A stretch of DNA of 64,000 nt from Escherichia phage vB_EcoP_PE007. The translations under genes were made by a program, and so were the position numbers. Under the pieces are notes generated by a model, which was not told where the DNA came from, made no database searches, and saw nothing but the letters and a program-made list of their open reading frames with translations. Location of the stretch: the sequence record OQ938542.1. The stretch is one strand, 5' to 3'. This document shows positions 1-64,000 of the stretch, one piece after another (positions within the stretch are counted from its first letter, which is position 1; each line of letters opens with the position of its first letter).

Positions 1-324
1 ATGACTACTCAAGCTACTGTACGTATGACCGCAGGAACTTTACTTGGTACTGTTAACTCAGCTGCTACTACTGTTGCAGATACATTCGGTACAGCAACTA
101 AAGCAGTAGGTATGCTTAATTCATATGTTAGTACTATGGCAGAGAAACAAGCCATTCGTACTAAATTAGAAATGCATACATTCGTTAATAAACTGGCAGA
201 GGAAACAGCTATGACTGAGACTCTGCGTAAGAAAAGTATCGAGGAATTCTGCAAGGATTCAGAGAACGCTCGTATCTATAACGCAGAATATTCAAAAGTA
301 ATTGACATCCTGACTAAAGACTAA
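1..324 (+). CDS. hypothetical early protein (may be 5'-partial at window edge)
   Basis: ORF from window position 1, 107 aa; followed by hairpin terminator. Confidence 0.4.
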   Translation: MTTQATVRMTAGTLLGTVNSAATTVADTFGTATKAVGMLNSYVSTMAEKQAIRTKLEMHTFVNKLAEETAMTETLRKKSIEEFCKDSENARIYNAEYSKVIDILTKD

Positions 325-332
325 GTCACCTA

Positions 333-358
333 GGAGGCTCTTCGGAGTCTCCTTTTAT
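333..358 (+). terminator. intrinsic terminator
   Basis: 8-bp GC-rich stem (ggaggctc/gagtctcc, one G-U) with ttcg loop then T-run. Confidence 0.6.
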
Positions 359-412
359 AAACATTAGATAGATAGTCAAAAGTAGATAACTATTCTACTT
401 TGGAGATAGATA

Positions 413-751
413 ATGACTAAGTACATTTGCATAAAATCATTAACTAAAGATGTTCCTGTAGGAACAGAACTAGTAGGAAGATTCCACTCACCAGGAAGAT
501 TCATTCTTACCGAAGATAGTAAATTAAAGTGTGTATCAGGAATAGGACCACGTTGGTACAAAGATGACCAACTACCTCTTCTAGGTGCTTTATGGGTATG
601 GCAATGCCAAGACCCTATTAAAGCTTTAGAACGCTATGAGAAAGCTGTTCGTGCCCATGAAATGCTTGGTGCTCAAGACCCAGAAGATTGGCCTGGAATT
701 GAGAAAGAGTATGAATCTGCTAAGGCAGAATTGCTTAAACATTTGTATTAA
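413..751 (+). CDS. hypothetical early protein
   Basis: 112-aa ORF, GGAG RBS upstream of ATG. Confidence 0.5.
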   Translation: MTKYICIKSLTKDVPVGTELVGRFHSPGRFILTEDSKLKCVSGIGPRWYKDDQLPLLGALWVWQCQDPIKALERYEKAVRAHEMLGAQDPEDWPGIEKEYESAKAELLKHLY

Positions 752-756
752 AAACC

Positions 757-773
757 AGGAAGCTCCGCTTCTA
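757..773 (+). promoter_or_regulatory. candidate virion-RNAP early promoter hairpin (stem gaagc/gcttc, loop tcc)
   Basis: 5-6 bp stem with 3-nt loop, preceded by aaaacca, ~30 nt upstream of next ORF; architecture known for N4 vRNAP promoters. Confidence 0.5.
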
Positions 774-805
774 TTGGGTATCATTTAACTATTGGAGATT
801 AAGCT

Positions 806-1012
806 ATGCGTATTCAAACTTCCTTATTTGCAAACAAGAGTAACAATGGTGGATTGTTAGGTAAGATGAATGCTCAATGGAATCTATGGTTCTCAGAGAT
901 TACTAACGTAATAGAAAGACAGCACTATGTTGCTTGTCACACATTCCCTGTTAAACCTACCAAGAAACAAATCCGTAAATTACGTAGAGAGTTTCGCAAA
1001 GAAGCAATCTAA
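806..1012 (+). CDS. small early protein, basic C-terminus; paralog of 1664-1849
   Basis: 68-aa ORF with RBS; shares C-terminal KPT[KR]KQIRKL motif with ORF 1664-1849. Confidence 0.5.
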   Translation: MRIQTSLFANKSNNGGLLGKMNAQWNLWFSEITNVIERQHYVACHTFPVKPTKKQIRKLRREFRKEAI

Positions 1013-1016
1013 AACC

Positions 1017-1033
1017 AAGACGCTCCGCGTCTT
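1017..1033 (+). promoter_or_regulatory. candidate virion-RNAP early promoter hairpin (stem aagacgc/gcgtctt, loop tcc)
   Basis: 7-bp stem, 3-nt loop, same aaaacca upstream motif as hairpin at 757. Confidence 0.5.
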
Positions 1034-1139
1034 ATGGATGATGTAAATGCATCCACTAATCATTGAACTTTTATCCCTTTGTTTGGGTGTTCTCACCGAC
1101 GAGTTCACCCGTAAATCACATAAATCTGGAGAGTACAAA

Positions 1140-1520
1140 ATGTCTATTCAAAAATTCACTTTCGGTCAATCTAACGCTGCTGCTACCACTGCTAAAGCTG
1201 ATAAACCAAAAGCTCAGTTCTGGCTGAACATTGGTTATGTAGCTAATGAAGGCTCTGATGATGAGAAATTCATCTCACTGCCTACTGGTATTCCACTGGA
1301 TACTCAGGAACCGCTGCCTACTAATAGCAGCAATGCTGACTTCCGTGCTATGCGTTGTGCACAGAATGACTTGCTGGAACAGTTAATCGCTTATGCTCAG
1401 AACCTGGAACCAGGTGAAGAAGGTATCATTAACCTGCAAGTTCAACTTCGTCGTGTGAAAGCAGAGGCTGCTGACATCCCAGCAGACGAGAATAAATATG
1501 CTCGTAAACTGACTTTCTAA
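1140..1520 (+). CDS. hypothetical early protein
   Basis: ATG at 1140 with GGAGA RBS (in frame with longer ORF from 1047); 126 aa. Confidence 0.5.
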
Positions 1521-1529
1521 TCAACCAAT

Positions 1530-1558
1530 AGACTCCCTTCGGGGAGTCTTTTATTTTT
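1530..1558 (+). terminator. intrinsic terminator
   Basis: agactccc-ttcg-gggagtct stem-loop followed by tttatttttt. Confidence 0.7.
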
Positions 1559-1663
1559 AACTAGACGATAAGCTATTTCTACTTTTTGAGTATCTTTAGA
1601 CGAAGGGTACTGAAACAGTAACCAGATAAATATAGATTTATATTAGATGAAGGAGTAACCATT

Positions 1664-1849
1664 ATGCGTACATTATGTAGCCGTTATAACTCGCAGAAGA
1701 TGATTAATATGTTACAACCTTGGGGCAGTAAGATGACACTGAACGCACGTTGGCAGGTATCTGTAAAAGATGAAAATGGTCAGTGTTATGACCACTTCTT
1801 TGTAGCTAAACCTACTCGTAAACAAATCCGTAAACTTCATAAGGCATAA
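1664..1849 (+). CDS. small early protein; paralog of 806-1012
   Basis: 61-aa ORF, AGGAG RBS; conserved C-terminal KPTRKQIRKL. Confidence 0.5.
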   Translation: MRTLCSRYNSQKMINMLQPWGSKMTLNARWQVSVKDENGQCYDHFFVAKPTRKQIRKLHKA

Positions 1850-1853
1850 GACT

Positions 1854-2072
1854 ATGTTGGACTTCATTGCGTTTGTAATACTCTGCTATGTGCTATATCG
1901 CCTACGTGGTTACATTCTCAATGGAGCCAAGTGGGTAGTTACTAAGCTAGTACTTATCCGTAAGTTACCAGTTGTATTCATTAAGTGTCTGTTTGCTTCC
2001 ATCATAGCCAAAGAAGTTCGTAAGCAGCTATGGGCTAAGGAAGCTGAAGAGTTTGCTAAGAGGAACCAGTGA
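1854..2072 (+). CDS. hypothetical protein
   Basis: 72-aa ORF immediately after previous stop. Confidence 0.4.
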   Translation: MLDFIAFVILCYVLYRLRGYILNGAKWVVTKLVLIRKLPVVFIKCLFASIIAKEVRKQLWAKEAEEFAKRNQ

Positions 2073-2251
2073 TATTCACTAACATAGAAGATGCCATTGA
2101 AGAATGTATCTTTCGTAGGTATCACACTGGTGTACAGAAACGACACTATGGTGTTGTACAACTCAATGGCTATCAAATGGTTGTAAGAATTGTACGTAAC
2201 AATAAACCTTTTAACTTTATGTGGAGTACTAAATCATGCGTAAATCATTAA
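2069..2251 (+). CDS. hypothetical protein (GTG start)
   Basis: 60-aa ORF filling gap, GAGGA upstream. Confidence 0.3.
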   Translation: MIFTNIEDAIEECIFRRYHTGVQKRHYGVVQLNGYQMVVRIVRNNKPFNFMWSTKSCVNH

Positions 2252-2364
2252 TCATGGGAACCAGAGAAGACGTGCAAAAGATGAAAGAACGTCTGGTTGC
2301 TAAGAAACAGTCGTCTGAACCAGTACGTAAGATTGTTACCTTCAACCATTCATGTATCAAGTAA
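2236..2364 (+). CDS. small hypothetical protein
   Basis: 42-aa ORF not in track, ends just before terminator. Confidence 0.25.
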   Translation: MRKSLIMGTREDVQKMKERLVAKKQSSEPVRKIVTFNHSCIK

Positions 2365-2368
2365 CTAG

Positions 2369-2399
2369 GAGTCCTCCATTAGGAGGGCTTCTATTTTTT
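2369..2399 (+). terminator. intrinsic terminator
   Basis: cctcc-atta-ggagg stem-loop plus T-run. Confidence 0.6.
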
Positions 2400-2442
2400 A
2401 TTCCTGAATAGTTAGATATGTATTTGAATAGGAGAAATAACC

Positions 2443-2751
2443 TTGAATGAAATTGTTTGTATACTTCCTCATTCAGCTAAGATAGCCGACCGGAATATAC
2501 GTATTCACCTACCATTCCCATTAAGTAATCCATTCACTCGTAATGAAAGAACCACAGTAGAAGATGTAGAGGTAGCTTATGAGGCTTATCTTCGTAATCG
2601 TCTTATTAGTGGTGACAAGTTAATTACAGCAGAGATGGAAAGGATTGCATCCTTTGTAACAGATAGTACAGGTAAGCCTGTTGGCTTAATCGGTACTGAA
2701 TCTGATGTGAATGTTATTCGTAAAATATTAATGGAGGTATTAAATGGCTAA
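2443..2751 (+). CDS. hypothetical protein (TTG start)
   Basis: 102-aa ORF; AGGAG 8 nt upstream of TTG. Confidence 0.45.
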   Translation: MNEIVCILPHSAKIADRNIRIHLPFPLSNPFTRNERTTVEDVEVAYEAYLRNRLISGDKLITAEMERIASFVTDSTGKPVGLIGTESDVNVIRKILMEVLNG

Positions 2752-2974
2752 ATATAAAGTAATACGTTTTGCAGATAATAAACGTGGCATTGGTGCAGAA
2801 GTAGAGAAGAAAACATTCTTTGGAACCAGCACATGGGTGAAGATTGCTACACCTGGTTACGATGAATGCTTTGACAAATGGGTTAATAAAGCAACGGGTA
2901 AATCTGGGTATGCTGATATTTGCATGTCACAGCTTAATGACTTCTATACTGCCAATCACATTACTAAGGAGTAA
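2744..2974 (+). CDS. hypothetical protein
   Basis: 76-aa ORF with GGAGG RBS. Confidence 0.5.
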   Translation: MAKYKVIRFADNKRGIGAEVEKKTFFGTSTWVKIATPGYDECFDKWVNKATGKSGYADICMSQLNDFYTANHITKE

Positions 2975-2979
2975 ACAAA

Positions 2980-3201
2980 ATGTTGTTCAGCACTAATTAT
3001 GGAATCTGCCCAATCTGTAAGAAAGGAAGAGGAGTTGCTAATCATAAGAAGTGTAGTCGTATCCTACAGAAACAACGGAACCAGAAAGAATGGGATAGGA
3101 TATTGGAAAACCAACACAAAGATGAGTTCAAGAAGACGGCTGTTAAGGCATCTACTCAGCTCATTCGTCGTACTAACTTCATAGAAGGTTATCAGAGATG
3201 A
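2980..3201 (+). CDS. small basic Cys-containing protein (possible zinc ribbon)
   Basis: 73 aa; CPICKK...KKCSR motif; RBS present. Confidence 0.45.
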   Translation: MLFSTNYGICPICKKGRGVANHKKCSRILQKQRNQKEWDRILENQHKDEFKKTAVKASTQLIRRTNFIEGYQR

Positions 3202-3554
3202 AACTAATAGTGGCTGGTGGAAGAGACTTCGTAAATACCCAAGTAATGATTACAGTATTAATGGATTTAGTGGAGAAGGGTAAGATTGACCCTAATCCAG
3301 AATTAGTATGTGGTATGGCTCGTGGAGCAGATATATTAGCTTTCCGACTATGGAAATCTGCAAATATGCAGATACATGTATTCCCTGCTGAATGGGATAC
3401 CTATGGTAAATCTGCTGGATTCCGAAGGAATAAAGAAATGGGTGAGTTTGCAGATGCTGCTGTATGTTTCTGGGATGGTAAATCCAAAGGAACCAAGCAC
3501 ATGATTGATATCATGAATAGACTTAATAAACCTGTATATGTTGTGAGGTACTAA
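3198..3554 (+). CDS. SLOG-superfamily protein (DUF2493-like)
   Basis: 118 aa; GGRDF...GMARGADILAFRLW...AGFRRN...FWDGKSKGT pattern recalled for DUF2493/DprA-LOG-like Rossmann fold. Confidence 0.5.
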   Translation: MKLIVAGGRDFVNTQVMITVLMDLVEKGKIDPNPELVCGMARGADILAFRLWKSANMQIHVFPAEWDTYGKSAGFRRNKEMGEFADAAVCFWDGKSKGTKHMIDIMNRLNKPVYVVRY

Positions 3555-3809
3555 ATGATTATTACATATCCTACGGGTAAAACTGTGGAATATATGAAGC
3601 ATACAATTCAAGTGCCTCATTGGGTTAAGTATATAGCATTACTACCTCGCCAATATAAGAGTGCTAATACCTCACTAATAGGATTCTCTAAGAAGCCTAA
3701 GCTAACAGAAAACAATATCTGGGTATCCTCTGGAAGACAAGAAGAGATTGGTTTTTGTGATTTGAGTATTGTCGATAATAACATCTATGGGACATTGAGA
3801 AAGGTATGA
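3555..3809 (+). CDS. hypothetical protein
   Basis: 84-aa ORF. Confidence 0.45.
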   Translation: MIITYPTGKTVEYMKHTIQVPHWVKYIALLPRQYKSANTSLIGFSKKPKLTENNIWVSSGRQEEIGFCDLSIVDNNIYGTLRKV

Positions 3810-4120
3810 AAACTATTCTAATAGTACATGATTCTACATTTACTGATGTAGATAAGATGATGCGTAATATTGATTATGTATCTCAGACAAGCCAAGCATT
3901 CAATGAAGAGTTTACTCTGTACTGTAATGCTGAATCTCCGCTGGTTCCTATCCTTAAGGAATCAGGTCTACCATTCTCTACAGAGAACTTCCCGGAAGAA
4001 CCAGACTATGTAATTTCATTTATCTATGACTTACATGATGGCTCTGAAACTAGTGAACTAGCTATGAACCAGTGGCGTAGTAAACGTCCTGTGTTTGCAT
4101 TTCAGGTACTTAAACCATGA
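3806..4120 (+). CDS. hypothetical protein
   Basis: 104-aa ORF, start overlaps previous stop. Confidence 0.5.
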   Translation: MKTILIVHDSTFTDVDKMMRNIDYVSQTSQAFNEEFTLYCNAESPLVPILKESGLPFSTENFPEEPDYVISFIYDLHDGSETSELAMNQWRSKRPVFAFQVLKP

Positions 4121-4500
4121 AGATTATGTCATTAGGTGACGACACCAATGCTTTACTAGGTGTATCTGCACGTCCAATCATCATTGTTAATAAACATCAC
4201 GGTAAATCTGGTGAGTATATTGGGCGTGGCTCACCATTAGGCAATCCATTTGTCATTGGTAAAGACGGTTCGAGAGAACAGGTTATAGCCAAATATCGAG
4301 TATGGCTTAATGAACAAATTATGAGAAAGAATCCAGTTGTACTGGATGAACTTAATCGTCTTGGTAATAAAGCCATTGACGAGAAAGGATTAGCCTTACA
4401 GTGCTTCTGTTATCCGAAACCATGTCATGGCGAGGTTATTAAAGAGAAGCTAGTGAAAGCTATGTATAACTATTTTGTGGAGAATCCCAATGGCATTTAG
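4117..4500 (+). CDS. DUF4326-like protein
   Basis: 127 aa; GSPLGNPF...YRVWL...CFCYPKPCHGEV pattern recalled for DUF4326. Confidence 0.4.
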   Translation: MKIMSLGDDTNALLGVSARPIIIVNKHHGKSGEYIGRGSPLGNPFVIGKDGSREQVIAKYRVWLNEQIMRKNPVVLDELNRLGNKAIDEKGLALQCFCYPKPCHGEVIKEKLVKAMYNYFVENPNGI

Positions 4501-4873
4501 TGATATTAACCATCCAGCTTTATGGGGTATTTTACATATCCCAAGTAATAAGTTATTGCGTCAATATCCTAAAGGGTATGGGCATACTCAATTAGACGTT
4601 GAAGATCCAGTTAATCATGAAAGACGCAAACGTGGTATTAATTTACCACCTCGTCTGTTCACTGATGAAGATACAGCTAAAAGGGCATTAACTAGTTGGT
4701 TAGCTGGTTCCTGGAAAACTGAATTAGAGTATGAATCAACTGACGAATATGGTAGTGGGTTCTATTATAGGGATGTACCATCACCCCATAAAAAGGCAAA
4801 TCGTATTAAAGAGGATATGAAAGTAGTTCCTGTTTATCTATATACAGATGCAAAAGAGGAACTATATGTCTAA
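4490..4873 (+). CDS. hypothetical protein
   Basis: ATG at 4490 inside ORF 4475-4873; 127 aa. Confidence 0.45.
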   Translation: MAFSDINHPALWGILHIPSNKLLRQYPKGYGHTQLDVEDPVNHERRKRGINLPPRLFTDEDTAKRALTSWLAGSWKTELEYESTDEYGSGFYYRDVPSPHKKANRIKEDMKVVPVYLYTDAKEELYV

Positions 4874-5051
4874 ACAATGCAAATGTGGTAAAGGCCATGT
4901 ATCCCAGTGGGATGGTAAATGTGGCCATTGCCGAACCAAGAAAGAGCAACGTGACCATGAATATGCTCTTACTTACTTAGAATTAACCAGAGCCAACAAC
5001 AATATGACCACACACGATGCTTATATTTATAACAGAGAGGCATGTAAATGA
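4848..5051 (+). CDS. small Cys-rich protein (CxC...CxxC)
   Basis: 67 aa; CKCGKGH...CGHC suggests zinc binding. Confidence 0.45.
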   Translation: MQKRNYMSKQCKCGKGHVSQWDGKCGHCRTKKEQRDHEYALTYLELTRANNNMTTHDAYIYNREACK

Positions 5052-5398
5052 AAGAAATCTTAGTATTCACTACCAATGTACTTGGGCAGCATATCAATGC
5101 TGCTGCCAAATTAGCATATAAGAAGCATGGTGCTCGCTGGGGTATGGCCTATGGTCATTATGGTAATAGCTTTGCCATTCCAGTAAAGGATGGTTATGGT
5201 AACCGGATTAAAGAGGGTACTATCTATGGCTTCATTGAAGGTTTCATTGCCTATGCATCTTCTAATCCACAATGGGATTTCAAAGTTATGAGTAATGACT
5301 ATCTGGACCCATACCAATTCATTAACGTAACTGGAAATGTACTGTTACCAGAAGCATGGCGTAAACACTTAGGCGATGCTTACAACTACTGGAGTTAA
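5048..5398 (+). CDS. hypothetical protein
   Basis: 116-aa ORF, start overlaps previous stop. Confidence 0.5.
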   Translation: MKEILVFTTNVLGQHINAAAKLAYKKHGARWGMAYGHYGNSFAIPVKDGYGNRIKEGTIYGFIEGFIAYASSNPQWDFKVMSNDYLDPYQFINVTGNVLLPEAWRKHLGDAYNYWS

Positions 5399-5400
5399 TA

Positions 5401-5661
5401 ATGACTTATGAAGAATTATGGTCTGCTCAAGTCAGAGCCAGAGCACTTACACGACACGATATCTATTGTGCATTACAGAACGAATTAAAGAGTCGTACTA
5501 AGCTGGGTCACATATCTGGTTTAGTTAAAATACCTATGACTAGCCTAGTATGGCCTTATCAGAAGAAAAATAATGAATTTAATGGTAATGGATTGCATGT
5601 ACGCATCGACTACATCGGTAATGAAAATAGTATTCGTATTACCTTTTGGACTAAGCGTTAG
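5401..5661 (+). CDS. hypothetical protein
   Basis: 86-aa ORF. Confidence 0.5.
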   Translation: MTYEELWSAQVRARALTRHDIYCALQNELKSRTKLGHISGLVKIPMTSLVWPYQKKNNEFNGNGLHVRIDYIGNENSIRITFWTKR

Positions 5662-5666
5662 GTAAT

Positions 5667-5681
5667 AGCTGCTCCGCAGCT
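5667..5681 (+). promoter_or_regulatory. candidate virion-RNAP early promoter hairpin (stem agctgc/gcagct, loop tcc)
   Basis: 6-bp stem, 3-nt tcc loop, 13 nt upstream of next ORF. Confidence 0.45.
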
Positions 5682-5693
5682 TAAGGATATGAA

Positions 5694-5927
5694 ATGTCAG
5701 TATCAATTCAGCAGATCATAGCTAAGAAACATAAACATAAATGGGGTAATTATCCAAAGATTAAAGAAGCAGTTAAAGGGGCATATGAAAGCCCTAATAA
5801 TTGGTGTGAAGTAGAATTATCCTTCCCGTGGGCATGGAGACATAACTTCCATGGAAACTACATAAGAATGTATTACCGATGTGCTAGTGAGCATAAAACC
5901 AGGTCTCTAATAGCAAGTATTGTTTAA
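5694..5927 (+). CDS. hypothetical protein
   Basis: 77-aa ORF. Confidence 0.45.
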   Translation: MSVSIQQIIAKKHKHKWGNYPKIKEAVKGAYESPNNWCEVELSFPWAWRHNFHGNYIRMYYRCASEHKTRSLIASIV

Positions 5928-5947
5928 ATTAATTAGGAGAATAAGCG

Positions 5948-6766
5948 ATGTACTCATCAATTGAACATCAGAAGCAACTCGAAAAACTATTCAATAAAAA
6001 TCAGCTCTTGCCTCGCATGAGGAAGGAATTCGAGGACTCCGAAGAAATTGACTTTAAGGCATTCGCTGCCTATTTAGAAATTGATTATAAGCTGCTCATT
6101 GATGCAATGGTGCAGATTGCCTTACATAAACGTGCTGACATCCAGACTATGATTGGCTCTCTCATGAGTCACTCAGATGACGCTCAGTACATCGCTGACT
6201 GTCTGTATAAGATGGCAGAGAATGACTGCTTCAACTATGACCCTACCATCGACAAGTTCGGTGTTATTTATGAGATTAGTGAAGATGTACAGATGGAACT
6301 GGAGGCATTCCAGTATCCTTTGCCTATCGTAAGTGCTCCTAAGCCTGTTAAGTGTAATCGTGATACTGGTTACTACGAAAGCAGGGGTAGCATCATTCTC
6401 AAGAAGAACCATCATGAAATGGATGTCTGTCTTGACCACATCAACCGTATGAATAACCAACGTCTCTGTATTAACTGGGACGTTGCTAACTATGTAAAAG
6501 ACTCTCGTCCTAACATGGATAAACCCAAAGAAGGTGAAACCCGTCAGGACTATGAGAAACGTGTTAAAGCCTTTGAGAAGTACAGCCGTACAGCTAAGGA
6601 AGTAATGGAGTTAGTGACCAAAGAAGGTAATAACTTCTCCTTGGCTCACAAATATGACAAACGTGGGCGTACATATGCCTGTGGCTACCACATCAATTTT
6701 CAGGGAACCAGCTACAACAAAGCTGTACTTGAGTTCGCTGATAAGGAGTTAGTAAATGAAGACTAA
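5948..6766 (+). CDS. RNA polymerase II small subunit-like (N4 gp15-like)
   Basis: 272 aa immediately upstream of a T7-like RNAP catalytic fragment; size and position as in N4. Confidence 0.5.
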   Translation: MYSSIEHQKQLEKLFNKNQLLPRMRKEFEDSEEIDFKAFAAYLEIDYKLLIDAMVQIALHKRADIQTMIGSLMSHSDDAQYIADCLYKMAENDCFNYDPTIDKFGVIYEISEDVQMELEAFQYPLPIVSAPKPVKCNRDTGYYESRGSIILKKNHHEMDVCLDHINRMNNQRLCINWDVANYVKDSRPNMDKPKEGETRQDYEKRVKAFEKYSRTAKEVMELVTKEGNNFSLAHKYDKRGRTYACGYHINFQGTSYNKAVLEFADKELVNED

Positions 6767-6917
6767 CATTGGATCCTATGAGCTATGGGTTAATGAAGAG
6801 TGTATCTACTCAGGTACATATGTGAAGTGCTTATACTTTGAGAAGCTTTACAAGCTTCAAAACCCTGAGAGTAAAACCATTATTTATAAACTATCTGCCG
6901 ACGTAGTAACTGGCTAA
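6756..6917 (+). CDS. small hypothetical protein
   Basis: 54-aa ORF not in track, between the two RNAPII genes. Confidence 0.3.
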   Translation: MKTNIGSYELWVNEECIYSGTYVKCLYFEKLYKLQNPESKTIIYKLSADVVTG

Positions 6918-6974
6918 TCCATCCAATAAGCAGGCTCTCCATAGTGGGGAGCCAAGAAGCAAAAGGAACATAAA

Positions 6975-8192
6975 ATGCAACTGTTAACCGCTCGTGAATA
7001 CCTGAAAGTAGATATTGCTAATAACTATGGCTTAGATAAGAAGACATGGGATGAGCGTATTGCCTGGTTCGATGAGAACGAAGCTAACCTGCTTAATCTG
7101 GTAGATGAGGCAGAGGATTCCGCTCTGTTCTTTGCAGGTATAAACGCATGGAAAGACATGAAAGCAGGTAAGCCTATCGGTTATGCCGTAGCTCTGGATG
7201 CTACATCATCTGGCTTGCAGTTACTGGCCTGCCTGACTGGTGACCGTTCTGCTGCTGAACTGTGTAATGTAGTTAACTACATGGGAGAGAATGGTAAGCC
7301 ATTACGTCGTGATGCTTATACAGTTATCTATCACAAGATGCTGGACATCCTTGGTGAAGCATCACGTATTAAACGTAGTGACACTAAGCAGGCAGTTATG
7401 ACTGCATTCTACGGCTCAGAAGCCAAGCCTAAAGAAGTATTCGGTGAAGGTATTCGTCTCAAGACTTTTGAGAATGTAATGGAAACTGTTGCTAGTGGTC
7501 CTTGGGCATTGAACAAGTTCTTACTGCAATGTGGTAATCCAGATGCCAACCGTTACATATGGATACTTCCTGACAACTTCCATGCTGTCATTAAGGTCAT
7601 GGTTCCAGAAGTACAGACTGTTAACTTCTTAGGCAAACCGTTCGACATTACTCGTATGGTTCAGGGTACTGAAGAGAAGACTCGTATGCTCTCTGCTAAC
7701 ATCACCCACTCTATTGATGGAATGGTGGTACGTGAGATGCTACGTCGTTGTAACTTCGACATGAACCAGGTGGGCTATATTAAGTCCCTTTGCGAGGGAA
7801 CAGGTGATTACATGGTTGGATCTGATGATAACTATGAAATGGTTAATACACTGTGGACTAGTTATGAGAAATCAGGCTTCCTGTCTACTCGTATCTTTGA
7901 CTATCTGGATTCAGAAACCATTGCATTGGTTGATACAGATGTAATCCTGGCTATGCTCAACACTATGCCTAAGAAACCATTCCCTGTAATGACTGTACAT
8001 GACTGCTTCCGTTGCCATCCTAACTACGGTAATGACCTGCGTCGTCAATACAATCAGATCTTGTCTGACATTGCTAAGAGTGACTTACTGGGCTTCATTC
8101 TGTCTCAGGTACTGGGACAAGAGTTCTCTGCTGGTAAGCTGGATGACAGCCTCTGGCAGGACATCCTTGAAACAGACTATGCGTTGAGTTAA
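6975..8192 (+). CDS. RNA polymerase II large subunit-like, T7-like single-subunit RNAP catalytic fragment (N4 gp16-like)
   Basis: 405 aa; DATSSGLQLLA resembles T7 RNAP motif A (DGSCSGIQH) and MTVHDCF resembles motif C (HDSFG). Confidence 0.65.
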   Translation: MQLLTAREYLKVDIANNYGLDKKTWDERIAWFDENEANLLNLVDEAEDSALFFAGINAWKDMKAGKPIGYAVALDATSSGLQLLACLTGDRSAAELCNVVNYMGENGKPLRRDAYTVIYHKMLDILGEASRIKRSDTKQAVMTAFYGSEAKPKEVFGEGIRLKTFENVMETVASGPWALNKFLLQCGNPDANRYIWILPDNFHAVIKVMVPEVQTVNFLGKPFDITRMVQGTEEKTRMLSANITHSIDGMVVREMLRRCNFDMNQVGYIKSLCEGTGDYMVGSDDNYEMVNTLWTSYEKSGFLSTRIFDYLDSETIALVDTDVILAMLNTMPKKPFPVMTVHDCFRCHPNYGNDLRRQYNQILSDIAKSDLLGFILSQVLGQEFSAGKLDDSLWQDILETDYALS

Positions 8193-8199
8193 TAAACTA

Positions 8200-8232
8200 G
8201 CCTCATTCCTTCGGGAGTGAGGCCTATTTTTT
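8200..8232 (+). terminator. intrinsic terminator
   Basis: 10-bp stem gcctcattcc/ggagtgaggc, ttcg loop, ctatttttt. Confidence 0.7.
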
Positions 8233-8249
8233 GCTTGGAGGTAACAACT

Positions 8250-8432
8250 ATGCTAATCCCTTTTGAAGTAATCTTTCAGCTAATACTGATAGTTTTATCT
8301 GTACTGGTTCTGTCTACAATAGTTCATGCCCACAAATCTAAGTTTGCTTATTACTACTATGGAGCATATTCACTAGGCTGCTTTGTAATGGCAGGATGGA
8401 TAGCTTTTGCTATCTACTGTGTAAACAACTAA
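8250..8432 (+). CDS. small hydrophobic membrane protein
   Basis: ATG at 8250 with GGAGG RBS; 60 aa mostly hydrophobic. Confidence 0.45.
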   Translation: MLIPFEVIFQLILIVLSVLVLSTIVHAHKSKFAYYYYGAYSLGCFVMAGWIAFAIYCVNN

Positions 8433-8459
8433 CCCTCCTAACGGAGGGTTTATTTTTTT
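8431..8459 (+). terminator. intrinsic terminator
   Basis: ccctcc-taac-ggaggg plus 9-T run. Confidence 0.7.
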
Positions 8460-8506
8460 ACATGTCATGTATACTAACTCTGCTATTTACTTATGAGGAA
8501 ATTGAT

Positions 8507-9340
8507 ATGCCAACTTTAAAAGTAGGTTTTAACAAAACCACTAATGTTGCAACTGTACTGGATGCCAGTGGTTCTATCCCAGGTGGTTCCGTAGAAGTAG
8601 GAACCTTTGTACACCCAGATGCCACTTACCCTGATAGCTTAGTTATCTTCCATGGTGTTCGTGACCTGCTGTATAAACGTTCTGCTAAAGACCCAAGTAA
8701 AGTAGGCTTCTGGCCTAACAACATCGTGGATATGCAGTCTATCTCTATTGATATGAAAGCTACTCCACGACTGACTATTGCTACCAAACTGCCACGTGTA
8801 GTCTCTGCTATTGAAGGTGAAGATATTAACTGGCACGTTGATGTAGCAGGTGGGAAAGCACCATTTACTTATAAATGGCAATTCAAAGCTGATACTGCTG
8901 GTGCAGCATTCGCTGATATTAGCTCCAGTACTAACCCATCTGCTGCTACTGCAACATTGACCCTTAATGATGTAACAGCTACTTCTGCTGGTACTTACAA
9001 AGTGATTGTTACTGATGCTAATGGAACCACGGTAGAGGATGGGTCACTATTAGCTGTAGGCTATTACGAAGCAAGCTCACTGGTAGCTACTCCTGCTTCA
9101 CTGGCTCTGTCTGTTGCTGCCGATGCTGTTGCTGGTAAGACTGTAACAATTGTTGCTATGCCCGTTGGTTCATCTGCTGGTACTTTGTCTATCAAGACTG
9201 CTCCAGATTCTGCTCGTGCTACGGCTACCATTGCTGGTAACGTACTGACAGTTAAACCAGTGGCTGCTGGTGATACTACTTCTGTAGTAGTTACCAACGG
9301 TATAGTCGATGTAACCATCCCTGTTACTGTTGCAGAATAA
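8507..9340 (+). CDS. Ig-like domain protein, candidate capsid decoration protein (N4 gp17-like position)
   Basis: ATG 8507 with GAGGA RBS; 277 aa; Ig-like sequence features (FTYKWQF...TSAGTYKVIVTD); sits just after RNAPII genes. Confidence 0.5.
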   Translation: MPTLKVGFNKTTNVATVLDASGSIPGGSVEVGTFVHPDATYPDSLVIFHGVRDLLYKRSAKDPSKVGFWPNNIVDMQSISIDMKATPRLTIATKLPRVVSAIEGEDINWHVDVAGGKAPFTYKWQFKADTAGAAFADISSSTNPSAATATLTLNDVTATSAGTYKVIVTDANGTTVEDGSLLAVGYYEASSLVATPASLALSVAADAVAGKTVTIVAMPVGSSAGTLSIKTAPDSARATATIAGNVLTVKPVAAGDTTSVVVTNGIVDVTIPVTVAE

Positions 9341-9362
9341 TAGTACTTCTTTTTGTGGTTAT

Positions 9363-9388
9363 AGCCCTCCTTAGTGAGGGCTTTCTTG
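9363..9388 (+). terminator. stem-loop, probable terminator
   Basis: agccctc/gagggct stem, weak T tract. Confidence 0.45.
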
Positions 9389-9407
9389 TATCTATAGGAG
9401 AGTAAAA

Positions 9408-9716
9408 ATGACACAGAAATTACGTGTATGGCACATTCCCCAAATGCCAATGAAGGCATTTCATGTAGAAACTGATAGTCTTCAGGAAGCTGTTAAGATT
9501 AAGAATGCGTTAGCAGACTATGACCTATTCCAGTATGAGAACAATGTCAAAGGCGATTATGCTAATGCTAACGGTATTGAGATGTGGGATGAGTCCCTCA
9601 CTGACCAAGACCTTATTGATAGGGAATTGGAGGACCGTTGGGTAGATTGGTATATTGAAACTGAAGACGATTTCTTTGATGACCCAGAAGAATATCTGAA
9701 TTATCTAATCAAGTAA
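9408..9716 (+). CDS. acidic hypothetical protein
   Basis: 102 aa, strongly acidic C-terminal half. Confidence 0.5.
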   Translation: MTQKLRVWHIPQMPMKAFHVETDSLQEAVKIKNALADYDLFQYENNVKGDYANANGIEMWDESLTDQDLIDRELEDRWVDWYIETEDDFFDDPEEYLNYLIK

Positions 9717-9769
9717 GTATGATTGCTTTATTTGGGGTTATAAACCCTGAAATGAAACCCTCAAGTTTG

Positions 9770-9798
9770 ACCTCCCTATTGAAGGGAGGTCTTTTTTT
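9770..9798 (+). terminator. intrinsic terminator
   Basis: acctccc/gggaggt stem plus ttttttt. Confidence 0.7.
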
Positions 9799-9823
9799 GA
9801 CTTAAACATCCTGGAGCCAGGAA

Positions 9824-10012
9824 ATGTACAAAGAGATTGCGTTTTTCTCATTCTTACTAGGTGGTTTGATAGGTGCAGGATTTGTAGCTATTTCTAATAC
9901 CTACTTTGGTTCTACTCCAAACTCTGTAACACAAACCCTCAAGCATGAATGTGAATTGAATATCCCTCGTAATCAAAACTGTGTAATGCAGTTCGTACCG
10001 GAGAAGAAATGA
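9824..10012 (+). CDS. small membrane protein
   Basis: 62 aa with hydrophobic N-terminal segment. Confidence 0.45.
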   Translation: MYKEIAFFSFLLGGLIGAGFVAISNTYFGSTPNSVTQTLKHECELNIPRNQNCVMQFVPEKK

Positions 10013-10269
10013 ATATTCATAATCTACATTTGGTTGAAAAACTGTATGAAGAATACAACGACAACCGACAGCAATTAGCTAGTTTGAAGAAAGCTCCACA
10101 TATGGTGAAAGTATCCTTTTACGATAAGGATTTAGGACCGCAAGCTCGTACAAGAATACTACCTGAGCTACTGTCATTTTATCAAAATAAGGTAGATGAC
10201 TTAGAGAAACGCCTGAAGCATTTAGGTGTAGATTTATCAACGCTACCGGATGAAGGAGAAGATGAGTGA
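10009..10269 (+). CDS. hypothetical protein
   Basis: 86-aa ORF, overlapping start/stop. Confidence 0.5.
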   Translation: MNIHNLHLVEKLYEEYNDNRQQLASLKKAPHMVKVSFYDKDLGPQARTRILPELLSFYQNKVDDLEKRLKHLGVDLSTLPDEGEDE

Positions 10270-10475
10270 AAGTAACAAATCGTTCTGAGAACAATGAGGT
10301 AACTTTCGGTGATGTGGAGCCTGCTAATGGTTTTATTTATAACCAGACAGTGTGTTTAAAGATTCACTTACCTGATGGTAAACCTGCTGCTGTTGCTGTA
10401 GAAACTGGTAAATCATTCTGTCTATCTGCAAGTACATTCGTAACACCAATAAACCTGGAAGGATATTACCTTTGA
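10266..10475 (+). CDS. hypothetical protein
   Basis: 69-aa ORF. Confidence 0.45.
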   Translation: MKVTNRSENNEVTFGDVEPANGFIYNQTVCLKIHLPDGKPAAVAVETGKSFCLSASTFVTPINLEGYYL

Positions 10476-10657
10476 AATTAACACAGTCCCAAGCAATCTT
10501 CCTTCGTATGGTTCAAGGTGGCTCTGCCACCAGCAACCGTAATAACAAAACCGCACAGTCTCTTAAAAAGCTGGGCTTAGTTCAGTTCAATACTGGTCTT
10601 GGGTGGTCATTAACCCCTATCGGTGTACTTCAACTCAACGAAATGAAAGGTAACTAA
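10472..10657 (+). CDS. hypothetical protein
   Basis: 61-aa ORF. Confidence 0.45.
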   Translation: MKLTQSQAIFLRMVQGGSATSNRNNKTAQSLKKLGLVQFNTGLGWSLTPIGVLQLNEMKGN

Positions 10658-10987
10658 ATGAAAACTTTACTTAAAGGTATTGCAGTAGCTGCACTGATAG
10701 CTTTGGCCCCAAGTGCACAGGCAATTGAACCAGAACCAATTCTGGAAGGTGCTCAGGCTTACCTGGATGACACCCGTGATGTGTTCGGGCAAGGGTTCTT
10801 CATGGGCAGCATGGTTGCTTACATTGAGAACACAAATAACTGTGTTCCTGATGGTATTAAGTATTCAAGCATTCTGCCTAAGATTGCCAAAGTAGTTATT
10901 TATGACTCTGCGATCCTTAAGATGAAGAATACATCTCAAATTATTGCGTACTCAGTGCACAAGGCATATCCCTGCACCAAATCTTAA
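10658..10987 (+). CDS. secreted/periplasmic protein with signal peptide
   Basis: 109 aa; N-terminus MKTLLKGIAVAALIALAPSAQA is a classic Sec signal with AxA cleavage site. Confidence 0.5.
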   Translation: MKTLLKGIAVAALIALAPSAQAIEPEPILEGAQAYLDDTRDVFGQGFFMGSMVAYIENTNNCVPDGIKYSSILPKIAKVVIYDSAILKMKNTSQIIAYSVHKAYPCTKS

Positions 10988-11021
10988 TTAGTAATTCCAT
11001 TAGCTTTAGGAGAGTAAGTAA

Positions 11022-12074
11022 ATGGCAAGCATTGACTCCTTGACCGTATGTAATTCACGTCAAGCCCGTAACTTTATTATCCGTGCCTTGAAAGCAGGTA
11101 ACGTACCGTTCCTGACTTCATCCCCGGGTATGGGTAAATCTGCAATCATTCGTTCTATTGCAGAAGAATTTGGTATGAAGCTGATAGATCATCGTCTGTC
11201 TACTTCTGCCCCAGAAGACCTGTCTGGCTTACCATTCCGTAATGGTGACCGTGCAGAGTTTATTCCATTCGCTGACTTATTCCCCATTGAAGGGGATGAA
11301 GTACCAGAAGGGTATAATGGCTGGCTCCTGTTCCTTGATGAGTTCAACTCAGCTAAGAAAGAGGTAGTGGCTGCTGCATACAAACTAATTCTCGACCGTA
11401 TGACTGGTCAGAAAAAACTTCATCCTAATGTGATGATTGTATGCGCTGGTAACAAAGCTACTGACCGTGCCATTGTTAACCCATTAGGTACTGCAATGCA
11501 GTCCCGTGTGGTTCACTTTGAAATGGAACTTAACTTCGACATCTTTGTTGAAGACGTAATGATTCCTCAGCAATGGGATGAACGTCTGGTTGCATTCTTA
11601 CATGCTAATCCAGGCTATCTGCATGACTTCGACCCAGCTCATAAGAACAAAACGTTCTGTTGTCCTCGTACTTGGGACTTTGTTAATAAAGACCTCAAGA
11701 ACCTGCCAGAAGGTGCTCTTCCTGATGAAGATTCTATCTACTATGCAGGTCACGTTACTGCTGGTAAGGCTACAGAGTTTGTTCAGTTTACTCAGGTATA
11801 TAATCGTATCATTACGATTGAGAAGGTAGTCAAAGACCCACTGGGCTGTGCACTACCGGAAGATAACAACCTGTGTTGGGCTACCGTTAACCATCTGGCT
11901 AACAAGACTACTGAAGAGAACTTTGTTGATGTTCTTCAGTACATTGAACGCTTTAAAACGTTCACCCATAAGATTCTGTACTTCCGCACAGTAGGCAAGG
12001 CTTTACCAGAAATTCAGGCTACACCTGAATGGCGTAAGGCTGCTGCTAACGTCTCTCGTTACATTCACGGATAA
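11022..12074 (+). CDS. MoxR-like AAA+ ATPase
   Basis: 350 aa; Walker A SSPGMGKSA, Walker B LLFLDEFNSA. Confidence 0.6.
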   Translation: MASIDSLTVCNSRQARNFIIRALKAGNVPFLTSSPGMGKSAIIRSIAEEFGMKLIDHRLSTSAPEDLSGLPFRNGDRAEFIPFADLFPIEGDEVPEGYNGWLLFLDEFNSAKKEVVAAAYKLILDRMTGQKKLHPNVMIVCAGNKATDRAIVNPLGTAMQSRVVHFEMELNFDIFVEDVMIPQQWDERLVAFLHANPGYLHDFDPAHKNKTFCCPRTWDFVNKDLKNLPEGALPDEDSIYYAGHVTAGKATEFVQFTQVYNRIITIEKVVKDPLGCALPEDNNLCWATVNHLANKTTEENFVDVLQYIERFKTFTHKILYFRTVGKALPEIQATPEWRKAAANVSRYIHG

Positions 12075-12081
12075 TCACAAC

Positions 12082-13257
12082 ATGAACCAATTTCCTCAGC
12101 ACACACTTAGTGATGAACAACTCATGCGTGAGTATGACCGTATTCAGGCTCAAGCCTTCCTGGGTAAGTCTGCTGCGTTCTTTGGTTCATTGCTGTGTAG
12201 TCTTAAATTCTCATGGAAACGCGAGGATTGCCCCACTGCATGTACTGATGGGATAGAACTCCATTTCAACCCAGACTTCTTTATCTGGATGTGTCCAGAT
12301 GCAAGAGAAACAGTATTAATGCACGAGTTATGGCATGTGGCATATCTACATGACATTCGTCGTGGAAGCCGTGACCCGGAAGTCTGGAACCAGGCTTGTG
12401 ACCACTTCATTAACCTTCAGTTAGAAGAGGATGGTTACAAGTTCACTGGTATTGACAAAGGCATTTGCAAAGACCCTCAATATAAGGATTGGGTCGAAGA
12501 AGACATCTACGATGACCTGATGAAGAACCCTCAGAAAAGGCAGAAGCCGTCAGGGGGTGCTGGAGCAGGTCTTGCTGGCGACATAAAATCCCCCACTTCG
12601 GGGCAGTCCCAGGGTGCTGTTGTCAACAACGTAGTTCGTGCAATGCAGAGCCAGAAAATGGCTGGTGGACAGATGCCTGGTAAGGGTGCTGGACGTATGG
12701 AAGAGGTTATTACCCAATTCCTTAAACCAGTGGTTCCTTGGCAGGAAGTTCTGATGAACTTCTTTACCGACATTGATGACACTCACTATACGTGGGCCAG
12801 ACCAAACCGTCGTTATACTGACACCTATCTACCTTCACTGGAAGATGATGAAGGACGCCTACGACACTTAGCTTATTTTGAGGATGTATCCGGTTCTATT
12901 AGTAGTGCTGACTCTCTGCGTTTTAACTCAGAGGTTGCCTACGTTAAGAGCCAGTTCAATCCTAAGAAGATGTCCCTAATTACCTTCGACGATATTATCC
13001 AGGAAGAAATAGACATCACTGAAGAAGATACTTTCGAAGAAATTAAAATTACTGGTCGTGGTGGTACAAGCCTCGTGCCTGTACGAGATTGGATTATTAA
13101 GAATAAGCCAACCGCTGCAATCATATTCTCCGATATGTATGTTCGTCCAATGGAAGAATTGCCATTTGATATCCCTATCATCTGGTGTGTTCTGAATAAT
13201 CCCAATGCTACCGTACCTTTTGGGGAGGTAGTTCATATCCCTAAAGGAATGAAATAA
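12082..13257 (+). CDS. vWA-domain protein with N-terminal HExxH motif (DUF2201-like)
   Basis: 391 aa; MHELWH motif; MIDAS-like DVSGS; directly follows AAA+ ATPase. Confidence 0.55.
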   Translation: MNQFPQHTLSDEQLMREYDRIQAQAFLGKSAAFFGSLLCSLKFSWKREDCPTACTDGIELHFNPDFFIWMCPDARETVLMHELWHVAYLHDIRRGSRDPEVWNQACDHFINLQLEEDGYKFTGIDKGICKDPQYKDWVEEDIYDDLMKNPQKRQKPSGGAGAGLAGDIKSPTSGQSQGAVVNNVVRAMQSQKMAGGQMPGKGAGRMEEVITQFLKPVVPWQEVLMNFFTDIDDTHYTWARPNRRYTDTYLPSLEDDEGRLRHLAYFEDVSGSISSADSLRFNSEVAYVKSQFNPKKMSLITFDDIIQEEIDITEEDTFEEIKITGRGGTSLVPVRDWIIKNKPTAAIIFSDMYVRPMEELPFDIPIIWCVLNNPNATVPFGEVVHIPKGMK

Positions 13258-13763
13258 TGGTTGTTAATGGTAATTCTCTATATCGTTCATCTCAGTTGCT
13301 GGATGTCCCAGACCGTAAGATATCCGAACATGGTGTAAGCTATGGATTGGGTGAAGCTGGTTACGATATTCGTATCAAACAAGATATTACCTTCTATCGC
13401 TTATTTGGGTTGATTCCAATGGTGAAAGTCGTTGATGGAAACAAAGTATCACGCCATCTCGGTAAATTCACATTGGCTTCAGCAATTGAGAAGTTCAACA
13501 TGTCCCCATCCTGTGTAGCTATCGTTCACGATAAGTCTACGTGGGCAAGACGTGCATTATCAGTGTTCAATACCGTAATAGAACCAGGATGGAAAGGGTA
13601 TCTCACCCTTGAACTGGTCTATCATGGTCGTAAGAAATTGCATATCCCAGCTGGTGCTGGGATAGCTCAAGTATTATTTCATCTGGTTCAAGAACCTGCT
13701 AATTACAATGGCAAGTATATGAACCAGGAAAACAAACCAGTAGCTGCAAGAAGCAGTAAATAA
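13257..13763 (+). CDS. dcd: dCTP deaminase / dUTPase-superfamily protein
   Basis: 168 aa; EPGWKGYLTLEL...AGAGIAQVLFH resembles dCTP deaminase core motifs. Confidence 0.6.
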   Translation: MVVNGNSLYRSSQLLDVPDRKISEHGVSYGLGEAGYDIRIKQDITFYRLFGLIPMVKVVDGNKVSRHLGKFTLASAIEKFNMSPSCVAIVHDKSTWARRALSVFNTVIEPGWKGYLTLELVYHGRKKLHIPAGAGIAQVLFHLVQEPANYNGKYMNQENKPVAARSSK

Positions 13764-13772
13764 GGAAACAAC

Positions 13773-13982
13773 ATGTCAATATTTCAAGTAACTCATGCAA
13801 CCTCAGATGTACGTGTAACCATTAATGCTGCAAATGTAGTAGGAGTGGAACAAATTCCACTGTCTGATTGTGCACGTATCACATTCGTAAATGATAGTAC
13901 TATGGACACCAAAGAAACCTATCGTTCGGTACGTAATTACCTGAAGAAAGCTCTTGCTCCTACAAGCAAAGACGCTGAGTAA
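13773..13982 (+). CDS. hypothetical protein
   Basis: 69-aa ORF. Confidence 0.45.
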   Translation: MSIFQVTHATSDVRVTINAANVVGVEQIPLSDCARITFVNDSTMDTKETYRSVRNYLKKALAPTSKDAE

Positions 13983-13995
13983 GTAACTGCCTAAA

Positions 13996-14019
13996 TAGCC
14001 CAGCATAGTTGGGCTATTT
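13996..14019 (+). terminator. stem-loop, possible terminator
   Basis: tagccca/tgggcta stem; short T tract. Confidence 0.4.
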
Positions 14020-14055
14020 GTGAAGAAACTAACTCAACCCCACATAGGAACCATC

Positions 14056-14298
14056 ATGGAATCTTTAGCAGCAATCCTTGTTATGTTGTTTGTATTAGCT
14101 GTATACCTTATCCCTACTATCATTGCTTTCTCACGAGGCCATGCCTCTAAGTGGGGTATTGGTGTGCTTAATATCGTATTAGGCTGGTCTTTAGTCTTCT
14201 GGGTAGTAGCACTGATTTGGTCGCTGTCCAACAAAGGACAGAACCAAGTTACAAATGTAACTGTTGTCCAAACCAATGGTGGCAGTAAAGCAGAGTAA
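14056..14298 (+). CDS. superinfection-immunity (Imm)-like small membrane protein
   Basis: ATG 14056 with AGGAA RBS; 80 aa, two hydrophobic helices; IPTIIAFSRGH...NIVLGWSLVFWVVALIWSL pattern recalled for Imm family. Confidence 0.5.
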   Translation: MESLAAILVMLFVLAVYLIPTIIAFSRGHASKWGIGVLNIVLGWSLVFWVVALIWSLSNKGQNQVTNVTVVQTNGGSKAE

Positions 14299-14370
14299 CT
14301 AATCGTAATAGTCTCATGAGGCTATTACTGGAAGTTACTTCCAGCTCATTGCTTATCCATCTCCTAATCC

Positions 14371-14397
14371 AAGCCCACCTAACCCGTGGGCTTTTTT
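14371..14397 (+). terminator. intrinsic terminator
   Basis: aagcccac/gtgggctt stem plus tttttt. Confidence 0.65.
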
Positions 14398-14413
14398 AAT
14401 TACAGGTACTCTT

Positions 14414-14794
14414 ATGTCAAACAGACGAAATGGTAAGTCTATCTTTCAAGGGATGGACTTCGGTAAGCTGGAACAAACTGCAATGCTTGCTTTGGGTAAA
14501 ACTGTCCATGACCAAGTGGAGAGTAAAATTGAATTAGATCTTTATGCAACAATGCAGACTCTTATTCAGAAAAAATGGATTACTAGCAGACCTTTTCCTT
14601 CATACATTCCCCCAGAACCACATCTGAAATCTAAGGTAGACCGTATCATAGATAAGTTCTGGCTTAGCCCGTGTTATGACGAAATGCATCTTTACTTGGC
14701 TCAAATACAAAAGAATCCTTATACCAAAGATGTATTTAAGGGCAAGAGCACTACCCATCACTACCCCTGGTATAGAAGAGGTAGTAAATACTAA
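14414..14794 (+). CDS. hypothetical protein
   Basis: 126-aa ORF. Confidence 0.5.
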   Translation: MSNRRNGKSIFQGMDFGKLEQTAMLALGKTVHDQVESKIELDLYATMQTLIQKKWITSRPFPSYIPPEPHLKSKVDRIIDKFWLSPCYDEMHLYLAQIQKNPYTKDVFKGKSTTHHYPWYRRGSKY

Positions 14795-15237
14795 TGCGTA
14801 TCCCATTCCTAAGAAAAAGAGAACGAAATCCTGTTCTTTATAATAAAGGCATAGAGGATGAGTATGAACTCAACCGTAAAGCCCGTTCCTACATAACAAA
14901 ATTATTCATGGGGACTAAAAACCCTGATAGATTATTAGACTTTGTTTTTGAACAAGTCTTTATCATATACAGCTTAGCTATGTCTGCTGGTTCACAAGAA
15001 GTAAGTGATAAGGCAAGAAATGCTCTCTGTATGCTCCGTAAAGAGTATGAAGCTCTCATGTATGGAGACTTGTACTCATTTAAGGAAGAAACCGCTGTAG
15101 CGTGTTCTGTGGCTCTTACTGAAGGTGTAGCAGTATTACAGGAACTACCTCGTAGTGAGTTTAAACTGGTATATGTTCAGGTTAAGAGAATCACAGAAAC
15201 GAGAAGTGGTATCACTAACTATCTAAGGTCATTCTAA
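14794..15237 (+). CDS. hypothetical protein
   Basis: 147-aa ORF. Confidence 0.5.
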   Translation: MRIPFLRKRERNPVLYNKGIEDEYELNRKARSYITKLFMGTKNPDRLLDFVFEQVFIIYSLAMSAGSQEVSDKARNALCMLRKEYEALMYGDLYSFKEETAVACSVALTEGVAVLQELPRSEFKLVYVQVKRITETRSGITNYLRSF

Positions 15238-16181
15238 TGATTAAGGCATCAGTAATTGCAGATTCCGTTCATCCAGAAACAGGAACCCGTATCACAACCT
15301 TTGAATTGGTTTATCCCCGATTCATTCACAGTGAGTTTATGACTCACCGTGTATTCAACCGCAATGCTTCAAGTAGCCGTGCTATTCCTACCTCTAAGTT
15401 AATCGAACAGGTTCGCAATGAACCAGTGATGCCAAGTCACTGGGGCAAGAACCAGAAAGGTATGCAAGCAGATGAAGAACTCACTCCTATGGAGATTGAG
15501 GATGCTAAGTTTATCTGGGATAACGCTGCATCTGCTGCTGCTGTGTATGCTGAACAGCTACGTCGTGGGCAAGTACATAAGCAGATTGTTAACCGCATTC
15601 TGGAACCATTCACTCATATCCGTGTAGTAGTAACTTCAACTAGCTGGGCTAATTTCTATGGACTGCGTGACCACAAAGATGCACAGCCAGAGATTCGTGA
15701 ACTGGCTCAAGCAATGCGTATGGCACATGAAGAAAGTACACCAAGGGCATTACCATATGGACAATGGCATCTGCCATATGTTGCTCATATTGATCGTGTT
15801 GGGGCTTACAATTTCTGCAAACGCAATCGAATTACACGCGATGAACCAAGTGATGCAGAAGTGCATGGACTACTCCTCAAAGTAAGTGCTGCACGCTGTG
15901 CCCGTGCCTCATATAACAACTTTGAGGGACGCCCTTCTACTATCGAAGAAGATCTTGGCTTATTCGCTAAGTTAGTAGAAAACCAACCTATTCATGCTTC
16001 TCCAACGGAACATCAGGCTACACCTATGAACCTTGGTGAGAAGTATGTGAATAACATGAACCCAGTTACCTGGGAACAAGGTGTTACATCCATGGATAAA
16101 GAAGGGAATCTGTACTCAGGTAACCTGCTCCACTTTATCCAATTCCGTAAATTAATTCCTGGTGAGACTATTACTGAATGA
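15237..16181 (+). CDS. thyX: thymidylate synthase, flavin-dependent (ThyX-like)
   Basis: 314 aa; THRVFNRNASSSRAIP resembles the ThyX RHRx7-8S signature. Confidence 0.5.
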   Translation: MIKASVIADSVHPETGTRITTFELVYPRFIHSEFMTHRVFNRNASSSRAIPTSKLIEQVRNEPVMPSHWGKNQKGMQADEELTPMEIEDAKFIWDNAASAAAVYAEQLRRGQVHKQIVNRILEPFTHIRVVVTSTSWANFYGLRDHKDAQPEIRELAQAMRMAHEESTPRALPYGQWHLPYVAHIDRVGAYNFCKRNRITRDEPSDAEVHGLLLKVSAARCARASYNNFEGRPSTIEEDLGLFAKLVENQPIHASPTEHQATPMNLGEKYVNNMNPVTWEQGVTSMDKEGNLYSGNLLHFIQFRKLIPGETITE

Positions 16182-16417
16182 AAAAACTAGCTCTATACGC
16201 AATGCTAATTAGTACCCTACTAACACTGACCTACGCATACAAAGTTGCCTTTGTCGTAGAAACAGATATGCAGTTCATTCGAGCTAGTATTCTGTTCTTT
16301 GTAAGCGAGATTGGTTTATGGTGTGTTTACTACTTTGCTCGTGACTACGAAGCAATTCGTGAGCAAGAAGAAGTGAAAAAACAAATGATACGATTTGTAG
16401 AACAAAATCGTAAGTAA
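16178..16417 (+). CDS. small membrane protein
   Basis: 79 aa with hydrophobic segments. Confidence 0.45.
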   Translation: MKKLALYAMLISTLLTLTYAYKVAFVVETDMQFIRASILFFVSEIGLWCVYYFARDYEAIREQEEVKKQMIRFVEQNRK

Positions 16418-16422
16418 ACCTA

Positions 16423-16448
16423 AGACCTCCTCCGGGAGGTCTTTTTTT
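16423..16448 (+). terminator. intrinsic terminator
   Basis: agacctcc-tccg-ggaggtct plus ttttttt. Confidence 0.7.
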
Positions 16449-16477
16449 GGTTTCAATTAACTCTTTTAGGAGGGCAT

Positions 16478-16690
16478 ATGCCTGCTAAATACCGTATCAA
16501 AGACACACCCGTAATGTGTGAGGGTGAGAAGGGCGACATTGTATATGCCTGTATCCAGGATGATTTCAATGCTGCTCAGATGCTAACCCAAATGACAAAT
16601 ACACTGCATGTGTCAGTAACACTGGACCCTACCGGTGACTATCCATGCTTCCCTATTCCTGCCCATAACCTGGAGCAAATTCATGATTAA
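16478..16690 (+). CDS. hypothetical protein
   Basis: 70-aa ORF with GGAGG RBS. Confidence 0.5.
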   Translation: MPAKYRIKDTPVMCEGEKGDIVYACIQDDFNAAQMLTQMTNTLHVSVTLDPTGDYPCFPIPAHNLEQIHD

Positions 16691-16997
16691 CCCTGAAGTA
16701 ATTCATAGTAAAACCGGTAAGGCTGTCCCACTCAGTGAGATTGCAGTAACTGGTGATATTGCTGCTTGTCCAGCAAACATTGCCTCTCTATGTATGTGCA
16801 TTGCTGCACTGGCAGAGGAACGTAAGTTATGGCTGGAGCCAAGCAAGGAAATGGTACTAGCTGGTATGGCTGAACTGAATGCACTTCTGAAAGAAATGTA
16901 TGACGAGAATGGTCAATTAGTTGAACCTACTGATGACCAAATTTCAGACGCTGTAGTATTTGTCCTTCAAGCAATGGCAGGTAAACGCAATGGTTAA
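16683..16997 (+). CDS. hypothetical protein
   Basis: ATG 16683 with GGAG RBS inside ORF 16635-16997; 104 aa. Confidence 0.45.
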   Translation: MINPEVIHSKTGKAVPLSEIAVTGDIAACPANIASLCMCIAALAEERKLWLEPSKEMVLAGMAELNALLKEMYDENGQLVEPTDDQISDAVVFVLQAMAGKRNG

Positions 16998-17181
16998 TGT
17001 AAATATCGCCTCAGAGAAAACGTATAGCATTCAGATTAATGGCTTAACTGAGTATCAAGTCTTATTCCTAATGAATGCTTTTCAAAATAGTCCAGTGGGT
17101 CACCATCCTAATGATGAACCACGAGAAGAAGCTGAACTTCGTAAAGCTATTTTTGATAAGTGTAAACAAGTTCTAATGTAA
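16990..17181 (+). CDS. hypothetical protein
   Basis: ATG 16990 overlapping previous stop; 63 aa. Confidence 0.4.
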   Translation: MVNVNIASEKTYSIQINGLTEYQVLFLMNAFQNSPVGHHPNDEPREEAELRKAIFDKCKQVLM

Positions 17182-17208
17182 GCAACATTTAATCTGGAGA
17201 GTAAATAA

Positions 17209-19776
17209 ATGTTAGTTGCAGATACCAACGAAATAGCTACCTCAGCGACACTGGGTAGCAAAGAAACAATTGCCTTTGGCATCTCTGATGACCCGGCATT
17301 CTTTCATGTATTAAGTACTTCCCTGTATAACAATCCTACTCTGGCAGTAGTCCGTGAGACTATCTGTAACAGTTGGGATGCTCATATTGAAGCAGGTAAG
17401 ACTGATACCCCTATTCGTATCACTATTGATACAGACAACTTTATTACCTTCCGAGACTACGGTAACGGCATTCCAGATGAACTCATTGGTTCCATTTATG
17501 GTGTCTATGGTGCATCTACTAAGAAGGCCAACAGTAGCGTTACTGGTGGCTTTGGCCTGGGATGTAAATCTCCATTCGCTTATACAGATAGCTTCCAGGT
17601 TACTTCATGGAACCAGGGAAAGATGTCGGTATATAACGTAGCTAAGGCTGCGATTGAGAATGATGGTAAGCCCGGTATTGTTCCTATTGTTACTGGTATT
17701 CCTACTGAGGAATCTGGCCTGGAAGTTAAATTCCAGTTAGGCAAACATGACGTAAATACCTTCGTGCATTACATCACATCAATCGTATTTAACGGTGAGA
17801 TTAAAGCTGAGCTTAGTATCCCTAAACTAGTTAAAACAGAAGCAGGCAATAGTATTCAACAGGGTGATTACACTTTATTGAATACGCTGGGTATGTCATT
17901 TGAACCTGGTTCATATGATATGTCTGATAGATGGTATCAAGGCTATATGGGTAGCAGTAACATATACGTTCGCTACGGTAATGTAATGTACCCAATTGTA
18001 TCCAGCCCAGCTAGTGAAGAAGCTGTAGACCTTATCCTCAACTTCATGAATATTATTGGTGCTTCTAATCTAGTAGTTCAGGCTGCACCAGACACTTTAG
18101 CTATTGCTCCTAGTCGTGAAACGCTGTCTAACCAGAAGTTAACCGACGATGGTATTACTACTCTATGTGTAGATTTAGTAGACCGTATGGAGAAAGAGAT
18201 TAAGGCTAAGATTCCTGAAGCTATTAAGCAAGTTGAAGAATATGCCTCTAAATCCTCTACTCGCTTTTGGGAATATCCATCTTTCCTACTTGCTGTTACA
18301 GACAGAACCGTCCAACGTTATATGTCCTCTAGCTTATGGGCTAAGCAACGTAAGCATCACATCAAACACTGGCGTAATCTATCCAATAAGGCTTTGTTAG
18401 CTCGCCCTGAGTATGCAGGTCTTAAGAAACTGTATGGCAAGGCTATGTGTGCTCTTAAGGATACTCGTGAAGAAAGTACATACTCTCCGTTCCAGGAATT
18501 AGTATATCGCCATCTACACTTACCACAGCTTGCTGCTTTGAAAACCTCTGGTATTAAGTGGTCTGGTTACATAATGAACCAAGGTAATCGTGTTGACCTG
18601 GTGAAGGGTAGACTTACTGACTACTTTAAGATGTATCATAACTCCCATCAGGGTATTGGCATATTTACTACCAAGAACGTTGTAGTTACTCGCCGTTTAT
18701 CTGATTGTGCAGACTCTTTTTCATACTTCCCTGAGTACAATCGAGGTGATCTGGAGCGTACAGCTTTTGTTCACGTCGTTGGTCCTAAGAAGGGTGCAGC
18801 AGAAGAAGCTGTAACTAAGTTCACTGCTATGGGTTATCGGGTAATTGACCTTACTCAATATAATGAGTGGGACAAACCAACTAACTTCCGCAGAGAACAA
18901 GCTAAGATAGCTGCCGAGAAACGGGCTAAGACAATAGCTGCCAATAAAACCAAAGCAACTAGTAAAACCAATGCTCTGATTTCATTGAATGCAGTTCTTG
19001 GTGCTACCCAGGTGCGGAATAAAAATGGAGATTGGGAACCCAAGCCGTATATTCAGAAAGAATTTGCTGACCCAAGTCGCCATGAAAAGTACGGTTTCGT
19101 TGAAGTAGAACAGCCTAAGTACTACGTACTAGCCAATCAGGTTGGTTCAGGTAACCCAGTAACTGCCAGTATTGGAACCATGTGGAAATGGTATGAGTTA
19201 TCCGATGAGATGAAAGCAGAGACTGTTGTCTGTCGTAATCAAATTGAAGCTAACAAGGCCAAACGACGTGGTGCTATCCACATTGATGATGTTCGCTTTA
19301 GTGAACTGATGTCTGTTATTACCAGTAAAGGATTCAAGAAATATGTTACTGAACATCGTATAGGTATTCTGGAATACGTAGGACTGGATGACAGAGAGTA
19401 TTGGGAAATCCTAGACATACTGGGTCTAACCTTCAAACCATTACAGAATCTGATTTTTAAACCAGAATATGAATGGGCATATGACTTTCTACGGAATCGA
19501 CCACACGACAACAAAGAAAAACTTGTTGAAATGGGTTGTATTAAGTCAGTGGATGACTTAGAGCCATATGCAATAATGACTAATCCGCGTAATCATAAGT
19601 ACTTTAAAATACTTAATGATTACAAAGAATTATTCAGTTATAGCTGGAATAAAAATGACATCCTACAGACGCTGGACTTAGGTAGTTTGGTCAAACACCT
19701 TAAGAAGAATCCAGAGGATATTCCTGGGTTTAAGTCCCTCTACCGTAATCGTCTAAATAAACTGAAAGGTAACTAA
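17209..19776 (+). CDS. rIIA: rIIA-like protein with N-terminal GHKL (HATPase_c-like) domain
   Basis: 855 aa; N-terminal ICNSWDAH...RDYGNGIP...GGFGLGCKS resembles GHKL ATPase motifs as in rIIA. Confidence 0.55.
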   Translation: MLVADTNEIATSATLGSKETIAFGISDDPAFFHVLSTSLYNNPTLAVVRETICNSWDAHIEAGKTDTPIRITIDTDNFITFRDYGNGIPDELIGSIYGVYGASTKKANSSVTGGFGLGCKSPFAYTDSFQVTSWNQGKMSVYNVAKAAIENDGKPGIVPIVTGIPTEESGLEVKFQLGKHDVNTFVHYITSIVFNGEIKAELSIPKLVKTEAGNSIQQGDYTLLNTLGMSFEPGSYDMSDRWYQGYMGSSNIYVRYGNVMYPIVSSPASEEAVDLILNFMNIIGASNLVVQAAPDTLAIAPSRETLSNQKLTDDGITTLCVDLVDRMEKEIKAKIPEAIKQVEEYASKSSTRFWEYPSFLLAVTDRTVQRYMSSSLWAKQRKHHIKHWRNLSNKALLARPEYAGLKKLYGKAMCALKDTREESTYSPFQELVYRHLHLPQLAALKTSGIKWSGYIMNQGNRVDLVKGRLTDYFKMYHNSHQGIGIFTTKNVVVTRRLSDCADSFSYFPEYNRGDLERTAFVHVVGPKKGAAEEAVTKFTAMGYRVIDLTQYNEWDKPTNFRREQAKIAAEKRAKTIAANKTKATSKTNALISLNAVLGATQVRNKNGDWEPKPYIQKEFADPSRHEKYGFVEVEQPKYYVLANQVGSGNPVTASIGTMWKWYELSDEMKAETVVCRNQIEANKAKRRGAIHIDDVRFSELMSVITSKGFKKYVTEHRIGILEYVGLDDREYWEILDILGLTFKPLQNLIFKPEYEWAYDFLRNRPHDNKEKLVEMGCIKSVDDLEPYAIMTNPRNHKYFKILNDYKELFSYSWNKNDILQTLDLGSLVKHLKKNPEDIPGFKSLYRNRLNKLKGN

Positions 19777-19780
19777 TCTG

Positions 19781-21829
19781 ATGAAAATCGAACTGATTTC
19801 TATCATCGCACTGGCAGTTGACAGTCGTAACCTTACATTGTGGAAGCCTGATGGCTCCACGATTGTATATCCTCAGAGCGACCCACGGGTTGCTCGTATT
19901 GTATCTGAAGCACAAACCAAGGGTCTGGGAACTACCAAAGACCAAATAGAAGTAAACATTGCACCGGAAGTAAACCTGCGTACTGAATATCTGGAAGCAG
20001 AGAAGAACACTAACGGATTCGTCCGTTTCTTCAAGGTAGCCAAAGCTAAGCTTAAAGATTTCTTCCAAGATGGTACGGGTACTCAACCTGACCGTATCAT
20101 TTCTGATATTAAGCTAGGCAATCCAACCAAAACATTAGTGTCTAAAGCTATGGATACATTCCTGGCTGTACAAGCTAATGAACCAGAAGTAACAGTATCT
20201 GACGGTTTCTACGACAGACGTGACAACCTAATGTGGGTTACTGGCTGGGATAAGGACCATAACCATCCTGCATTGGTTCGTTTTATTAACGATGTATTGT
20301 GTTGGGGCTATGCTCATACCGACCGTACTCTTGCACAGGAATGGCCTATTGCAATTCGTGCAGTATCCGATGATGAAATGTGTGAGTTTGCTAAACAAGC
20401 TAAACACATCAAAGGGGTACACATTGTATTCACCAGTCGTGATGTAACACCATTTCCTTACGTAGAAGTAGCTAAAACTACGAACCAGGACAAACTGGCT
20501 GCTGCTTCTGAAAAGTTAGCTGCATTGGGAGCTATCAGTACCGATGATGCTAACTTCCACACTGAAGTGAAGGAGGATGAAGTGGTTGTTGCTGTTACCA
20601 ACAATGGGGTTATCCCTGGAGTTGAGAACCTGCATCGTCACTTACGTCAGTCTGCCAAGCTGAAAGACTACAAGGGCTTTACTAAGTTCCTTGAACGCCT
20701 GGCTCCGGTTATTAAAGACCGTCTGCACTCAGTAGAAGACCTGATGAAGTTCATGGAAACTGCTGAATTACCTATTGCCGATGATGGTTCAATCCTGTTC
20801 CTTAAACGCCTTAAGTCTAGTGGTATAGAAAATGGTAAACGTGTATTCGTTGACTGTCACTCAGGTAACATTCGTCAATGGGTAGGCTGTAAAGTGCAGG
20901 TACGTGAAGACCTGGTAGACCCTGACCGTCGTCAGGATTGTTCTAACGGTCTGCACGTAGCATCCATGAGCTATCTACGTGGCTTCGGTGGTAACGTAAC
21001 TATCCTTGGTAAAGTAGCACCGGAAGATGTATTTGCTGTTCCTGAGTACAGCACTAATAAGATGCGTGTATCTGCGTATCACATTATTGCTGAACTACCG
21101 GAAGAGGAACGTAATAACGTTAACAATGGTATCTACCTGTCTAAGACAGAAGTAGGTAAGAAGTTGCTTAATGATGCCATCGTTGGGAACCATAGCTCAC
21201 CTACCACACTTATTATGGTTGGGGGTCATTATGGTACTAACCTCAAATACACTAATCTCACATCTGGTTCTGTAGAACAATTCCGTACAGTTGCTAGCAA
21301 AGAAGCACTGAACATGGAAGAGTCACTGAATGAAGCTGTAGCTGCTGAACCAGTGAAGGCTACTGACCTTAAACCTGTTATTAAGAAGGCTCCTACTGTG
21401 AAAGAACAAATCCAGGAACTGGTCAAAGAGTTCCTTACTGCAACAACCCCAGAAGATAAGTTAGCTGCTGCTGACCTTCTGGTAGAACTGCGTGGTAAAG
21501 CTCGTAAGCCTTGGGCTGCATTCGATGTGGGTAATGATGTAGTAGCTAAGATTGCTGATGTACGTGCTACCTATACAGCTAAGCCTATTGGTAAACCTAA
21601 AGCTGTTAAGCAGGATAAGACAGTTAAACCTACTAAATCTAAGCCTGCTATTAATAGTACTAATGCCAACATCATCAGAGGTTATCTAGCAGATAGTGGT
21701 ATGTCTGATTATCAGAAAGCCCACTCCATTCATGACCTGAAACGTGCAGCTAAGAAGTCTTATGCTGCTATGGGTCTTACTGAAGAAGAGTGCAAAGCCA
21801 TTGATAAGCTGAAGCACCACCTTAAGTAA
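19781..21829 (+). CDS. rIIB: rIIB-like protein
   Basis: 682 aa immediately downstream of rIIA-like gene; call by synteny. Confidence 0.4.
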   Translation: MKIELISIIALAVDSRNLTLWKPDGSTIVYPQSDPRVARIVSEAQTKGLGTTKDQIEVNIAPEVNLRTEYLEAEKNTNGFVRFFKVAKAKLKDFFQDGTGTQPDRIISDIKLGNPTKTLVSKAMDTFLAVQANEPEVTVSDGFYDRRDNLMWVTGWDKDHNHPALVRFINDVLCWGYAHTDRTLAQEWPIAIRAVSDDEMCEFAKQAKHIKGVHIVFTSRDVTPFPYVEVAKTTNQDKLAAASEKLAALGAISTDDANFHTEVKEDEVVVAVTNNGVIPGVENLHRHLRQSAKLKDYKGFTKFLERLAPVIKDRLHSVEDLMKFMETAELPIADDGSILFLKRLKSSGIENGKRVFVDCHSGNIRQWVGCKVQVREDLVDPDRRQDCSNGLHVASMSYLRGFGGNVTILGKVAPEDVFAVPEYSTNKMRVSAYHIIAELPEEERNNVNNGIYLSKTEVGKKLLNDAIVGNHSSPTTLIMVGGHYGTNLKYTNLTSGSVEQFRTVASKEALNMEESLNEAVAAEPVKATDLKPVIKKAPTVKEQIQELVKEFLTATTPEDKLAAADLLVELRGKARKPWAAFDVGNDVVAKIADVRATYTAKPIGKPKAVKQDKTVKPTKSKPAINSTNANIIRGYLADSGMSDYQKAHSIHDLKRAAKKSYAAMGLTEEECKAIDKLKHHLK

Positions 21830-21841
21830 TAGCCTGTTCAA

Positions 21842-21875
21842 ATAGCCTCACTTATAATAAAGTGAGGCTATCTTT
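21842..21875 (+). terminator. stem-loop terminator
   Basis: 12-bp stem atagcctcactt/aagtgaggctat with 6-nt loop. Confidence 0.55.
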
Positions 21876-21891
21876 GAAGAGGAAATAAGCT

Positions 21892-22287
21892 ATGTCTAAA
21901 ATATTCAGAAGTAATCGCAAAGCAACTGATGAAGACATCATTCGTATGAATGCTGTTGGTCTGTCCCTCGCAACTATCGCTAAGACGTTGGGGGTTCACC
22001 CCACTACGGTTACTTTGCGATTGCGTTCTCTAAACATTGAACCAGCCGACACACGTCGGACGTTCATGGAAAACGTATTACGACCTTTACCAACCCATGT
22101 GGCTGATTGGCTGTCAGAACAAGTTGGTCCTGCTTATGAGATTCGCTCATATGTAAGAGACTTGATTCTGGAAGCGTATAATAATCGCCACCTTAACCAA
22201 GAGAGTGAGCATGACAAGTTCATCCGTTTGTACGCTGGCAAATACGGAAGCCTGGTTCCGGAAAGCAGTACCAAATCCGACAAGTAA
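21892..22287 (+). CDS. HTH DNA-binding protein
   Basis: 131 aa; VGLSLATIAKTLGVHPTTV helix-turn-helix-like segment. Confidence 0.45.
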   Translation: MSKIFRSNRKATDEDIIRMNAVGLSLATIAKTLGVHPTTVTLRLRSLNIEPADTRRTFMENVLRPLPTHVADWLSEQVGPAYEIRSYVRDLILEAYNNRHLNQESEHDKFIRLYAGKYGSLVPESSTKSDK

Positions 22288-22303
22288 GAACATTAGTACC
22301 CAG

Positions 22304-22666
22304 ATGGGTTGCCATCTGGAAGAAGTAGAAGAAATGCTTCAGACCATTTATCCAAATGGTAGTTACGATGCAGAATTACTGCAACGTGCACAGGATGCTC
22401 TTACAAACCTGGCAAACCATATGAAACGTAATGACGATGCTTATCGCATTGATGCTAGTACCAACCTGCTGGATGCACTGGCAGACCAGATTGTTACAGC
22501 AACTGGCGTCGGTACTTTCCTTGGGATGAATGTCCCTGGAGCATTGGCTGAAGTCAATCGCTCAAACTATTCTAAGTTTGAAGATGGTGAACCTGTCTTC
22601 AATGAGAATAAGAAAGTTATGAAAGGGAAAGACTACACTCCCCCGGATTTAAGCCCTTACATCTAA
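22304..22666 (+). CDS. hypothetical protein, possibly MazG-like NTP pyrophosphohydrolase
   Basis: ATG 22304 in frame of ORF 22205-22666; helical acidic protein; assignment tentative. Confidence 0.3.
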   Translation: MGCHLEEVEEMLQTIYPNGSYDAELLQRAQDALTNLANHMKRNDDAYRIDASTNLLDALADQIVTATGVGTFLGMNVPGALAEVNRSNYSKFEDGEPVFNENKKVMKGKDYTPPDLSPYI

Positions 22667-22687
22667 CCCTCTACGGAGGGTTTTTTA
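22665..22687 (+). terminator. intrinsic terminator
   Basis: aaccctc-tacg-gagggtt plus tttttt. Confidence 0.7.
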
Positions 22688-22699
22688 CTGGAGATTTTA

Positions 22700-24010
22700 A
22701 TGTTTTCCAAACCTACCAAAGCCCCACTGAACAAGGGGCAAGAAGCGGTTGCGAAGGAGTTCTTCGACTTCCTGCTCAACCCTAATGCTACCGAATTCAA
22801 TATTAGTGGCCCTGGGGGAACTGGCAAGACATTCCTGATGTCGCACCTCATTGATGACACTATGCCTGCATATATGGAAACTTGCTCCCTTATGGGAACC
22901 AAGCCCCTGTATAACGAAGTTGTTATGACTGCGACCACGAACAAGGCTGCTGAAGTTCTGGCTCAGGCTACTGGACGTCCAACATCTACCTATCATTCCT
23001 TCCAGGGACTGATTGTTAAGAATGACTTTAAGACCGGTGAGGCTAATGTCGTACCGTCTAAATCATTCAATATTAAGAAGAACAAAATCATCTTCGTAGA
23101 TGAAGCATCCATGATTGACCGTCAGTTACTTAAATATGCTCGTGAAGGTACTCACCAGTGCAAACTGGTATTCGTAGGCGATGCTTCTCAGCTTCTGCCT
23201 GTTAAAGAGAATAAGTCTCCCGTGTATGCAGGTAATATCCCAACACACTATCTGACTGAACAGATGCGTACCGATGCACCGGAACTAAAAGCATTGCACC
23301 AGCAATTGCGTGATACGGTAGAAGGTAAGACAGGTTTCCTGCCTATTAAGTGTATTCCAGGCATTATTGACTGGGTACAGGGAGAAGAGATGGAGAAACT
23401 GGTTCTCAGTCACTTCACTCAACCCACCAACAGCCGTATTGTTGCTTACACAAATGACCAGGTTATTAATTACAATAACTACATTCGTGAAGCCAATGGT
23501 TACGTGGGTGAGTACTCCATCGGTGAACAGTTAGTTTCTAACTCTGCTGTTCGCTTAGGTGTGGAAGACCGTCTGTCTATCGAGCAAGACGTAAAACTCA
23601 TCGACCAGGATAGCAGTACTCGCATGATTCAGGTTACAGGTGACCTGGAACTGGAAGTCCGTGATAGTACTCTGGACCTTGGCTATGGTGGTATTGTAAG
23701 TGAAGTCCCAGTACCTACCGACCCAGAATACTTCAACCGTTTGGTTAAGTGGCTAGGTAAGGAGAAGAACTGGGAACCTTACTTCCGTCTTAAAGAAACC
23801 ATTCCAGACCTACGTGCTACTCATGCATGTACTGTCCATAAATCACAAGGCTCTACTTACGACACAATCTTCATTGATGCAGATGACCTCTCAAGCTGTC
23901 GCCAACCGGATATGGTTGCTCGTCTGCTTTACGTCGCTGTGTCTCGTGCCCGTAAGCGAGTAGTGTTTTATGGCAATCTTGCCAGTAAGTATGGTGGTCT
24001 AACTTTCTAA
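22700..24010 (+). CDS. SF1 DNA helicase (Dda/RecD-like)
   Basis: 436 aa; Walker A GPGGTGKT, Walker B IIFVDEASMID, C-terminal VHKSQGSTYD...VAVSRARK. Confidence 0.7.
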   Translation: MFSKPTKAPLNKGQEAVAKEFFDFLLNPNATEFNISGPGGTGKTFLMSHLIDDTMPAYMETCSLMGTKPLYNEVVMTATTNKAAEVLAQATGRPTSTYHSFQGLIVKNDFKTGEANVVPSKSFNIKKNKIIFVDEASMIDRQLLKYAREGTHQCKLVFVGDASQLLPVKENKSPVYAGNIPTHYLTEQMRTDAPELKALHQQLRDTVEGKTGFLPIKCIPGIIDWVQGEEMEKLVLSHFTQPTNSRIVAYTNDQVINYNNYIREANGYVGEYSIGEQLVSNSAVRLGVEDRLSIEQDVKLIDQDSSTRMIQVTGDLELEVRDSTLDLGYGGIVSEVPVPTDPEYFNRLVKWLGKEKNWEPYFRLKETIPDLRATHACTVHKSQGSTYDTIFIDADDLSSCRQPDMVARLLYVAVSRARKRVVFYGNLASKYGGLTF

Positions 24011-24020
24011 GGGAGGATAT

Positions 24021-24551
24021 ATGCCTCAGATTGGTTCAGCGACTATTGGTCAGGTTGCCAATAGCAGTGAGATAGTCAAACACCTGTTCTTAGCAGAACT
24101 GGTTCGTCTTGATAATGTGTTAAACGGTATCATTGATAAGAACGACCGTATCAATGGTATTGATGTATCGGCTGGATTCCTTTATCAAGGGGAGTTCTAT
24201 CAGCGTTCTAATGCTTCCAGACCTCCGACCTACGGTGAGCGATTAACGCTTAATCCAGAACTTTGGCCTGCAATGGACAAGTATCTGAAAGCCTCCAGTC
24301 GTCTGATTATGGAAGTACACCTAGTGAACCAGACTGTTTATCGCCTGGTTCGTGGTTGTATGTCTTATCAGGATGTACGTGATGCTTTGCCTGAATGCCT
24401 GGTAGCCCAGGACCAGACTGGTAAGTACAAGGAACTACCACGTACTCGTGAAGCAGCCTGGACACTTGCTGGTGATCCTATGGCAATAAAACAGTATGAG
24501 AAGATTCTTCCCTCTATTGAGTACTATGCAGCTTCTCATCTGATTTTCTAG
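24021..24551 (+). CDS. hypothetical protein
   Basis: 176-aa ORF. Confidence 0.5.
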   Translation: MPQIGSATIGQVANSSEIVKHLFLAELVRLDNVLNGIIDKNDRINGIDVSAGFLYQGEFYQRSNASRPPTYGERLTLNPELWPAMDKYLKASSRLIMEVHLVNQTVYRLVRGCMSYQDVRDALPECLVAQDQTGKYKELPRTREAAWTLAGDPMAIKQYEKILPSIEYYAASHLIF

Positions 24552-24560
24552 GGTAAAGCT

Positions 24561-27140
24561 ATGCGTTACATCACCTCTCAAGATACGGGTAAGTATCCTA
24601 TTGCTATCCTCGGTCATCAAATCCGAAGGGAGGAGATGATTAAAACCTACCTGCTGCCTAATGACCTAAGCATGGAAGATTTTATCTTCATTGAACTTCA
24701 TTCTGCCCCTGGCAAGAAGAAGACTCCTGCAAGGGAAATTAAAGAGTTCATACAGCAGGAACTGCAACAGGTACTGGATGATGCAGAAACTCAATACATT
24801 ATCTGTACCGATTCTGATTACTTCAAAATACTGACTAAAGAAGCTAAAGCAGAGGCTAATCTCGGCTATGTTTGTGATTCAGTATGGGGTAAGCAGAAGG
24901 TTATCTATGCACCTAGCTACAGGCAGGTCTTTTACGATCCTCCTGTAGTGAAAGCCAAGATTGCTCAGGGTATGGATGCATTACTTAACCACATACGTGG
25001 ACAGTATGCTGAACCAGGACAAGGAATTATTGAATTTGAAGCCTATCCAGATACTCCAGAGAAGATTAAAGCCTGGCTAGACCAGTTGCTTGAGATGAAT
25101 AAGCCACTGGCTATAGACATCGAAGCATTCGGTTTAAAGCACTATAACGCCGGTATAGGGACAATTACATTCTGTTGGAGTAAGACACAAGGCATAGCCT
25201 TTAATGTGGACTACGAGCCAATTCCTGGGGCTACTGAAGCACCTTACGGGCGTATCAACAGAAATGGTGTTGTTCGAAATCTTCTGCGTGAGTTCTTCAT
25301 TAAGTACACTCAACGGCAGATGTATCACAACATTAGCTATGACGTGTATGTGCTTATCTATCAGTTATTCATGGATAACCTGATTGATACAGAAGGCTTA
25401 CTGCATGGCATGGAAATCATGCTACGTAACTGGGATTGCACTAAGTTAATCACCTACTTAGCTACTAACAGTTGTGCAGGTAATCACCTTAGTCTGAAAG
25501 ACCAGGCTCAGGAATATGCTGGTAACTATGCTCAGGATGACATTAAAGACATTCGTCTTATTCCTAATGAGCAATTGTTACGCTACAACCTCATTGATGG
25601 TTTGTGTACGTGGTACACCTACGAGAAGCACTGGGATACTCTTATTGCTGATGACCAACTGGATGTTTACAACAACATCTTTAAGCCAGCCTGTGAAGAT
25701 ATTATTCAGATGCAGTTAACCGGTATGCCCATAAATATGGAAACCGTTAACCAGGTAGCTAAGGAGATGGAAACTGACAGGAACCAGGCTCTGAAAACTA
25801 TTCGTGAGTCCAAGCTCATGAAGAATTTCACCATGATGCTTCGTCAGGAATGGGTAGATGATAAGAATGCTAAGCTCAAGAAGAAACAAGTAACACTTGC
25901 TGATTGTGACATCGAGTTTAACCCTAACTCAGGTCCACAATTACAGAAGCTGTTATTTGATTATATTGGCTTACCGGTACTTGGTCTTACTAAGAGCAAG
26001 CAACCTGCTACTGATGGTGACACCATTAAAGCACTGCGTACGCATACGCAGAGTGAAGATGTTAAGGAACTGCTCAATGCACTTATCGACTATAAGCTCG
26101 TGGATAAGATTATCACTTCATTCATCCCGGATTTCCGTAATGCACAACCTGGGCCAGATGGATGGCACTACCTATTCGGCAACCTCAATCTGGGGGGAAC
26201 GGTTTCTGGTAGATTATCTGCCTCTGAGCCAAACCTGCAAACCATTCCGTCTGGTTCCAAATACGCCAAGAAGATTAAGAAATGCTTCGAAGCACCACCG
26301 GGTTGGATCTTTTGTGGACTGGACTTTGCAAGCCTTGAAGACCGTATCTCAGCTTTAACTACCAAAGACCCTCAGAAGCTTAAGGTATATACCGATGGCT
26401 ATGATGGTCATAGTCTCCGTGCATATGCTTACTTCGGTGAGCAGATGCCAGACATAGAAGACACAGTAGAATCTATTAACTCCATTCAGCATAAGTACAA
26501 ATCATTGCGTAGTGACTCGAAGGCTCCAACCTTCTTGCTTACCTATGGTGGTACGTATATGGGCTTAATGAAAAACTGTGGCTTCTCAGAAGAAAAGGCT
26601 AAGACTACAGAGAAACGTTATCACGACCTCTATGTAGTTAGCGATATGTGGGTTCAGGCTAAACTAGACGAAGCTGCCAAAACTGGTTATGTTACTGCCG
26701 CATTCGGTTTGAGAGTGCGTACTCCTTTACTGGCTCAAGTATTACGTGGGACATGTAAGACTCCGTATGAAGCAGAAGCAGAAGGCAGAACTGCTGGTAA
26801 TGCTTTAGGGCAAAGCTGGTGTCTACTGAATAACCGTGCTGGTTCAGAATTTATGCGTAAAGTCAGAGCCAGTGAGTTCAGGTTAGATATTCGTCCTAGT
26901 ATTCATATTCATGATGCTCAGTACTTCATGATTCGTGACAACATGGATACCTTGCAATTCACGAACAAGCACTTGGTTGAAGCCGTTAACTGGCAAGACC
27001 ATCCTGATATTGCTCATCCAGAAGTTGGTTTGGGTGGGGAACTATCCTTGTTTTACCCAACGTGGGCTAACGAGATTGAAATTCCAAATCACGCTACCCC
27101 AGAAGAAGTTCATCAAATAATTCAAAAGGCATTCGCATGA
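24561..27140 (+). CDS. family A DNA polymerase with 3'-5' exonuclease domain
   Basis: 859 aa; exo motif LAIDIEAFGL; pol motifs CGLDFASLEDRISA, KAPTFLLTYGGTYMGL, IHIHDAQYF. Confidence 0.75.
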   Translation: MRYITSQDTGKYPIAILGHQIRREEMIKTYLLPNDLSMEDFIFIELHSAPGKKKTPAREIKEFIQQELQQVLDDAETQYIICTDSDYFKILTKEAKAEANLGYVCDSVWGKQKVIYAPSYRQVFYDPPVVKAKIAQGMDALLNHIRGQYAEPGQGIIEFEAYPDTPEKIKAWLDQLLEMNKPLAIDIEAFGLKHYNAGIGTITFCWSKTQGIAFNVDYEPIPGATEAPYGRINRNGVVRNLLREFFIKYTQRQMYHNISYDVYVLIYQLFMDNLIDTEGLLHGMEIMLRNWDCTKLITYLATNSCAGNHLSLKDQAQEYAGNYAQDDIKDIRLIPNEQLLRYNLIDGLCTWYTYEKHWDTLIADDQLDVYNNIFKPACEDIIQMQLTGMPINMETVNQVAKEMETDRNQALKTIRESKLMKNFTMMLRQEWVDDKNAKLKKKQVTLADCDIEFNPNSGPQLQKLLFDYIGLPVLGLTKSKQPATDGDTIKALRTHTQSEDVKELLNALIDYKLVDKIITSFIPDFRNAQPGPDGWHYLFGNLNLGGTVSGRLSASEPNLQTIPSGSKYAKKIKKCFEAPPGWIFCGLDFASLEDRISALTTKDPQKLKVYTDGYDGHSLRAYAYFGEQMPDIEDTVESINSIQHKYKSLRSDSKAPTFLLTYGGTYMGLMKNCGFSEEKAKTTEKRYHDLYVVSDMWVQAKLDEAAKTGYVTAAFGLRVRTPLLAQVLRGTCKTPYEAEAEGRTAGNALGQSWCLLNNRAGSEFMRKVRASEFRLDIRPSIHIHDAQYFMIRDNMDTLQFTNKHLVEAVNWQDHPDIAHPEVGLGGELSLFYPTWANEIEIPNHATPEEVHQIIQKAFA

Positions 27141-27442
27141 CAAAAAGTACTAAAGAAACCGTAGTCAGAAAATATCATTGGATGGTAGCAGCACAGGTAG
27201 TCTTCCAGCTTCCTAAAGTGGATGATGGTTCCCTGCTTACCATGAACACAATGTTGCTCACTGATGAACCTTATGTGACCTATAAAGATTTGGCTCGTGC
27301 CAATCATTCCCTGAAGATTAGTCTGGACCAGCGTTTCGACACTTCGGTTGACTTGAAGGACATTGTTTACCTGTCTCTTAGCAATCTGGGTCTGATGTCT
27401 GAACCAGAGTTCCAGGCAAACATGATTCCTAAGGAGAAATAA
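27137..27442 (+). CDS. hypothetical protein
   Basis: 101-aa ORF. Confidence 0.5.
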   Translation: MTKSTKETVVRKYHWMVAAQVVFQLPKVDDGSLLTMNTMLLTDEPYVTYKDLARANHSLKISLDQRFDTSVDLKDIVYLSLSNLGLMSEPEFQANMIPKEK

Positions 27443-27918
27443 TGGCTAAGCTCTCCGGTGGATTGAATAACTGGTATGTAGTACCAGTTAAGAACCCTCA
27501 ACGGAAAGAGCAAGAGCCATATCAAGCAGAGTGTGAGGATATTATCCAAGCACTGGGCATGACCTTCGATGAGGGTTGTGCCTTTAAAGCTCTGTGGCGA
27601 AATGCTGCTGCCCGTATGGGTAATGGTAAACCTGGAAACACTGCTGTTTACGATGCAGAGAAGCTGGTTCATTATGCTAATCGTATTCTTGCTAAGGAGA
27701 AGTTAGCTAGTGAGTTATTTCCGGATCCTGCTACGAATGTAAATACCGTTGGTAGTTATTGGCACCATACAAACAATGGTAAACCTCACTTCACTAAAGA
27801 ATTTTCATTCATTGAGATTGTTTATAAAGATGAACGAGATGAAATTTACTCGTATAACTTCAATCAGCTAAGTGAAATTAAGTGGAACTGGGTTCACAGA
27901 TACAGGATTACTTACTAA
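27442..27918 (+). CDS. hypothetical protein, N-terminal DUF3310-like region
   Basis: 158 aa; CAFKALWRNAAARMGNGK...DAEKLVHYANRIL pattern recalled for DUF3310. Confidence 0.4.
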   Translation: MAKLSGGLNNWYVVPVKNPQRKEQEPYQAECEDIIQALGMTFDEGCAFKALWRNAAARMGNGKPGNTAVYDAEKLVHYANRILAKEKLASELFPDPATNVNTVGSYWHHTNNGKPHFTKEFSFIEIVYKDERDEIYSYNFNQLSEIKWNWVHRYRITY

Positions 27919-37300: not shown

Positions 37301-40300
37301 TTAGTTAGTAAGATTGAGCCACGGGTTCAGGGTATGAGCACGTAAGCCTTGACCGAAACCGAAGGAGTAACCAAGATTGCCCTGTGCAGCAATACTAAAG
37401 ATGTTGTCCTGAATAGGCAGACCAACGTTACCAAACATGGTAGGGGTTGGAGCCAACATAGCTATAGCAGCATGCACCGGGTTATTACGAATCATGGACA
37501 CTGCAACTTTTGCAGAACGAATCTTAAAGTTATAGAACCACATTAAACCAACACTTTCCATATACCCACGGAAGCGACCCGGTAGACGGTCATAGTTAAT
37601 AAACTCTTCCGTTACACGTCCTAGTGCTTCTTCACGGGTCTTACCTTTACGCTGAGTCAGTTCATCATAAATGATTGCTTTAGCGATAAAGTCAGAGTAC
37701 TCAACCGTCTTCTGGATACCCTGGAACAGAGCAGTATCCTTAGTGATAAGTGCATAACGACCTGCGTTACGTACAGACTTAGGCAGCTTATCAGCCAGCT
37801 TATCCATGTATTCGTGAAGTTTGCCTTCAGTAATAAGGATATCATCACGACCAATACCAGCATCTGCAATTGAGGAGAACTCACCAGCTTCCAGCAGAGG
37901 CCAGATACTCAAACGTTTATGGCTATCAGAGATGGACTGAATCTCAGCCTTAAGTTTACGAATCTGGTTCGGGTTAGTAGCTGCACGTAATTCTGCTTCT
38001 GCATCTACCTGACGCAGACGAGATTTCAGGTACTGGTTAATCTCAGCAGTCTTCTGTGGAATGCTCTTAGCAATGTTCTTAACCGGTACACCACGAGCAA
38101 TCATCTGATAAAGGTTAGCCAGGAAGTTAACAGCAGGTACGACTACTGACTTAACCACAATCAGAGTCTTAGCTTCTTTAACTAAGTTCTGAACCAGGTT
38201 CTCACCACCCATTACATACTTATAGGCACGGTTGCCAAAGACACCCAGCATAGCTTTCTTGAAGGTATCCAGTGTTTCTGGTGACCAACGGGAATTACCA
38301 GACCAGGCATCACCTACAGAAGCTGCACGATAACCCAGAGCATCGTTGAGCATGTCACGACGTACCCATAATTCACCCGGACCAAACAAACTTTCTGCTT
38401 TCTGACGGGTTTCACTGTTCATCAGCTTAAGTGCATCGGCAGTTACTGGGTCCAGTTTAGAACCAAGAAGGTTAACGTACTGGGACTTATTAGAAGCAGA
38501 CATCTTAATGTCGTTCTCATACATGCTATGCAGGTTCTCAATCAGCATATCATTGAAACGCTGAGCCTTAGCTTCTTCCACCTGACGACCACGCCATACA
38601 CCGATTGCACGAGCAAGATGGTTCTCACCTTCAATGTGCTTCAGCATATTAGGGTCAATGGATTGCTCATAAGCAACCACATTACCATTGGCATCATATA
38701 CAGGCAGCAGTGGTTCATTACCACGTTCACCACGAGCCAGTGCTTTAGTGATACGGTCTACGGAAGGCTTGTCAGTGATACGACCAGCTACCATGGTTCC
38801 CATAGTAAAGCCCGTACCGAGATCTACACCACCAGCAGTATTACGAACGTTCTGTAAGATACCTTGCGAGAAAGGAGCCTGTGCCTGTACTGGTGCAAAG
38901 TAGTAGCTACGTGCTGGTCCACGATTAGCAGAGCTACCCTGATAAGTACCAAGACGTACATAGGATTTCTCAATCAAATCAGCAAACTGACTATCTTCAG
39001 CAACAATCAGGTTAACACCCTGTTTGTTCTCAGTTGGGATGTATCCTTTGTACTGATTCAGGGTTGCACGAGTATCAGACTTAGCTTTAGCCATTTCATC
39101 TTTACGCTGACCAACCAGGTAAGAAGTAGCAAAGTCCATGCCTTCAATTTCTGTCTGAGCCAGTGAAGATAACATCTCACGGTCAGTCTTATTCATTGCT
39201 TCCAGTGCATACAAAGTAATCAGTTTATCCAACTGAGCTACATCTACAACAGAACGTGTAGTCTTACGTTCACCCAGTAAACGAGAAATTGCAGTAGCAT
39301 TACGTAGCAGGTTGTTACCAACCGTACCATTAATCATGTATTGAGCCAGTTGCTTAGATTTACGATTAATCAGAGGCCAGTTACGTCCTGCTTGTTTCTG
39401 TAAATCTGCTTCCAGTTTATTAACCTCACGGTCAACAATCTTCTGGTCAGTCAGCAGGTCACGGATTTCAGCCAGAGACATAGTGTCGCGAAGAACAGCT
39501 AAGTCAGTTTTACCCATACCAGTATGCATTGCTTTCCACTCATCGTTAGTCAGCTTACGGCTGAACTTAGATGCGATAGTAGTAGGCAAATGCTCACGGA
39601 ACTGCTGACGGTCAGCCTGTACCTGTGCACGTACTGCTTTAATCAAATCATATACAGAAGCATTGCTCTTAGTACGACCAGTTAAGTCATTAACCAGGTC
39701 ATGGAAAGGTTGCCATACTTTACCCTGGTTCATTGCAGCCATAACACCTTCAGCTACGATTGCACCATTCTTCTCTGTAGCAATAGCAGCTATCAATTGT
39801 GCAGCATGAGCAGCACCTTTAACCAGTGGGTTCTTGGTATTAGCTGCAACTTCACGAGCACCTTCCAAAGCACGGGTAGACAGTACATCAATAGAGTCCA
39901 CCAGATACTGGTTAGCACGGTCAATAGCATTACCGGTAGGAGTAGCAACGGAATCATAGAAGGACTCTGCATTAAGACTGGTCTGCATAATTGTCTGAGC
40001 CAGTGCATCCATACCTTCCTGTACGTTAGTGGCTTTAGTATCACCTGCTACACGAGCATTCAGGCTAGCCATTGCAGCAGTACCGATGTTAGTCAGCATT
40101 GCATCAACGGTATTGCCTGATTTCTTATCTGCTTTCATAACAGGAATATCAGCCAGTACCTTACGTACCTCTTCGCTTACCATTGCCAGACCAACAAAGG
40201 TAGGCAGTAAGGAAGAACGACCTTGTGCATCAAATTCAATGTTGTTAGCACCCATGATGGTATCGAACTTCTGCTGTGCATAGTAACGGTCAGCAGGGTT

Positions 40301-43300
40301 AGTACTATCCGGGTCAGCCATGAATGATTCGACGGTCAGATTCTTAGTAACATGCGTGTAGTATTCCTGTGCACGAGCCATAGCAGCAGGGTTAATAGCA
40401 GCCTCGGTAGCCAGTGCAGCAACAATGTTAGTAAAGAGACGCTGTTCCTGCATATTCATGGTGAAGCCATGTGCCTGAACATCACGAGTTACTTTAGTTG
40501 CATTTACTACTGCATCAGAGAACTTACCTTTACGAATTACTTGCTGTACTGGTTCTGAACCAATGTAGTTAGTAATCAGCTTATCGAAGGTTTTCCCTAG
40601 CTCTTCCAGACGAGTATTGTCACCGTATGCTTTGTTATGGAACAAGGTAGTATCTTTAGCTACAGCAGTAGTAGGGGCCTGCCCACGCATTACTACAGCA
40701 GAGTTAAACAGTAAGCCAGAGAACATATCATCTGCATTAGCAGGAGCTTTCTTACGTCCGAATACCAGACGTTTGATTGCTTCATATACAGCCTGAACCA
40801 TAGTTTTAAGTGCAGTGGTTTTCTTCTGCTTACTTATAAGTTCACGGTTGGTTAAACCCCAAGCCATGTACTCATTCAGTGCAGCAGCTTTAGCCATCGC
40901 TGGTTCAATAAAGCCATTAGACAAGTGACCATTAATGGTATTCAGTGCATTAGCATATGCTTCACGTACTGCCGGAGATTCATCCTTAACATCCAGAGCA
41001 CGGAACTGATTCATCAGGTCTTCAATATTCTGTACTGCTTCATTAGGAGTACCTTCATAGTGAGCCAGTACAGATTCAAAAGTAGAAGCATGTACTAATT
41101 CATGAACCAGAGTCTCTAAGGAAGGAGTAACTAAGTAGATGGTTTTATCTTCAAAGTTAGTCCAGCCATATGCATTACCAGCCTCAGCAGCTTCAATATC
41201 TTCTGGTGCTGGGCGAGTAATATTCTTCTCAATAGCGTAGGCATCCAGTTGAGAAGGCGTACCGTAAACAACCTTATAGTCTTTAGCAGCAAGAGATTTC
41301 TGTATTTCTTTCAGTACTGCTTGTTGTTCAGGGGACATCTCTTTAGCCAGTTTAGTAATGGCAGCATTAGACAGCAGACGTACACCAGACTTCAGTACAC
41401 GACCGACCTGTTCCATTGCTGGCACTTCTTTCACTGGTTCTGCTTTAGCAGCACGTACTGCATCACGACGCTTGTTTAATTCAGCATCAAACAGTTCGTT
41501 CAGCTTAGCTACTTGCTGGTCTACAGTCAGACCTTCCAGAGAGATTTTACCGTTGTTCACATAAGGAGCACCAACAGCAGCCATCTGGTCAACAGTGACT
41601 TGTACCTGGTCCATTACCTTGTGGCGAATATCTACACCCAGAGCAATATTACGCAGATTACGTTCAATCTGTTCAGCACCAACACGTAACAGGTCATCAG
41701 TAGCACCCTCACGTTGGTCGTATTCCAGTGCAGATTTAGCGATAGCTTGTTTGGTTTCATCAGACAGTTTGCTGAAGTCTACGTTCTTCATGAACTTAGC
41801 AAAGGAGTCATAAACATTCTTGATAGGGTTACCCTGCCAGGAAGTATATACAGCCTCATTAGCTTTACGGCTTGCATCAGTAATGTCATTAATACCAATG
41901 TTCATACCATCAAAGATTTTCAGGGTATTCTTCGGAGCACCTTTCATAGTAGAAAGGGTCTGCATCATCATGCCATCACCTGTACCGATGGTCATAAATG
42001 GAATACCTGCTACACCTGCCTGTGAAGGAGCATAGATGATCATTGGCACACGCATACGGTCATCTAAGTTGGTAGCCAATACTTGGTTAGCAACATCAGT
42101 ATTCTCACTACCAGCAATGTAGAAAGTCTGTGAACCAGTCTCAATCATTGGAGCCAGTGGAGACAATGAAGCCTGGATTTCATTCAGTTCTTTCTGTGTT
42201 AAGAAATCACCTTTCTTCCATGTTGGGTCTTTTTCTTTTTCTGCCAGCTTAGCCTGTACAGCTTGTTGGAACATATCCTGCAATACCAGAGATTGAATCT
42301 GAGTAGCCTTCTGTAAGTTCTCAGTAGAATACATCAGACCCTCACCAACAGTATTTCGGATACCAGTACGCATTGGTTCAACGAACAGATGAAGCATGTT
42401 CTCTTGTAAGTTCTTCAGAGCATTACCGGATACAGTAAACTTCTGAGGGTCTAACTTACCAGTCAGAGCACCATCTACCTGCTGAATAGACAACTCACCT
42501 TTACGCATAACCGGAACATTACCAGTTAGTGCTTCCATAGAAGTAAGGAAAGTATCCAGCATAGCCTGAGCATCAGCCTCAGACGCAGCCTCCTTACCAA
42601 ACATAGCCATAGCTGGGGAAATGCTAGGGTCAGCAGCACGGGCTTGTAGAACGTCACTGAAGCGTTCGTAGATGGTATCAGTAATTGCACTAACCATCTT
42701 GCCAGCAATACCACGAGCACCAGAACCATAGATGGTAATGGTCAGTGGGTTTTTAGCGATACCACGTTTCAGGTCCAGAGTACCATCTTCATTAAGATTG
42801 AAGTCTTTAATGAACAGGTCCATTAACTTCTGAAGATGCTTCATCTGGTTCGTAACAGGAACGTTGTTACGGTAAGTATTGCGTAATTCATTCAGTGCCT
42901 GTTGCAGACTATTAGTAGATGCTTCATACAGGTCAACACTGTCATCATGCGAATGATGCTCGTTCATAGTCTTGCCAGCTTTACCGAAGAACAAGCCACC
43001 CTTAGCAGTATTCTTAATCCAGTCTGAAGTGAACTTACCACCAGTCATTAATACCATTGCGTTGATTGGTCCGTTGGTTACACCATCGGCTTCAACGTAC
43101 AGTGGGGTATTAAAGTTAGCACGGTCATCACTGTTAAGGTAACGGGCATATTCCATAAGAGCCATGAGAGCTACGAATGATTTATCATTCCCCAAGGAAG
43201 TCTTCAGAATATCCACTGCATTAGCAGGTAAGTGACCAGACTTATCAAACTCAACCATCATATCAACAGCAGGTTTCAGTTTACCTTCCAGAGCTTTAGT

Positions 43301-46300
43301 CAGCTCATCTGACATAACTTCACGGGACATTTTATGAACTTTAATGCCTAATGCCTGAGCCAGTCCAAGCTGGAAGTCAGAGAACGTTTGACTGTTTTCA
43401 TTACTTAAGTCGATGGTAGAGAAGGTTGGAAGGATTGCTTCACGAACCAGCTTACTGGATTGTGGGTTGTTCTTACCAAGCATCTGCATACGACCTACAC
43501 GGGTCATGTTGTAGCCGTAGTGAATAGGTGTATCCAGTCCATTCTCCTGTTCCTTAATTTGATTGATTACACCAAACAAAGAATCATATGCCATGGACAC
43601 GGACAGGTTCTTACCTTCCAGTGATTTAGCAGTATTCACATTAAGCAACTCTGGGGTAAGAGCACCAGCACCCATTAATTCCAGAATGTTGTCACGACCC
43701 AATGCTTCATAGAAGTTAACCATAGGCATATGTACACGAAACTCAGTAGCTTGTTCTGCTTTGAGAGCAGCTTTCTGTTCCGGGGTATTATTAACAGCAG
43801 GGTTACGTAACTGAGTTTGAGCCACGGAAGGAATGTCATCACCCAGATACAATTTCTCTACTGGTTCTAAAAGGACAGTTTCCTCAATAGCAGTAGGGAA
43901 TTTATTAATGGCATCGTTATCATCCAGCTTCTCAATGGTATACAGACCAACAGTCTTATTAGATTCTGGGTCAATCTCAGACACATCTAACATGGACTCT
44001 TTAACTTCACCCATCTCAATAAGGGAAGACAGAATCTCTGTAGCCATTGCCATTGGGATACCCTTGGTATACCCCAAAGGTGCATTAGGATTACGATTCA
44101 AACCCCAATAGGATTCAATCTTTTGAGCTAGTGAGTTAGTAGCTTCAACCAGGGTCTGAGCATTCTCGAAGTCAGCCAGAATACCTTCTGGTAGCAGAGA
44201 TGCTTCCACACCAGTAATAGCAGCTACGTCTTTCATGTCTTTAACAGCAGCATTCTGTGTAGCAGTCAATCGCCATTGCAGACCAGCAAGTACAGCAGTT
44301 TCTAATAGCTGGTCATTGAACTTAAAGGTGTCACCATCTTTCTCTACGATGTTAAGTAACTTACCACCTACCCAACGGTTAGCCTCAGTACCTTCCGCAA
44401 AACGTTTACCAACGTTCTTGTTAGCAAGGAACTTAGCCAGACGGTCAGACAGAGTAGTCTTCAGAGTTTCACCAAACTCAAATAAGTCCTGGTAACGCTT
44501 AATCACATCACTTGTGAGAGCGTTATTTTCTTTTTGAGTAAATGCTTCAAAGCGAGCAGCAGAAGACAGTGCTTTCTTAACATCAGTCAAAGGAGACTCA
44601 GAGCCAATGGTACGAGACTTAGGTTCTTCTGGAAGACTAAATGCTTTAAGGAACTGGTTCGGTGTCTTGTCATTGTTGTAGACAGGGAACACTGTTTCCA
44701 TTTGAGATAAAGGTTTACCACCAACGGTATAGTCTGCTTTCAACTGAGCCAGTGATACTTCTTCCTTCTCTACATTATTGGTATTACGCCCAGACGTATC
44801 TACACCAATCTGAATCAGTGCATTGTTTGCTTCTACGAATGATTGAACAGTATTGAATTGTTCAGGAGTCAGCTTCTGATTATCAAACAGTTGTAATGAT
44901 ACAAATGGTTGCTCACTTCCTTTGTAGAAAGTGGAGCGTACAGCACCAGTATCCAGAGACATATCACGGTAACCATCATGACCAAATACATCAGACAGAC
45001 TGATATGGTCACCATTGGAACCAACAACAGTACCATCATCAAAGAGCCAAGGACTCTCCTTACGGTCACCATACTTATTAAGAGTATCCTGTGAAATAGT
45101 ATTCTCTTTCACATAAGAATCTCTTTCAGATTCAGTAGGCTGTTCAACGGTATCCTGTTTTTCAGATTGGTTCTCAGGTTCTTTTACAGTCTGTGGTTTA
45201 GACTCTTTAATAGTAGGTTCTGTTTTAACAGCTTCACTAACAGAGGGTTTAGTCTGTACAGTAGGGGTAACTGGTTCCTGTTTTGTAACAGGAGTTTCAT
45301 CAACCTGATTCACTGGTTCATTGGTCTGTTGGGATTGAGCAGCATCAAGATTGCCCTGACGGAACTCTTTAACTACCTGGGCGGCAGGCTTGTCCAAACG
45401 TGAATCCAATGGGGTAACTTTCACATGAGAAACATTAAGCTCCGGGTAAGCCGTAGCAAGTGCGTTAGCAATATCAGCTACGGTCTTGGCTTCCAGTCCT
45501 ACTTGCTGGGCAAACTTAACAGACTTGGTATCATACGGATTGACACCGAGGCCAGTACGACTACGTACCCATTCACGCGAGGGAGTAAGAGCCTGATAAT
45601 GGACAGACTTATTCTTATCCGCATTCCCAGAAATCAAATGCTCATTCAACGCTCCGACCTTATTCTGCATGTGCTGGGCGAACTTCATAAAATCGCTCAG
45701 ATAAGCGGAGGCCAAATCGAAGTTACCAGAGTTATACGCAGAACGAATGCGTTTCGCATGTTGCAACGCAGAGTACTGTCCTTCATTAGAACGAGACTCA
45801 TCGGTTTTAATCTGTTTACTAACAATATCTTGAGGACGTAAGCCTAGTTCTTCTGCTTTAGCGTCGAACTCTCGTGCACCCTGTAATAAGGCAGCAGCAG
45901 ATTGCAGGGCAGCACGTTGACGATTCCCCAGTGTAATCTTACCTTCACTTGCATGTTTCAGAACCATGTTCACTGAATCTGCATCCAGCACTTCTGGAGA
46001 TACATCAGCAGCCATAGCAATGTTGTTTGCTTGGGCTTGGTTAGCTTCTTCAGTAGCTTTCAGTTTACCTGCTTCAGCCTGTTCCTGAATCATGGAATGG
46101 ATGGCACGGAATGCACGAAGTACCTTCGGTGTATTCTGAACGTTAGCCATCAGGCCGGAGAATTGGTCTACGATTGCAGCAGCAGGGGAACCTTGTTCCA
46201 GATTAGCCAAAGCACCCGGGTCACGGTTAATGAAGCTATCCATAGACATGATATTGTCATACATCTGGATTGCAGCTTCCATTTGAACGTTAGGGTCTTC

Positions 46301-48055
46301 GGCAGTATTAACCAAGTCAGCCATCTTCTGAATAGCTTCTACACGGTTAGTGGAACCAGAAACAGCTTCACGGATTGCTGGGTTAGTTTGTTCCAATTCT
46401 ACCGGGTCAAACTTCATTGCCTGAGTTAAGTCAGCAGCATACTGGGTAGCAGCAGCTTTCTCTTCTGGAGAAATATCCATTGCATCCACTGCTTCCTGAA
46501 CAGTTGCTTGAGCTTGTTCTGCCTGAGCAGTAGCTTCTTGTGCAGCAGCGTTAACCGTAGCATCAGATACGGGGGATGCTTGTTCATTACGCTTAGCAAC
46601 TTCTTCCCCACGTTGAACCAGGATGTTAGTAATAGGTGAAGCTACTTTTGCTAGTGCCTTACCAGCCAAAGAAGCACCAGCCAGGGTAGTACGTACAGCA
46701 GGACCAACGGCAGCACCAGCAGCCTTAACAGTTGCACCAGGAGCTTGAGCAACTCCAGCAGAACCGAAGCCATACAATGCACCCAGACCAGTTTGTTCAC
46801 CCACACCTTTAAGCAAATCACGCTCAGCATCTACATTGCCATGAATTGCCTTGTTTTGTGCAAACTGACTTGTACCAGACTGGATACCTTCTTCTACAGT
46901 CTCACGCAGCATGTTAGAACCAGCACCAGCCAGTGAACCTACCTTAAGTGGGTTAAGTTCAAACTTGGATACCAGTGGAGCAGTAAGAGCAGCAACTGGA
47001 GCAGTTAAGCCAGCAGCAGTGATACCTGTTTCAGATGCAGTCTGGCGACGTGCTTCTTCAGGAGACAGACCGTCTTTAATATGCTGTTGGTATACAGGAG
47101 ATTTAGCAGCCAGTTCACTGAATGGCATTTCCATAATTTCATTAGCAGTCTGTTGGTATGCACCACCAGCTTCCATACCACCAATTGCTATAGCAGGTGC
47201 AGCAACACGACCAGCAGTCTGTGCAATACGTGCAGGACGATAACCTAATTCAGCAGCTAGGGTAATACCCTTAACAGCTTTATCACCACCTACCATTACT
47301 TTACCAAGTGCAGATACACCACGGATAAGTGGACCACCTGTAAAGAGGGAACCAACACCTTCACTCAGTCCGTCAGAAGCAGCCATACCATTATCAAGTG
47401 TGTTAGCAACAGAATCAAAAGCGTCACGACCAATACGAGACAAGGAGGCAACCAAATCGCTCCCCCCATTTTTGATATCTTGTTCATAGAGCTTCTGGTT
47501 CTTCCGTGCAGAAATCTGGTTCTGATTCTGAACAACTTTACGTGTAGCATTCAGTGCATCAGACTGTAGATTGTGTACACCCTCATTCAACCAATCCATC
47601 CCGGAAGCAATGGTTGCCCCGGCATTATTATTGACCAAACCTGCGCCAAGAGCAGCAATGCCCCCAAGGGTATTAGCAACACCAAGACCAACACCAGAAA
47701 GAGTATCGCCAAATGCTTCTGCGTTAGTACGTTGTTTAGATAAGTCCTGACGTACAACATCAGCAGCATTAGCTCGGCTATTAAGAATCTGTAAACCTTG
47801 CTCATTACCGTACTTATTAATGATTTCTAATGGGGAGGCTTGAGTGAAATCTGCCTGAAGTGAACCTGGTTCGAATGCACCGATTCCAAGATTACCTACT
47901 CGTCCAGTCTGGAGATTGTAAGCATTCTCTGGGGTTAATTGGAAAGGGCTTTGCCCTTGTGCAGCTTGCTTCTGAGAGGTTGCAGTAGAGACATCGACTT
48001 GCTTAGCATTAGTGATGCTGTCTGCGAAACCTGCCAGACGGTCAAATGTTGACAT
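37301..48055 (-). CDS. virion-encapsidated giant RNA polymerase (N4 gp50-like vRNAP)
   Basis: single uninterrupted 3584-codon ORF; ATG at 48055 with AGGAAA RBS (track ORF starts at upstream TTG 48073). Confidence 0.8.
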   Translation of the reverse strand: MSTFDRLAGFADSITNAKQVDVSTATSQKQAAQGQSPFQLTPENAYNLQTGRVGNLGIGAFEPGSLQADFTQASPLEIINKYGNEQGLQILNSRANAADVVRQDLSKQRTNAEAFGDTLSGVGLGVANTLGGIAALGAGLVNNNAGATIASGMDWLNEGVHNLQSDALNATRKVVQNQNQISARKNQKLYEQDIKNGGSDLVASLSRIGRDAFDSVANTLDNGMAASDGLSEGVGSLFTGGPLIRGVSALGKVMVGGDKAVKGITLAAELGYRPARIAQTAGRVAAPAIAIGGMEAGGAYQQTANEIMEMPFSELAAKSPVYQQHIKDGLSPEEARRQTASETGITAAGLTAPVAALTAPLVSKFELNPLKVGSLAGAGSNMLRETVEEGIQSGTSQFAQNKAIHGNVDAERDLLKGVGEQTGLGALYGFGSAGVAQAPGATVKAAGAAVGPAVRTTLAGASLAGKALAKVASPITNILVQRGEEVAKRNEQASPVSDATVNAAAQEATAQAEQAQATVQEAVDAMDISPEEKAAATQYAADLTQAMKFDPVELEQTNPAIREAVSGSTNRVEAIQKMADLVNTAEDPNVQMEAAIQMYDNIMSMDSFINRDPGALANLEQGSPAAAIVDQFSGLMANVQNTPKVLRAFRAIHSMIQEQAEAGKLKATEEANQAQANNIAMAADVSPEVLDADSVNMVLKHASEGKITLGNRQRAALQSAAALLQGAREFDAKAEELGLRPQDIVSKQIKTDESRSNEGQYSALQHAKRIRSAYNSGNFDLASAYLSDFMKFAQHMQNKVGALNEHLISGNADKNKSVHYQALTPSREWVRSRTGLGVNPYDTKSVKFAQQVGLEAKTVADIANALATAYPELNVSHVKVTPLDSRLDKPAAQVVKEFRQGNLDAAQSQQTNEPVNQVDETPVTKQEPVTPTVQTKPSVSEAVKTEPTIKESKPQTVKEPENQSEKQDTVEQPTESERDSYVKENTISQDTLNKYGDRKESPWLFDDGTVVGSNGDHISLSDVFGHDGYRDMSLDTGAVRSTFYKGSEQPFVSLQLFDNQKLTPEQFNTVQSFVEANNALIQIGVDTSGRNTNNVEKEEVSLAQLKADYTVGGKPLSQMETVFPVYNNDKTPNQFLKAFSLPEEPKSRTIGSESPLTDVKKALSSAARFEAFTQKENNALTSDVIKRYQDLFEFGETLKTTLSDRLAKFLANKNVGKRFAEGTEANRWVGGKLLNIVEKDGDTFKFNDQLLETAVLAGLQWRLTATQNAAVKDMKDVAAITGVEASLLPEGILADFENAQTLVEATNSLAQKIESYWGLNRNPNAPLGYTKGIPMAMATEILSSLIEMGEVKESMLDVSEIDPESNKTVGLYTIEKLDDNDAINKFPTAIEETVLLEPVEKLYLGDDIPSVAQTQLRNPAVNNTPEQKAALKAEQATEFRVHMPMVNFYEALGRDNILELMGAGALTPELLNVNTAKSLEGKNLSVSMAYDSLFGVINQIKEQENGLDTPIHYGYNMTRVGRMQMLGKNNPQSSKLVREAILPTFSTIDLSNENSQTFSDFQLGLAQALGIKVHKMSREVMSDELTKALEGKLKPAVDMMVEFDKSGHLPANAVDILKTSLGNDKSFVALMALMEYARYLNSDDRANFNTPLYVEADGVTNGPINAMVLMTGGKFTSDWIKNTAKGGLFFGKAGKTMNEHHSHDDSVDLYEASTNSLQQALNELRNTYRNNVPVTNQMKHLQKLMDLFIKDFNLNEDGTLDLKRGIAKNPLTITIYGSGARGIAGKMVSAITDTIYERFSDVLQARAADPSISPAMAMFGKEAASEADAQAMLDTFLTSMEALTGNVPVMRKGELSIQQVDGALTGKLDPQKFTVSGNALKNLQENMLHLFVEPMRTGIRNTVGEGLMYSTENLQKATQIQSLVLQDMFQQAVQAKLAEKEKDPTWKKGDFLTQKELNEIQASLSPLAPMIETGSQTFYIAGSENTDVANQVLATNLDDRMRVPMIIYAPSQAGVAGIPFMTIGTGDGMMMQTLSTMKGAPKNTLKIFDGMNIGINDITDASRKANEAVYTSWQGNPIKNVYDSFAKFMKNVDFSKLSDETKQAIAKSALEYDQREGATDDLLRVGAEQIERNLRNIALGVDIRHKVMDQVQVTVDQMAAVGAPYVNNGKISLEGLTVDQQVAKLNELFDAELNKRRDAVRAAKAEPVKEVPAMEQVGRVLKSGVRLLSNAAITKLAKEMSPEQQAVLKEIQKSLAAKDYKVVYGTPSQLDAYAIEKNITRPAPEDIEAAEAGNAYGWTNFEDKTIYLVTPSLETLVHELVHASTFESVLAHYEGTPNEAVQNIEDLMNQFRALDVKDESPAVREAYANALNTINGHLSNGFIEPAMAKAAALNEYMAWGLTNRELISKQKKTTALKTMVQAVYEAIKRLVFGRKKAPANADDMFSGLLFNSAVVMRGQAPTTAVAKDTTLFHNKAYGDNTRLEELGKTFDKLITNYIGSEPVQQVIRKGKFSDAVVNATKVTRDVQAHGFTMNMQEQRLFTNIVAALATEAAINPAAMARAQEYYTHVTKNLTVESFMADPDSTNPADRYYAQQKFDTIMGANNIEFDAQGRSSLLPTFVGLAMVSEEVRKVLADIPVMKADKKSGNTVDAMLTNIGTAAMASLNARVAGDTKATNVQEGMDALAQTIMQTSLNAESFYDSVATPTGNAIDRANQYLVDSIDVLSTRALEGAREVAANTKNPLVKGAAHAAQLIAAIATEKNGAIVAEGVMAAMNQGKVWQPFHDLVNDLTGRTKSNASVYDLIKAVRAQVQADRQQFREHLPTTIASKFSRKLTNDEWKAMHTGMGKTDLAVLRDTMSLAEIRDLLTDQKIVDREVNKLEADLQKQAGRNWPLINRKSKQLAQYMINGTVGNNLLRNATAISRLLGERKTTRSVVDVAQLDKLITLYALEAMNKTDREMLSSLAQTEIEGMDFATSYLVGQRKDEMAKAKSDTRATLNQYKGYIPTENKQGVNLIVAEDSQFADLIEKSYVRLGTYQGSSANRGPARSYYFAPVQAQAPFSQGILQNVRNTAGGVDLGTGFTMGTMVAGRITDKPSVDRITKALARGERGNEPLLPVYDANGNVVAYEQSIDPNMLKHIEGENHLARAIGVWRGRQVEEAKAQRFNDMLIENLHSMYENDIKMSASNKSQYVNLLGSKLDPVTADALKLMNSETRQKAESLFGPGELWVRRDMLNDALGYRAASVGDAWSGNSRWSPETLDTFKKAMLGVFGNRAYKYVMGGENLVQNLVKEAKTLIVVKSVVVPAVNFLANLYQMIARGVPVKNIAKSIPQKTAEINQYLKSRLRQVDAEAELRAATNPNQIRKLKAEIQSISDSHKRLSIWPLLEAGEFSSIADAGIGRDDILITEGKLHEYMDKLADKLPKSVRNAGRYALITKDTALFQGIQKTVEYSDFIAKAIIYDELTQRKGKTREEALGRVTEEFINYDRLPGRFRGYMESVGLMWFYNFKIRSAKVAVSMIRNNPVHAAIAMLAPTPTMFGNVGLPIQDNIFSIAAQGNLGYSFGFGQGLRAHTLNPWLNLTN

Positions 48056-48118
48056 AGCATGTTTCCTGTTCAAACTTATATCGTATATAGGTAACTTACT
48101 CTACAGTAAGCCAGTTAA

Positions 48119-48143
48119 AGAAAAAAGCCCCGTAGGGCTTTTA
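48119..48143 (-). terminator. intrinsic terminator upstream of vRNAP gene
   Basis: aaagccc-cgta-gggcttt stem-loop with T-run on - strand. Confidence 0.6.
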
Positions 48144-48149
48144 TTAGTA

Positions 48150-50114
48150 TTACCGATTTTGTCTGGGTTGCATATACTCAGGCAGTCCTTGTGCCTGACG
48201 TAAGTACCGTGCAGCACGTTCTTCATCTTCCTTGGCTCGTGCTCTATCCACACTAGCCTGTGACTGGAAACCTCTTGGAGCCAGGTTAGCTGGGTCAGCC
48301 TGTACTTGTGCCTGTGCAGCTTGGAGCATTGCAGCAGCTTTAGTAACAGCCTCCTGACGTGCAGGTAAAAGAGCAGTAAGACCGCTTTGTCCGGTGTTAA
48401 TCTTATTCTGGGTATTTGCCAGTGCAGCTACAGCAGCATCATATGCAGTCTGTGCCGCCTGAATATTCTGCATAGCTTGAGCACGACCAAGGTTACGAAC
48501 ACTACCTTCCAGTGGTTCACCCCGTTTCACACCCTCGATTAACTGTTCTACCTGACGGTCATTAAGACGCATACCATTACCTGCTTCATTGGTAATGAAT
48601 GGGTTAACTGCATCAATAGCACGACTAATATAACCCTCTGGTACACCAGTCTGTGCACGTTGCATAACAGCAGCAGCCATAGCAGGTGACATATTCCCAC
48701 GTTGAGAAATATCGTTCAGTCGATTCAGTACCCAGTTACGGTCAGCACCTTTAAAATCACCCTCCAGCAAACGATTAGCAATCTCACCTACTGGGGTATT
48801 ATCAGTGACAGTACCAAGGAAGTCTGTGTTAAGACTACCAGTGTTATCCTGCATAGAACGAGTACCAATCATACCCTGAGCCAGAGTAGATACTGCCTGA
48901 TTACCTTGATTATTCTGAACCATAGCAAGTGGGTCAGCCCCTACTTCAGCTTGAGCAATAACAGGTTTAATCTGTTCCCAAGTCATATCCTTATAAGCAC
49001 CTGGGGTAGAGTTAGGCAGAGCAGCCCAAGTATCTTTAAGGTTACCGTTCTTACGAGACTCGAAGATAGCCTTACCAATCTTATCCTGGTTCTCAGGAGA
49101 AAGAGGCTGGCTTTGCCAATCTGAACCAAGAACTTTGGGAGCGAAGTCTTTCAGAGTAGCTTGGTTAATCTGGAATGCACCAACAGGTGAAGCACCTTGA
49201 TTCGACTTCATACCATCCTGGTGTTTAATTACATCACCAATACTCATTTGAGTAATAGGGGTAGATGTACCGGCAAACTGGTAAGTAACATCGTAAGGGG
49301 AACCCTGACGAGTACCAGCAGTGCCAGGAGCAGACGCAGCACCTACGCCATTGCCGTATACACCCGGGTAAGTACTAGCCAGTAAACTCTGTAAACGTGC
49401 CTGTGCAACTGGGGACAAGTTCTTACTGTATGCTTCTGCCAACAGACGGGCATCATTAGGGTTCTCAGCACCACGGGTAATCTGTGACATTACACCCATA
49501 GCTGCCTGACTGTCAGCATCATTACGTTGAGCAACACCTAAATCAAAACGATTCTGTGCCTGATTAATAGCCTGACCACCCTGACCTTGTAGACGACCCA
49601 TCATCTCCAGTTGTTGGTCAGCAGGGAGTGCAGACAGTGCATCACGGGTCTGACTTAATGCAGCATTAATACGGTTCTGGTCACCGGACTGATAAGCCTC
49701 AGACAGTAAACGAATAGCCGGGGAAGCATTATCTAATGCAGTGTTAGTATCCTGTAAACGACCAAAGCGATAAGCAATGTAGTCATTGGTTCCCTGCTGT
49801 CCTTGTTGTGTCAGTAATGTACCTGCTCGTTCATCCAGGTTTTGGAGGGTACGTTGATTTACCAGTGAAGGATCAACCCCCTGAAACAGTGCACCAGATG
49901 CCAAAGCATTACGGTACTCATTCGGGTCTTGGTACTGCATAGCATTCATCATGACGGCATTGCCAGCCTCCTGCTTGGCAGCGTTCTGGAAATTACCCAG
50001 TGCATCACTTAAGCCGGAGGTGGCGTTACCAATCATGCTACCAAATGTGCGAATGCTGTCACCAACTCCAGAGAAGTTAGGTGCATCAACATTTCTCCAC
50101 GTTATCTGAGCCAT
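48150..50114 (-). CDS. virion protein (N4 gp51-like position)
   Basis: 654 aa, Gln/Ala/Asn-rich; AGGAAA RBS. Confidence 0.5.
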   Translation of the reverse strand: MAQITWRNVDAPNFSGVGDSIRTFGSMIGNATSGLSDALGNFQNAAKQEAGNAVMMNAMQYQDPNEYRNALASGALFQGVDPSLVNQRTLQNLDERAGTLLTQQGQQGTNDYIAYRFGRLQDTNTALDNASPAIRLLSEAYQSGDQNRINAALSQTRDALSALPADQQLEMMGRLQGQGGQAINQAQNRFDLGVAQRNDADSQAAMGVMSQITRGAENPNDARLLAEAYSKNLSPVAQARLQSLLASTYPGVYGNGVGAASAPGTAGTRQGSPYDVTYQFAGTSTPITQMSIGDVIKHQDGMKSNQGASPVGAFQINQATLKDFAPKVLGSDWQSQPLSPENQDKIGKAIFESRKNGNLKDTWAALPNSTPGAYKDMTWEQIKPVIAQAEVGADPLAMVQNNQGNQAVSTLAQGMIGTRSMQDNTGSLNTDFLGTVTDNTPVGEIANRLLEGDFKGADRNWVLNRLNDISQRGNMSPAMAAAVMQRAQTGVPEGYISRAIDAVNPFITNEAGNGMRLNDRQVEQLIEGVKRGEPLEGSVRNLGRAQAMQNIQAAQTAYDAAVAALANTQNKINTGQSGLTALLPARQEAVTKAAAMLQAAQAQVQADPANLAPRGFQSQASVDRARAKEDEERAARYLRQAQGLPEYMQPRQNR

Positions 50115-50126
50115 GGTGGTTTCCTA

Positions 50127-50570
50127 TTAACGGGTTAGTTTATTGGCTGCAATATAAGCATCAGCCGAAGACTGGTCACGATTTTCTGCTGTAGCACGGC
50201 TACGAGCACGGTCTTCCAGTGCAGTGTTATAAGACTTAATCTGGTTATTCAGGTTAGTGTTAGTAACACTCTTAGTAAAGTTCAGCTGGTCTTTGGCTAA
50301 CTTGTTAGCCTGGAAACCACTATAGATACCAGCTAAGGAACCAAGTGCACCGAGTCCTAGTTGGAAGGTGGGTACATTCATACCCAACTGATTAGCTGAA
50401 CCAGACAAGAAGGAAGTAGGGGAGGCTACTCCTGTACCTGCATTCATACCAATAGCTGCACCCGGATTGTAGTTCATAGCTGGGGTATTAAAATTCTGAT
50501 TGTTATTAGACATCCAAGACATAGCAGCTGGCTGTGGGGTTTGGTTGCCTGTTAAGAATGACAAATCCAT
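50127..50570 (-). CDS. virion protein (N4 gp52-like position)
   Basis: ATG at 50570 with AGGAG RBS (track ORF starts at TTG 50591); 147 aa. Confidence 0.45.
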   Translation of the reverse strand: MDLSFLTGNQTPQPAAMSWMSNNNQNFNTPAMNYNPGAAIGMNAGTGVASPTSFLSGSANQLGMNVPTFQLGLGALGSLAGIYSGFQANKLAKDQLNFTKSVTNTNLNNQIKSYNTALEDRARSRATAENRDQSSADAYIAANKLTR

Positions 50571-50583
50571 AGGGATTCTCCTG

Positions 50584-53238
50584 TTAAACAAGGTCAGTAT
50601 TAAGAGTCATATCAGAGTAGCTTCCAATCATGTTTAAAGACATGTCAGCTATATCCGAACCAGTCATGAGAGTACGTGAGAGGAAAGAATCCATCGACTC
50701 CATTGACACAAATTGCATAGGGTCAATTACACCCTGCCCAGCAGTACCAAACATCTCTTCATACTGCTTATTGATTGCCATCATATCAGTATTGTACTGC
50801 TGCATTACTTTCTCTGCTTTCTGAATAGTAGCAGCCGTAGATGCATTAATATACTGGCTAATACCATTACCTACTGAACTGGTAAGCTGCATGATGTTCT
50901 GAGCATTCATCATTTCACTGGCTAAGGTAGATAAGGATGAACCAGTAGATAGAGCAGTACCAACATTCATAGCTACCATTGAAGCAACAGCAGCAATGAT
51001 AAAACCTAGCTTATCACCAAAGAGTGAAGTGGATACTTTAGTGATAATAGATACCAGAATCATTGCAGCAATGGCGTTTGCTACAGCACCTACTATTACA
51101 GCAGCTAATCCAACAAAACCGAGTGACGCCCCAACTGCTCCATATGCCCCAAGTATACCTGCACCACCAGTACCCATAGTGAATACGGATACAACGACAG
51201 CAACCACAACAACCACAATCTTAAAGGCAGATGTTTGATACCACTTCTGCTTAACCTTCTTATATGAGTTCATCACCAAGTAAGAACAGGCAGTAGATAA
51301 CTGAGTACTACGAACCAGTGACATTGAACGGTAGATGTTAGTATGTAGTGGAATAATGAACCCACTCTCCTCTGCATCACCCATTGCTTCGGCAACATCA
51401 ATATGCACTGACTTATTCTTATATACCCTGTTATTGTGATTTAGACCCAGTACTCTAAGTTTACGATAAGTGTTATTACCATCCTGCCAAAGCAGTTCAT
51501 ACTCCTGCATAGAATAGAATGTAGTGGTAACCTCTAACTTCTTAGCTGAACCGGAGTTACTAGCAGTTCGTATGTTCTTGCGAGTAAGAGTTATATCCCC
51601 TGCATACCTGGCTCGAAGTTGTCCTTGCTTAGCACCAGACCATGCTTGCCCTGAGTGGGTAGTTTCAGATACGTAATTCCAACCAATGGTCATGTCATAC
51701 TTGTAATGCTTATTACTATGTACCCTAAATTCTCTCTTAGGTATGACTGGGTATTCTGGCAGTGGTGGAGGAGTTCCAATAGTGTGCCCTTCAGTCCTAT
51801 TCCACCATTCTACATATGCATCAACTGCATCATTAGCTGCCTGATAACCTGCAATCACTGCCTCCAAGGTTGGATAGGTTGGGTCAGGTGGGAATGCTTC
51901 AGTAGCCATCTGAAAGAAACGGTAGATGTATTCCTTAGCAGTATCTTCAGGAGTATTAAGAGATACGCCAAATGTGCCATAAATGTACTGAATATCACCT
52001 ATATCATCATTCTTCTTAAGCTCTGTTACTACCTTATCAATTTTTCCACCGGTAGCTTTATAAAGAGCTTTCTTACAGTATGGATAGATTGGGTCATTCT
52101 CTACCCATTGTTTATCGTTCCTGATTGGAATAAATGGATAGAATCGATTATCGGTAGCCTCAGTATCGAACAGTGAGTCTAGTGCAACGTTACCAGAGTT
52201 CTGCTTATAGATAAGCATCTTAGGTGTACCAACAGCAGTCATCTCTGTATCTGTACGAGTAGTCTGGGAGGAATACTTACGAACCAGTGTCTCTGTGGTT
52301 GTAGTGATTGTATCGGTACGAGTAACACCACCACCTATATCAACTACATTGGTAGTTACAGAAGTACTGGATTGAATCTCACCAAACTTTTTATGAGTCA
52401 TTACCCTGTCAGATACAACTACAGTTACGTCATCAGGTTTTTCAGTGAATCCTCTACGGTAAACCTTAATGTAAGAGTTCCAGTTATCTACACTTGGTTC
52501 GGTGACAGTACTGTCTTCATCTGGTCTACCATCAGAATAAACAGAATGAGTCTGTATAGTCTTAGTGAGATTAGTTGTATTAGCTGTTGTATCACTTGAA
52601 ACAGTAGTCCATAACAAAGTAGAAGGTAAGTCATCCTCATCATCATAGACAGTAGTCGGTCCCTCTACCGGTGGATTGATAGACGGGGACTTATAGAATG
52701 AGTAATCAGCATAGAGATACAAAGCACCTGGTTCAAAGTTAGTAGGTGTGAATTTAATAGTAGAACCACCATCCAGGGAGATCATAGTAATTTCATTAGT
52801 ATCTTCATTGATGTCTATGTCGAATCGTTCCATGATTCGACTAGGAGCATTTTCATAAAGATATTGGTCACACCATTGCTCAAAGTCAGCAAAGCCAATT
52901 TCTGCTGCCTGAACATAGACAGACTCTCCAGCAGGTGGTGTAATTTGACCCTCTATAACAGTAGGGTCAATCTTAGCCAATACACCCAACGAAGAACCAG
53001 CCATACCAACTTCTGAATCATAGTGGTTCTTACTCCAGCTGGAGAACAATCGCATACGAATACCAGGTCCATTCAGATAACTATCAGAGATAGTGTCTGC
53101 CATAGTGAATCCTGTATTGGAAACAATGTTACCGATGACTACAGTCTTCATATAGTTAGGACGTTTGTGTATATCCCCTGCCATGTTATAGACAGAGGAT
53201 GCTACGTATACTTTAGTCTTCCCACTGAATAAGCCCAT
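50584..53238 (-). CDS. large virion protein with Gly/Ala-rich hydrophobic segment (candidate ejection/internal protein, N4 gp53-like position)
   Basis: 884 aa; internal ~60-aa hydrophobic stretch IVVVVVAVVVSVF...AAVIVGAVANAIAAMILVSII. Confidence 0.5.
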   Translation of the reverse strand: MGLFSGKTKVYVASSVYNMAGDIHKRPNYMKTVVIGNIVSNTGFTMADTISDSYLNGPGIRMRLFSSWSKNHYDSEVGMAGSSLGVLAKIDPTVIEGQITPPAGESVYVQAAEIGFADFEQWCDQYLYENAPSRIMERFDIDINEDTNEITMISLDGGSTIKFTPTNFEPGALYLYADYSFYKSPSINPPVEGPTTVYDDEDDLPSTLLWTTVSSDTTANTTNLTKTIQTHSVYSDGRPDEDSTVTEPSVDNWNSYIKVYRRGFTEKPDDVTVVVSDRVMTHKKFGEIQSSTSVTTNVVDIGGGVTRTDTITTTTETLVRKYSSQTTRTDTEMTAVGTPKMLIYKQNSGNVALDSLFDTEATDNRFYPFIPIRNDKQWVENDPIYPYCKKALYKATGGKIDKVVTELKKNDDIGDIQYIYGTFGVSLNTPEDTAKEYIYRFFQMATEAFPPDPTYPTLEAVIAGYQAANDAVDAYVEWWNRTEGHTIGTPPPLPEYPVIPKREFRVHSNKHYKYDMTIGWNYVSETTHSGQAWSGAKQGQLRARYAGDITLTRKNIRTASNSGSAKKLEVTTTFYSMQEYELLWQDGNNTYRKLRVLGLNHNNRVYKNKSVHIDVAEAMGDAEESGFIIPLHTNIYRSMSLVRSTQLSTACSYLVMNSYKKVKQKWYQTSAFKIVVVVVAVVVSVFTMGTGGAGILGAYGAVGASLGFVGLAAVIVGAVANAIAAMILVSIITKVSTSLFGDKLGFIIAAVASMVAMNVGTALSTGSSLSTLASEMMNAQNIMQLTSSVGNGISQYINASTAATIQKAEKVMQQYNTDMMAINKQYEEMFGTAGQGVIDPMQFVSMESMDSFLSRTLMTGSDIADMSLNMIGSYSDMTLNTDLV

Positions 53239-53239
53239 A

Positions 53240-54076
53240 TTAGTTCAGCCCGTTGTTAGTCTTCAGCTTGGTCAAAATGGTATCAATACTTGCGTTAGTG
53301 AAACCATTAGGAGGATTCAAGCCTTCATCAATAGTCTTCTGTGTAATCCATGCATCAGTAAACAACTTAGATGCTTTGACTTCTGCATCACGTTGGTAAG
53401 AAGTAATCTGTTGAGAGTACAACTCTTTCTGTTTACCTACAGAACCAGTAACAGTAGCACCATCACTACGAGTATCCAGTGTCTGTGCACGTTGTGCTTC
53501 TGTCTGCTCAGTAAGCAATTTAAGCTGTTGAGGTAGCATCTGATTAGCATTAAACAATGCAGCACAATACGTCTCAGACTCAGTAGCAATCTTCATCTTA
53601 GTAAGAGCGTATTCACTCTTAGCAGACAATGCCTGAATCTTAGCCAGTACAAACTGAGCCTTAGAAGTAGCCAGTTGAACACGAGCAGTAACTGCCTGAA
53701 TCTGTGCCATAGCAGCAGCCCAGTATGCCTGGTCACGTCCAAGTAAGAACTGAACAGCATTACTCATGCATGATTCCATCATAGCAATGTATGCTTTGGT
53801 ATATTCACCACCAGTAATACGGTTAGCTTTAAACTCAGCTTTAAGGTGATTGTGAGCAGATTCCATTAATGCATCAAACGTACCACTGCCTCCTACTTCA
53901 CGGGTAGTAAGAGATTCATTGGTTATTTTAGTAATAGCCCCAAAGATTGTAGAATCATCTCCACCAGGGATATCCCATTCAGGACCAGACATATCAATAT
54001 CAGGAAGGGTAAAGTCATCACCCTTAGTTAACTCTTCTAGGAGTCGGTTAGCTTCTACCTCAGCAGAACAAGACAT
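53240..54076 (-). CDS. virion structural protein (N4 gp54-like position)
   Basis: 278 aa from second ATG with AAGAGGA RBS; helical Ala/Gln-rich. Confidence 0.45.
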
Positions 54077-54152
54077 AATCATTCCTCTTGGTTCAAAAAG
54101 AAACGGCCCACGGAGTTACCCCAGTGAGCCGTGTTGAACTGTAGCTTATACG

Positions 54153-54794
54153 TTAATCGTTAAGGCTACCAGCAGCAATCTGTGCTTGAGCCAGTTGAGC
54201 TAATTCAGCTTCAGTCAACGGAGGCAGTACTTCAATGGAGAACTCACGTGCTTCTGTTGCACGGATGTCCGGTAAGCCATTCTTACCTTTACGAGTCGTA
54301 ATGTTGATGAACTTGCGTTCTTTAAGGAACTCGTAGATACAGTACGGAATATGATAACCATTGTCGGTTACTTCACCGAATGGAACAAACTTACGTACAG
54401 TACCCATATATTCGTTAGCTACGGTGATAATTTCACCCGGCAGGTCTTTCTTCTTAGGGTCAAGGTTCTGGATACGTACACGAATCAGTCGAGTCTGTTC
54501 TGCACGAATCTTCTGACCCAGGGTCATCTTCTTAACGCCAGCTTCTTGTTTTTCGCCAAGTGGGTTAACAGCAGCTTCTTCAACTACTGGTTCATCTTTT
54601 ACTTGTGCAGCTTCAATCTTCTCACGAAGCTTCTCAACGGAAATGTTGTTAGAGAACTTGATATTCATCAACGTTGCACGTTGCTTAAGAACTTCAAGTT
54701 CGCTAGGCATTGCAATATCGTTAACGGTATCTTCGTTGCCCTGTACGTTCACTTCTACGTCAGTGGTCGGTTTATCGTTAATGCTCATGTTCAT
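54153..54794 (-). CDS. virion structural protein (N4 gp55-like position)
   Basis: 213-aa ORF downstream of capsid gene; start may be ATG 54788. Confidence 0.45.
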   Translation of the reverse strand: MNMSINDKPTTDVEVNVQGNEDTVNDIAMPSELEVLKQRATLMNIKFSNNISVEKLREKIEAAQVKDEPVVEEAAVNPLGEKQEAGVKKMTLGQKIRAEQTRLIRVRIQNLDPKKKDLPGEIITVANEYMGTVRKFVPFGEVTDNGYHIPYCIYEFLKERKFINITTRKGKNGLPDIRATEAREFSIEVLPPLTEAELAQLAQAQIAAGSLND

Positions 54795-54819
54795 ATTTCC
54801 TGTGGTTCATTTAGTTTTA

Positions 54820-54850
54820 TTAAGAGGGGGACTTATGTCCCCCTTGTTTT
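54820..54850 (-). terminator. stem-loop terminator downstream of major capsid gene
   Basis: agggggac-ttat-gtccccct 8-bp GC-rich stem just 3' of capsid stop. Confidence 0.55.
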
Positions 54851-54861
54851 ATTTCGGACTA

Positions 54862-56064
54862 TTACAGAGGAGCAACAGTCTTAATCAGAGCCAGACGTTC
54901 TGGGCGTTTAACCAGGATACCATAGTACCACTTGATAGAACTGAAGCCAGTTTCACCATACGGGTCGTTACGGTCAGCAGTTTCTTTACCAGGCATCTTA
55001 GTCATGATGGTGAACTTAACAGACTTACCATCAGTCTGGAAGCCAATGGTAGAGAAGGAGTCGTCACCAACTACCAGCATCGGGAATACGTCGTAGTGTT
55101 CCTGACCAGATACCATAGAAGTACGATAACCCGGGTTAGTAGTAACCTGAGCACCAGCACCTGCCCAATGAAGCATCTCAGGAACCTGGATAATACGGAA
55201 CTTATCAATACAACCGATTTCACCATTCATCAGAGTACCAGCATCAGCATAGTGCTGAACTTCGATGAATGCTTTATTACCAAACAGGTCTTTCATCGCT
55301 TTCAGTTCTGGAACCAGTTCAGAACCAACGTACATTACACGAGTACCACCAAGTACTTTGGTATCTGTCAGTTTAGAACCAGTGATGATAGTAGTCTGGG
55401 TCGGAGTACGGTTCTCAGTAAGAATCTGGTCAAGACGCATCAGGTTCTTATAAGAAACTACAGACGGGGTAGAACCTTCACCAGTGATGGTTGCATCAGA
55501 GACAGCAGCACCTGCATACAGTACAGTACCAGCAGCAGCCAGCAAGTCTTTCTGGAGAACAGCTTCAGTCAACTGTACAGCACCGTTCATCAGTTCACGA
55601 GACAGGTGTTCTTTCAGCTGGTCATCGGAATCAAAGTCCAGAGACTCTTGGGTAAATTCGTAGAAGAAGCCGAACTTATGAATGGAACCTTCACGAGCCA
55701 GACGAGTGAAGCCTACACGGTTAACACGACCACCATTCTCTGACAGCAGAGGCAGTTTAGAGGTGATGTTACCAACGTCTTTGGAAGAACCGTACAGGTT
55801 ACCGTTAACGATGGTAGCACCATTAGCATCAATACCCTGGTCGTTAATGTTCTTATCATCGAGCAGAGGAACGTACTCGTACACCTTAACAGTCTTGCCG
55901 TAGTTCTTCGGCATGTTAACGGTGTTAGCCAGAGGCATAAAATACTGGTCTTTACGAGACTGAATAATAGCCTTCTTCAGCCAGTAATAGGTATTCATCT
56001 GGTCGGAACCAGCACCATCAATGCTAGATTTCTGACCGTCAATTGGAGCGTTATAGTTTAACAT
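54862..56064 (-). CDS. major capsid protein (N4 gp56-like)
   Basis: 400 aa between portal/scaffold-like genes and tail genes; followed by strong hairpin; size matches N4 MCP. Confidence 0.6.
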
Positions 56065-56080
56065 ATCATCTCATTCCTGT

Positions 56081-57301
56081 TTAAAGACTACCCGGTACTG
56101 GGAGTTTAGCGAAATCTTCATCACTCATAGCGAGTGGGTTTACAATAGGTGTTGCTTTACGTGTAGCAGCCCGATTAAGGGAAGCTGCTTTAGCTTGCTC
56201 ATTGTTAGCCAGAGTCTGCTTAGGTTGTGCTACACGCACTACCGGCTGAACTGCTGGTTTAACTGCTTGTACTGGTTCAGGCTTAGCTACTTGGTTAAAT
56301 GCTCCTTGTTGTGCAAGAAGGTTACCAACGTAGTTATAAGCCTGAATAAACGGAGTACCTACCGGAATCTGACCTAACACCTGAAGACGATTCACTTCAT
56401 TAGCAATGGTGTCATAAATACCATTCTCACGCTGTTCGTGAATGGTGTGGAGTAAGCCACGATTCTGATAAAGAGCATCTTTACTGGCAGCATCCCATGT
56501 CGAGCTAATAACACCTAATGTAGCTTGTCCTTCTTGAGTAGACTTTAAGTCGTCAATTTCGGTTGCAAAATCTGCTTCGGTGTCTGTAACACGGTGTTTG
56601 CCACCCTGGTAGTTAATTTCCTCTTCTGGATTAAAGTCCAGAGGATCTGTACCAGAGTCTTTCAACAACTTTTTAATGGCTTCAGGATTCTTCTTATCCA
56701 GGTCAATCAGGAAAGAAAGTTTTTCCTCATCCATTAAACCGTTGTTCTGTAGCATCAGCATTACCTTACGGTACGGCTGAAGTTCTTGCATCTTACGAGT
56801 ATAGTTAGCACCCATCTGCATCAGGCTAATGGCCTCCTCCGGAGAACGGGGAGTAATCATTTTGCCGTTAGCTTTAAAAGGAGCCATCAACTTCTCATAA
56901 CCTTCCTTATAGTTGAAGTCAGCAGGCAGACCTTCAGACTGTTTGCCTTCTTCTTTCTGTTCCTGGCCTGGTTCAGCAGTAGAAGGTTCAGCTTCAGTAA
57001 TCGGCTTACCGTTACTATCAACTTCTGTGTCAACAACTTTATCATCAACTTTATCAGAAGTTAAAGAATTTGCTGAATCATCTTCATCTGCGTCAGTTTC
57101 GGGGGAGGTTTCTTCGGTTGGTAGTTCTTCAACAGCAGGGGTGTCAACTTCTTCATCAGGAGTCTGTACGCCGTTGGTTTCTGGGTTGTTCTGAGTGGAA
57201 GTATCTTCCTCAGCAATAATAGCTGGGGCTTCCATATTCAGAATCTCATCATCCGACATTGCGAGAATGTCGGAAGCTGTGGTTGCAGCTTCCGTAGTCA
57301 T
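56081..57301 (-). CDS. acidic head-assembly protein, candidate scaffolding protein
   Basis: 406 aa, acidic N-terminal third, helical; lies between portal and capsid genes. Confidence 0.4.
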   Translation of the reverse strand: MTTEAATTASDILAMSDDEILNMEAPAIIAEEDTSTQNNPETNGVQTPDEEVDTPAVEELPTEETSPETDADEDDSANSLTSDKVDDKVVDTEVDSNGKPITEAEPSTAEPGQEQKEEGKQSEGLPADFNYKEGYEKLMAPFKANGKMITPRSPEEAISLMQMGANYTRKMQELQPYRKVMLMLQNNGLMDEEKLSFLIDLDKKNPEAIKKLLKDSGTDPLDFNPEEEINYQGGKHRVTDTEADFATEIDDLKSTQEGQATLGVISSTWDAASKDALYQNRGLLHTIHEQRENGIYDTIANEVNRLQVLGQIPVGTPFIQAYNYVGNLLAQQGAFNQVAKPEPVQAVKPAVQPVVRVAQPKQTLANNEQAKAASLNRAATRKATPIVNPLAMSDEDFAKLPVPGSL

Positions 57302-57320
57302 AGGAAATATCTCCGGTTAA

Positions 57321-57665
57321 TTATTCGTCTTCAGGTTCAGCACGAACTACATCGAGTTCTTCTTCTACCTGTAGAATAACGTCAGCTTCACGTTCGCCCA
57401 TACGAATGGCGAGGTCGAGCCAACGACGTAAGTGACCAGCAGCTTGAGCCATGTTGAGTGCATCTGCACGATTGTTAGCTTCAAGCAGTGGGTCACCAGA
57501 CTCTTGCACGTAACGTGCACAATCTTCTACACAGAACTGGCGAAGGATTACTTTACGGAACAGTGGATTCTCCAGAAGTTTACGTACATCCTCTGCGTGT
57601 GCAACTGCACCTTTAGCAGCTTCCAGTCGATGTTCCAGTCCTGCGATTGTTGATTCTTTACTCAT
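57321..57665 (-). CDS. hypothetical virion-module protein
   Basis: 114-aa ORF between portal and scaffold-like genes. Confidence 0.45.
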   Translation of the reverse strand: MSKESTIAGLEHRLEAAKGAVAHAEDVRKLLENPLFRKVILRQFCVEDCARYVQESGDPLLEANNRADALNMAQAAGHLRRWLDLAIRMGEREADVILQVEEELDVVRAEPEDE

Positions 57666-57678
57666 GTGAAGGTCTGCC

Positions 57679-59949
57679 TTATAAGTTCATACCAAGAGCC
57701 GATGCTGGGTCTTGGCTAGGGTCATAATGTTGGGAACTAAGTGAATAAGTCGGGTCTTGCTGTGCAGCTAAGTCACGTTCCTGTAAAGAGTTCCCGTTAG
57801 TCAAAGCGTTATATCCGACAGCAGCAGATATGTTGGGGGTAGTTTCACCTTCTTTAGTAGGTGTTGTCAACGCCTTAGTTATTTGAAGGTTCTGGTTTCC
57901 TTGAGATTGTGCTTTTTGTTTTTCCATATCACGAGCATGTTTAGTACCAGATTCCTGTTCCAGATAATCCAGGTCTTTAAGGTCACCACTAGAAATAGCT
58001 TCTTTAGCCTTAGCATTATTGAGTGCAATCTTACTTTTCAACTCTTCATTCTCAAGCTGTGCTTTTTGAATTGCCAATTGCTTAAGCTGTTCTTCCATAG
58101 GGTCTGGTTGTGGTCGCCAGGTACGTAATTCATGAGCAAGGTCTGGCATACGCTTAAGTTCTGCAATTTTAGCTACGAGAGATAATGTAATAGTCTGGTC
58201 AACTGTATTACCTAACGTTTGAACCATGAAGCTCAAGTCCTGAGATTTCTGGTTATCAATTTCAGCAGTATTAATATCAACCTCAATATCGAAATTACCT
58301 TTAAGGTCTTCACGGTTAATTTCTACGTACTGTTCATTGGTAATACGTACTACTTCCTTCTCAGATAAGAATACGGCATTCATTGCACAAATCTTAGTAC
58401 CAATGTCTGCCATACCCTTAGCTAATCGACGAAGGATTGCCATCTCACGTTTGGATGCTGCATCGAGTGCACCACGAATACCAGCAGCCACATCTCCATA
58501 AGCTGCACCAGTTACACCTCCAGAGAATGCTTTAACACCAGTTAGTGCTTCTGCTTCCTGGTTCTGCATCTGAGTCATAACTATTGCCGACTGAGGTAAC
58601 TCAGGGAACTTATGTTCCATAATGGCCTGACTAGGGTTGCCCTGCATTGGGTTATACTCATAGTCTTGTCCGTCATCATATCGACGTCGGTTCAGAGTAT
58701 CTAACATCCCTTTAGGATAACCACGTTGCCCGTTTGCACTTCGACCTAACAGGTCAATCATCCCACGCATAGTTGCACCAAGAATTGCTTGGTTATCCCC
58801 CAACAGTTCAGCATCAGCTTCACCAAAGAGTTCACGTTTACGGGGCATGTAAGGAACAACTACCAGAGGTAACTTACCATCTGGGAACGGGTTCTTCTCC
58901 ATACGAATAAGAGTAGAACCAATCCAGGTAGCAACAATTGGTTCCAGTGAACCGTCATCATTAATGTCGTAAAATCCCCAGTATTCATAAGCAATGACTT
59001 TCTTACGAAGTGCATCCTTAAACTGGAAATCACCAGGAGTTTTACTTTCATGGTCTGGGTCTGTCATAGGACTAGAACTTTCCCAGTCAATCTTATCCAG
59101 GTTGTGGTAACGGTCCTTGTTCTTCATGAGGTCTGCTTTGCAAGTCTCAAATGAGATAACTGCATAAAGAGCCTTATCCAAATCACCATTACAGCTTGGG
59201 TCAATAACTACGTTGTTTGGGTTAAGCATTTCAACAGTAGGTCTGTTAACCAGTGCTTTCTCTACTTCAACTTCAGTAACACCTGTCTGGATTGCATAAG
59301 TAGCTTCCCCAGTTTCATTGAAGTAATTAACAGCTTCCTTAATATCTTCTGGCATTGTTTCGTCGTACTCACGGGGATTCTCTGCCTGAAGCTGTAGTGC
59401 CTGCTGAAGAATATCTGCTTGTTCTTGGTTCTCAATTGGATACAACTGAAAGACTGGTGTTTCTGTTTTAATCTTAACAGTCTTACGTTCCCAACCAATA
59501 CGAGCAATACCAGTACCGTCATCTACGACACTATGTACGTAATCATCCACCAGTTTTACTTTATTAAGCTGGGTACGGAATTGGTAGTTAAGAACTAATT
59601 CATTCTGACGTGCAGCTAACTCATCTTCAAAAGTAACGGGAGTTACCTTAAAGAGTTTATTAGATGAGAGGAATGGTTCAGACAATGGTGCATAACGCCA
59701 TTCTGCCTGACGGCGAACCAGTCTAGGTTGGACTTGGGAACGCCCCTTCACCTTTGGAGGTTTAGCCTTACCCTTAACTTCCATCAAGTCATTCCACTCA
59801 CGAATCTGGGCCATGATTGCATCGTGAGCAGGTTTAGCTGATTCCAAATCACCTTTCAGTAATTGGATACTTGGTTCCTTCTTCCAGTCCGTTAACTTCT
59901 CTGATTGAGCCGGGTCTGGTAAAGGCTTAAAAGTGTCTTGGTGTTCCAT
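57679..59949 (-). CDS. portal protein (N4 gp59-like)
   Basis: 756 aa immediately upstream of scaffold-like/capsid genes; AGGA RBS. Confidence 0.55.
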
Positions 59950-59951
59950 AG

Positions 59952-60458
59952 TTATTCCTGTTCAAAAAGTTTACGGTCAGCCTGGATCTGTTTACCCAAC
60001 TCAATTAGTTGGCTGTCACGGAGTCTAACAGTTGCCCTGAGTTCTTCAACCAAACGTCTGCCTTCTTCAAGATTGTTGTCGAGTCTGGCTGCATGGCTTG
60101 CAAGACTTCTGCACTCAAAGGTTCCGGTTTCGGCTTGACGTTTATATACCGATGCTCGTCTTTCAGACTGTTGCATCCGGCTGTCATAATCACTGCTAAC
60201 GCGAGCAAGCTCGCTTGCGTAATTACTCTCAGCCGTCTGCAACCGGGAAGTGAGTAACCCGACTTCATAACTATGGTTTCTTTGGAGAGCATTGTATTTG
60301 TCCTGTAATTTTTGTGTTGCCTTTTGGTCTTCAACCTTTTGGGCATCCCACTTCTTTTGAACAGTAGACTGTCCGTTGGAATTACCCCAAAAGTAAATGG
60401 TGGCCCCGAGGACCACCACTAGAAGATAAGGCCAACCTTTAGAGATTAGCATCTTCAT
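59952..60458 (-). CDS. i-spanin (Rz-like)
   Basis: ATG 60458 with GGAGG RBS; N-terminal TM ([21 protein letters not shown]) then coiled-coil periplasmic domain; contains embedded lipoprotein ORF. Confidence 0.55.
60005..60268 (-). CDS. o-spanin (Rz1-like lipoprotein) embedded in i-spanin gene
   Basis: alternate frame inside 59952-60458; signal peptide plus lipobox-like ...[12 protein letters not shown]; Pro-rich mature part. Confidence 0.5.
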   Translation of the reverse strand: MKSGYSLPGCRRLRVITQASLLALAVIMTAGCNSLKDEHRYINVKPKPEPLSAEVLQAMQPDSTTILKKADVWLKNSGQLLDSVTAN

Positions 60459-61074
60459 TACATGCCTCCAGTGGCACATTGCCTATTCGGTTAGCTATCC
60501 AACCATACGTAAAGTCTGGCATGTTTAATGAGGTGTAGTGGTTCAGTTGTTTAGCATCTAGTAACTTAATCATTACCCGACATGCTGCAACTTTGCCTCG
60601 TTTTTTCTGTAATGCTTTATATGCATTAACAGTACTTACACCGACTTTACCATCAACCTGTATTTTAGGGTAGTCTTTGCCATCACGGGACATTTCATTA
60701 AGAGATTGCTGTAACCACTTAGCCGGACGAGTTACACCAGTGTTAACACCGGCATCTACCAGCTTGTGTGTTACAGCAGGAGATATATCAGCGAAGGCTA
60801 CGAAGTTAGGCTTAAGTACGTAGTCATCGATGTATATCTCAGCAGCCATCTCTTTAGATAAACCCTTCATAGAACCATCCCAGCCGTACTCAGTAGCCAG
60901 AACTTCTTTATGGGATTTAGCTACAGATTGGGTAATTCCATGATTAGTTTCCCCACCTGGGTCACGAGGATTATTTACATAACCCCCTTCCATATAAAAC
61001 ACTGCCCCCAGGATAGCAGCGACAACTCCTCCCACTGCACCACCTTTCGCAGCAAGTTTCTGTTTAGCTTTCAT
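60439..61074 (-). CDS. endolysin, GH108 N-acetylmuramidase with N-terminal signal-anchor and C-terminal peptidoglycan-binding region
   Basis: 211 aa; EGGYVNNPRDPGGETNHGIT is the GH108 hallmark; N-terminal Gly/Ala-rich weak TM GGAVGGVVAAILGAVFY. Confidence 0.7.
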   Translation of the reverse strand: MKAKQKLAAKGGAVGGVVAAILGAVFYMEGGYVNNPRDPGGETNHGITQSVAKSHKEVLATEYGWDGSMKGLSKEMAAEIYIDDYVLKPNFVAFADISPAVTHKLVDAGVNTGVTRPAKWLQQSLNEMSRDGKDYPKIQVDGKVGVSTVNAYKALQKKRGKVAACRVMIKLLDAKQLNHYTSLNMPDFTYGWIANRIGNVPLEACNEDANL

Positions 61075-61324
61075 GTGAATCTTCCTTTGGTCGGAATCGT
61101 ATTAATCTGCCTATGATGTTTAAGGCAAACAGTGCGATTACAATATTGGAGCCATGGGGAATATCTTCCAGGATGTGACGAGGTAATCCTGTCAGCATTG
61201 GTTGAATGATATCTATGGCAGAAAACATAATTAACCCGAGCGTACTAATCTGGATGGATGCCCACTTCCAGCATCTTTTCCAGTTAGGTACTAGCTCTAC
61301 CTTTCTTTTTAGCCTGCGAACCAT
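61064..61324 (-). CDS. holin candidate (two TM segments)
   Basis: ATG 61324 with GGGAG RBS; 86 aa, two hydrophobic helices; overlaps endolysin start by 11 nt. Confidence 0.45.
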   Translation of the reverse strand: MVRRLKRKVELVPNWKRCWKWASIQISTLGLIMFSAIDIIQPMLTGLPRHILEDIPHGSNIVIALFALNIIGRLIRFRPKEDSHES

Positions 61325-61638
61325 GCGAATATCTCCCGTCTTGCAGCAGCCAATACACCAATAATTGCACCTGCCCCAGCCCACACCCACTTACCAAAAA
61401 TTCCAGCACCAACAACTTTATGCTTAATGGTGATGAACTCTTCAATAGTAGGTTCATTCTTAGCTAAGCTATCCTCCACATTCTTTAGTCTATTGCCTAT
61501 GTCATTTATTGAATCCCGTAGTTCTACCAGAGTTTCCTCCAGTTTCTCACGGTCCTGCCTGTCCCTTGTCTGGTTCTCAAACAGAGTCTTCAATCGTTCC
61601 TCCAGTCTGACTAGAAGCAGTTCGCCTGATTCGTTCAT
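61309..61638 (-). CDS. coiled-coil protein with C-terminal transmembrane anchor (lysis-associated?)
   Basis: 109 aa; helical N-terminal region, C-terminal GAGIFGKWVWAGAGAIIGVLAAA. Confidence 0.4.
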   Translation of the reverse strand: MNESGELLLVRLEERLKTLFENQTRDRQDREKLEETLVELRDSINDIGNRLKNVEDSLAKNEPTIEEFITIKHKVVGAGIFGKWVWAGAGAIIGVLAAARREIFAWFAG

Positions 61639-61854
61639 AGTATTACCGTAGTTGTGTAGTTAGAATCCCCAATAGGGTCGTATCATAAGATGACTCTTAG
61701 ATAATACTTAGTATGATGGGGTACATCCAGACATAGTGTCTGGTAGCAACCCATGGTGGATGGTATTTAGTTAGGTATGTTTAACATATCCGGGCAAGTA
61801 ATTACCCTAACAGCAGTATCGGTTAGGGTAATGCAAACAGTAAACTCTATATGA

Positions 61855-61878
61855 GAAAAGGCCCAAACTGGGCCTTAG
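61855..61878 (-). terminator. intrinsic terminator downstream of tailspike gene
   Basis: aaggccc-aaact-gggcctt stem with T-run on - strand. Confidence 0.6.
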
Positions 61879-61884
61879 TTTTAA

Positions 61885-63999
61885 TTAAATCAATCCATAA
61901 ACTGCATTGTGTATTACGACACCCCCAACAACTGAAGAAACATTAAAATTAATTTCAGCTTTGTAGGCTCCTTGTGGAACGCAATCCACCAAAGCATAAA
62001 AGTTGAACGTGTTTACCACTGGGATGATATATCCTATGGAATCCGCAACAGTATTTCCTTGCTGGTCCAGGAATCTAATTGACGCCAGGGTGGTTGTTGT
62101 ATTTTTAGCCCAAAAACCAAGCTGAAAATAACGACCCGGTTCACAATCAATGATTGTTTGGGTGAAGTTAGCTGCTGCATCTGCTGATGGTACAGATAAA
62201 ACAAAAGAAGTTGTAAACATTAAATTGTTAGGAACATCGTTTGCTGTAGTAGCAGTGACAACGCCTGTTCCAGTTTGCGAGAGTGTCCAGTTAGATGTGT
62301 TTTCAAACTGTCCTGAGCCATTGCTAATGCTATTAATATAAGGGCTTACAATGCTTCCTAGATTCCAGTTAGTTGTAATAAACCCTGCACGAGGGAAGCA
62401 CCCTCTGGACATTACTTTTTTGCTAGCGCCACCTATCAACTGTCTTGTAGCAAATCCAGTAGCAATCGTTGTGTTACCGTAGAGGGGCAATGAGCAGTTA
62501 TTTAAACTAACTACCCCGTCACCATTACTAACAATAGGCACTGTACTGTAGCCTTCCGGAAGCAGAATAGTAGAATCTTTAATACTGAGGCGTGAGCTTC
62601 CACTCACAGTAAAGCCTACAAAACTCTGCCCAGGTTGATACTCAATATTACCGTTAGCAAATACTAAGGTAGCATTACCACTTAATGCCACTACTGGATC
62701 GAAGTAGCCTGCCTTTTTACCTGCTGGTAATGAGCATGAATCAAAGATGAACTGCCCATTCTCAAATGTAAATGGACCCCCATTATCAACCATCCAGCAG
62801 TGGTTGAATTTTATAACCTCACCAGCATTAGCCGGGGAATTAAAGATTACAGAGTTAGTAAAACTGCGAGAAATGGTGCACTTATCAAACAGGATACGGT
62901 ATGCATTATCTTTAAACTCAATACCTGCGGTAGATATAAACCCGCAGTTAGATATACGTAATTCTGCTATCTCCCCTCCAGTACTACTGCCCAAGCACAT
63001 CTTTCGAGTACCTTTACCTACAAAGGAAATACCTGTTAATAGGGCAGTAGCATTAATGGCATCACGGGCTGTGTAATCTGTATTAGAATTGATTACGGTT
63101 AAGTAATACTCTCCTGTTACACCTTCCACTTCCGTAAGGGTACACTTATTGGCTCCTACTAAAGCCCCCTTAGATACATCCAGTACGATAGGTGTACTAA
63201 TAGTCCCTGATGTAGGTACAAGACAATCGTAACCGGCAGAGTTTACCTTGTTAATGAACGGAGCAATGTCCCCAGTACCAGTATAGCCTGCATCGTATAC
63301 CGTAGCAGTACCTTCAAAGAACTTACGCTTCCAGACCACACCTGCACCGGTGAAAGTTACAACTTCATCTACAGGAGTAGTATTAGGAACCGCAATCATA
63401 ATACCCCCACCAACGGAAGAACCTGAGTATGAATCTAGCATTACACTAGACCCTACTGTTGCTCCGACAGAGGCCAGGGCAGTTACGTCGGGTACACTAC
63501 CAATTAAAGTCATACCATCCTGAGATGCCAACTGAGCACGCAAATTAGGATCCGTTTGGGACTTCCAATCCGTGTTGCCAACAGGGTTGGCCCCTTCAAC
63601 AATAGTTACGGGTAGAGAACCTAAGTAGGTATAACCAATACCATTATGCATCAAAAGCTCATTTCGAGTATTTACTACTAAGCCCGTAGTAAATGAATCA
63701 GATAAGCATACAAACTCTCTACGTGCAGCAGCCAGTTCGCCTAAATCAATAGTACCAGCTGAATGAACCAGGACTGCGTGTTCGTTAAGACTAACAGCAG
63801 TAGTTCCTACCGGAAGTACAGGTAATGAGTAAGCACGTTGGGTAGCCTTATCATAAATTACTTTGTATCCACCCAAGTCCACACCTACAGAAAAATAAAC
63901 CACCTCATTCTGCTTAACACCAAACTTACGGGCAATGGCTTGCTTATTGGTAAGAATACCAGTGGAGCCTTTACCACCTTGGGAGAACATCTCGTTCAT
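61885..63999 (-). CDS. tailspike / receptor-binding protein with right-handed beta-helix (putative glycan depolymerase); start at window edge
   Basis: 704 aa; Gly/Ser/Thr/Asn/Val-rich repeats and NCGFISTAG...FDKCTISRSF...NHCWMVDNGG motifs typical of pectate-lyase-like beta-helix. Confidence 0.55.
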   Translation of the reverse strand: MNEMFSQGGKGSTGILTNKQAIARKFGVKQNEVVYFSVGVDLGGYKVIYDKATQRAYSLPVLPVGTTAVSLNEHAVLVHSAGTIDLGELAAARREFVCLSDSFTTGLVVNTRNELLMHNGIGYTYLGSLPVTIVEGANPVGNTDWKSQTDPNLRAQLASQDGMTLIGSVPDVTALASVGATVGSSVMLDSYSGSSVGGGIMIAVPNTTPVDEVVTFTGAGVVWKRKFFEGTATVYDAGYTGTGDIAPFINKVNSAGYDCLVPTSGTISTPIVLDVSKGALVGANKCTLTEVEGVTGEYYLTVINSNTDYTARDAINATALLTGISFVGKGTRKMCLGSSTGGEIAELRISNCGFISTAGIEFKDNAYRILFDKCTISRSFTNSVIFNSPANAGEVIKFNHCWMVDNGGPFTFENGQFIFDSCSLPAGKKAGYFDPVVALSGNATLVFANGNIEYQPGQSFVGFTVSGSSRLSIKDSTILLPEGYSTVPIVSNGDGVVSLNNCSLPLYGNTTIATGFATRQLIGGASKKVMSRGCFPRAGFITTNWNLGSIVSPYINSISNGSGQFENTSNWTLSQTGTGVVTATTANDVPNNLMFTTSFVLSVPSADAAANFTQTIIDCEPGRYFQLGFWAKNTTTTLASIRFLDQQGNTVADSIGYIIPVVNTFNFYALVDCVPQGAYKAEINFNVSSVVGGVVIHNAVYGLI

Positions 64000-64000
64000 A

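Follow-up and report, generated by a model that had tools for sequence, protein, structure and literature searches.

The protein encoded at the gp17.3 position of Escherichia phage vB_EcoP_PE007 is best assigned, as a distant member, to the Rap1a/"Tai4a" family (PF18602, IPR041238), whose members are periplasmic immunity proteins that act against the T6SS peptidoglycan amidases Tae4/Ssp1 (PMC3852654). The gene was found in a window of 64,000 nucleotides (sequence record OQ938542.1, the whole stretch of DNA that was analysed), and the source phage is a Gamaleyavirus, a strictly lytic, G7C/St11Ph5-like N4-like coliphage. We propose that the product is an orphan Rap1a/Tai4a-type periplasmic immunity protein that would block a peptidoglycan amidase sterically, most probably to protect the infected cell against T6SS attack, and we place the probability of this reading at about 0.4. 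The evidence for family membership, export, allelic diversity and orphan status is given below, and the coordinates of all features are collected in Table 1.

The gene is located directly 5' of the gp24 ATPase gene in a rightward block, with the RNAP2 genes on one side and the gp24-gp26 genes on the other, and the early/middle position that the earlier note had given to this ORF is thus upheld. Its neighbours comprise small ORFs and genes for an AAA ATPase, a DUF2201 protein and a dCTP deaminase. Closely packed or overlapping ORFs run from position 9824 through the gene to gp24, gp25 and the dCTP deaminase gene, and no convincing terminator-like site was found between 9824 and the dCTP deaminase gene, the one weak match being a 5-bp stem inside gp24. 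Synteny and operon structure suggest that its transcription is shared with the rightward middle-class genes for the gp24 ATPase, gp25 and dCTP deaminase. Furthermore, the ATG adjoins the TAA of the 61-amino-acid gene 5' of it, which suggests that the two genes are translationally coupled. Over 50 phage records and over 120 protein clusters retain the ORF.

Table 1. Features of the gp17.3-position gene and its upstream region, in window coordinates.
Feature	Position	Strand	Basis or remarks
Terminator-like hairpin, 9-bp stem then T7	9769..9791	+	Probable 5' boundary of the transcription unit
Shine-Dalgarno-like AAAGG	10646..10650	+	7 nt before the ATG; read from the sequence
Precursor CDS (stop codon included)	10658..10987	+	ATG start, 109 aa; gp17.3 position of G7C; PHROG 11132
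Predicted Sec (SPase I) signal peptide, aa 1-22: MKTLLKGIAVAALIALAPSAQA	10658..10723	+	Heuristic; conserved across alleles; AF2 pLDDT < 50
Divergent cassette core	10668..10967	+	Sliding identity; nucleotide identity to G7C and Moonfish ~35-60%, >= 90% on both sides
Mature 87-aa domain, five-helix Rap1a/Tai4a fold	10724..10984	+	AF2, Foldseek, hhalign
Q45-G50 codons (QGFFMG)	10790..10807	+	Most conserved motif of the family; aligns with Rap1a alpha2 R62-G67
Cys62 codon	10841..10843	+	alpha2-alpha3 loop, motif NC[VI]P; invariant in 31/31 of the extended alignment; aligns with Rap1a Cys78
Cys106 codon	10973..10975	+	C-terminal motif AYPC; invariant; aligns with Rap1a Cys122; predicted partner of Cys62

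A Sec signal peptide with an AQA motif on a protein of 109 residues with two cysteines in its mature part had been described in the earlier note, and both the sequence rules for such peptides and conservation across alleles bear this out. The n-region (MKTLLK) has a charge of +2 and no acidic residue, the h-region (GIAVAALIALA) reaches Kyte-Doolittle values of up to 3.1 in a 9-residue window, and the c-region contains the helix breaker P18 and A20-Q21-A22 at -3/-1, followed by I-E-P-E; SPase I cleavage is predicted between A22 and I23. An N-terminal Sec signal sequence is a trait of the Rap1a family, and the signal peptide of the phage protein is conserved in all alleles. The signal peptide and both cysteines are retained in orthologues of only 35-45% identity, and in the AF2 model residues 1-20 are unpacked with a pLDDT below 50, while the remainder lies above 90. 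Neither a lipobox nor a second hydrophobic segment was found in the 109-residue sequence, and for this reason a lipoprotein or a membrane anchor was ruled out. When a crude signal-peptide heuristic was applied to all ORFs of at least 40 amino acids, 19 matched, including the gp17.3-position ORF; the others were mostly short ORFs that were judged spurious by eye, and the proteins that look genuinely exported are the gp17.3-position protein, a SAR-like endolysin and a 79-amino-acid protein. Rap1a itself has a signal sequence of 26 residues, and its family is periplasmic and disulfide-dependent (PMC3852654).

Profile comparisons place the protein in PF18602. Against the window protein alone the PF18602 model scored 15 bits (E 0.035), which is below its gathering score of 27.7; the same model matched nine of nine orthologues at E <= 1 (best 1e-6) and 27 of the 31 sequences of an extended set at E <= 0.01 (best 8.6e-20). 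A precomputed PF18602 match is present on P0086, and IPR041238 is annotated on the orthologue of Moonfish. A profile made from phage sequences only retrieved bona fide Rap1a-domain proteins from 1.8 billion representatives, and alignment of this profile with bona fide PF18602 members by hhalign gave a probability of 99.6% and an E-value of 1.9e-23. When a bacterial Rap1a protein was used as the tblastn query, the phage genes were recovered at 32-33% identity over 99% of the query length. Searches of the PDB with the single sequence or with the phage-only profile yielded no relevant match, and a profile extended with distant relatives was needed; the extended profile matched Agrobacterium tumefaciens Tai4 (E 1.8e-4) and Rap1a (E 1e-3), and both cysteines were aligned. 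NCBIfam contains no model for the family and gave noise matches only.

The mature protein (~9.6 kDa, pI 5.7) was modelled by AF2 with a pLDDT of 93.5 and a pTM of 0.84 as a compact bundle of the Rap1a type, with predicted helices at residues 26-37, 42-58, 69-82, 84-88 and 92-103. Foldseek comparison of this model with the PDB gave TMq values of 0.58-0.69 to 6ije, 6ijf, 3zfi and 4bi8 and values of at most 0.42 to every other chain, with weak E-values (0.4-5) that are not significant on their own; the Rap1a and A. tumefaciens Tai4 chains were the only ones in the PDB with a TM above 0.5. Cys62 and Cys106 are the sole cysteines of the protein, and they occupy secondary-structure places that match those of the disulfide-bonded Cys78 and Cys122 in Rap1a; from this alignment, a C62-C106 disulfide would be expected. 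The most conserved stretch of the mature protein is the alpha2 motif QG[YF]FMG, in which G46 and G50 are invariant. In Rap1a the alpha2 segment R62-G67 is the dimer interface (PMC3852654), and by homology the phage protein probably forms a homodimer through helix alpha2.

Rap1a (SMA2260 of Serratia marcescens; PDB 3ZFI and 4BI8), which confers immunity to the T6SS effector Ssp1, likewise has a signal sequence, which is cleaved to yield a periplasmic protein, and five helices. Both proteins have a mature domain of ~90-100 residues, a cysteine in the alpha2-alpha3 loop that is spaced exactly 44 residues from a second one in a C-terminal [FY]PC motif, and a conserved Gly-containing alpha2 segment. 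The TM scores between Rap1a and the AF2 model are 0.55-0.66, yet the identity in the structural alignment is only 6-11%, and the residues of Rap1a that contact Ssp1 are not conserved in the phage protein. Unlike rap1a, the phage gene does not lie beside an Ssp1/Tae4 effector gene or a T6SS gene, is carried by a virulent phage and exists as many divergent alleles. A. tumefaciens Tai4 (6IJE; Tae4-Tai4 complex, 6IJF) was the best match both by profile and by structure (TMq up to 0.69), and it shares with the phage protein the cysteine pair and a C-terminal FPC-type motif; however, it is chromosomally encoded, linked to a T6SS and has a cognate Tae4, whereas no cognate effector was detected for the phage gene.

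Some GenBank and UniProt records of phage orthologues are already labelled tai4 or Rap1a. The main Tai4 family, which includes the Tai4 proteins of Enterobacter cloacae and Salmonella Typhimurium as well as Rap1b, Rap2a and Rap2b, consists of small helical proteins that form dimers in the periplasm, carry a conserved cysteine pair and block Tae4 sterically (PMC3852654, PMC3695027), and the Rap1a fold is distinct from the fold of that family (PMC3852654). No chain of the main family (EcTai4, STTai4, the Rap2a fold), whose members push a protruding loop into the active site of Tae4, appeared among the Foldseek PDB matches or the profile matches. The job of the main family is similar but its fold is different, and the GenBank label 'Tai4' on the phage orthologues is therefore imprecise; their accurate family name is Rap1a/Tai4a. 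In the literature searched, no functional study was found, and no work that assigned a T6SS immunity function to any phage gene of the family; for phages UE-S5a and UE-M3, 'Tai4' is in the GenBank records and absent from the text of their paper.

The gene lies in a divergent cassette with sharp limits between conserved flanks. The flanking proteins are 93-97% identical between phages; however, the gp17.3-position proteins are only 37-45% identical. At least seven deeply divergent allele types were distinguished by clustering, with 33-60% identity between alleles. Pairwise dN/dS within allele types was 0.13-0.18, which indicates purifying selection and therefore a real, constrained gene, and which rules against recent positive selection. 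The allele diversity is thus old and was spread by recombination, and does not reflect recent adaptive change of the kind that pairwise dN/dS detects. Positions equivalent to the Rap1a-Ssp1 interface were more variable than those equivalent to the dimer interface (1.56 vs 0.97 bits), a comparison of few positions through an alignment of ~10% identity, and hence a hint at most. Relatives occur in a similar neighbourhood in contigs of more distant N4-like phages, and matches of the phage-only alignment in IMG/VR were limited to G7C-like phages. The same alignment found no relative, and hence no recent bacterial donor, in 185,579 representative bacterial genomes. Furthermore, no DNA match was present in 5,426 complete E. 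coli genomes, and the gene is therefore not a captured E. coli host or prophage gene.

No adjacent Tae4/Ssp1 amidase gene or T6SS cluster was found when the neighbouring genes were searched with Pfam. The same approach detected no NlpC/P60, CHAP or Tae4 domain in the gp51-gp57-like virion proteins, the vRNAP, the tailspike or the lysis genes, and no amidase is annotated in St11Ph5, a close relative. The endolysin of the phage consists of a GH108 muramidase domain and PG_binding_3 and is not an amidase. Since the searches of the phage revealed no cognate amidase, the gene is an orphan member of its family, and since the phage lacks a detectable enzyme of this class, the target must come from outside. 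Control of the phage's own endolysin and self-exclusion through a virion amidase were both considered and set aside, as neither has a visible target.

These findings suggest the following course of events. The gene would be transcribed with the middle-class block, and Sec would export the precursor, with cleavage after A20-Q21-A22. The mature domain would then fold in the periplasm into the modelled five-helix bundle, stapled by the predicted disulfide, and would probably dimerise through the alpha2 motif. By analogy with its family, it may bind a papain-like peptidoglycan DL-endopeptidase/amidase (NlpC/P60/CHAP-class, of the Tae4/Ssp1 type) that has entered the periplasm and block the active site sterically. 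The likeliest sources of such an enzyme would be the T6SS amidase effectors of neighbouring enterobacteria, or sister cells once host expression has been shut down, and the wall of the infected cell would remain intact until the phage holin and the GH108 endolysin lyse it. Immunity to T6SS would be a candidate benefit within a single lytic cycle. A point against this reading is that immunity proteins of T6SS as a rule show high specificity for a cognate effector. At least seven alleles exchanged as a cassette between near-identical flanks are what would be expected if the alleles neutralised different effectors. We raise tentatively, as a conjecture that has less than an even chance of being right, that each allele neutralises a different amidase, either one that would cause premature lysis (from rival bacteria, or from host kin after host immunity expression has ceased) or the entry amidase of a competing phage; this would be the first defence of a lytic-phage virocell by an immunity protein of interbacterial warfare. 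Mobile elements carry orphan immunity genes against T6SS as well, for example in the acquired interbacterial defence clusters of Bacteroidales and in Serratia and Vibrio (e.g., PMC12247911, PMC10539506); these likewise have no cognate effector, are horizontally exchanged and polymorphic, and are thought to counter non-self effectors. Those genes reside on chromosomes, ICEs and prophage-like islands of the bacterium that they protect; here, by contrast, the carrier is a strictly lytic phage, and the cell that would be protected is one that the phage itself goes on to kill.

The earlier note had suggested superinfection exclusion or receptor masking. No direct support for that guess was obtained, and membership in the Rap1a/Tai4a family speaks for an inhibitor of a cell-wall hydrolase and not for a receptor mask. 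The main rival to T6SS immunity is nevertheless a form of exclusion, in which the exported protein inhibits a wall-degrading virion enzyme of a superinfecting or competing phage and so blocks its crossing of the peptidoglycan. Among phage proteins, the one closest in function is T4 Spackle (gp61.3), an early, Sec-exported, small helical periplasmic inhibitor of the gp5 lysozyme for which superinfection exclusion has been demonstrated (PMC7677548). Two further genes of the phage vB_EcoP_PE007 recall the Imm and Sp pair of T4: one encodes a membrane protein that resembles T4 Imm (PF14373, E 7.5e-17), and the other is assigned to PF17420 ('superinfection exclusion'). Deep allelic diversity in a swappable cassette would also suit an arms race between phages. 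However, the target of Spackle is a muramidase and not a cysteine amidase, no similarity to Spackle was seen in PDB searches by sequence or by fold, and the phage's own virion proteins and vRNAP offer self-exclusion no visible target. In addition, we know of no PF18602 member that acts on phage enzymes, and we regard this reading as unlikely. An inhibitor of a host NlpC/P60 hydrolase (e.g., MepS/Spr, MepH or NlpC), which would freeze wall remodelling, keep the envelope stable or postpone lysis over the long N4-type infection cycle, appears more improbable still. The periplasm of E. coli holds enzymes of the papain-like NlpC/P60 superfamily, the gene is probably co-transcribed with middle genes, and rIIA/rIIB-like genes are present in the phage according to the St11Ph5 annotation, all of which would fit such a modulator. 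The known targets of the Rap1a family, papain-like peptidoglycan endopeptidases of the NlpC/P60/CHAP class, also favour it (PMC3852654); yet host enzymes are conserved, which leaves the number and depth of the alleles unexplained, and the phage's own endolysin is a muramidase and not an amidase.

The Rap1a fold could also serve as a scaffold for another periplasmic partner (a receptor, a porin, a Tol/Pal component or other) that has no link to peptidoglycan hydrolases, which would include receptor masking. The low structural-alignment identity to characterised members and the sub-threshold Pfam score leave room for such a change of partner, and to our knowledge the family is little characterised beyond two effector-immunity pairs. 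All of the defining structural features of the Rap1a family are nonetheless retained, and nothing points to any other partner. Known receptor masks such as T5 Llp are lipoproteins, and a soluble protein of this size without a lipid anchor would be an unusual mask; overall, we doubt this reading about as much as we doubt exclusion. Finally, the support for export comes from sequence rules, and the ORF might instead be a chance ORF or encode a cytoplasmic protein with a hydrophobic N-terminus. Its retention across phage records and protein clusters, the purifying selection, the confident fold model and the conservation of the signal peptide across alleles at 35% identity make this highly improbable, and it would be at odds with the periplasmic location and disulfide dependence of the family (PMC3852654).

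Recent genome records label the gene 'tai4' or 'Rap1a' without comment, and the correct family (Rap1a/Tai4a fold, putative function) is useful in practice. Gamaleyaviruses are candidates for therapy and biocontrol. As a single gene of 330 bp with at least seven natural allele types between near-identical flanks, it constitutes a ready panel for specificity. If enzymes of other phages are blocked instead of T6SS amidases, the protein would represent a second, unrelated answer to the problem that T4 Spackle solves. If neutralisation of T6SS amidases is true, phage infection would be linked to contact-dependent bacterial warfare; a lytic phage would gain by making its host transiently immune to the weapons of its neighbours, and the allele that a phage carries would mirror the attackers that its host meets.

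The ATG of the Rap1a-like gene abuts the TAA of the preceding 61-aa gene and lies 7 nt downstream of an AAAGG motif. As judged from its residues, the N-terminus of the product is a textbook Sec signal peptide with a predicted cleavage site: the n-region MKTLLK contains two lysines and no acidic residue, and is followed by the hydrophobic core GIAVAALIALA (Kyte-Doolittle mean up to 3.1 in a 9-residue window), by Pro18 as a helix breaker, and by A20-Q21-A22 at the -3/-1 positions, after which the sequence continues I-E-P-E. Neither a lipobox nor a second hydrophobic segment was seen in the sequence. Cleavage at the predicted site would leave a mature protein of 87 aa (~9.6 kDa, pI 5.7), whose sole cysteines are C62 and C106. 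The earlier note had described a secreted 109-aa protein with an AQA cleavage motif and two mature cysteines; its observation was correct throughout, because the open reading frame, the signal peptide and the cysteine pair are all as described.

The gene is already labelled in some databases and has never been studied. In UniProt, the orthologues of Bp4 and SP5M are entered as 'Rap1a immunity protein domain-containing protein', the GenBank records of 24-32N, PBM-2/3 and the UE series carry 'tai4', the Moonfish GenBank record carries 'Rap1a, IPR041238', and one metagenomic entry has a PDB-derived Rap1a label; most records, including those of G7C, St11Ph5, IME11 and Bp4 in GenBank, read 'hypothetical protein'. 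None of the papers found discusses the gene, the UE-phage paper included, and no relevant report of Tai4/Rap1a in phages, or of T6SS immunity encoded by a phage, came out of a literature search.

Relatives of the gene occur in 56 phage records and more than 120 protein clusters from assemblies, and the protein matches PHROG 11132 (function unknown; E 5.5e-60). Pairwise dN/dS within an allele type was 0.13-0.18, compared with 0.04-0.05 for the gp24 ATPase and 0.21-0.24 for a small upstream gene; the gene is genuine and under constraint. Taken alone, the window protein matches PF18602 ('Rap1a immunity proteins') at E 0.035 and 15 bits, below the gathering score of 27.7, in an alignment that covers nearly the whole model. 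All nine of nine orthologues match the same model at E ≤ 1 (best 1e-6). When 1.84 billion representatives were searched by HMMER with a phage-only profile, 26 proteins scored E < 1e-3, and 20 of these were joined with 11 phage sequences in an extended alignment (n = 31); 27 of these 31 match PF18602 at E ≤ 0.01 (best 8.6e-20), and the non-phage members are typical Rap1a-domain proteins with a signal peptide. Furthermore, hhalign of the phage-only profile against 14 bona fide members gave 99.6% probability (E 1.9e-23, 105 columns), the extended profile picks up two proteins of solved structure, Tai4 of A. tumefaciens (E 1.8e-4; 6IJF/6IJE) and Rap1a of S. marcescens (E 1e-3; 4BI8/3ZFI), and aligns both cysteines with each, and tblastn with a bacterial Rap1a-domain protein reached the Gamaleyavirus genes at 32-33% identity across 99% of the query. 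The assignment is firm because orthologues and profiles were brought in, the single window sequence being sub-threshold. Taken together, these comparisons place the protein as a phage-borne member of the known Rap1a/Tai4a family.

Structure prediction was in agreement. AlphaFold2 with the orthologue alignment gave pLDDT above 90 for the mature part and below 50 for residues 1-20, and the mature domain alone was modelled at pLDDT 93.5 and pTM 0.84, with five predicted helices (26-37, 42-58, 69-82, 84-88 and 92-103, precursor numbering). In Foldseek searches of the PDB, TM exceeded 0.5 only for A. tumefaciens Tai4 and Rap1a chains (TMq 0.58-0.69), and all other chains reached at most 0.42; the E-values (0.4-5) are not significant alone, so the fold evidence counts only jointly with the sequence evidence. 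Rap1a has a signal sequence of 26 residues followed by five helices, a disulfide required for folding that joins Cys78 of the alpha2-alpha3 loop to Cys122 close to the C-terminus, and a stable dimer formed mainly via alpha2 (PMC3852654). The phage protein shares the signal sequence and, as predicted, the five helices; its cysteines likewise fall in the alpha2-alpha3 loop and in a C-terminal [FY]PC motif with identical 44-residue spacing, and QG[YF]FMG, the motif with its highest conservation, corresponds in the alignment to the Rap1a alpha2 dimer segment R62-G67. The Rap1a ('Tai4a') fold is not that of the main Tai4 family, to which E. cloacae and Salmonella Tai4 and Rap2a belong (PMC3852654), and no main Tai4 chain was returned by the structure and profile searches; the label 'tai4' is therefore imprecise and 'Rap1a/Tai4a' accurate.

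The most striking feature after the family assignment is that the gene is a swappable, deeply divergent cassette. Between the window and G7C, protein identity is 95.1% for the upstream 61-aa gene, 96.6% for the gp24 ATPase and 37.0% for the Rap1a-like gene; the corresponding values for Moonfish are 93.4%, 96.6% and 45.4%. A scan in 30-nt windows gave a nucleotide identity of 90% or more until ~10667, including the first codons MKT(L), of 35-60% through ~10967, and again of 90% or more beginning with the last codons, AYPCxKS. When 127 proteins were clustered, the G7C-like phages carried at least seven allele types at less than 65% identity; the G7C type was commonest, the window type had 12 members, and five further types lay in other N4-like contigs. 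Three of these more remote relatives, with 23-35% identity across the mature protein, lie in phage contigs, two of them clearly N4-like; an AAA ATPase adjoins all three, and two have the DUF2201 and dCTP deaminase neighbourhood. The gene thus seems to have been kept across a wider N4-like range. Wide retention and purifying selection within types look like old, balanced diversity shuffled by recombination, a pattern typical of genes that confront a polymorphic antagonist. Positions equivalent to the Rap1a-Ssp1 interface showed 1.56 bits of variability versus 0.97 bits for dimer-equivalent positions in a very distant alignment, a weak hint of a variable binding face. In two metagenomic contigs of more distant N4-like phages (L008, 4322-4654; L010, 1403-1723), the Rap1a-like gene abuts the 3' end of an AAA gene of 249-250 aa (PF00004/PF07724) and is not ahead of a gp24-type ATPase; ATPases recur as neighbours of these genes.

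Features of the window discussed in the text
Feature	Position	Strand	Details
102-aa protein, PF17420 'Superinfection exclusion gene product 17' and PHROG 1510	9408..9716	+	E 1e-44
Terminator-like hairpin	9769-9791		9-bp stem and T7
62-aa ORF	9824..10012	+	N-terminal transmembrane helix
86-aa and 69-aa ORFs	10009..10475	+	PHROGs 19185 and 18793, function unknown
Rap1a-like gene	10658..10987	+	ATG start, 109 aa
92-aa membrane protein, PF14373 'Superinfection immunity protein' (T4 Imm-like)	14020..14298	+	E 7.5e-17
79-aa ORF	16178..16417	+	signal-peptide-like or signal-anchor-like N-terminus
Endolysin, GH108 muramidase and PG_binding_3	60439..61074	-	domain matches

The region is 91-95% DNA-identical to Escherichia phages St11Ph5, IME11, ECBP1 and Bp4, with G7C more distant; all five are N4-like podophages of the genus Gamaleyavirus (Schitoviridae), and in G7C and St11Ph5 the gene's position carries the annotation gp17.3. 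RNAP2 subunit genes and an Ig-like decoration protein lie upstream, and the gp24 AAA ATPase, the gp25 DUF2201/VWA protein and dCTP deaminase directly downstream. Open reading frames are packed or overlapping from 9824 through the Rap1a-like gene into gp24-gp26, an interval with no convincing terminator-like site (a single weak 5-bp match lies inside gp24); the gene is probably co-transcribed with the gp24-gp26 block, which by N4 synteny is of the middle class. The 62-aa ORF, the first gene past the terminator-like hairpin, heads this unit; it has two cysteines in its C-terminal part and no Pfam match, and is a candidate for a second protein targeted to the envelope. G7C and Moonfish lack both the 86-aa and the 69-aa ORF, of which U1G has the former; the run of small genes from gp17 to gp24 is a hotspot of mosaicism. 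The 79-aa ORF, with its N-terminus (MKKLALYAMLISTLLTLTYA), a second hydrophobic stretch and no Pfam match, is a candidate for another middle-region envelope protein.

A neighbouring Tae4/Ssp1 amidase within a T6SS cluster is the genetic context that defines the family. The neighbours of the Rap1a-like gene are unrelated to either, the virion proteins, the tailspike and the virion RNA polymerase (3590 aa) showed no detectable NlpC/P60, CHAP or Tae4 domain, and the St11Ph5 annotation lists no amidase; the gene is an orphan, lacking the effector and T6SS context of its family. The endolysin has a hydrophobic, Lys-rich and Gly/Ala-rich N-terminus (MKAKQKLAAKGGAVGGVVAAILGAVFY) that looks like a signal-arrest-release anchor.

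With a real gene, a predicted export signal, a Rap1a-like fold and a conserved cysteine pair all shown or well supported, the precursor would be exported by Sec and cleaved by SPase I, and the mature protein would form its disulfide in a DsbA-dependent manner and dimerize through alpha2. It would then bind a periplasmic papain-like peptidoglycan DL-endopeptidase/amidase and occlude it sterically, as Rap1a blocks the Ssp1 active site in a 2:2 complex (PMC3852654). Since no papain-like peptidoglycan enzyme is detectable in the phage, the target would come from outside. The reading ranked first, at a probability of roughly 0.4, is that the protein shields the infected cell against Tae4/Ssp1-class effectors delivered by a T6SS; it is placed there because this is the sole demonstrated activity of the family and explains both the orphan status and the allelic diversity.

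A Spackle-like role, in which the protein inhibits a hydrolase that a superinfecting or competing phage brings along, is unlikely by comparison. T4 Spackle sets the precedent (PMC7677548), and this reading gains appeal from two other genes of the window: that of the T4 Imm-like membrane protein, which together with the exported Rap1a-like protein recalls the T4 combination of Imm and Spackle, and the PF17420 gene. The latter, with the terminator-like hairpin 3' of it, is present in St11Ph5, PGN829.1 and U1G and absent from G7C at that position. Spackle-like inhibition would be the mechanistically sensible form of the earlier note's proposal of superinfection exclusion or receptor masking. The note's interpretation is supported in part: predicted export and placement in the early/middle block held, but the function suggested by the family is narrower than the proposed one and differs from it. 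That the fold was co-opted for an unrelated periplasmic partner is likewise improbable, and an effect on wall growth or lysis timing through inhibition of a host NlpC/P60 hydrolase is more doubtful still, being a poor fit to the allelic diversity.

Matches were also found beyond these phages. The gene for a bona fide Rap1a-domain protein (P0133), at 6001-6333 of bacterial contigs L012-L014, lies alone between a phage-type integrase and a resolvase/invertase accompanied by tail-fibre-like genes, has no effector next to it, and is a prophage or island moron; these contigs are not E. coli, and the invertase alone matches E. coli genomes. A 1565-aa protein among the representatives (P0126) has six separate stretches that match residues 31-73 of the phage profile (E 1.7e-9) and may consist of repeats of the alpha1-alpha2 segment. 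Weak tblastn matches of bacterial Rap1a (E 2e-4 to 8e-4) lie in an unannotated stretch of Cronobacter phage ENT47670 (HQ201308.1, 34295-34564) and, oddly for a Gram-positive phage, in Bacillus phage Dartukuta (MW749009.1, 56593-56883); Rap1a-like genes may thus be more widespread in phages than annotated. Altogether, the points of note are that a virulent phage carries the Rap1a-like gene and that its allelic diversity is cassette-like, and the competing readings of the protein are separable by simple experiments.

Follow-up and report, generated by a model that had tools for sequence, protein, structure and literature searches.

What does a phage do with a MoxR-type AAA+ ATPase whose gene stands directly ahead of that for a VWA protein carrying a peptidase-like motif? 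The locus lies in a window of 64,000 nucleotides, the whole stretch of DNA analyzed here, from Escherichia phage vB_EcoP_PE007 (record OQ938542.1). The window DNA is ~96% identical to deposited Gamaleyavirus genomes, placing the source among the G7C-like, N4-like coliphages. Both open reading frames were confirmed on the plus strand at the positions given in Table 1, with a gap of 7 nt between them. Database relatives reached a best E-value of 1e-235 for the ATPase (1,759 clusters) and of 1e-267 for the VWA protein (1,241 clusters), which shows both frames to be real genes. The two neighbouring genes are probably coupled in translation, and the stop codon of the second overlaps the ATG of the following dCTP deaminase gene (TAATG at 13255–13259). 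A sigma-70 promoter scan is not informative for genes transcribed by phage RNA polymerase; two terminator-like hairpins are listed in the table as possible limits of the transcription unit. The pair is the long-annotated gp24/gp25 core pair of phage N4, a point absent from an earlier note on this DNA. It comprises orthologues of the N4 (Schitoviridae) proteins in the same order, running from the RNAP II subunits through ATPase, VWA protein and dCTP deaminase to thymidylate synthase; nothing of substance differs, so that the present pair is a further member. The published set of 14 core genes common to N4-like phages includes both gp24 and gp25.

Table 1 Positions of the gene pair, its sequence motifs and its flanking features in the window.
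Feature	Position	Strand	Details
Terminator-like hairpin, possible upstream limit of transcription unit	9769..9791	+	9-pair stem then TTTTTTT; pattern match only
MoxR-class AAA+ ATPase, N4 gp24 orthologue	11022..12074	+	350 aa, 39.5 kDa
Walker A (P-loop) SSPGMGKS, residues 33–40	11118..11141	+	P35, G38, K39, S40 invariant in 40 relatives
Helix-2 insert region, residues 56–99	11187..11318	+	first motif is the invariant DHRLSTSAPEDLSGLP
Walker B LLFLDE, residues 102–107	11325..11342	+	D106, E107 invariant; end of strand 100–106
Pre-sensor-1 β-hairpin, residues 126–137	11397..11432	+	G129, L133 invariant
Sensor 1 (AGN, N144)	11445..11453	+	A142, G143, N144 invariant; end of strand 137–144
Arginine finger (MQSR, R162)	11496..11507	+	S161, R162 invariant, directly before strand 164–168; assigned from position
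Sensor 2 (CPRTW, R216), start of all-helical lid	11661..11675	+	R216, T217 invariant; start of helix 215–226; assigned from position
Zincin-like peptidase domain and minimal VWA fusion, N4 gp25 orthologue	12082..13257	+	391 aa, 44.7 kDa
HELWHVAYLH, HExxH plus H90, putative zinc site and catalytic Glu	12322..12351	+	H81, E82, H85, H90 invariant
NQACDHFIN	12388..12414	+	N103, A105, D107, N111 invariant; helix 99–116, next after HExxH helix
Variable Gly-rich linker and helical spacer, residues 149–206	12526..12699	+	
Invariant segment WARPNRRYTDTYLPS, residues 238–252	12793..12837	+	right before first VWA strand
MIDAS part 1, DVSGS (D268, S270, S272)	12883..12897	+	invariant; end of strand 262–268
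MIDAS Thr (GGT, T329)	13060..13068	+	G328, T329 invariant
MIDAS Asp (SD, D351)	13129..13134	+	D351 invariant; end of strand 345–350
dCTP deaminase gene, translationally coupled neighbour, outside module	13257..13763	+	Pfam DCD 6.2e-16
Terminator-like hairpin, possible downstream limit of transcription unit	14371..14393	+	8-pair stem then TTTT; pattern match only

The earlier note had assigned the first gene to the MoxR-type AAA+ ATPases; motifs and structural matches agree with this reading, and the Pfam AAA match with membership of the AAA+ superfamily. Pfam AAA matched at 27.1 bits (cut-off 21.2), AAA_5 scored 17.5 bits, under its cut-off of 22, and no match to AAA_3 was found. Among 40 relatives, AAA_5 was matched by 28, bpMoxR by six and AAA_3 by two, all weakly, and Pfam cut-offs were exceeded by the homologous ATPases of phage G (AAA_3 35.9, cut-off 27), an Aeromonas phage (AAA_5 31.3, cut-off 22) and cyanophage S-TIM61 (AAA_5 24.9, cut-off 22). 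Residue invariance was taken from an alignment of 40 relatives, secondary structure and pLDDT from an AF2 monomer model. In this model, the Walker A loop connects a strand (29–33) to a helix (39–49), and the helix-2 insert occupies the ~40 residues between strand 2 (52–58) and strand 3 (100–106), with residues 69–84 showing pLDDT values below 50. The insert contains 13 invariant positions (D56, H57, R58, P64, D66, G69, P71, A78, F80, F83, F87, P88 and P95), and its motif resembles the MoxR signature 'R-I-Q-x-T-x-D-L-x-P-x-D-L-x-G'. The pre-sensor-1 hairpin is predicted as two short strands (127–128 and 131–133) ahead of strand 137–144. Walker A and B, sensor 1, arginine finger and sensor 2 thus follow each other in canonical order on a predicted α/β core with a helical lid, which identifies the protein as a member of the AAA+ superfamily, and the modelled helix-2 insert and pre-sensor-1 hairpin mark it as a divergent member of the dynein/midasin/MoxR clade. 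The top structural matches of the model were MoxR, dynein and midasin, not RFC; single-sequence and profile searches against PDB sequences gave a weak midasin match only, and an NCBIfam search yielded no match for either protein of the pair.

For the second gene, the Pfam search that the earlier note had recommended returned two families above cut-off, the putative zincin peptidase domain DUF2201_N (192.1 bits, cut-off 23.2; 2e-56) and, carboxy-terminal to it, the VWA-like DUF2201 (118.8 bits, cut-off 26.4; 2e-34). The proposed VWA assignment is borne out by this match and by a complete MIDAS, and the amino-terminal, metallopeptidase-like HELWH motif was recovered at residues 81–85 (12322–12336) inside DUF2201_N. 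A profile built from the N4-like peptidase-VWA proteins collected 21,421 cluster representatives at E ≤ 0.001. Invariance was assessed here over 40 N4-like sequences and six distant phage lineages. H81, E82, H85, H90 and D107 are invariant in every lineage, and the predicted model places HExxH on a helix (72–87) with a candidate ligand downstream; the motif is retained even in homologues of 22–27% identity. We infer that D107 is likely the third zinc ligand. Some homologues gave a weak Peptidase_M48 match at the HExxH motif, the isolated amino-terminal domains of three homologues matched nothing besides DUF2201_N in Pfam at E ≤ 10, and single-sequence and profile searches of the protein against PDB sequences returned nothing meaningful.

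The two domains are connected by a linker that had been described as Gly/Pro-rich. The glycine-rich part of this description stands, with 12 Gly, 7 Ala and 7 Gln among the 62 residues 149–210; the proline-rich part does not apply here, since only 4 of the 62 are Pro, and a PPPP run is instead found in relatives. Linker length and sequence vary among N4-like relatives. Averaged over blocks of ten residues, the pLDDT is 59–71 for residues 151–180 and 201–210, and 77–84 for residues 181–200, the region of helix 174–193. Between linker and VWA domain lies a W-x-RPNRR...YLPS segment in which W238, P241, R243, R244, Y249 and P251 are invariant in N4-like phages, R243 remaining invariant and R244 nearly so across all phage lineages compared. 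The segment is predicted to be disordered (pLDDT below 50 for residues 230–258) and may serve as the contact with the ATPase.

The carboxy-terminal half is predicted to adopt a Rossmann-like VWA fold, reduced to a minimal domain of ~130 residues (262–391), and the DxSxS...T...D residues of the MIDAS are invariant in the 40 N4-like sequences and the six distant lineages. The longest irregular stretches of the modelled domain (314–331 and 351–365) both lie beside MIDAS residues, and neither a NorD-type finger nor any protruding hairpin was predicted in it. The authors of the NorQD work describe a finger-like β extension with which the VWA domain reaches into the AAA+ pore, and hold this arrangement to be general for MoxR partners (Kahle et al. 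2023, 2026). As the finger is absent from the modelled phage domain, the docking mode may differ from that of NorQD; this lowers the support for an identical docking mode, not for a joint function with the ATPase.

Database records label these genes differently, and taken literally they would make the first gene a clamp loader for DNA polymerase and the second an HNH endonuclease, which we find hardly credible. The HNH label, carried by phrog_1314 and many RefSeq records, is refuted by the domain and fold results: DUF2201_N and DUF2201 cover the whole protein, the carboxy-terminal half folds as a VWA domain in the model, and no HNH family appeared among the Pfam matches, for the amino-terminal half even at E ≤ 10. 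The clamp loader label comes from one record and a weak phrog_168 match. Against it stand the helix-2 insert and pre-sensor-1 hairpin of the ATPase, the structural matches given above, and a conserved partner that is a VWA protein and not a sliding clamp.

We further followed the pair across phage genomes. It is a conserved feature of all N4-like phages and turns up again in several unrelated groups of phages. The two genes are direct neighbours in N4-like phages, in cyanophage S-TIM61, in an Aeromonas phage and in the jumbo phages Muenster and PBECO4, and lie 1–5 kb apart in phage G and in metagenomic Callisto-like contigs. The DUF2201 gene of Vequintavirus and that of phage Callisto have upstream of them a gene that does not encode an ATPase, a point against the remodelling-protease reading favoured below. 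A homologue search started from Callisto led to phage-like metagenomic contigs, not to clearly bacterial loci; a pattern scan of genome contigs for bacterial contexts used N4-specific patterns and hence returned only N4-like contigs. Throughout cyanophage, jumbo and Bacillus phage homologues, down to 22–27% identity, all catalytic and MIDAS residues are invariant, a pattern that favours an active protease or remodeller driven by ATP and targeted through the MIDAS.

As a separate observation, the most conserved motif of the ATPase is interrupted in relatives by a homologous group I-like intron that contains an HNH gene. In the ATPase gene of Shigella phage pSb-1, splicing of this putative intron would be expected to join ...GAAGACCT to TAGTGGTCTGCCATTC...

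The combination of a MoxR ATPase with a metallopeptidase-vWA protein had been described in 2021 in jumbo phages, which the earlier note likewise did not contain. The group 2.2 jumbo phages have the same two-gene architecture with homologous proteins (Iyer et al. 2021, Viruses 13:63). Muenster and PBECO4 encode DUF2201_N and DUF2201 proteins beside an ATPase annotated as homologous to N4 gp24. These peptidase-VWA proteins are longer, at 444–464 aa, than the one studied here and only 23–25% identical to it. For this architecture, the same authors propose a role in virion assembly, and a chaperone-protease for the folding, assembly or trimming of structural proteins (head, tail or the 3,590-aa virion RNA polymerase) would find further support in the Acidianus two-tailed virus, whose MoxR/vWA pair p618/p892 is reported to act in tail growth. 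The gene surroundings in other phages are compatible with it as well: just upstream of it, PBECO4 has genes annotated for virion structural proteins and an Hsp70-like gene, and in S-TIM61 an Hsp20 gene immediately precedes it and a 'virion structural protein' follows. The gene position in N4-like phages disfavours the proposal, however, as the pair is located among the middle genes, with the RNAP II subunits on one side and the genes of nucleotide metabolism and replication on the other, far from the late structural genes, which lie on the opposite strand; gp24 and gp25 are middle transcripts in N4 and are not listed among the virion proteins that mass spectrometry detected. Late proteins could nonetheless be substrates of a chaperone expressed in the middle phase, and we consider an assembly role unlikely while giving it some weight. 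Taken together, the middle-gene position beside dCTP deaminase and thymidylate synthase and the absence from the reported virion proteins point to the replication and nucleotide-metabolism phase or to host take-over, and not to head or tail assembly.

The order ATPase–VWA–dcd–...–thyX is maintained in distant N4-like loci, and a thymidylate synthase gene, encoding either ThyX or the unrelated ThyA, follows the pair by 1.3–2.5 kb in four lineages, namely N4-like phages, a cyanophage, Rak2-like jumbo phages and Callisto-like metagenomic phages. In phage G, Va1 and Vequintavirus the examined flanks contained no such gene, and the linkage may reflect only shared expression timing. Because of the linkage in four lineages, one could read the module not as a virion-assembly chaperone but as an ATP-gated, MIDAS-targeted protease or activator of the thymidylate/dNTP-supply or replication programme, docking by the W-x-RPNRR...YLPS segment instead of a VWA finger; we think this conjecture rather improbable.

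The same neighbourhood bears on whether the pair could be a classical MoxR-VWA chaperone of the NorQD, CbbQO, CoxDE or CobST type, inserting a cofactor into, or activating, an enzyme of dNTP synthesis, with HExxH serving as a metal-binding or adaptor domain. The well-studied bacterial MoxR-VWA pairs all mature or reactivate enzymes, some homologues show weak VWA_CoxE matches, and the genes recur beside those for dCTP deaminase and the non-homologous ThyX or ThyA. However, the linkage to thymidylate synthase is not universal, the invariant catalytic Glu of HExxH would not be required for pure metal binding, and to our knowledge none of ThyA, ThyX and dCTP deaminase needs an inserted metal centre, which makes this reading quite improbable. 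We give still less credit to a protease of host take-over or counter-defence that recognizes and cleaves a host protein such as a defence or stress-response factor. Its expression ahead of the late genes would suit such a role, bacterial conflict systems use MoxR-vWA couples as switches, and the pair has a patchy but wide distribution in large virulent phages that infect Gram-negative, Gram-positive or cyanobacterial hosts. Yet very strong sequence conservation and core status across Escherichia, Roseobacter and Bacillus hosts fit a conserved phage-internal or universal target better than a rapidly evolving defence target, and the only PADLOC match, to DolB at 13.8 bits, was insignificant. This reading overlaps with the explanation we prefer, which names no particular target.

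Comparison with characterized systems indicates how the pair might work. Among single-module AAA+ proteins, the modelled ATPase fold is nearest to NorQ and CbbQ, from which it differs by ~90 additional helical residues at the carboxy terminus, and the partner shares with NorD the succession of amino-terminal domain, disordered linker and carboxy-terminal VWA domain with MIDAS. By analogy to NorQ/NorD and CbbQ/CbbO, the phage pair probably follows the same logic, with the target bound at the MIDAS and remodelled by the ring via the partner. The differences lie in the partner and the targets. The VWA part of NorD amounts to 33 kDa compared with ~130 residues in the phage protein, which shows no finger-like insertion in the model; the phage amino-terminal domain is a putative zincin-like peptidase and not the N-domain of NorD or CbbO; and the known targets of the bacterial pairs are metalloenzymes or Rubisco. 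The p618/p892 pair of the Acidianus two-tailed virus is likewise a virus-encoded MoxR and vWA couple, which differs by having no peptidase domain and is reported to function outside the cell, as the tail of an archaeal virus develops. Midasin (Rea1/Mdn1) unites six fused AAA modules and a MIDAS domain in one giant eukaryotic polypeptide without a peptidase.

On balance we lean towards the pair being a two-component, ATP-driven remodelling protease produced in the host cytoplasm in mid-infection, a reading to which we give somewhat better than even credence. The ATPase retains every nucleotide-handling motif, and the VWA protein combines a putative amino-terminal zincin-type domain with the invariant HExxH(x4)H...NxAxDxxxN pattern, a variable linker and a carboxy-terminal VWA domain. 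By analogy to NorQ/NorD, CbbQ/CbbO and midasin, the ATPase would form a hexameric ring to which the VWA protein docks, and the metal ion of the MIDAS would capture a specific target protein by one of its acidic residues. Hydrolysis of ATP could then twist or stretch the partner and, through it, the target, so that a site would be exposed or positioned for cutting by the fused zinc peptidase, or the peptidase itself would be switched on. We know of no DUF2201_N protein with demonstrated proteolysis. The literature likewise yielded no biochemical report of proteolysis for a peptidase-VWA protein, and no functional study in searches on DUF2201, the function of N4 gp24/gp25, CRISPRi-ART on N4 and experiments on phage MoxR/VWA proteins. 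The earlier note had called the role in the phage unclear; with no experimental work found, that statement is still correct.

The pair was already known, and our analysis adds no new kind of system. New are minor points: the minimal VWA domain with no finger predicted, the invariant W-x-RPNRR...YLPS segment predicted to be disordered, the linkage to thymidylate synthase, the intron in the ATPase gene of relatives, and the unsupported HNH label, by which a common mis-annotation of the VWA gene is corrected. Furthermore, the hypotheses on function are narrowed, since selection acts strictly on the two active sites and the genomic surroundings speak for metabolism in mid-infection more than for morphogenesis. 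Jumbo phages, cyanophages and Bacillus phage G have related pairs, and the peptidase-VWA profile matches more than 21,000 cluster representatives. Identification of the target would explain a core infection step of a large phage family and would yield the first MoxR-VWA machine coupled to a protease.

The ATPase and its peptidase–VWA partner are encoded by two consecutive open reading frames, for which the coordinates proposed in the earlier note agree exactly with those found in the window. A strong Shine-Dalgarno sequence (AGGAG) precedes the ATPase ORF, 7 nt separate its stop codon from the partner start, and the partner stop codon overlaps the start codon of the dCTP deaminase gene. Two terminator-like hairpins may form the borders of one transcription unit. 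This putative unit also comprises two further genes. The product of one is a small protein whose N-terminus is signal-like (phrog_11132; 'tai4 protein' in one record), and the other encodes a small two-helix membrane protein, whose relatives are annotated as superinfection immunity protein.

Coordinates of the ATPase–VWA locus and of related features in homologous loci
Feature	Sequence	Coordinates	Strand	Remark
ATPase ORF	window	11022..12074	+	350 aa
Peptidase–VWA partner ORF	window	12082..13257	+	391 aa
Terminator-like hairpin	window	9769-9791		pattern match only
Terminator-like hairpin	window	14371-14393		pattern match only
Small protein gene, signal-like sequence	window	10658-10987
Small two-helix membrane protein gene	window	14020-14298
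ThyX	window	15237-16181		N4-like phages
Codon matching the insert site	window	11220-11222		Leu67
Insert in ATPase gene	L001 (pSb-1)	2701-3568		868 nt
VWA gene, two annotated ORFs	L001 (pSb-1)	4471-5602		154 + 204 aa
Insert in ATPase gene	L007	~4288-5150
Extra ORFs between the pair	L004	4555-6001
Extra ORFs between the pair	L009	3573-5620
N4-like block	L005	434974-448110
Thymidylate synthase gene	L010	6133-6804
Thymidylate synthase gene	L011	6677-7606
Thymidylate synthase gene	L023	8961-9890
Thymidylate synthase gene	L016	8488-9848
Thymidylate synthase genes	L017-L020

The window represents a nearly complete N4-like genome, showing 92–96% DNA identity to >50 deposited genomes of coliphages of the genus Gamaleyavirus (G7C-like, Schitoviridae), with phage HK2 as the top match (95.8%). 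Early genes are followed by the two RNAP II subunits, the ATPase–VWA pair, dCTP deaminase, ThyX, rIIA/B, helicase and DNA polymerase, and the opposite strand encodes a 3,590-aa virion RNA polymerase and the structural genes. Between positions 8000 and 17500, sigma-70-like promoter matches were rarer than expected from shuffles (5 versus 21.1 ± 4.2) and terminator-like hairpins commoner (13 versus 6.1 ± 2.7), consistent with the block being transcribed by the phage-encoded RNA polymerase II.

The ATPase matched Pfam AAA above the cut-off (27.1 bits) and AAA_5 below it (17.5 bits, cut-off 22), as well as the PHROGs family phrog_1297, "ATPase" (1.9e-133). Matches among 40 relatives (50–87% identity) were all weak (AAA in 36, AAA_5 in 28, bpMoxR in 6 and AAA_3 in 2), and the top PDB sequence match was an AAA module of midasin (E 3.6e-4). 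An AlphaFold2 model built from the 40-sequence alignment (mean pLDDT 87) gave Foldseek TM-scores, normalised to the target, of 0.60–0.63 against NorQ and CbbQ, far above those of other single-module AAA+ proteins. Strands 2 and 3 of the model are separated by a conserved insert of ~40 residues, which opens with the invariant DHRLSTSAPEDLSGLP, and a short hairpin precedes the sensor-1 strand; as modelled, these are the helix-2 insert and the pre-sensor-1 hairpin, both markers of the MoxR/dynein/midasin clade. Walker A (SSPGMGKS), Walker B (D106/E107), sensor 1 (N144), the arginine finger (R162) and sensor 2 (R216) were invariant among the 40 relatives. Since clear homologues in phage G (AAA_3), an Aeromonas phage (AAA_5) and cyanophage S-TIM61 (AAA_5) pass the curated Pfam cut-offs, we take the ATPase as a divergent member of the MoxR clade. 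The earlier designation as a MoxR-type AAA+ ATPase is thus accepted as a clade assignment, based on the structural matches, the clade-marking insert and hairpin, and these homologues.

For the partner, Pfam identified DUF2201_N, a putative metallopeptidase (residues 17–253, 2e-56), and the VWA-like DUF2201 (residues 263–386, 2e-34). An alignment of 40 N4-like sequences was followed by one of six distant phage lineages (22–27% identity). Invariant in both alignments were H81, E82, H85 and H90, as well as N103, A105, D107 and N111, and the MIDAS residues D268, S270, S272, T329 and D351. In the AlphaFold2 model (mean pLDDT 80), helix 72–87 carries the HExxH motif, the following long helix carries D107, and the C-terminal 130 residues adopt a trimmed VWA fold. 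Residues ~150 to ~210 form a variable Gly-rich linker and helical spacer of reduced confidence except for helix 174–193. The two Pfam matches, the invariant HExxH and the modelled VWA fold bear out the proposal of a vWA protein with a metallopeptidase-like motif; overall, the earlier observation was real and its interpretation right.

The VWA gene also carries the label "HNH endonuclease" from phrog_1314, which we reject, as an HNH domain was undetectable in the protein, DUF2201_N and DUF2201 explain its whole length, and its C-terminal half folds as VWA. This propagated mis-annotation is widespread in RefSeq phage records (e.g. H1, H3, H6, phage G gp576 and PBECO4 gp009). The record of Shigella phage pSb-1 splits the VWA gene into two ORFs, although its DNA aligns continuously with the window except for small indels; the split reflects either a genuine frameshift or an error of sequencing, and a separate family, phrog_30358, stems from it.

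In the ATPase gene, pSb-1 carries an insert with an HNH endonuclease ORF, excision of which restores a 350-aa ORF identical to the window ATPase at 342 of 350 positions. Excision leaves a T at the 5′ exon end and a G at the insert end, the pattern expected for group I introns, and the Rfam group I model matched inside the insert below its gathering score of 50 (26.8 bits, E 2.3e-4). L007, a distant N4-like contig in a Gastranaerophilales MAG, encodes an ATPase of only 40% identity interrupted at the same codon by an insert whose 5′ end is similar (TAATTAAGTAGGGCC versus TAACTAATAGGGC); this insert too contains an HNH ORF, and its Rfam group I match again falls below threshold (24.5 bits, gathering score 50). 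These inserts of ~860 nt interrupt the helix-2 insert motif at its invariant EDLSG, within the SGL stretch, the sort of conserved functional site favoured by homing introns. Truncated ATPase ORFs of this kind account for ~95 database sequences (P0141, P0145, P0171); the window gene itself lacks the insert.

Both proteins are widely distributed. Searching phage records with tblastn returned the partner in 717 and the ATPase in 828, spanning all Schitoviridae sampled, Rak2-like and PA5oct-like jumbo phages, Vequintavirinae, one cyanophage, Bacillus phage G and others, and a profile run against 1.84 billion cluster representatives yielded 21,421 partner relatives at E ≤ 0.001. The two genes adjoin in N4-like loci, S-TIM61, Muenster, PBECO4 and an Aeromonas phage, and lie 1–5 kb apart in phage G and Callisto-like metagenomic contigs. 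In Vequintavirus and Callisto the gene upstream of the DUF2201 gene is not an ATPase; Vequintavirinae encode a homologous ATPase elsewhere in the genome. Strict adjacency is not universal even among N4-like phages, because 1.4–2.0 kb of extra ORFs separate the pair in two distant loci (L004, L009). L004, a 297-kb Roseococcus MAG contig, holds an N4-like block with ATPase, VWA, dcd, thyX, RNAP1 and RNAP2 inside this very large bacterial contig, and a 727-kb contig of a Mesorhizobium yinganensis isolate (L005) holds one with ATPase, VWA, dcd and thyX, in which RNAP1 and RNAP2 were not detected. These blocks suggest that Alphaproteobacteria harbour N4-like elements, integrated or resident in another form, unless the contigs are assembly chimeras.

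Both the gene pair and its architecture have been described before. In published tables, the roseophage homologues are assigned to N4 gp24 (AAA ATPase) and gp25 (vWFA). Chan et al. include genes 24 and 25 in the set of 14 core genes that they give for N4-like phages, and class both as middle transcripts; our literature search revealed no experimental work on the phage pair. Iyer et al. (2021) reported group 2.2 jumbo phages with a MoxR AAA+ and a vWA protein bearing a fused N-terminal metallopeptidase, and proposed a role in virion assembly by reference to the MoxR/vWA pair of Acidianus two-tailed virus. The products of genes 24 and 25 are absent from the virion mass-spectrometry lists of Chan et al., and AAA/vWA pairs of haloarchaeal siphoviruses lie within a replication/accessory module. 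In N4-like loci, the synteny RNAP1-RNAP2-...-ATPase-VWA-dcd-...-thyX is maintained at 40–50% identity. This synteny, the position in the middle-gene block and the coupling to dCTP deaminase favour a mid-infection cytoplasmic role over morphogenesis.

In four lineages, a thymidylate synthase gene lies 1.3–2.5 kb downstream of the DUF2201 gene: ThyX in N4-like phages and S-TIM61, the unrelated ThyA in the Rak2-like jumbo phages Muenster and PBECO4, and ThyX or DHFR plus ThyA in Callisto-like contigs, DHFR accompanying ThyA in some loci. None was seen in the examined flanks of phage G, Vibrio phage Va1 and Vequintavirus. We treat this linkage as a lead, which may reflect shared timing alone.

That the nucleotide-handling residues, the HExxH glutamate and the MIDAS site are strictly conserved speaks for the use of all three corresponding activities: ATP hydrolysis, peptide-bond hydrolysis and metal-mediated binding of an acidic ligand. 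Extending the NorQD, CbbQO and midasin models, a hexameric ATPase ring would hold one partner molecule, whose MIDAS site would capture an acidic residue of the target; ATP-driven movement of the partner would then remodel the target, or the partner's own linker, enabling the fused peptidase to cut. The partner differs from studied MoxR partners in two respects. NorD has a resolved VWA finger, regarded by Kahle et al. as general for MoxR partners, whereas the predicted VWA domain of the phage partner shows no finger-like insertion. Secondly, the segment WARPNRRYTDTYLPS (residues 238–252), directly ahead of the first VWA strand, combines invariance with predicted disorder, making it a natural candidate for contacting the ATPase ring. 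As a hypothesis of low probability, the module would belong to the nucleotide-supply or replication phase, with a docking mode unlike that of NorD.

What the first reader, a model, noticed from the sequence alone, without database searches (positions are those of the whole stretch)
14056..14397. Imm-like membrane protein followed by three consecutive hairpins
A two-helix 80-aa protein resembling superinfection-immunity proteins is followed by a 10-bp stem (14305-14328), a 7-bp stem with a 3-nt tta loop (14328-14344, same geometry as the early-promoter hairpins) and a canonical terminator (14371-14397). The hairpin cluster may be a processing site, an additional vRNAP-type promoter or a strong insulator.
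Basis: seen in the sequence. Interest (0 to 1): 0.45.

Follow-up and report, generated by a model that had tools for sequence, protein, structure and literature searches.

The report
Imm gene plus conserved terminator region
An N4-like coliphage carries a T4-type superinfection-immunity gene inserted just upstream of an ancient, conserved transcript-end region (RNA hairpins plus an ordinary terminator); both are ordinary, and the middle hairpin is not an early-type promoter.

Summary
The window is a Gamaleyavirus (G7C/N4-like) genome. ORF 14056-14298 is an 80-aa, two-helix member of Pfam PF14373, the T4 Imm family, and relatives already annotate it as superinfection immunity. It is a cassette missing from N4, KP8, phi G17, Moonfish and Jgk1.

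All three hairpins exist. H1 (14305-14328) is a real RNA structure on the + strand: six unrelated sequence versions all fold, and 5 of 8 pairs show compensatory changes. The third hairpin is a textbook intrinsic terminator, already annotated in two relatives.

H2, the G-poor spacer (with CATTGCTTA) and the terminator are conserved as sequence across five Enquatrovirinae genera, including N4. They persist where imm is absent, so this is the ancestral gp27-gp28 operon boundary. Other N4 intergenic terminators are conserved in the same way, so this one is not special.

H2 is not a vRNAP-type promoter. It lacks the GCTCCGC heptamer of the three real early promoters, and the homologous N4 sequence forms no hairpin.

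One speculative lead: the spacer is complementary to the ribosome-binding site of the RNAPII small-subunit gene (-22.9 kcal/mol, p about 0.01-0.025). That complementarity is lost in N4, G7C and Moo19.

Overall this is ordinary, with one uncharacterised conserved motif.

The parts
13773..13982 (+). Homolog of N4 gp27 (69 aa, function unknown). It is the last gene before the conserved boundary region in phages that lack imm.
   Evidence: phrog_7594, E 2e-34. Aligns with N4 gp27 and with its KP8, Moo19 and phi G17 homologs.
13992..14020 (+). Upstream RNA hairpin 'A' (13 bp including G.U, loop AUA). It is the homolog of the hairpin that sits directly before H2 in imm-less phages.
   Evidence: -17.4 kcal/mol, z = -4.75. 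Aligns with the hairpin of phi G17, Moonfish and Jgk1. The G7C record annotates it as stem_loop.
14056..14298 (+). imm-like gene: an 80-aa, two-helix membrane protein of the T4 Imm / PF14373 family.
   Evidence: PF14373, E 5e-17, 61.9 bits. phrog_1039 'immunity to superinfection', E 1.5e-29. BLASTP against T4 Imm gives E 4e-10, with R27 and W44 aligned to T4 R33 and W50. Hydropathy. Annotated the same way in relatives.
14305..14328 (+). H1: an RNA hairpin whose structure is kept while its sequence is replaced.
   Evidence: Six unrelated sequence versions all fold, at -11 to -16.6 kcal/mol. 5 of 8 pairs carry compensatory double changes and 97% of cells are paired; 0 of 500 shuffles reach the covariation score. 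The G.U pairs form only on the + strand.
14328..14344 (+). H2: a short hairpin (5-7 bp, 3-nt loop) built on the conserved TGGAAG...CTTCCA.
   Evidence: Paired in 98% of cells, but with no double compensatory change. KP8 keeps a 5-bp version after losing 1 nt from each arm; N4 forms no hairpin.
14345..14370 (+). G-poor C/U-rich single-stranded spacer. It contains the invariant CATTGCTTA (14347-14355) and an anti-Shine-Dalgarno-like UCUCC.
   Evidence: Unpaired in the MFE fold. CATTGCTTA is invariant in five genera. The H2-to-terminator block is 95.7-100% identical within Gamaleyavirus. It occurs once in the genome.
14371..14397 (+). Rho-independent terminator: AAGCCCAC / GTGGGCTT stem, 7-nt loop, T6.
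   Evidence: Annotated as a terminator in SP5M and PhAPEC7. The stem is invariant in 28 distinct sequences.
14392..14402 (+). AT-only tract TTTTTTAATTA overlapping the terminator tail. It is a candidate site for a re-start (RNAPII middle) promoter for the gp28-gp29-thyX genes. This is inference only.
   Evidence: TTTTTTA.TT is invariant across five genera. N4 RNAPII promoters are described as a minimal, highly AT-rich -7 to +2 region (PMC4496689). No start-site data exist.
14414..14794 (+). Homolog of N4 gp28, the first gene after the boundary.
   Evidence: phrog_12812, E 5e-70. The PhAPEC7 annotation says 'similar to gp28 from N4'.
5927..5953 (+). Ribosome-binding site and start codon of the RNAPII small-subunit gene (N4 gp15 homolog). 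It is complementary to the spacer. This is a speculative trans target.
   Evidence: Duplex of -22.9 kcal/mol, 19 bp from the SD to the AUG. Gene identity.

Best explanation
There are two separate things here.

(1) The imm gene. It is a T4-Imm-family inner-membrane protein carried on a small accessory cassette. The cassette was inserted into the gp27-gp28 intergenic region of an N4-like phage, between hairpin A and H2.
- Shown: family membership, and the presence/absence pattern of the cassette.
- Inferred: it is made from the rightward middle-gene transcript. By analogy with T4 Imm, it sits in the inner membrane and blocks entry of DNA from a second infecting phage. Which phage it excludes, and what it binds, are unknown. 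T4 Imm binds a tape-measure protein, which podoviruses lack.

(2) The 115-nt region downstream. This is the ancestral end-of-operon module of Enquatrovirinae, and it works at the RNA level on the + strand.
- The last hairpin and its U-tract terminate (or partly terminate) the transcript that covers the ATPase, vWA, dCTP deaminase, gp27 and imm genes.
- H1 is a structure-selected hairpin. With the weaker H2, it most likely protects the 3' end or marks a processing point (inferred).
- Transcription of gp28-gp29-thyX then depends on read-through, or on a re-start in the conserved AT-only tract that overlaps the terminator tail (inferred).
- The role of the sequence-invariant TGGAA...CATTGCTTA is not established.
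For: Imm gene:
- Pfam, PHROG and T4 comparisons.
- T4 Imm blocks genome translocation, and R33 and W50 matter for that (bioRxiv 10.64898/2026.03.06.709160).
- imm is absent from N4, KP8, phi G17, Moonfish, Jgk1 and a Moo19-like contig, yet the downstream module is still there.
- In Moo19 the cassette is flanked by a 16-nt direct repeat, TTGTGGAAGTTCCTTC.

RNA level and strand:
- H1 shows covariation, and its G.U pairs would be A.C mismatches on the other strand. As DNA the - strand folds less well.

Terminator:
- Consensus scan and relatives' annotations. It is one-directional, because the - strand has no T-run.

Ancestral module:
- The same order of hairpin, TGGAA, CATTGCTTA, GCCCAC/GTGGGC stem and T6-AATTA is found in N4 itself.

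Ordinariness control:
- Other N4 intergenic terminators are also conserved at sequence level with this window.
Against: - No transcript data exist for any Gamaleyavirus or for N4 in the searchable literature.
- It is not known that the T7-like RNAPII stops at this terminator.
- A purely structural role does not explain why the H2/spacer sequence is invariant across genera while H1 turns over freely.
- Superinfection immunity has not been tested for any N4-like Imm homolog.
Confidence: 0.6

Rival explanations
1. H2, the spacer and the terminator together form a small regulatory RNA of about 68 nt. It would be cut from the 3' UTR or start at GG 14330/14331. Its single-stranded C/U-rich spacer would pair with the ribosome-binding site of the RNAPII small-subunit mRNA (gp15 homolog, start 5948). 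Middle transcription would thereby shut off synthesis of the middle RNA polymerase.
For: - The architecture fits: a 5' stem-loop, an unpaired G-poor tract, and a terminator with six U.
- A 19-bp duplex of -22.9 kcal/mol covers the SD through the AUG of the gp15 homolog.
- It is the best of 74 start regions and the best site genome-wide.
- Each phage's own spacer and own start region give -14.7 to -22.9 kcal/mol in 7 of 8 Gamaleyavirus pairs. KP8 gives -15.3 and Jgk1 gives -16.4.
Against: - Calibrated significance is only modest. 2.5% of random genomic 26-mers, and 0.75% of shuffled spacers, reach -22.9 against some start region.
- The runners-up are close, at -22.4 and -21.8.
- The complementarity is lost in G7C (-9.3), Moo19 (-11.2) and N4 (-13.2, not the top target).
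- No compensatory change was found. In G7C both partners changed and pairing got worse.
- There is no Rfam match and no sigma-70-like promoter upstream.
Confidence: 0.08
2. The conserved sequence is a promoter for the phage-encoded middle RNA polymerase (RNAPII) that drives gp28-gp29-thyX. It could be a hairpin-type promoter like those of LUZ7, with H2 as the hairpin and the start at G14351. Or it could be the AT-only tract TTTTTTAATTA just after the terminator.
For: - LUZ7 middle promoters are hairpins with a stem of at least 6 bp and a 3-4-nt loop, about 15 bp upstream of a G start (PMC9163698).
- The only G in the spacer, 14351, lies exactly 15 nt from the centre of H2, inside the invariant CATTGCTTA.
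- N4 RNAPII promoters are a minimal, highly AT-rich -7 to +2 region, and TTTTTTA.TT is invariant across genera.
- A new operon starts 16 nt after the T-run.
Against: - The H2/CATTGCTTA motif occurs once in the genome, whereas a promoter class should recur.
- H2 is not GC-rich and is not a hairpin in N4.
- A promoter placed 20 nt upstream of a strong terminator would mostly produce a 47-nt RNA.
- N4-type middle promoters are reported to differ from LUZ7's.
- The tract reading rests only on AT-richness.
Confidence: 0.15
3. H2 is an extra promoter for the virion RNA polymerase.
For: The geometry is the same as the early promoters (7-bp stem, 3-nt loop), and the template-strand loop has a central purine.
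Against: - It lacks the GCTCCGC heptamer present in all three early promoters of the window.
- It lacks -10G, -8G and the +1 rule.
- The loop varies among relatives.
- There is no hairpin in N4.
- It lies 14 kb into the genome, whereas vRNAP promoters are confined to the first-injected left end.
Confidence: 0.02
4. The sequence conservation has no regulatory meaning of its own. The intergenic block would simply be a short homologous linker that is spread and homogenised by recombination between mosaic N4-like genomes.
For: The flanking genes are mosaic. gp27 is 66-99% identical and gp28 80-92% identical to the window, while both intergenic regions stay at 92-100%. Gene content on either side varies: imm and gp28 are each present or absent.
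Against: - The block is kept even between genera whose gp27 proteins are only about 38% identical. At that distance recombination cannot explain identity.
- H1, inside the same region, diverges freely while keeping its pairing. That pattern indicates selection rather than homogenisation.
Confidence: 0.1

Closest known systems
Bacteriophage T4 Imm (UniProt P08986; Pfam PF14373 Imm_superinfect)
   Same: Similar size (80 vs 83 aa) and two hydrophobic helices. Both match the same Pfam domain above threshold. They are 30% identical over 61 residues, and the functionally important R and W are conserved.
   Different: It is carried by a podovirus that has no tape-measure protein, which is the reported T4 Imm target. 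It is expressed from a middle operon transcribed by a phage RNA polymerase. Its exclusion activity and specificity are untested.
Rho-independent (intrinsic) terminators of N4-like phages, for example those predicted with ARNold in PhAPEC7 and SP5M
   Same: A GC-rich 8-bp stem, a short loop and a run of six T, at the end of an operon. The homologous site is already annotated as a terminator.
   Different: The stem sequence is invariant across five genera. The terminator is preceded by two further hairpins and a conserved unpaired tract whose role is unknown. It has a 7-nt loop instead of the UUCG-type tetraloops of most other terminators in this genome.
N4 virion-RNA-polymerase hairpin promoters (P1-P3)
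   Same: A 5-7-bp stem, a 3-nt loop, and a purine at the loop centre on the template strand.
   Different: There is no GC-rich heptamer, no -10G or -8G, the wrong +1, a variable loop and the wrong genomic location. It is not a member.
LUZ7 middle (RNAPII) hairpin promoters and the leaky LUZ7 terminators (ONT-cappable-seq, PMC9163698)
   Same: LUZ7 is an N4-like phage. Its middle promoters are hairpins with a stem of at least 6 bp and a 3-4-nt loop, about 15 bp before a G start. Many of its terminators allow stage-dependent read-through.
   Different: LUZ7 is a distant Pseudomonas phage that uses Drc rather than gp1/gp2. Its hairpins are GC-rich and recur, whereas this one is AT-rich and occurs once. 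No start sites have been mapped here.
Hfq-type 3'-UTR-derived small RNAs of enterobacteria
   Same: A 5' stem-loop, an unpaired seed, and a terminator with a U-tail. The seed is complementary to a ribosome-binding site.
   Different: No transcript evidence, no Rfam family, no host homolog, and the target complementarity is not conserved in N4, G7C or Moo19.

Membership tests
T4 Imm / Pfam PF14373 superinfection immunity protein | Match to the family HMM above the curated threshold | tested here: met
   61.9 bits against a cutoff of 27.9, E 5e-17, covering the full 42-position profile. T4 Imm itself scores 58.2 bits.
T4 Imm / Pfam PF14373 superinfection immunity protein | Small protein (about 80 aa) with two hydrophobic membrane helices | tested here: met
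   80 aa. The 19-residue Kyte-Doolittle average exceeds 1.6 over residues 1-28 and 33-59.
T4 Imm / Pfam PF14373 superinfection immunity protein | Conservation of the residues needed for T4 Imm activity (R33, W50) | tested here: met
   The BLASTP alignment places R27 opposite R33 and W44 opposite W50. The mutant data are in bioRxiv 10.64898/2026.03.06.709160.
T4 Imm / Pfam PF14373 superinfection immunity protein | Blocks genome entry of a superinfecting phage | not testable with these tools
   Needs plating-efficiency and DNA-entry assays. No published test on an N4-like homolog was found.
N4 vRNAP hairpin promoter | Hairpin with a 5-7-bp stem and a 3-nt loop | tested here: met
   CTGGAAG-TTA-CTTCCAG, 7 bp plus 3 nt.
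N4 vRNAP hairpin promoter | GC-rich heptamer centred at -11, with -11 purine, -10G and -8G on the template strand, and +1C | tested here: not met
   The template strand reads AGTAACT: -11A is correct, but -10 is T and -8 is A. The + strand base 11 nt downstream of the loop centre is C14347, so the template base is G. All three true early promoters have GCTCCGC.
N4 vRNAP hairpin promoter | Located in the first-injected left end; element conserved as a hairpin in N4 | tested here: not met
   It lies at 14.3 kb inside the middle region. The N4 homolog TGGAAATTCC does not fold (-1.6 kcal/mol, z = +0.3).
Rho-independent terminator | GC-rich stem-loop immediately followed by a T-run, on the coding strand at the end of a gene | tested here: met
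   8 bp with 5 G-C, a 7-nt loop and T6. Annotated as a terminator at the homologous site in SP5M and PhAPEC7.
Rho-independent terminator | Transcripts actually end there (for RNAPII or for host RNAP) | not testable with these tools
   No 3'-end data were found for this phage group.
LUZ7-type RNAPII hairpin promoter | GC-rich hairpin (stem of at least 6 bp, loop of 3-4 nt) about 15 bp upstream of a G start, recurring through the middle region | tested here: inconclusive
   The geometry fits and G14351 is at +15. However, the stem is only 3/7 G-C, the motif occurs once, and N4 has no hairpin. No start sites are available.
Hfq-type trans-acting small RNA | 5' hairpin, unpaired seed, terminator with a U-tail | tested here: met
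   MFE structure. The spacer has 1 G in 26 nt.
Hfq-type trans-acting small RNA | Seed-target complementarity conserved or co-varying among relatives | tested here: not met
   It holds in most Gamaleyavirus genomes, in KP8 and in Jgk1. It is lost in G7C, Moo19 and N4, with no compensatory change.
Hfq-type trans-acting small RNA | A discrete stable transcript | not testable with these tools
   No RNA data. No Rfam family matches; the best hit is 19 bits, E 0.29.

The most novel reading that the evidence does not exclude
The invariant TGGAA...CATTGCTTA...terminator block would be a roughly 68-nt regulatory RNA shared by all Enquatrovirinae. In this phage lineage its unpaired tract would pair with the ribosome-binding site of the RNAPII small-subunit mRNA. 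That would give a negative feedback loop in which middle transcription shuts down synthesis of the middle RNA polymerase, an RNA-based early-to-middle switch in N4-like phages.
Probability: 0.07. Interest if true: 0.7.

Novelty: new member of a known kind. Interest (0 to 1): 0.27.

Why it matters
For annotation, the gene can be labelled a T4-Imm-family protein with more confidence, because the functional residues are conserved. The intergenic region can be labelled a conserved operon boundary with a terminator, not an early promoter.

For biology there are two modest points:
- An Imm homolog in a podovirus cannot act on a tape-measure protein, so testing what it excludes would show how general the Imm mechanism is.
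- N4-like phages keep a short sequence (TGGAA...CATTGCTTA) unchanged across genera, right next to a hairpin that is free to change sequence. The middle-transcription signals of N4-like coliphages are still poorly defined, and this block is a concrete site to probe with 5'/3'-end mapping.

Tried and rejected
- **Small ORF across the hairpins** (ATG 14318 to TAA 14399-14401, 27 aa). Rejected. The start codon is not conserved among H1 versions, and every polymorphism in the block is non-synonymous in that frame.
- **Known RNA family.** No Rfam hit came near threshold.
- **Host-derived element.** No match in 5,426 E. coli genomes.
- **Repeated promoter-like motif.** No second copy of H2 or CATTGCTTA-type words in intergenic positions of the window. 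Perfect hairpins with a 3-nt loop are not enriched.
- **Class of 'hairpin + TG(G)AAG' signals.** Five co-occurrences on the + strand against about 2.5 expected, which is not significant.
- **Small RNA targeting gp15.** Kept only as a low-probability lead, for the reasons given under the rival explanations.
- **Uniqueness of the cross-genus conservation.** Rejected, because other N4 intergenic terminators are conserved with the window too.
- **Alternative (anti-terminator) pairing for the terminator's 5' arm.** I looked by eye and found no complementary segment.
- **N4 middle-promoter papers** (PMC135322, PMC196469). Not held in the library. My recollection of a 'tTTTAa/t' start-site consensus therefore could not be checked, and I use it only as a lead.
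- **Metagenome scan.** It added 15 N4-like contigs and 3 unrelated chance hits, and no new kind of variant.

Full report
**What the window is.** The region is 93-94% identical to Escherichia phages PD205, PD38 and Bp4. It matches 63 records of the genus Gamaleyavirus and its neighbours, which are G7C/N4-like podoviruses of the Schitoviridae. Genes on the + strand around the finding follow the N4 order: ATPase (gp24), vWA protein (gp25), dCTP deaminase (gp26), a 69-aa gp27 homolog, the finding's ORF, gp28 and gp29 homologs, and ThyX.

**Checking the observation.** The ORF at 14056-14298 encodes 80 aa with two hydrophobic stretches, residues 1-28 and 33-59. Folding 14296-14412 as RNA gives exactly the three hairpins described: -29.3 kcal/mol, z = -4.14, and 0 of 200 shuffles fold as well. 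Each hairpin also stands out when folded alone.

Two qualifications apply. H1 and H2 share C14328, so both cannot be full length at once. And a perfect 7-bp hairpin with a 3-nt loop is expected about 4.5 times per 64 kb by chance, against 7 seen. H2 is therefore notable only because of where it sits and how well it is conserved.

**The protein.**
- It matches Pfam PF14373 (Imm_superinfect) at 61.9 bits against a cutoff of 27.9, and PHROG 1039 'immunity to superinfection'.
- T4 Imm itself matches the same model and aligns at 30% identity, E 4e-10.
- In that alignment R27 and W44 fall opposite T4 R33 and W50. Mutating those two T4 residues weakens exclusion in a recent preprint, which also shows that T4 Imm binds the tape-measure protein to block genome translocation.
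- Homologs occur in about 970 phage records, and the gene is already annotated as superinfection immunity in G7C, Bp4, IME11 and others.

This part is known and ordinary. One point remains open: a podovirus has no tape-measure protein, so the target here is unknown.

**The gene is an inserted cassette.**
- N4, Klebsiella phage KP8, phi G17, Moonfish, Jgk1 and a Moo19-like metagenomic contig lack imm. All still have the downstream non-coding block, directly after gp27.
- In those phages the hairpin in front of H2 is the homolog of the window's upstream hairpin at 13992-14020.
- In Moo19 the cassette is bracketed by a 16-nt direct repeat, TTGTGGAAGTTCCTTC.
- The three hairpins therefore do not belong to imm. 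They are the old gp27-gp28 boundary into which imm was inserted.

**H1.**
- I aligned 29 relatives, 28 of them distinct, and counted pairs.
- 97% of H1 cells are paired. 5 of 8 pairs carry compensatory double changes. 0 of 500 shuffles reach the observed covariation score, and slid controls collapse to 37-54% paired.
- Six sequence-unrelated versions (window, SP5M, IME11, phi G17, KP8, N4) all fold into 9-12-bp hairpins of -11 to -16.6 kcal/mol at the same position.
- Several positions switch between U.G and U-A or C-G, which pairs only on the + strand. As DNA the - strand folds less well.
- H1 is therefore a selected structure in the sense RNA. That fits a 3'-end protecting or processing hairpin. 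It argues against a template-strand promoter hairpin for rightward transcription.

**H2, the spacer and the terminator.** These are conserved as sequence.
- The block 14329-14397 is 95.7-100% identical across Gamaleyavirus, while gp27 ranges from 66 to 99% and gp28 from 80 to 92%.
- Across five genera, N4 included, the invariant parts are TGGAA, CATTGCTTA, GCCCAC and GTGGGCTTTTTTA.TT.
- H2 has no double compensatory change. It keeps pairing in KP8 after losing 1 nt from each arm. It does not fold in N4 and is weak in E20.
- The terminator stem never varies, so covariation says nothing about it. It is still a textbook intrinsic terminator and is annotated as one in two relatives.
- As a control, other N4 intergenic regions also share terminator sequences with this window: gp1-gp2, gp17-gp18 and gp34-gp35. 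Cross-genus conservation of boundary elements is therefore a family habit and not a peculiarity of this site.

**Is H2 a vRNAP-type promoter? No.**
- The window's three early promoters, at 762, 1022 and 5671, all contain GCTCCGC inside a 5-7-bp hairpin with a 3-nt loop.
- That matches the N4 rules: a GC-rich heptamer at -11, -11 purine, -10G, -8G and +1C.
- H2 has only the central purine. Its loop varies among relatives, N4 has no hairpin there, and the site lies outside the early region.

**Is it an RNAPII (middle) promoter? Open.**
- LUZ7 middle promoters are hairpins about 15 bp upstream of a G start. The spacer's only G, 14351, is 15 nt from the centre of H2.
- Against this, the motif occurs once, H2 is not GC-rich, and it sits just ahead of a terminator.
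- The AT-only tract that overlaps the terminator tail fits the description of N4 promoters as an AT-rich -7 to +2 region. No more than that can be said.

**A small-RNA lead.**
- The unpaired spacer is complementary to the ribosome-binding site and start codon of the gene at 5948. That gene is the N4 gp15 homolog, the small subunit of RNAPII.
- The duplex has 19 bp and -22.9 kcal/mol. It is the best of 74 start regions and the best site genome-wide.
- Calibrated, 0.75% of shuffled spacers and 2.5% of random genomic 26-mers do as well.
- The complementarity persists in most Gamaleyavirus genomes, in KP8 and in Jgk1. It is lost in G7C, Moo19 and N4, with no compensating change.
- I keep it as a low-probability idea.

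**Verdict.** The finding is real and now largely explained. It consists of a known-family immunity gene inserted at a conserved operon boundary, a covarying RNA hairpin, a marginal second hairpin and an ordinary terminator. The promoter reading is rejected. What remains unexplained is why TGGAA...CATTGCTTA is invariant.

Noticed in passing
window 757-773, 1017-1033, 5667-5681 (+): Three vRNAP-type early promoters. Each is a hairpin with the invariant heptamer GCTCCGC (loop TCC; GGA on the template strand). The third lies upstream of the genes for the two RNAPII subunits (5948-6766 and 6975-8192).
   Followed up: partly
window 5927-5953 (+) versus 14345-14370 (+): There is a 19-bp complementarity (-22.9 kcal/mol) between the conserved spacer and the SD/AUG of the RNAPII small-subunit gene. 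It is the top site genome-wide, but it is lost in N4, G7C and Moo19.
   Followed up: yes
window 21842-21883 (+); N4 NC_008720 20093-20137: An intergenic hairpin with an ATAGC...GCTAT base, followed by CTTTGAAGAGGA. Between N4 and this phage the stem interior is replaced by compensating changes, while the flank GCTATCTTTGAAGAGGA is 17/17 identical. Hairpins at 13992-14020 and 14305-14328 share the base and a following TG(G)AAG. This may be a recurring signal.
   Followed up: partly
window 35561-35635 (+): ARAGORN calls a single tRNA-Ile with anticodon AAT, in a long, highly structured non-coding stretch (roughly 34.1-36.2 kb). This anticodon is unusual for bacteria.
   Followed up: no
window 6767-6974 (+): There is a 208-nt gap between the two RNAPII subunit genes, against 47 nt in N4. 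It holds a 7-bp hairpin with a 3-nt loop (6842-6858, GAAGCTT-TAC-AAGCTTC) and a 9-bp hairpin (6933-6953). KP8 annotates two small ORFs there.
   Followed up: no
L035 (G7C), L011 (phi G17), L012 (Moonfish), L028 (U1G), L029 (St11Ph5): Gene content just after the terminator is variable. G7C, phi G17 and Moonfish lack the gp28 homolog altogether. U1G and St11Ph5 have different or shortened ORFs there. The conserved intergenic block is therefore a mosaic junction.
   Followed up: partly
L027 (PGN829.1), L024 (Bp4), L026 (K57alpha1.2): There appear to be annotation problems in public records. In PGN829.1 imm is split into two short CDS on opposite strands, although tblastn reads all 80 aa at 95% identity. 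Bp4 annotates a shortened 67-aa imm. K57alpha1.2 carries a 10-kb 'virion RNA polymerase' pseudogene feature on the opposite strand across this region.
   Followed up: no
window 10000-20000: Sigma-70-like promoter matches are depleted in this middle region: 9 found against 24 +/- 4 in shuffles. This is consistent with transcription by a phage RNA polymerase rather than by the host enzyme.
   Followed up: no

Follow-up and report, generated by a model that had tools for sequence, protein, structure and literature searches.

The giant leftward gene described here is, with hardly any room for doubt, best explained as the late virion RNA polymerase (vRNAP) gene of a G7C-like coliphage, orthologous to N4 gp50, working by the mechanism derived from N4 and carrying an inserted domain as an extra bead in a linker. 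The coordinates are collected in Table 1, where the window is the whole stretch of 64,000 nucleotides of Escherichia phage vB_EcoP_PE007 (record OQ938542.1). Homology, motifs, promoters and gene order are seen directly in the sequence, while packaging, ejection, membrane anchoring and hairpin transcription are transferred by analogy from N4 experiments. The source phage belongs to Gamaleyavirus, Schitoviridae. The giant injected polymerase of N4-like phages, a hallmark of Schitoviridae, is already known biology; the insert is the single unusual feature of the gene, and it is unreported.

Identity of the gene

The ORF scan gives an entry at 37301..48073 on the - strand, 3590 aa long with a TTG start. 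Judging from the sequence, we take this TTG (3590 codons) as a mechanical ORF limit only and the in-frame ATG at 48055-48053 as the gene start, which leaves 3584 codons and an N terminus reading MSTFDRLAGF, as against MSVFDRLAGF in N4 gp50. The translated 3584-codon frame contains no internal stop codon, and since the chance of 3584 open codons at 43% GC is (61/64)^3584 ~ 1e-75, the frame is not there by chance. The single uninterrupted ORF of ~10.8 kb and 3584 codons announced by the first-pass annotation is thus borne out by the ORF scan, the translation and the ATG at 48055. That the giant ORF might be an assembly or annotation artefact, made of fused genes or of a pseudogene open by chance, deserves virtually no credit: the colinearity with N4 gp50 runs through 3500 residues with no frameshift, at least 80% of the gene is covered in 57 phage records, and dN/dS is 0.06-0.16 in all folded domains. 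This reading is refuted by the uninterrupted translation, the colinearity and the dN/dS. No frameshift or assembly artefact is apparent, because the colinearity with N4 gp50 holds throughout.

The DNA similarity search matched 88 phage records, among them the 57 just mentioned, and the best matches, 96% identical, are the annotated vRNAP genes of the Gamaleyavirus phages Bp4 and PD38. The annotation of pSb-1 splits the ortholog into three pieces, and the gene is mislabelled in several records. The similarity to N4 gp50 that the first-pass annotation wished to see checked is present, at 68% protein identity end to end (residues 1-990 and 1132-3583 aligned with N4 1-1004 and 1028-3499). Protein matches with E=0 include the full-length N4 vRNAP structures 9PNQ, 9PNR and 11GP as well as the mini-vRNAP crystals, residues 1132-2203 matching the chains 3Q0A, 3C2P and 2PO4. 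The family phrog_2206 (virion RNA polymerase) spans residues 25-3583, and four vRNAP domains are found by Pfam (vRNAP_dom_2, vRNAP_plug, N4_RNAP_helical and vRNAP_dom; E 6e-27 to 6e-101), vRNAP_plug lying at residues 1558-1639.

The T7-like RNAP motifs expected in the central domain were also found, and they are the same as in N4: TRVGR (R1522), YVEADGVTNG (D1657), RGIAKNPLTITIYGSG (K1768, Y1776) and IFDGMNIG (D2049). For the numbering of the catalytic residues we rely on what we take to be that of Kazmierczak et al. 2002; the numbers fall exactly on the canonical motifs. Taken with the 68% identity, the Pfam and PHROG matches and the synteny, these motifs fully support the identification as an N4-like giant virion RNA polymerase. 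The list of promoter-contact residues was taken from PMC4496689 (-11 site K114/R119/W129, intercalating hairpin K267/K268, specificity loop D901/R904), and six of the seven are kept (K114, R119, W129, K268, D901, R904), K267 being replaced by N. This lack of conservation in the intercalating hairpin counts against our explanation without contradicting the identification.

Table 1. Positions in the window of the polymerase gene, its domains and the surrounding features
Feature	Position	Strand	Remarks
Early hairpin promoter GAAGC-TCC-GCTTC	759..771	+	predicted template for vRNAP
Early hairpin promoter GACGC-TCC-GCGTC	1019..1031	+	predicted template for vRNAP
Early hairpin promoter GCTGC-TCC-GCAGC	5668..5680	+	predicted template for vRNAP
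Bidirectional terminator	37271..37296	.	between polymerase stop codon and convergent + strand genes; scan on both strands, 9-11 pairs
Virion RNA polymerase gene (N4 gp50 ortholog)	37301..48055	-	3584 codons and TAA stop at 37303-37301
C-terminal domain	37304..41446	-	residues 2204-3584; 70% identity to N4 CTD
Polymerase domain (= N4 mini-vRNAP)	41447..44695	-	residues about 1121-2203; 71% identity to N4
Inserted folded domain	44699..45121	-	residues 979-1119; folded in AF2 model; absent from N4
Low-complexity linker	45122..45337	-	residues 907-978; length and sequence variable; dN/dS 0.45; = N4 linker 907-1006
N-terminal domain	45338..48055	-	residues 1-906; 61% identity to N4 1-906; dN/dS 0.16 vs PhAPEC5
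Shine-Dalgarno AGGAAA	48062..48067	-	6 nt 5' of ATG; AGGAA invariant in 8 aligned phages
Conserved block GATATAAGTTTG	48071..48082	-	contains TATAAG (48080-48075); candidate regulatory element
Second conserved hairpin	48092..48113	-	core CTTACT-GTAG-AGTAAG, 48110-48095; no T-run after
Intrinsic terminator of gp51-like gene	48117..48142	-	UNCG-type tetraloop and T-run; terminator scan; kept in 8/8 phages
gp51 homolog (ejection protein)	48150..50114	-	49% identity to N4 gp51
gp52 homolog (ejection protein; periplasmic tunnel in N4)	50127..50591	-	58% identity to N4 gp52

Domains, neighbourhood and proposed mechanism

The N-terminal domain of the N4 protein inserts in the membrane and is required for ejection (PMC13434306). 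The linker that follows shows indels among the relatives, and this region, 907-978, probably explains why the megablast alignments come in two pieces. In the C-terminal domain, HELVH at residues 2318-2322 (nt 41090-41104) provides an HExxH motif aligned with the HELVH of N4 at 2228; according to the N4 literature, the C1 subdomain of the CTD bears HExxH, and the CTD autoinhibits the polymerase and is required for encapsidation.

The genes for the gp52 and gp51 homologs stand immediately upstream of the polymerase gene, in the order gp52-gp51-gp50 as in N4, all on the - strand. N4 gp51 forms an outer-membrane complex (PMC13434306). The true start of the gp52 homolog is probably the internal ATG at ORF residue 8, because residue 1 of N4 gp52 aligns there. 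A homolog of N4SSB is present as well (tblastn match 31900-32697, + strand, 57% identity over N4SSB residues 3-265). The sequence GCNCCGC is found at just three sites in the 64 kb, each of them on the + strand within the leftmost 6 kb; their stems are 5/5 complementary, each of a different sequence, around a TCC loop that reads GGA on the template strand. N4 early promoters have the same kind of architecture, a GC-rich heptamer centred at -11 with inverted repeats on either side (PMC4496689).

By homology with N4, a few copies of the polymerase would be packed in the capsid and would follow the ejection proteins gp51 and gp52 out through the tail. Its N-terminal domain would enter the inner membrane, while the polymerase and C-terminal domains would refold in the cytoplasm, held by the flexible linker. 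The T7-like central domain would then transcribe the early genes from the hairpin promoters at 759, 1019 and 5668, extruded by gyrase-driven supercoiling, and the C-terminal domain with its HExxH would autoinhibit the polymerase and be required for packaging. The gene itself lies in the leftward late block; late genes of N4 are read by host sigma-70 RNA polymerase with the phage SSB as activator.

The intergenic gap and the regulation of the gene

The hairpin in front of the gene (AAAAGCCC-TACG-GGGCTTTT at 48142-48123, 8 pairs, then the T-run TTCTTT) is a match of the terminator scan, and the records of PhAPEC5, PhAPEC7 and Jura mark it as a terminator; its loop is TACG here and TTCG in most of the other phages of the eight aligned. 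The first-pass annotation had the polymerase gene preceded by its own terminator. The hairpin stands, on the scan and on the annotations, while its ownership does not, as it belongs to the upstream gp51 homolog; the terminator proper to the polymerase gene is the bidirectional hairpin that directly follows its stop codon and that the PhAPEC5 record marks on both strands. Over 171 nt, the upstream intergenic region shows 100% identity to that of G7C. At the place of the second hairpin every lineage forms a stem of 6-9 bp from a different sequence, with compensatory changes at two pairs, even in a partly out-of-register alignment. The block GATATAAGTTTG, unique in the window, is identical in seven of the eight phages (5 genera, from N4 to Klebsiella phages) and the remaining one has TATATG, whereas identity in the flanking coding DNA falls to about 75% for the most distant of the five genera. 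Such near-invariance across genera shows that the block has some function, though not that it is a promoter.

The same annotation had suggested for this gap a late promoter belonging to the polymerase gene. The conserved hairpin and a literal TATAAG (48075-48080) are indeed present; the promoter itself is unproven on the sequence. In its favour, tentatively, one could place it between the gp51 terminator and the ATG, with TATAAG as the -10 element read by host sigma-70 RNA polymerase together with the phage SSB, a homolog of which the phage encodes. A strong terminator directly upstream and the contrast between GATATAAGTTTG and its flanks argue for this, as does the weak likeness of N4 late promoters to sigma-70 promoters and their dependence on N4SSB (PMC4496689; PMC9163698), the likeness being reported as remote (PMC9163698); in LUZ7, 33 late start sites are scattered among the late genes (PMC9163698). 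However, a G stands at -7 in 8/8 phages where sigma-70 requires T, and the -35 element is absent, TAGAGT at 17-nt spacing matching at 3/6 positions. A scan of the gap 48056-48149 with the sigma-70 consensus (requiring A2 and T6) returned no site, transcription beginning about 7 nt downstream would give a leader of just 12-14 nt, and the TATAAG motif does not recur before the other late genes of the window.

It is also conceivable, and we would put this not far short of an even chance, that the gene lacks a promoter to itself and depends on partial read-through of the gp51 terminator. Acting as an attenuator, the latter would keep low the level of the 10.8-kb message and of its product, which in N4 amounts to about 4 copies per virion, and the conserved hairpin and the 12-nt block would act on the RNA (stability, processing or translation). 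Read-through is a live alternative because other late gaps are alike and most LUZ7 terminators are leaky (PMC9163698): in three other late gaps of the window a terminator hairpin immediately precedes the next gene, in one case just some 30 nt ahead of the start codon, and these three share with gene 50 a common TGAAC..AGGA leader, while in LUZ7 more than 60% of the terminators pass substantial transcription and stepwise read-through builds the late operons (PMC9163698). The lack of a sigma-70-like site in the gap is consistent with it, as are the compensatory changes of the second hairpin, expected of an RNA or DNA structure. On the other hand, the terminator has the look of an efficient one, with an 8-bp stem, a UNCG-type loop and six T, and the long-read data on LUZ7 could assign its vRNAP gene to no operon. 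We consider leaky read-through and an own promoter equally plausible for the polymerase gene; the terminator ahead of it is strong but probably leaky.

The inserted domain

The linker that joins the N-terminal domain to the polymerase domain houses the insert (residues 979-1119), which 28 phage records contain and which is absent from N4, PW8, PhAPEC7, Jgk1, KKP3715 and IME11; PW8 is 97% identical and yet lacks it, the segment replaced relative to PW8 being about 44696-45148. Near-identical phages with and without the insert constitute natural knock-out pairs. The AF2 model (pLDDT 90, pTM 0.85) predicts a folded alpha/beta domain. With a dN/dS of 0.076, equal to that of the catalytic domain, the insert is under strong purifying selection. 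Searches of Pfam, PHROG and the PDB with it gave no match and no structural relative, and a Pfam search of 19 insert members matched no model, even at E up to 10. Four polar residues (D38, H39, R62 and Q88) are invariant across members that are 30% identical.

Elsewhere, the characterised hosts of the domain among the 19 clusters are all giant polyvalent proteins, injected or transferred by conjugation, where its partners are SLT, ResIII/SNF2-type helicase, methyltransferase, ddrB-ParB, InPase, LPD22, LPD38, LPD39 or a TrwC relaxase. One host among the 19 clusters is a distant vRNAP, and the domain also occurs as a stand-alone protein of 166 aa. Iyer, Burroughs, Anand, de Souza and Aravind (2017) counted N4-like vRNAPs among the polyvalent proteins, which are giant, multidomain and delivered with the invading DNA; in every case a zincin-like HExxH domain is fused to these vRNAPs, and some carry extra effector domains such as ART, BECR-fold RNase or lysozyme (PMC5512222).

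The insert may be an accessory cargo domain, an additional bead on the tether that links the N-terminal domain with the polymerase, brought to the cytoplasmic side where the DNA enters. We suggest, with some reserve, that it represents an undescribed family of early-delivered effectors on the polymerase tether, which would use the invariant D-H, R and Q to counter host defence or to modify a target, be it of the host or DNA, would move between injected phage proteins and conjugative relaxases, and would have been gained or lost repeatedly at the same permissive linker position in distant vRNAPs. The linker that hosts it varies in length anyway, fold searches give no enzyme relative, and the phages that lack it differ little in other respects and were recovered as viable isolates; these facts would also fit a passive spacer or a docking module (capsid packing or gp51/portal contact, for example) that does not act on the host. 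We regard such a module as rather unlikely, for the dN/dS is at the level of the catalytic domain, the four invariant residues look like a functional site, and the domain is also found in proteins that have no capsid context, for example the TrwC relaxase fusion, and as the 166-aa protein.

Comparison with known systems

Like N4 gp50 (2PO4, 3C2P, 3Q0A; 9PNQ, 9PNR, 11GP), the PE007 protein consists of an N-terminal domain, a linker, a T7-like polymerase, a linker and a CTD with HExxH; it shares all the catalytic motifs, the position after gp52-gp51 and the type of hairpin promoter, with three copies at the left genome end. It differs in being 84 residues longer, in the replacement of K267 by N and in having a folded domain of 141 residues where N4 has only the low-complexity linker between N-terminal domain and polymerase. 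The Gamaleyavirus vRNAP genes of G7C, Bp4, PD38, ECBP1 and PhAPEC5 are 91-96% identical in DNA across the gene and contain the insert, the differences being limited to point changes and indels in the low-complexity linker, whereas PW8, PhAPEC7, IME11 and KKP3715, Gamaleyavirus too, are without it. With the T7 family of single-subunit RNAPs the central domain shares T/DxxGR and motifs A, B and C; unlike them, vRNAP is three times larger, packaged in the virion and inactive on duplex DNA, and reads a DNA hairpin (N4 work, PMC4496689). Finally, the insert matches no LPD or polyvalent model in Pfam, which is without some of LPD1-40; its relatives sit among the typical partner domains of the polyvalent proteins (PMC5512222).

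Identity of gene 50

The open reading frame scan returned one open frame of 3590 aa when counted from a TTG, the earliest possible start (coordinates of all features are collected in the table). Translation from an in-frame ATG, preceded 6 bases upstream by AGGAAA, yields 3584 residues and zero stops, and its N terminus reads MSTFDRLAGF where N4 gp50 has MSVFDRLAGF. The ATG, the length of the translation and the N4-like N terminus mean that 3584 codons, as the first-pass annotation had counted, is the correct length of the gene, position 48073 being only a mechanical limit of the open frame. The check for frameshifts and stops gave no internal stop, and the protein is colinear with the N4 virion RNA polymerase (vRNAP).

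The first-pass annotation had also proposed a giant N4-like vRNAP with T7-like motifs, and here the protein searches agree with it from end to end. Matches at E=0 were obtained with the full-length N4 vRNAP chains 9PNQ, 9PNR and 11GP and with the mini-vRNAP crystal chains 2PO4, 3C2P and 3Q0A; those to the N4 structure are split into two colinear segments (residues 1-990 and 1132-3583). In PHROGs, phrog_2206 (virion RNA polymerase) spans residues 25-3583, and Pfam gives four vRNAP-specific domains, among which the plug insertion and the N4 helical domain. Identity to N4 gp50 is 68% overall, and 61% in the N-terminal domain (NTD), 71% in the polymerase domain and 70% in the C-terminal domain (CTD). 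When N4 positions are mapped onto the protein, the T/DxxGR, A, B and C motifs are the same as in N4 (TRVGR, YVEADGVTNG, RGIAKNPLTITIYGSG and IFDGMNIG). The catalytic residue numbers, reportedly those of Kazmierczak 2002, fall exactly on these four motifs. CTD subdomain C1 retains its HExxH, in the form HELVH at residues 2318-2322. Among the promoter-contact residues listed in a review of N4 (PMC4496689), K114, R119, W129, K268, D901 and R904 are kept while K267 is replaced by N. The upstream minus-strand genes are homologs of N4 gp51 (49% identity) and gp52 (58%), in the same order as in N4, where they encode ejection proteins (outer-membrane complex and periplasmic tunnel; PMC13434306).

A megablast of gene 50 against 50,697 phage records gave 88 matches, 57 of them spanning 80% or more of the gene length. 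Escherichia phages PD38 and Bp4 come first (96% identity), followed by ECBP1, PhAPEC5, St11Ph5 and G7C-type phages; the matching phages belong to Gamaleyavirus, Enquatrovirinae, Schitoviridae, and most of the matches are annotated as virion RNA polymerase. On sequence grounds, the identification of gene 50 as the hallmark vRNAP gene of a G7C-like phage is secure. The finding is correct but ordinary, this enzyme being already annotated in dozens of genomes and, in the genus, since 2011. It is nevertheless useful for correct annotation, because several orthologs are mislabelled in GenBank: as DNA polymerase (PD205, U1G, HK2, ST4), translation initiation factor 2 (phi G17), gram positive anchor domain protein (ECBP1) or GTP-binding domain (K57alpha1.2). 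The pSb-1 ortholog is split into three CDS.

Past the stop codon of gene 50 stands a bidirectional terminator-like hairpin, on which a Tad2-like gene, the counterpart of N4 gp49 (DUF2829), converges. A 97-aa ORF is wedged between the two; PhAPEC5 has no gene there. A Phage_gp49_66 family gene and a single tRNA-Ile are the final plus-strand features ahead of the strand switch, and the cumulative GC skew reaches its maximum at the same point, near 36-38 kb.

Coordinates of the features discussed
Feature	Position	Strand	Remarks
Early hairpin promoter, N4-type	759-771	+	5-bp stem, TCC loop
Early hairpin promoter, N4-type	1019-1031	+	5-bp stem, TCC loop
Early hairpin promoter, N4-type	5668-5680	+	5-bp stem, TCC loop
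N4SSB homolog	31900-32697	+	57% identity to N4SSB
tRNA-Ile	35561-35635	+	anticodon AAT
Phage_gp49_66 family protein	35939-36331	+	PF13876
Tad2-like (Thoeris anti-defence 2-like) protein	~36453-36965	+	PF11195, E 3e-24; phrog_872
97-aa ORF	~36974-37267	+	phrog_29107, E 3e-45
Terminator-like hairpin	37271-37296	both	bidirectional
Gene 50, open frame from TTG	37301-48073	-	3590 aa
Gene 50, from ATG	37301-48055	-	3584 codons
Linker insert of gene 50	44699-45121	-	residues ~979-1119
Start codon ATG	48055-48053	-
AGGAAA	48067-48062	-
12-mer GATATAAGTTTG	48071-48082	-	contains TATAAG
Literal TATAAG	48080-48075	-
Second hairpin	48092-48113	-	stem CTTACT/AGTAAG; T-run absent after it
gp51 terminator	48142-48123	-	AAAAGCCC-TACG-GGGCTTTT, then TTCTTT
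Late gap with terminator hairpin	54083-54152	-
Late gap with terminator hairpin	54795-54861	-
Late gap with terminator hairpin	61639-61884	-

Early hairpin promoters

The vRNAP promoters of N4 are DNA hairpins with a GC-rich centre between inverted repeats (PMC4496689). When both strands of the 64 kb are searched, GCNCCGC has three sites in total, all of them plus-strand sites within the leftmost 6 kb; the early promoters of N4 also number three and lie close to the left end. The stems are perfect, with a different sequence at each site, and the loop corresponds to GGA on the template strand. AAAACCARGA precedes the hairpins at 759 and 1019. With the vRNAP gene and three hairpin promoters found, enzyme and templates are both present. 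By analogy with N4, the enzyme would be packaged in the virion and then ejected, its NTD would be anchored in the membrane, and the polymerase, presumably autoinhibited by the CTD, would refold in the cytoplasm and transcribe from these hairpins.

The gp51-gp50 intergenic region

The hairpin and the TATAAG described upstream of gene 50 by the first-pass annotation both exist, the latter literally. The hairpin is however the terminator of gp51 and not the gene's "own terminator". We aligned this gap in eight phages from five genera (Gamaleyavirus, Moovirus, Kaypoctavirus, an unclassified Klebsiella phage, and Enquatrovirus with N4 and Jura), and the order of the elements is conserved: terminator, second hairpin, GATATAAGTTTG, AGGAA, ATG. 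The terminator keeps its UNCG-type loop and its T-run. The second hairpin begins about 7 nt past it and its stem varies by lineage (CTCACT/AGTGAG in Moo19, TTCACT/AGTGAA in St11Ph5, CACACT/AGTGTG in the Klebsiella phages, ACACTA/TAGTGT in N4) while the pairing is always kept, that is, it is maintained through compensatory changes from N4 to the Klebsiella phages. The 12-mer is identical in seven of the eight. This conservation means that there is something functional in the gap; for the second hairpin, a role in RNA stability or processing, or as a DNA structure overlapping the -35 position, is possible.

The question is then how gene 50 is transcribed. A late promoter of its own in the gap, as the first-pass annotation suggested, fails the sigma-70 consensus test: the consensus scan finds zero sites in the gap, the -35 position reads TAGAGT, and in every aligned phage TATAAG has a G at -7. 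The 12-mer is also unique within the window, and its near-matches number 36 vs 78 expected by chance, so we rejected it as a recurring late-promoter motif. On the other side, the TATAAG is present in a conserved block, and N4 late promoters are only remotely sigma-70-like and depend on N4SSB (PMC4496689, PMC9163698), a homolog of which is encoded here and reaches within one residue of the C terminus, the part required for activation in N4. The suggestion was a reasonable guess, although unproven. The other reading is that gene 50 is expressed by attenuated read-through of the gp51 terminator. Three other late gaps likewise carry a terminator hairpin immediately ahead of the following gene, in one case with about 30 nt from the hairpin to the next start codon, and their leaders share TGAAC..AGGA with gene 50, which suggests that dosage in the late operon is set by serial leaky terminators. 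Of the terminators in phage LUZ7, also N4-like, more than 60% leak, and late operons there arise by stepwise read-through; that study placed the 10.2-kb vRNAP gene of LUZ7 in no operon (PMC9163698). Weighing the N4SSB dependence, the remote likeness to sigma-70 and the SSB homolog against the leaky terminators, we regard read-through as a serious possibility that falls somewhat short of probable, and a promoter in the gap as only slightly less likely. The two are compatible, not exclusive.

The junction (48030-48200) is 100% identical to that of G7C over 171 nt, the whole polymerase gene is nearest to Bp4 and PD38 (96%), and G7C is the carrier least similar within the linker insert described below (89.9% aa); these affinities suggest a mosaic history within the genus. 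The second hairpin and the 12-mer are a modest lead, no description of them being found in the literature searched; with the deeply conserved terminator, they are precise targets for mapping the transcription of gene 50.

An additional domain in the vRNAP linker

The break in the match to N4 is accounted for by a 141-residue insert without N4 counterpart, in the linker between NTD and polymerase, which in N4 (907-1006) is of low complexity and invisible by cryo-EM (PMC13434306). Compared with PW8, otherwise 97% identical, DNA identity is perfect to about 45150, beyond which about 450 nt stand in place of about 54 nt. The insert is missing from PW8, PhAPEC7, Jgk1 and KKP3715; tblastn recovers it in full from 28 phage records, G7C, Bp4, ECBP1 and PhAPEC5 among them, while 27 others match at the flank only. 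In the MAFFT alignment, the two ends of the insert are placed opposite parts of the N4 linker, but the profile HMM of the family finds no remnant in N4, PW8, PhAPEC7 or KKP3715, and we dropped the idea of a remnant in N4. In base composition the insert is a little richer in AT than the gene (GC 39.7% vs 44.4%, GC3 29% vs 35%). Against PhAPEC5, its dN/dS is 0.076, next to 0.062 in the polymerase domain, 0.063 in the CTD and 0.45 in the adjacent low-complexity linker. Hence the insert is not junk: it is under strong purifying selection.

Pfam, PHROGs and PDB sequence searches gave no match to the insert (not all LPDs are in Pfam). A word-indexed protein search gave a single protein with the insert as query and a single protein with the family profile; relatives required exhaustive HMMER, which found only 19 clusters among 1.84 billion cluster representatives. 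Their hosts are mostly very large proteins with "polyvalent protein" domains, combining the insert with SLT, a ResIII/SNF2-type helicase, a methyltransferase and LPD39 (representative P0004), a methyltransferase, ddrB-ParB and LPD39 (P0005), LPD38 (P0006, P0017), LPD22 (P0008), SLT (P0010), InPase (P0016) or a TrwC relaxase and AAA_30 (P0019). P0013 is a distant vRNAP, 23-26% identical in the CTD and polymerase domain, with the insert at the same position, directly after a low-complexity stretch and ahead of the polymerase domain. One copy stands alone (166 aa, locus L012, 7294-7794 of metagenome contig ERZ23491061 scaffold_4375), adjoining a ParB_N gene on a phage- or plasmid-like contig; the neighbours there are the ParB_N/HTH_ParB gene, a DNA polymerase III beta clamp, a Prok_Ub/E2/JAB/ThiF cluster and a CCA-adding enzyme. 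Iyer et al. 2017 (PMC5512222), who defined 40 uncharacterised LPDs, had already placed the N4-like vRNAPs among the polyvalent proteins, which may bear extra effector domains. We dropped the idea that the insert is a PD-(D/E)xK nuclease or a BECR RNase, as it lacks a conserved (D/E)xK and gave neither a Pfam PBECR match nor a barnase or RelE fold match.

In the N4 model the NTD remains in the membrane and the linker tethers the polymerase in the cytoplasm (PMC13434306). By analogy, a folded insert at the polymerase-proximal end of the linker would reach the cytoplasmic face of the entry site within seconds of the onset of infection. Because the insert is dispensable (near-identical phages lack it), strongly constrained where present, and accompanied elsewhere by relaxases, helicase-methylase modules and ParB-like domains, we tentatively propose, as one possibility, an accessory function early in infection, directed at host defence or at the incoming DNA; a structural or docking role seems to us unlikely. 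This linker domain, of which we found no description in the literature searched, is a modest lead. The 2026 cryo-EM studies of N4 liken the polymerase to beads on a string, which have to pass through a channel about 30-35 Å wide and are joined by a featureless 100-residue linker, whereas in G7C-type enzymes a conserved domain is folded within this linker. Their insert thus offers a natural way to see how much the channel will tolerate, and is possibly a new injected effector.

Follow-up and report, generated by a model that had tools for sequence, protein, structure and literature searches.

A probable N4 gp53-type tail plug in Escherichia phage vB_EcoP_PE007, with a hydrophobic stretch predicted to cork the tail tube

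The minus-strand gene at 50584-53238 of Escherichia phage vB_EcoP_PE007 (OQ938542.1; by the window we mean the whole stretch of 64,000 nucleotides that was analysed) very probably encodes an N4-family tail plug, whose long Gly/Ala/Val-rich hydrophobic stretch would serve as a cork in the tail tube. The plug assignment rests on orthology to phage N4 gp53 at 55% identity; where the plug sits, its knot, its single copy and its persistence on emptied particles are results obtained with N4. For this phage itself we establish orthology, conservation, helical propensity and synteny, and the rest of the N4 picture, together with the order of release, is carried over. The original prediction was of an ejected virion protein forming a trans-envelope channel for the genome and the virion RNA polymerase (vRNAP); it correctly placed the protein at the step of genome and vRNAP delivery, whereas the channel itself was not borne out. 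The hydrophobic stretch is already explained by the N4 plug published in 2026, and no new kind of system is involved.

Results

The open reading frame list and its translation give an ATG-initiated, minus-strand frame of 884 aa at window positions 50584-53238, which confirms the frame first proposed and supplies the strand that had been left unstated (Table 1). Residues 1-883 align with residues 1-883 of PDB 9YFT chain FA, 'Gp53' (phmmer, E = 0, 1062 bits), and a tblastn search with N4 gp53 recovers the gene over its full length, across 890 columns; on these alignments the 884-aa protein is a full-length ortholog of the N4 gp53 tail plug, within the N4 gp53/DEV gp74 tail-plug family of the Schitoviridae. 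Its homologs are plug sequences only, and no homology was found to the ejection proteins (N4 gp51/gp52, DEV gp72/gp73), whose homologs are the two neighbouring products. The only PHROG match is phrog_2220 (E = 0), listed as 'unknown function', and Pfam and NCBIfam searches with the 884-aa protein returned zero matches. A protein of Escherichia phage PD38 is 99.7% identical to it, and the window is that of a G7C/Bp4/PD38-like coliphage of the N4 family (Gamaleyavirus). Family members keep annotations such as 'putative 4 transmembrane helical domains containing protein', 'putative membrane protein' and 'TMhelix containing protein'. Two plus-strand open reading frames inside the region (50996-51238 and 51655-52176) were regarded as arising mechanically from the gene on the opposite strand.

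Table 1. Window coordinates of the plug gene, its predicted parts and its neighbours (residue numbers are those of the 884-aa protein).
Feature	Coordinates	Strand	Basis
N4 gp53-type tail plug CDS, 884 aa	50584..53238	-	Matches to PDB 9YFT, N4 gp53 and phrog_2220
N-terminal part of the predicted 'hydrophobic knot', residues 29-56	53071..53154	-	Ungapped to N4 29-56, 71% identity
Probable 'beta-feather', residues 211-334, long antiparallel beta strands	52237..52608	-	AF2
C-terminal part of the predicted knot, residues 674-720; core of the Gly/Ala/Val stretch	51079..51219	-	N4 670-716
Residues 721-775, hydrophobic zone continued, two further transmembrane-length segments	50914..51078	-	KD19
Residues 776-884, conserved helical C-terminal tail, presumed in the tail-tube lumen	50587..50913	-	AF2 and conservation
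Tail tube, N4 gp54 ortholog, 12-mer closed by the plug	53240..54082	-	66% identity to N4 gp54
gp52-like ejection protein, 147 aa, ATG 50570	50127..50570	-	56% identity to N4 gp52
gp51-like ejection protein, 654 aa	48150..50114	-	50% identity to N4 gp51
Virion RNA polymerase, gp50-like, mechanical ORF 3590 aa	37301..48073	-	

The neighbouring genes, matched to N4 and PDB sequences, show that the plug gene follows that of the tail tube directly and precedes the gp52/gp51/vRNAP cassette. The minus-strand order is gp54-like tail tube, plug, gp52-like, gp51-like and vRNAP, and gene order from gp50 to gp59 is identical to that of N4. The position first described, between the vRNAP and tail-tube genes, was therefore right as to order, with the amendment that the gp51-like and gp52-like genes intervene before the vRNAP. 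The tail-tube gene, immediately upstream, matches 9d80_C 'Tail protein' (8e-149), N4 Gp54 (9lc0/9yf4/9yft, 4e-123) and the DEV gp75 tail tube (8e-20), and the junction between its stop and the plug start reads TAA-t-ATG; the single base between them is consistent with coupled synthesis of the two proteins. On the other side, the gp52-like product matches the '16.5 kDa protein' of 9yf4 (1e-43) and the DEV 'N4 gp52-like protein' 8vxq (7e-5), and a GGAG Shine-Dalgarno motif lies 8 nt ahead of its ATG at 50570. Residues 1-357 of the gp51-like product match the '66 kDa protein' of PDB 11mn (1e-129). The vRNAP start annotated in PD38 is about 20 codons later than that of the mechanical frame.

The stretch of about 60 small hydrophobic residues that drew attention to this protein is real. 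Residues 674-733 form 60 aa in a row without D, E, K or R, and the top 60-aa window has a mean Kyte-Doolittle (KD) value of 2.12, which was reached in 0 of 20,000 shuffles of the same protein (best 60-aa KD: mean 0.69, maximum 1.67); a charge-free run of at least 60 occurred in 5 of 20,000. Residues 674-720 comprise 47 aa in a row without D, E, K, R, H, N, Q or P. At residues 680-740, G/A/V account for 54% of the sequence (23% in the whole protein) and G/A/V/I/L/M/F for 80% (42% in the whole protein). Three windows, 666-698, 695-737 and 739-765, have KD19 values above 1.6 (peak value 2.59). They amount to three to four transmembrane-length segments, where room for two or three had been suggested, and extend the hydrophobic zone beyond the length first given, with hydrophobic sequence totalling about 95 residues. 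Segments of transmembrane length show that the sequence is compatible with an integral membrane protein rather than that it resides in a membrane. By KD19 the 884-aa protein is the sole strongly hydrophobic product of the tail and ejection gene block (maxima of the gp51-like and gp52-like neighbours, 0.72 and 1.08, respectively). Matches of residues 663-737 to the TRIC channels 5h35 and 5wtr (phmmer against PDB, E = 0.3-0.4) were rejected as compositional, hydrophobic sequence aligning with hydrophobic sequence.

As judged from the alignments, the hydrophobic feature is a family trait rather than a product of chance. The C-terminal module was found in 986 cluster representatives, and among the best 150 of these it is C-terminal, either in proteins some 740 or 890 aa long or in shorter fragments; in all 127 of the 127 full-length representatives found with the module, the KD19 maximum is at least 2.01 and falls at a relative position of 0.64-0.81. 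Down to 33% overall identity, G697, G703, G707, A713 and N721 are invariant along with about ten near-invariant positions, and distant members have a mean KD of 1.94 at the knot segment 674-720. The C-terminal tail has invariant residues of its own (E847, R855, T856 and G860). The frequency of the top residue is 0.65 in the knot; in the core and feather, which are exposed and share 39-49% identity with N4 gp53, it is 0.44-0.50, and the beta-feather region is the least conserved (25% identity among distant members). The invariant Gly/Ala/Asn pattern, taken with the conservation of the knot, is thus better accounted for by an element packed within the structure than by a membrane span of a generic kind.

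Structure prediction and Foldseek recovered the expected plug fold, a globular core with an N4-type beta-feather. The AF2 core has a pLDDT of about 80-92, and the predicted feather strands (211-234, 241-269, 272-302 and 305-334) have values of about 85-92; in a Foldseek search of a PDB library that did not hold 9YFT, the top match of the model was 9ZE4_M, from the DEV tail-gating complex (E = 1.2e-17, probability 1.00). The two-part knot and C-terminal luminal tail were found at the level of sequence, residues 674-720 aligning ungapped with N4 670-716 at 66% identity, with N721 directly after, and residues 721-775 showing 75% identity to N4 and KD19 above 1.6 at 722-741 and 739-765. From a 50-sequence alignment, AF2 predicted residues 665-884 to be helical at a pLDDT of only 30-59 (helices 779-830, 849-856 and 860-879 at 30-58) and did not reproduce the knot fold in three dimensions. 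The original prediction was to fall if the segment proved to be a buried beta-core; what we find is helical, with six short helices in N4 and helices at low confidence in AF2.

Foldseek also gave weaker PDB matches, to secretins and to beta-pore-forming toxins of the aerolysin type (aerolysin, epsilon toxin and Mpp75Aa1.1, the last at E = 9.5e-4). For most of them the probability is at most 0.14 and the query-normalised TM-score below 0.1, and one (6lhz) has a probability of 0.92 but a TMq of 0.07; we do not regard them as homology, and the long beta strands in the feather are their probable cause. The only matches in BFVD beyond the family, to maturation proteins of ssRNA phages, were of low probability and were likewise set aside.

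Neither of the known plug holders, the gp64/gp65 sheath of N4 or the gp56-gp55-gp54 fibre of DEV, was found. Searches by tblastn with N4 gp64 and gp65 (E <= 1e-3) and with DEV gp54, gp55 and gp56 (E <= 1e-2) gave nothing in the window or in positions 47000-72213 of PD38, the closest complete genome, a search that could miss remote homologs of the holders. Given that no N4 or DEV holder homolog is detectable, the gating complex, trigger and anchoring must differ here.

Discussion

In N4, gp53 is a single-copy (monomeric) tail plug seen by cryo-EM (PDB 9YFT), in which residues 29-56 and 670-716 form six short alpha-helices, a 'hydrophobic knot' that corks the gp54 12-mer tail tube; the model ends at residue 724, and the last ~160 residues are unresolved within the tail lumen (Bellis et al., Nat Commun 2026, PMC13434306). 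The plug is held by domains D9-D10 of gp65 together with gp64 (the sheath), and is seen on full and on empty particles. The authors propose that it is displaced laterally, with a 'ripcord' role, and that it re-binds the tube via the knot after ejection; the empty particles had released their DNA in vitro, and the authors themselves call retention of the plug in real infection unproven (PMC13434306). That our protein is a virion protein, as first suggested, agrees with the detection of N4 gp53 by LC-MS and its modelling in the virion map (PMC13434306), and with the detection of the 96 kDa G7C-like ortholog, Moo19 gp70, by virion mass spectrometry (PMC11654681). The likeness to N4 gp53 extends to length (884 versus 885 aa), sequence, gene position, gapless alignment of both knot segments, a predicted secondary structure that fits the core and beta-feather layout, and a conserved C-terminal tail; the difference is that N4's gp64/gp65 sheath holder has no tblastn-detectable homolog in this phage lineage.

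By analogy with N4, one plug copy would cap the distal end of a dodecameric gp54-like tail tube, with its N-terminal ~660 residues (globular core and beta-feather, the part that folds confidently) on the outside. The knot, of short glycine-mediated helices packed together from residues 29-56 and 674-720, would be wedged in the tube base, where it would hold back the DNA, which is under pressure, and the ejection proteins of the lumen; the remaining ~160 residues, comprising two more hydrophobic helices and the conserved helical tail, would extend up the lumen. Upon receptor engagement the plug would shift sideways, and withdrawal of its knot and C-terminal tail would free the gp52-like and gp51-like proteins, vRNAP and DNA.

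The channel originally predicted would require instead that the protein leave the virion and that its hydrophobic helices form a trans-envelope conduit for DNA and vRNAP. The three to four transmembrane-length segments (KD19 up to 2.59), the annotation of relatives as membrane or TMhelix proteins, the standing of the protein as the only strongly hydrophobic one in its block and the adjoining ejection cassette would all suit such a role. However, the N4 ortholog is present in one copy, lies mostly outside the tube and persists on emptied particles, the first ~47 residues of the stretch would be the cork inside the tube, and the invariant Gly/Ala/Asn pattern indicates specific packing. In N4, moreover, it is to gp51, gp52 and the N-terminal domain of vRNAP that the channel across the envelope has been assigned, with a vRNAP conduit of ~35 Å, and recombinant gp51 and gp52 form pores in bilayers (PMC13434306); N4 gp51 and the DEV gp52-like protein are both in the PDB as multi-chain assemblies, of 10 (11mn) and 9 (8vxq) chains, respectively, and the orthologs of the proteins so assigned are encoded here by separate neighbouring genes. 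One copy with three or four helices is too little to line a conduit of that width, and we consider the channel very unlikely. Podophage ejection proteins (N4 gp50/gp51/gp52, DEV gp71/gp72/gp73) do resemble the plug in belonging to the same late block, in being virion-associated and in serving genome delivery, but they are multi-copy and are expelled from the capsid or lumen that stores them, whereas the N4 plug is single-copy, mostly external and still on emptied particles. Segments as hydrophobic as those found here (KD19 of 2.5-2.6) are normally captured by the host membrane-insertion machinery, and the plug might thus be inserted in the inner membrane of the infected cell, with tail assembly starting at the membrane and burial in the tube secondary. 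This we regard as extremely improbable: signal peptide and lipobox context are both absent, the one-base spacing of tube and plug and the gp52-like gene's own Shine-Dalgarno motif suit immediate shielding by the tube, and work on N4 (PMC13434306) and DEV (PMC12892993) gives no hint of membrane-bound tail assembly.

A plug that corks the tube might also have a second use, in which the knot and the two helices after it enter the outer membrane, behaving like a viral fusion peptide or the hydrophobic C-terminus of T5 pb2, the inserted segment anchoring the tube and seeding insertion of the gp52/gp51 channel. Of the ~95 hydrophobic residues, the counterpart of N4 670-716 is stated to be knot, the N4 model ending at 724, and residues 721-775 beyond it are as conserved as the knot; the luminal C-terminal tail would lie ahead of all ejected material, and the neighbouring ejection proteins are far less hydrophobic (Kyte-Doolittle). 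[quoted passage not shown] The present protein shares with them a hydrophobic, helix-prone polypeptide in the distal tail lumen, but its luminal segment is covalently joined to an external monomeric plug and is not part of a length-determining trimer, and no tape-measure similarity was found in sequence or in Pfam, NCBIfam and PHROG profiles. Against this proposed second use, re-binding of the plug via its knot, as the N4 authors propose, argues that the knot does not stay in a membrane, in vitro at any rate; we think the second use quite unlikely. Since this lineage has no detectable sheath or DEV-type fibre and the core and feather evolve fast, the plug may itself be an active sensor: the exposed core and feather would sense a trigger at the outer membrane, and the released knot and ~160-residue tail would insert, anchor the tube and nucleate the gp52/gp51 channel. 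We hold this to be unlikely also.

The reading of the protein as a tail plug has a practical value for annotation, in that it and hundreds of its relatives, whose present labels are 'hypothetical', 'membrane protein' or 'TMhelix containing protein', could become tail plug, and phrog_2220 could be renamed likewise. In Pseudomonas phage DEV, the homologous plug gp74 (PDB 9ZE4 chain M, seen at 8.5 Å) is held by the gp56-gp55-gp54 fibre (PMC12892993), of which no sequence homolog was found here. DEV gp74 has a homologous core and C-terminal hydrophobic module (phmmer E = 6e-18), and its gene likewise lies beside that of the tail tube; it differs in being 740 aa long, in having no beta-feather and in sharing only ~24% identity over the C-terminal 280 aa. 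In Moo19, the tail tip has a weak, unmodelled plug-like density (PMC11654681).

Results

The gene at 50584-53238 is an ATG-started open reading frame for an 884-aa protein on the minus strand, the plus-strand reading being ridden with stops. Near the C-terminus of its product lies the sequence FKIVVVVVAVVVSVFTMGTGGAGILGAYGAVGASLGFVGLAAVIVGAVANAIAAMILVSIIT. Asp, Glu, Lys and Arg are absent from 60 consecutive residues (674-733), His, Asn, Gln and Pro are also absent across 674-720, and Gly, Ala and Val make up 54% of residues 680-740 versus 23% of the whole protein. Measured against 20,000 shuffles of the protein itself, the mean Kyte-Doolittle value of the best 60-residue window (2.12) was never exceeded (shuffle maximum 1.67; 0/20,000 above), and a charge-free run of at least 60 residues appeared in just 5. 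The original prediction of a Gly/Ala/Val-rich hydrophobic stretch of ~60 residues is confirmed, is statistically solid by this comparison, and was if anything understated: the zone extends to about residue 765, with the Kyte-Doolittle mean over 19 residues (KD19) above 1.6 over 666-698, 695-737 and 739-765, amounting to three to four segments of transmembrane length. On this scale the protein (KD19 maximum 2.59) far surpasses the rest of the tail and ejection block in hydrophobicity. The products of the two genes at 48150-50570, putative channel formers, reach only 0.72 (gp51-like) and 1.08 (gp52-like) and have no classical transmembrane segment by KD19, which is odd because their orthologs in phage N4 behave as detergent-dependent membrane proteins.

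A phmmer search of all PDB chains matched the protein to 9YFT chain FA, "Gp53" (E = 0, residues 1-883 to 1-883), and next to 9ZE4 chain M, "N4 gp53-like protein" (E = 6e-18). The former belongs to the "tail-gating complex" of N4 (Bellis et al., Nat Commun 2026; PMC13434306), in which tube, sheath and plug have 12:6:1 symmetry and gp53, the plug, lies mostly external to the tail tube, its core gripped by domains D9-D10 of the sheath protein gp65. The homologous plug of phage DEV, gp74, is without the beta-feather of long antiparallel strands that protrudes from N4-type plugs and is held by a gp56-gp55-gp54 fibre (PMC12892993). The founding member of the family has thus been solved, and the hydrophobic stretch corresponds to a feature explained in its structure. 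Residues 29-56 and 674-720 align without gaps on N4 29-56 and 670-716, which form the "knot" of six short helices corking the tube, and the first 47 residues of the stretch are accordingly the counterpart of the knot's C-terminal half in N4. Beyond them, hydrophobic residues 721-775 and the tail at 776-884 fall opposite the portion not resolved in the N4 lumen. Identity to N4 gp53 is 39-49% over the exposed core and feather, whereas the terminal and luminal parts share 61-89%.

Gene order agrees, the window's vRNAP-to-portal block (see the table) being arranged identically to N4 gp50 to gp59, and tblastn with N4 proteins gave identities of 50% (gp51), 56% (gp52), 55% (gp53) and 66% (gp54). The region is 97% DNA-identical to Escherichia phages PD38 and Bp4 (Schitoviridae, Enquatrovirinae, Gamaleyavirus), and the plug shares 99.7% identity with a "hypothetical protein" of PD38. 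A single base separates the tail-tube stop from the plug start (TAA-t-ATG). In the mechanical ORF list the gp52-like gene begins at TTG 50591, which would give an 8-nt overlap with the plug gene. Almost certainly, translation instead starts at ATG 50570: this codon lies 13 nt past the plug stop, has a GGAG Shine-Dalgarno 8 nt upstream, and yields 147 aa, as annotated in PD38 and in line with the alignment to N4 gp52.

Genes of the tail, ejection, capsid and lysis region in the window
Feature	Coordinates	Strand	Product and matches
vRNAP (gp50-like)	37301-48073	minus	3590 aa, mechanical ORF
gp51-like	48150-50114	minus	654 aa; N4 "66 kDa protein" gp51, PDB 11mn
gp52-like	50127-50570	minus	147 aa; N4 "16.5 kDa protein" gp52 and DEV "N4 gp52-like protein" in PDB
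gp53-like plug gene	50584-53238	minus	884 aa
gp54-like tail tube	53240-54082	minus	280 aa; PDB matches N4 Gp54 and DEV gp75 tail tube
gp55-like	54153-54794	minus	213 aa
Major capsid protein	54862-56064	minus	400 aa
gp57-like	56081-57301	minus	406 aa; phrog_2120
gp58-like	57321-57665	minus	114 aa
Portal	57679-59949	minus	756 aa
Rz-like spanin	59952-60479		adjoins endolysin
Endolysin, N-acetylmuramidase-like	60439-61074	minus	hydrophobic N-terminal segment, residues 7-26 (KD19 1.78)
Holin	61064-61390		adjoins endolysin
Tailspike	61885-63999	minus	704 aa; body matches CBA120 tailspike protein 4, PDB 5w6h, E = 0

Two proteins in this block call for comment. The family of the gp57-like protein is named "tail length tape measure protein", as are its counterparts in PD38 and Bp4; this label is doubtful because the phage is short-tailed and the gene lies between those for capsid and portal. 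Residues 506-627 of the gp51-like protein weakly match positions 126-246 of the 457 in the NCBIfam NlpC/P60 RipA model (E = 7e-5; 22 bits versus a cutoff of 625); we suspect that this reflects coiled-coil or compositional similarity and not a peptidoglycan hydrolase domain.

An AlphaFold2 model of the plug built from the alignment (mean pLDDT 73) is confident over the first ~660 residues, among which four very long strands (211-334; 52237-52608) are taken as the probable beta-feather, while residues 665-884 are predicted helical at pLDDT 30-59. In Foldseek, with a PDB library older than 9YFT, the top match was 9ZE4_M of the DEV tail-gating complex (E = 1.2e-17, probability 1.00), and BFVD matches were uncharacterised podophage proteins of the plug family, some labelled "TMhelix containing protein". 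Those matches also reveal that the gene is deposited in pieces in some close relatives, such as Shigella phage pSb-1 (653 aa and 246 aa) and Bp4 (441 aa, 100% identical), probably through frameshift errors or mis-annotation. Weak matches, at very low query-normalised TM-scores, to aerolysin-type beta-pore-forming toxins (Mpp75Aa1.1, aerolysin, epsilon toxin, Bombina aerolysin-like protein 6lhz) and to ssRNA-phage maturation proteins probably reflect merely the long twisted strands.

Conservation of the hydrophobic module extends to its sequence and is not limited to its character. Across 50 aligned plugs reaching down to 33% identity, G697, G703, G707, A713 and N721 are invariant, and G694, L696, V702, G710, G717, A720, A722, A724, A725, G741, G745, I747 and G766 nearly so; the top-residue frequency in members sharing less than 50% identity is 0.65 for the knot and 0.69 immediately ahead of it, compared with 0.44-0.50 over the exposed core and the feather. 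Searched alone, the C-terminal 230 residues retrieved 986 representatives of 50%-identity clusters (364 at E < 1e-30), the best 150 of which carry the match C-terminally in ~740- or ~890-aa proteins or in shorter fragments. Each of the 127 new representatives that are full-length has the hydrophobic zone, its KD19 maximum being at least 2.01 and lying at relative position 0.64-0.81.

Discussion

The gene at 50584-53238 very probably encodes the tail plug. Orthology, conservation and helical propensity were seen here directly; where the plug sits, in how many copies, and that it stays on emptied particles has been shown for N4 (PMC13434306), and we infer that the same would hold for this phage. 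Residues 29-56 and the Gly/Ala/Val stretch would jointly form a cork inside the tube base, leaving the other hydrophobic helices, and the conserved tail that ends the protein, in the lumen. The N4 authors proposed that receptor binding displaces the plug laterally and that its C-terminus is a "ripcord" freeing luminal gp52 (PMC13434306); here, receptor-triggered sideways displacement would likewise withdraw the luminal segments and free ejection proteins and DNA.

The original prediction was right that this is a virion protein, as LC-MS of N4 (PMC13434306) and mass spectrometry of Moo19 gp70 (PMC11654681) show for relatives, that it takes part in delivery, and that the stretch is helical. An ejected trans-envelope channel, by contrast, does not accord with an N4 ortholog that is monomeric, lies mostly outside the tube and is visible on full and emptied particles alike, the pore formers being gp51 and gp52 (PMC13434306), whose orthologs are the adjacent genes. 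Invariant glycines recur every 3-6 residues, a spacing that suits tightly packed short helices and agrees more closely with the six of N4 than with two or three long spans of membrane. The plug might also insert into a membrane secondarily, after unplugging; we think this improbable, and grant it some room because the plug far exceeds both putative channel proteins in KD19 maximum and because the modelled knot takes in only about half of its hydrophobic zone. As for gp51 and gp52 of N4, the abstract places gp51 in the outer-membrane complex and gp52 in the periplasmic tunnel, whereas the discussion and the Fig. 8 legend reverse the two (PMC13434306); we therefore cite them solely as jointly forming the channel, and annotation transfer from that paper needs care over these roles.

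Interest now centres on what becomes of the knot and tail during infection and on what holds and triggers the plug in sheath-less Gamaleyaviruses. Neither N4 gp64 and gp65 nor the DEV gp54, gp55 and gp56 fibre had a tblastn match in the window or in the rest of the PD38 genome (47000-72213), so that both known plug holders appear to be without a detectable sequence homolog in this lineage; at the Moo19 tail tip there is just weak, unmodelled density (PMC11654681). In PD38 the lysis genes are followed by a tailspike, a G7C-gp66-like fibre and a gp67-like adaptor. The tailspike of the window (61885-63999) has ~170 N-terminal aa matching the G7C gp63.1-type tailspike (4oj5) and the N-termini of other Schitoviridae spikes; it looks like a modular spike swap. 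The hydrophobic N-terminal segment of the endolysin fits the SAR-endolysin/holin lysis system lately reported for N4.
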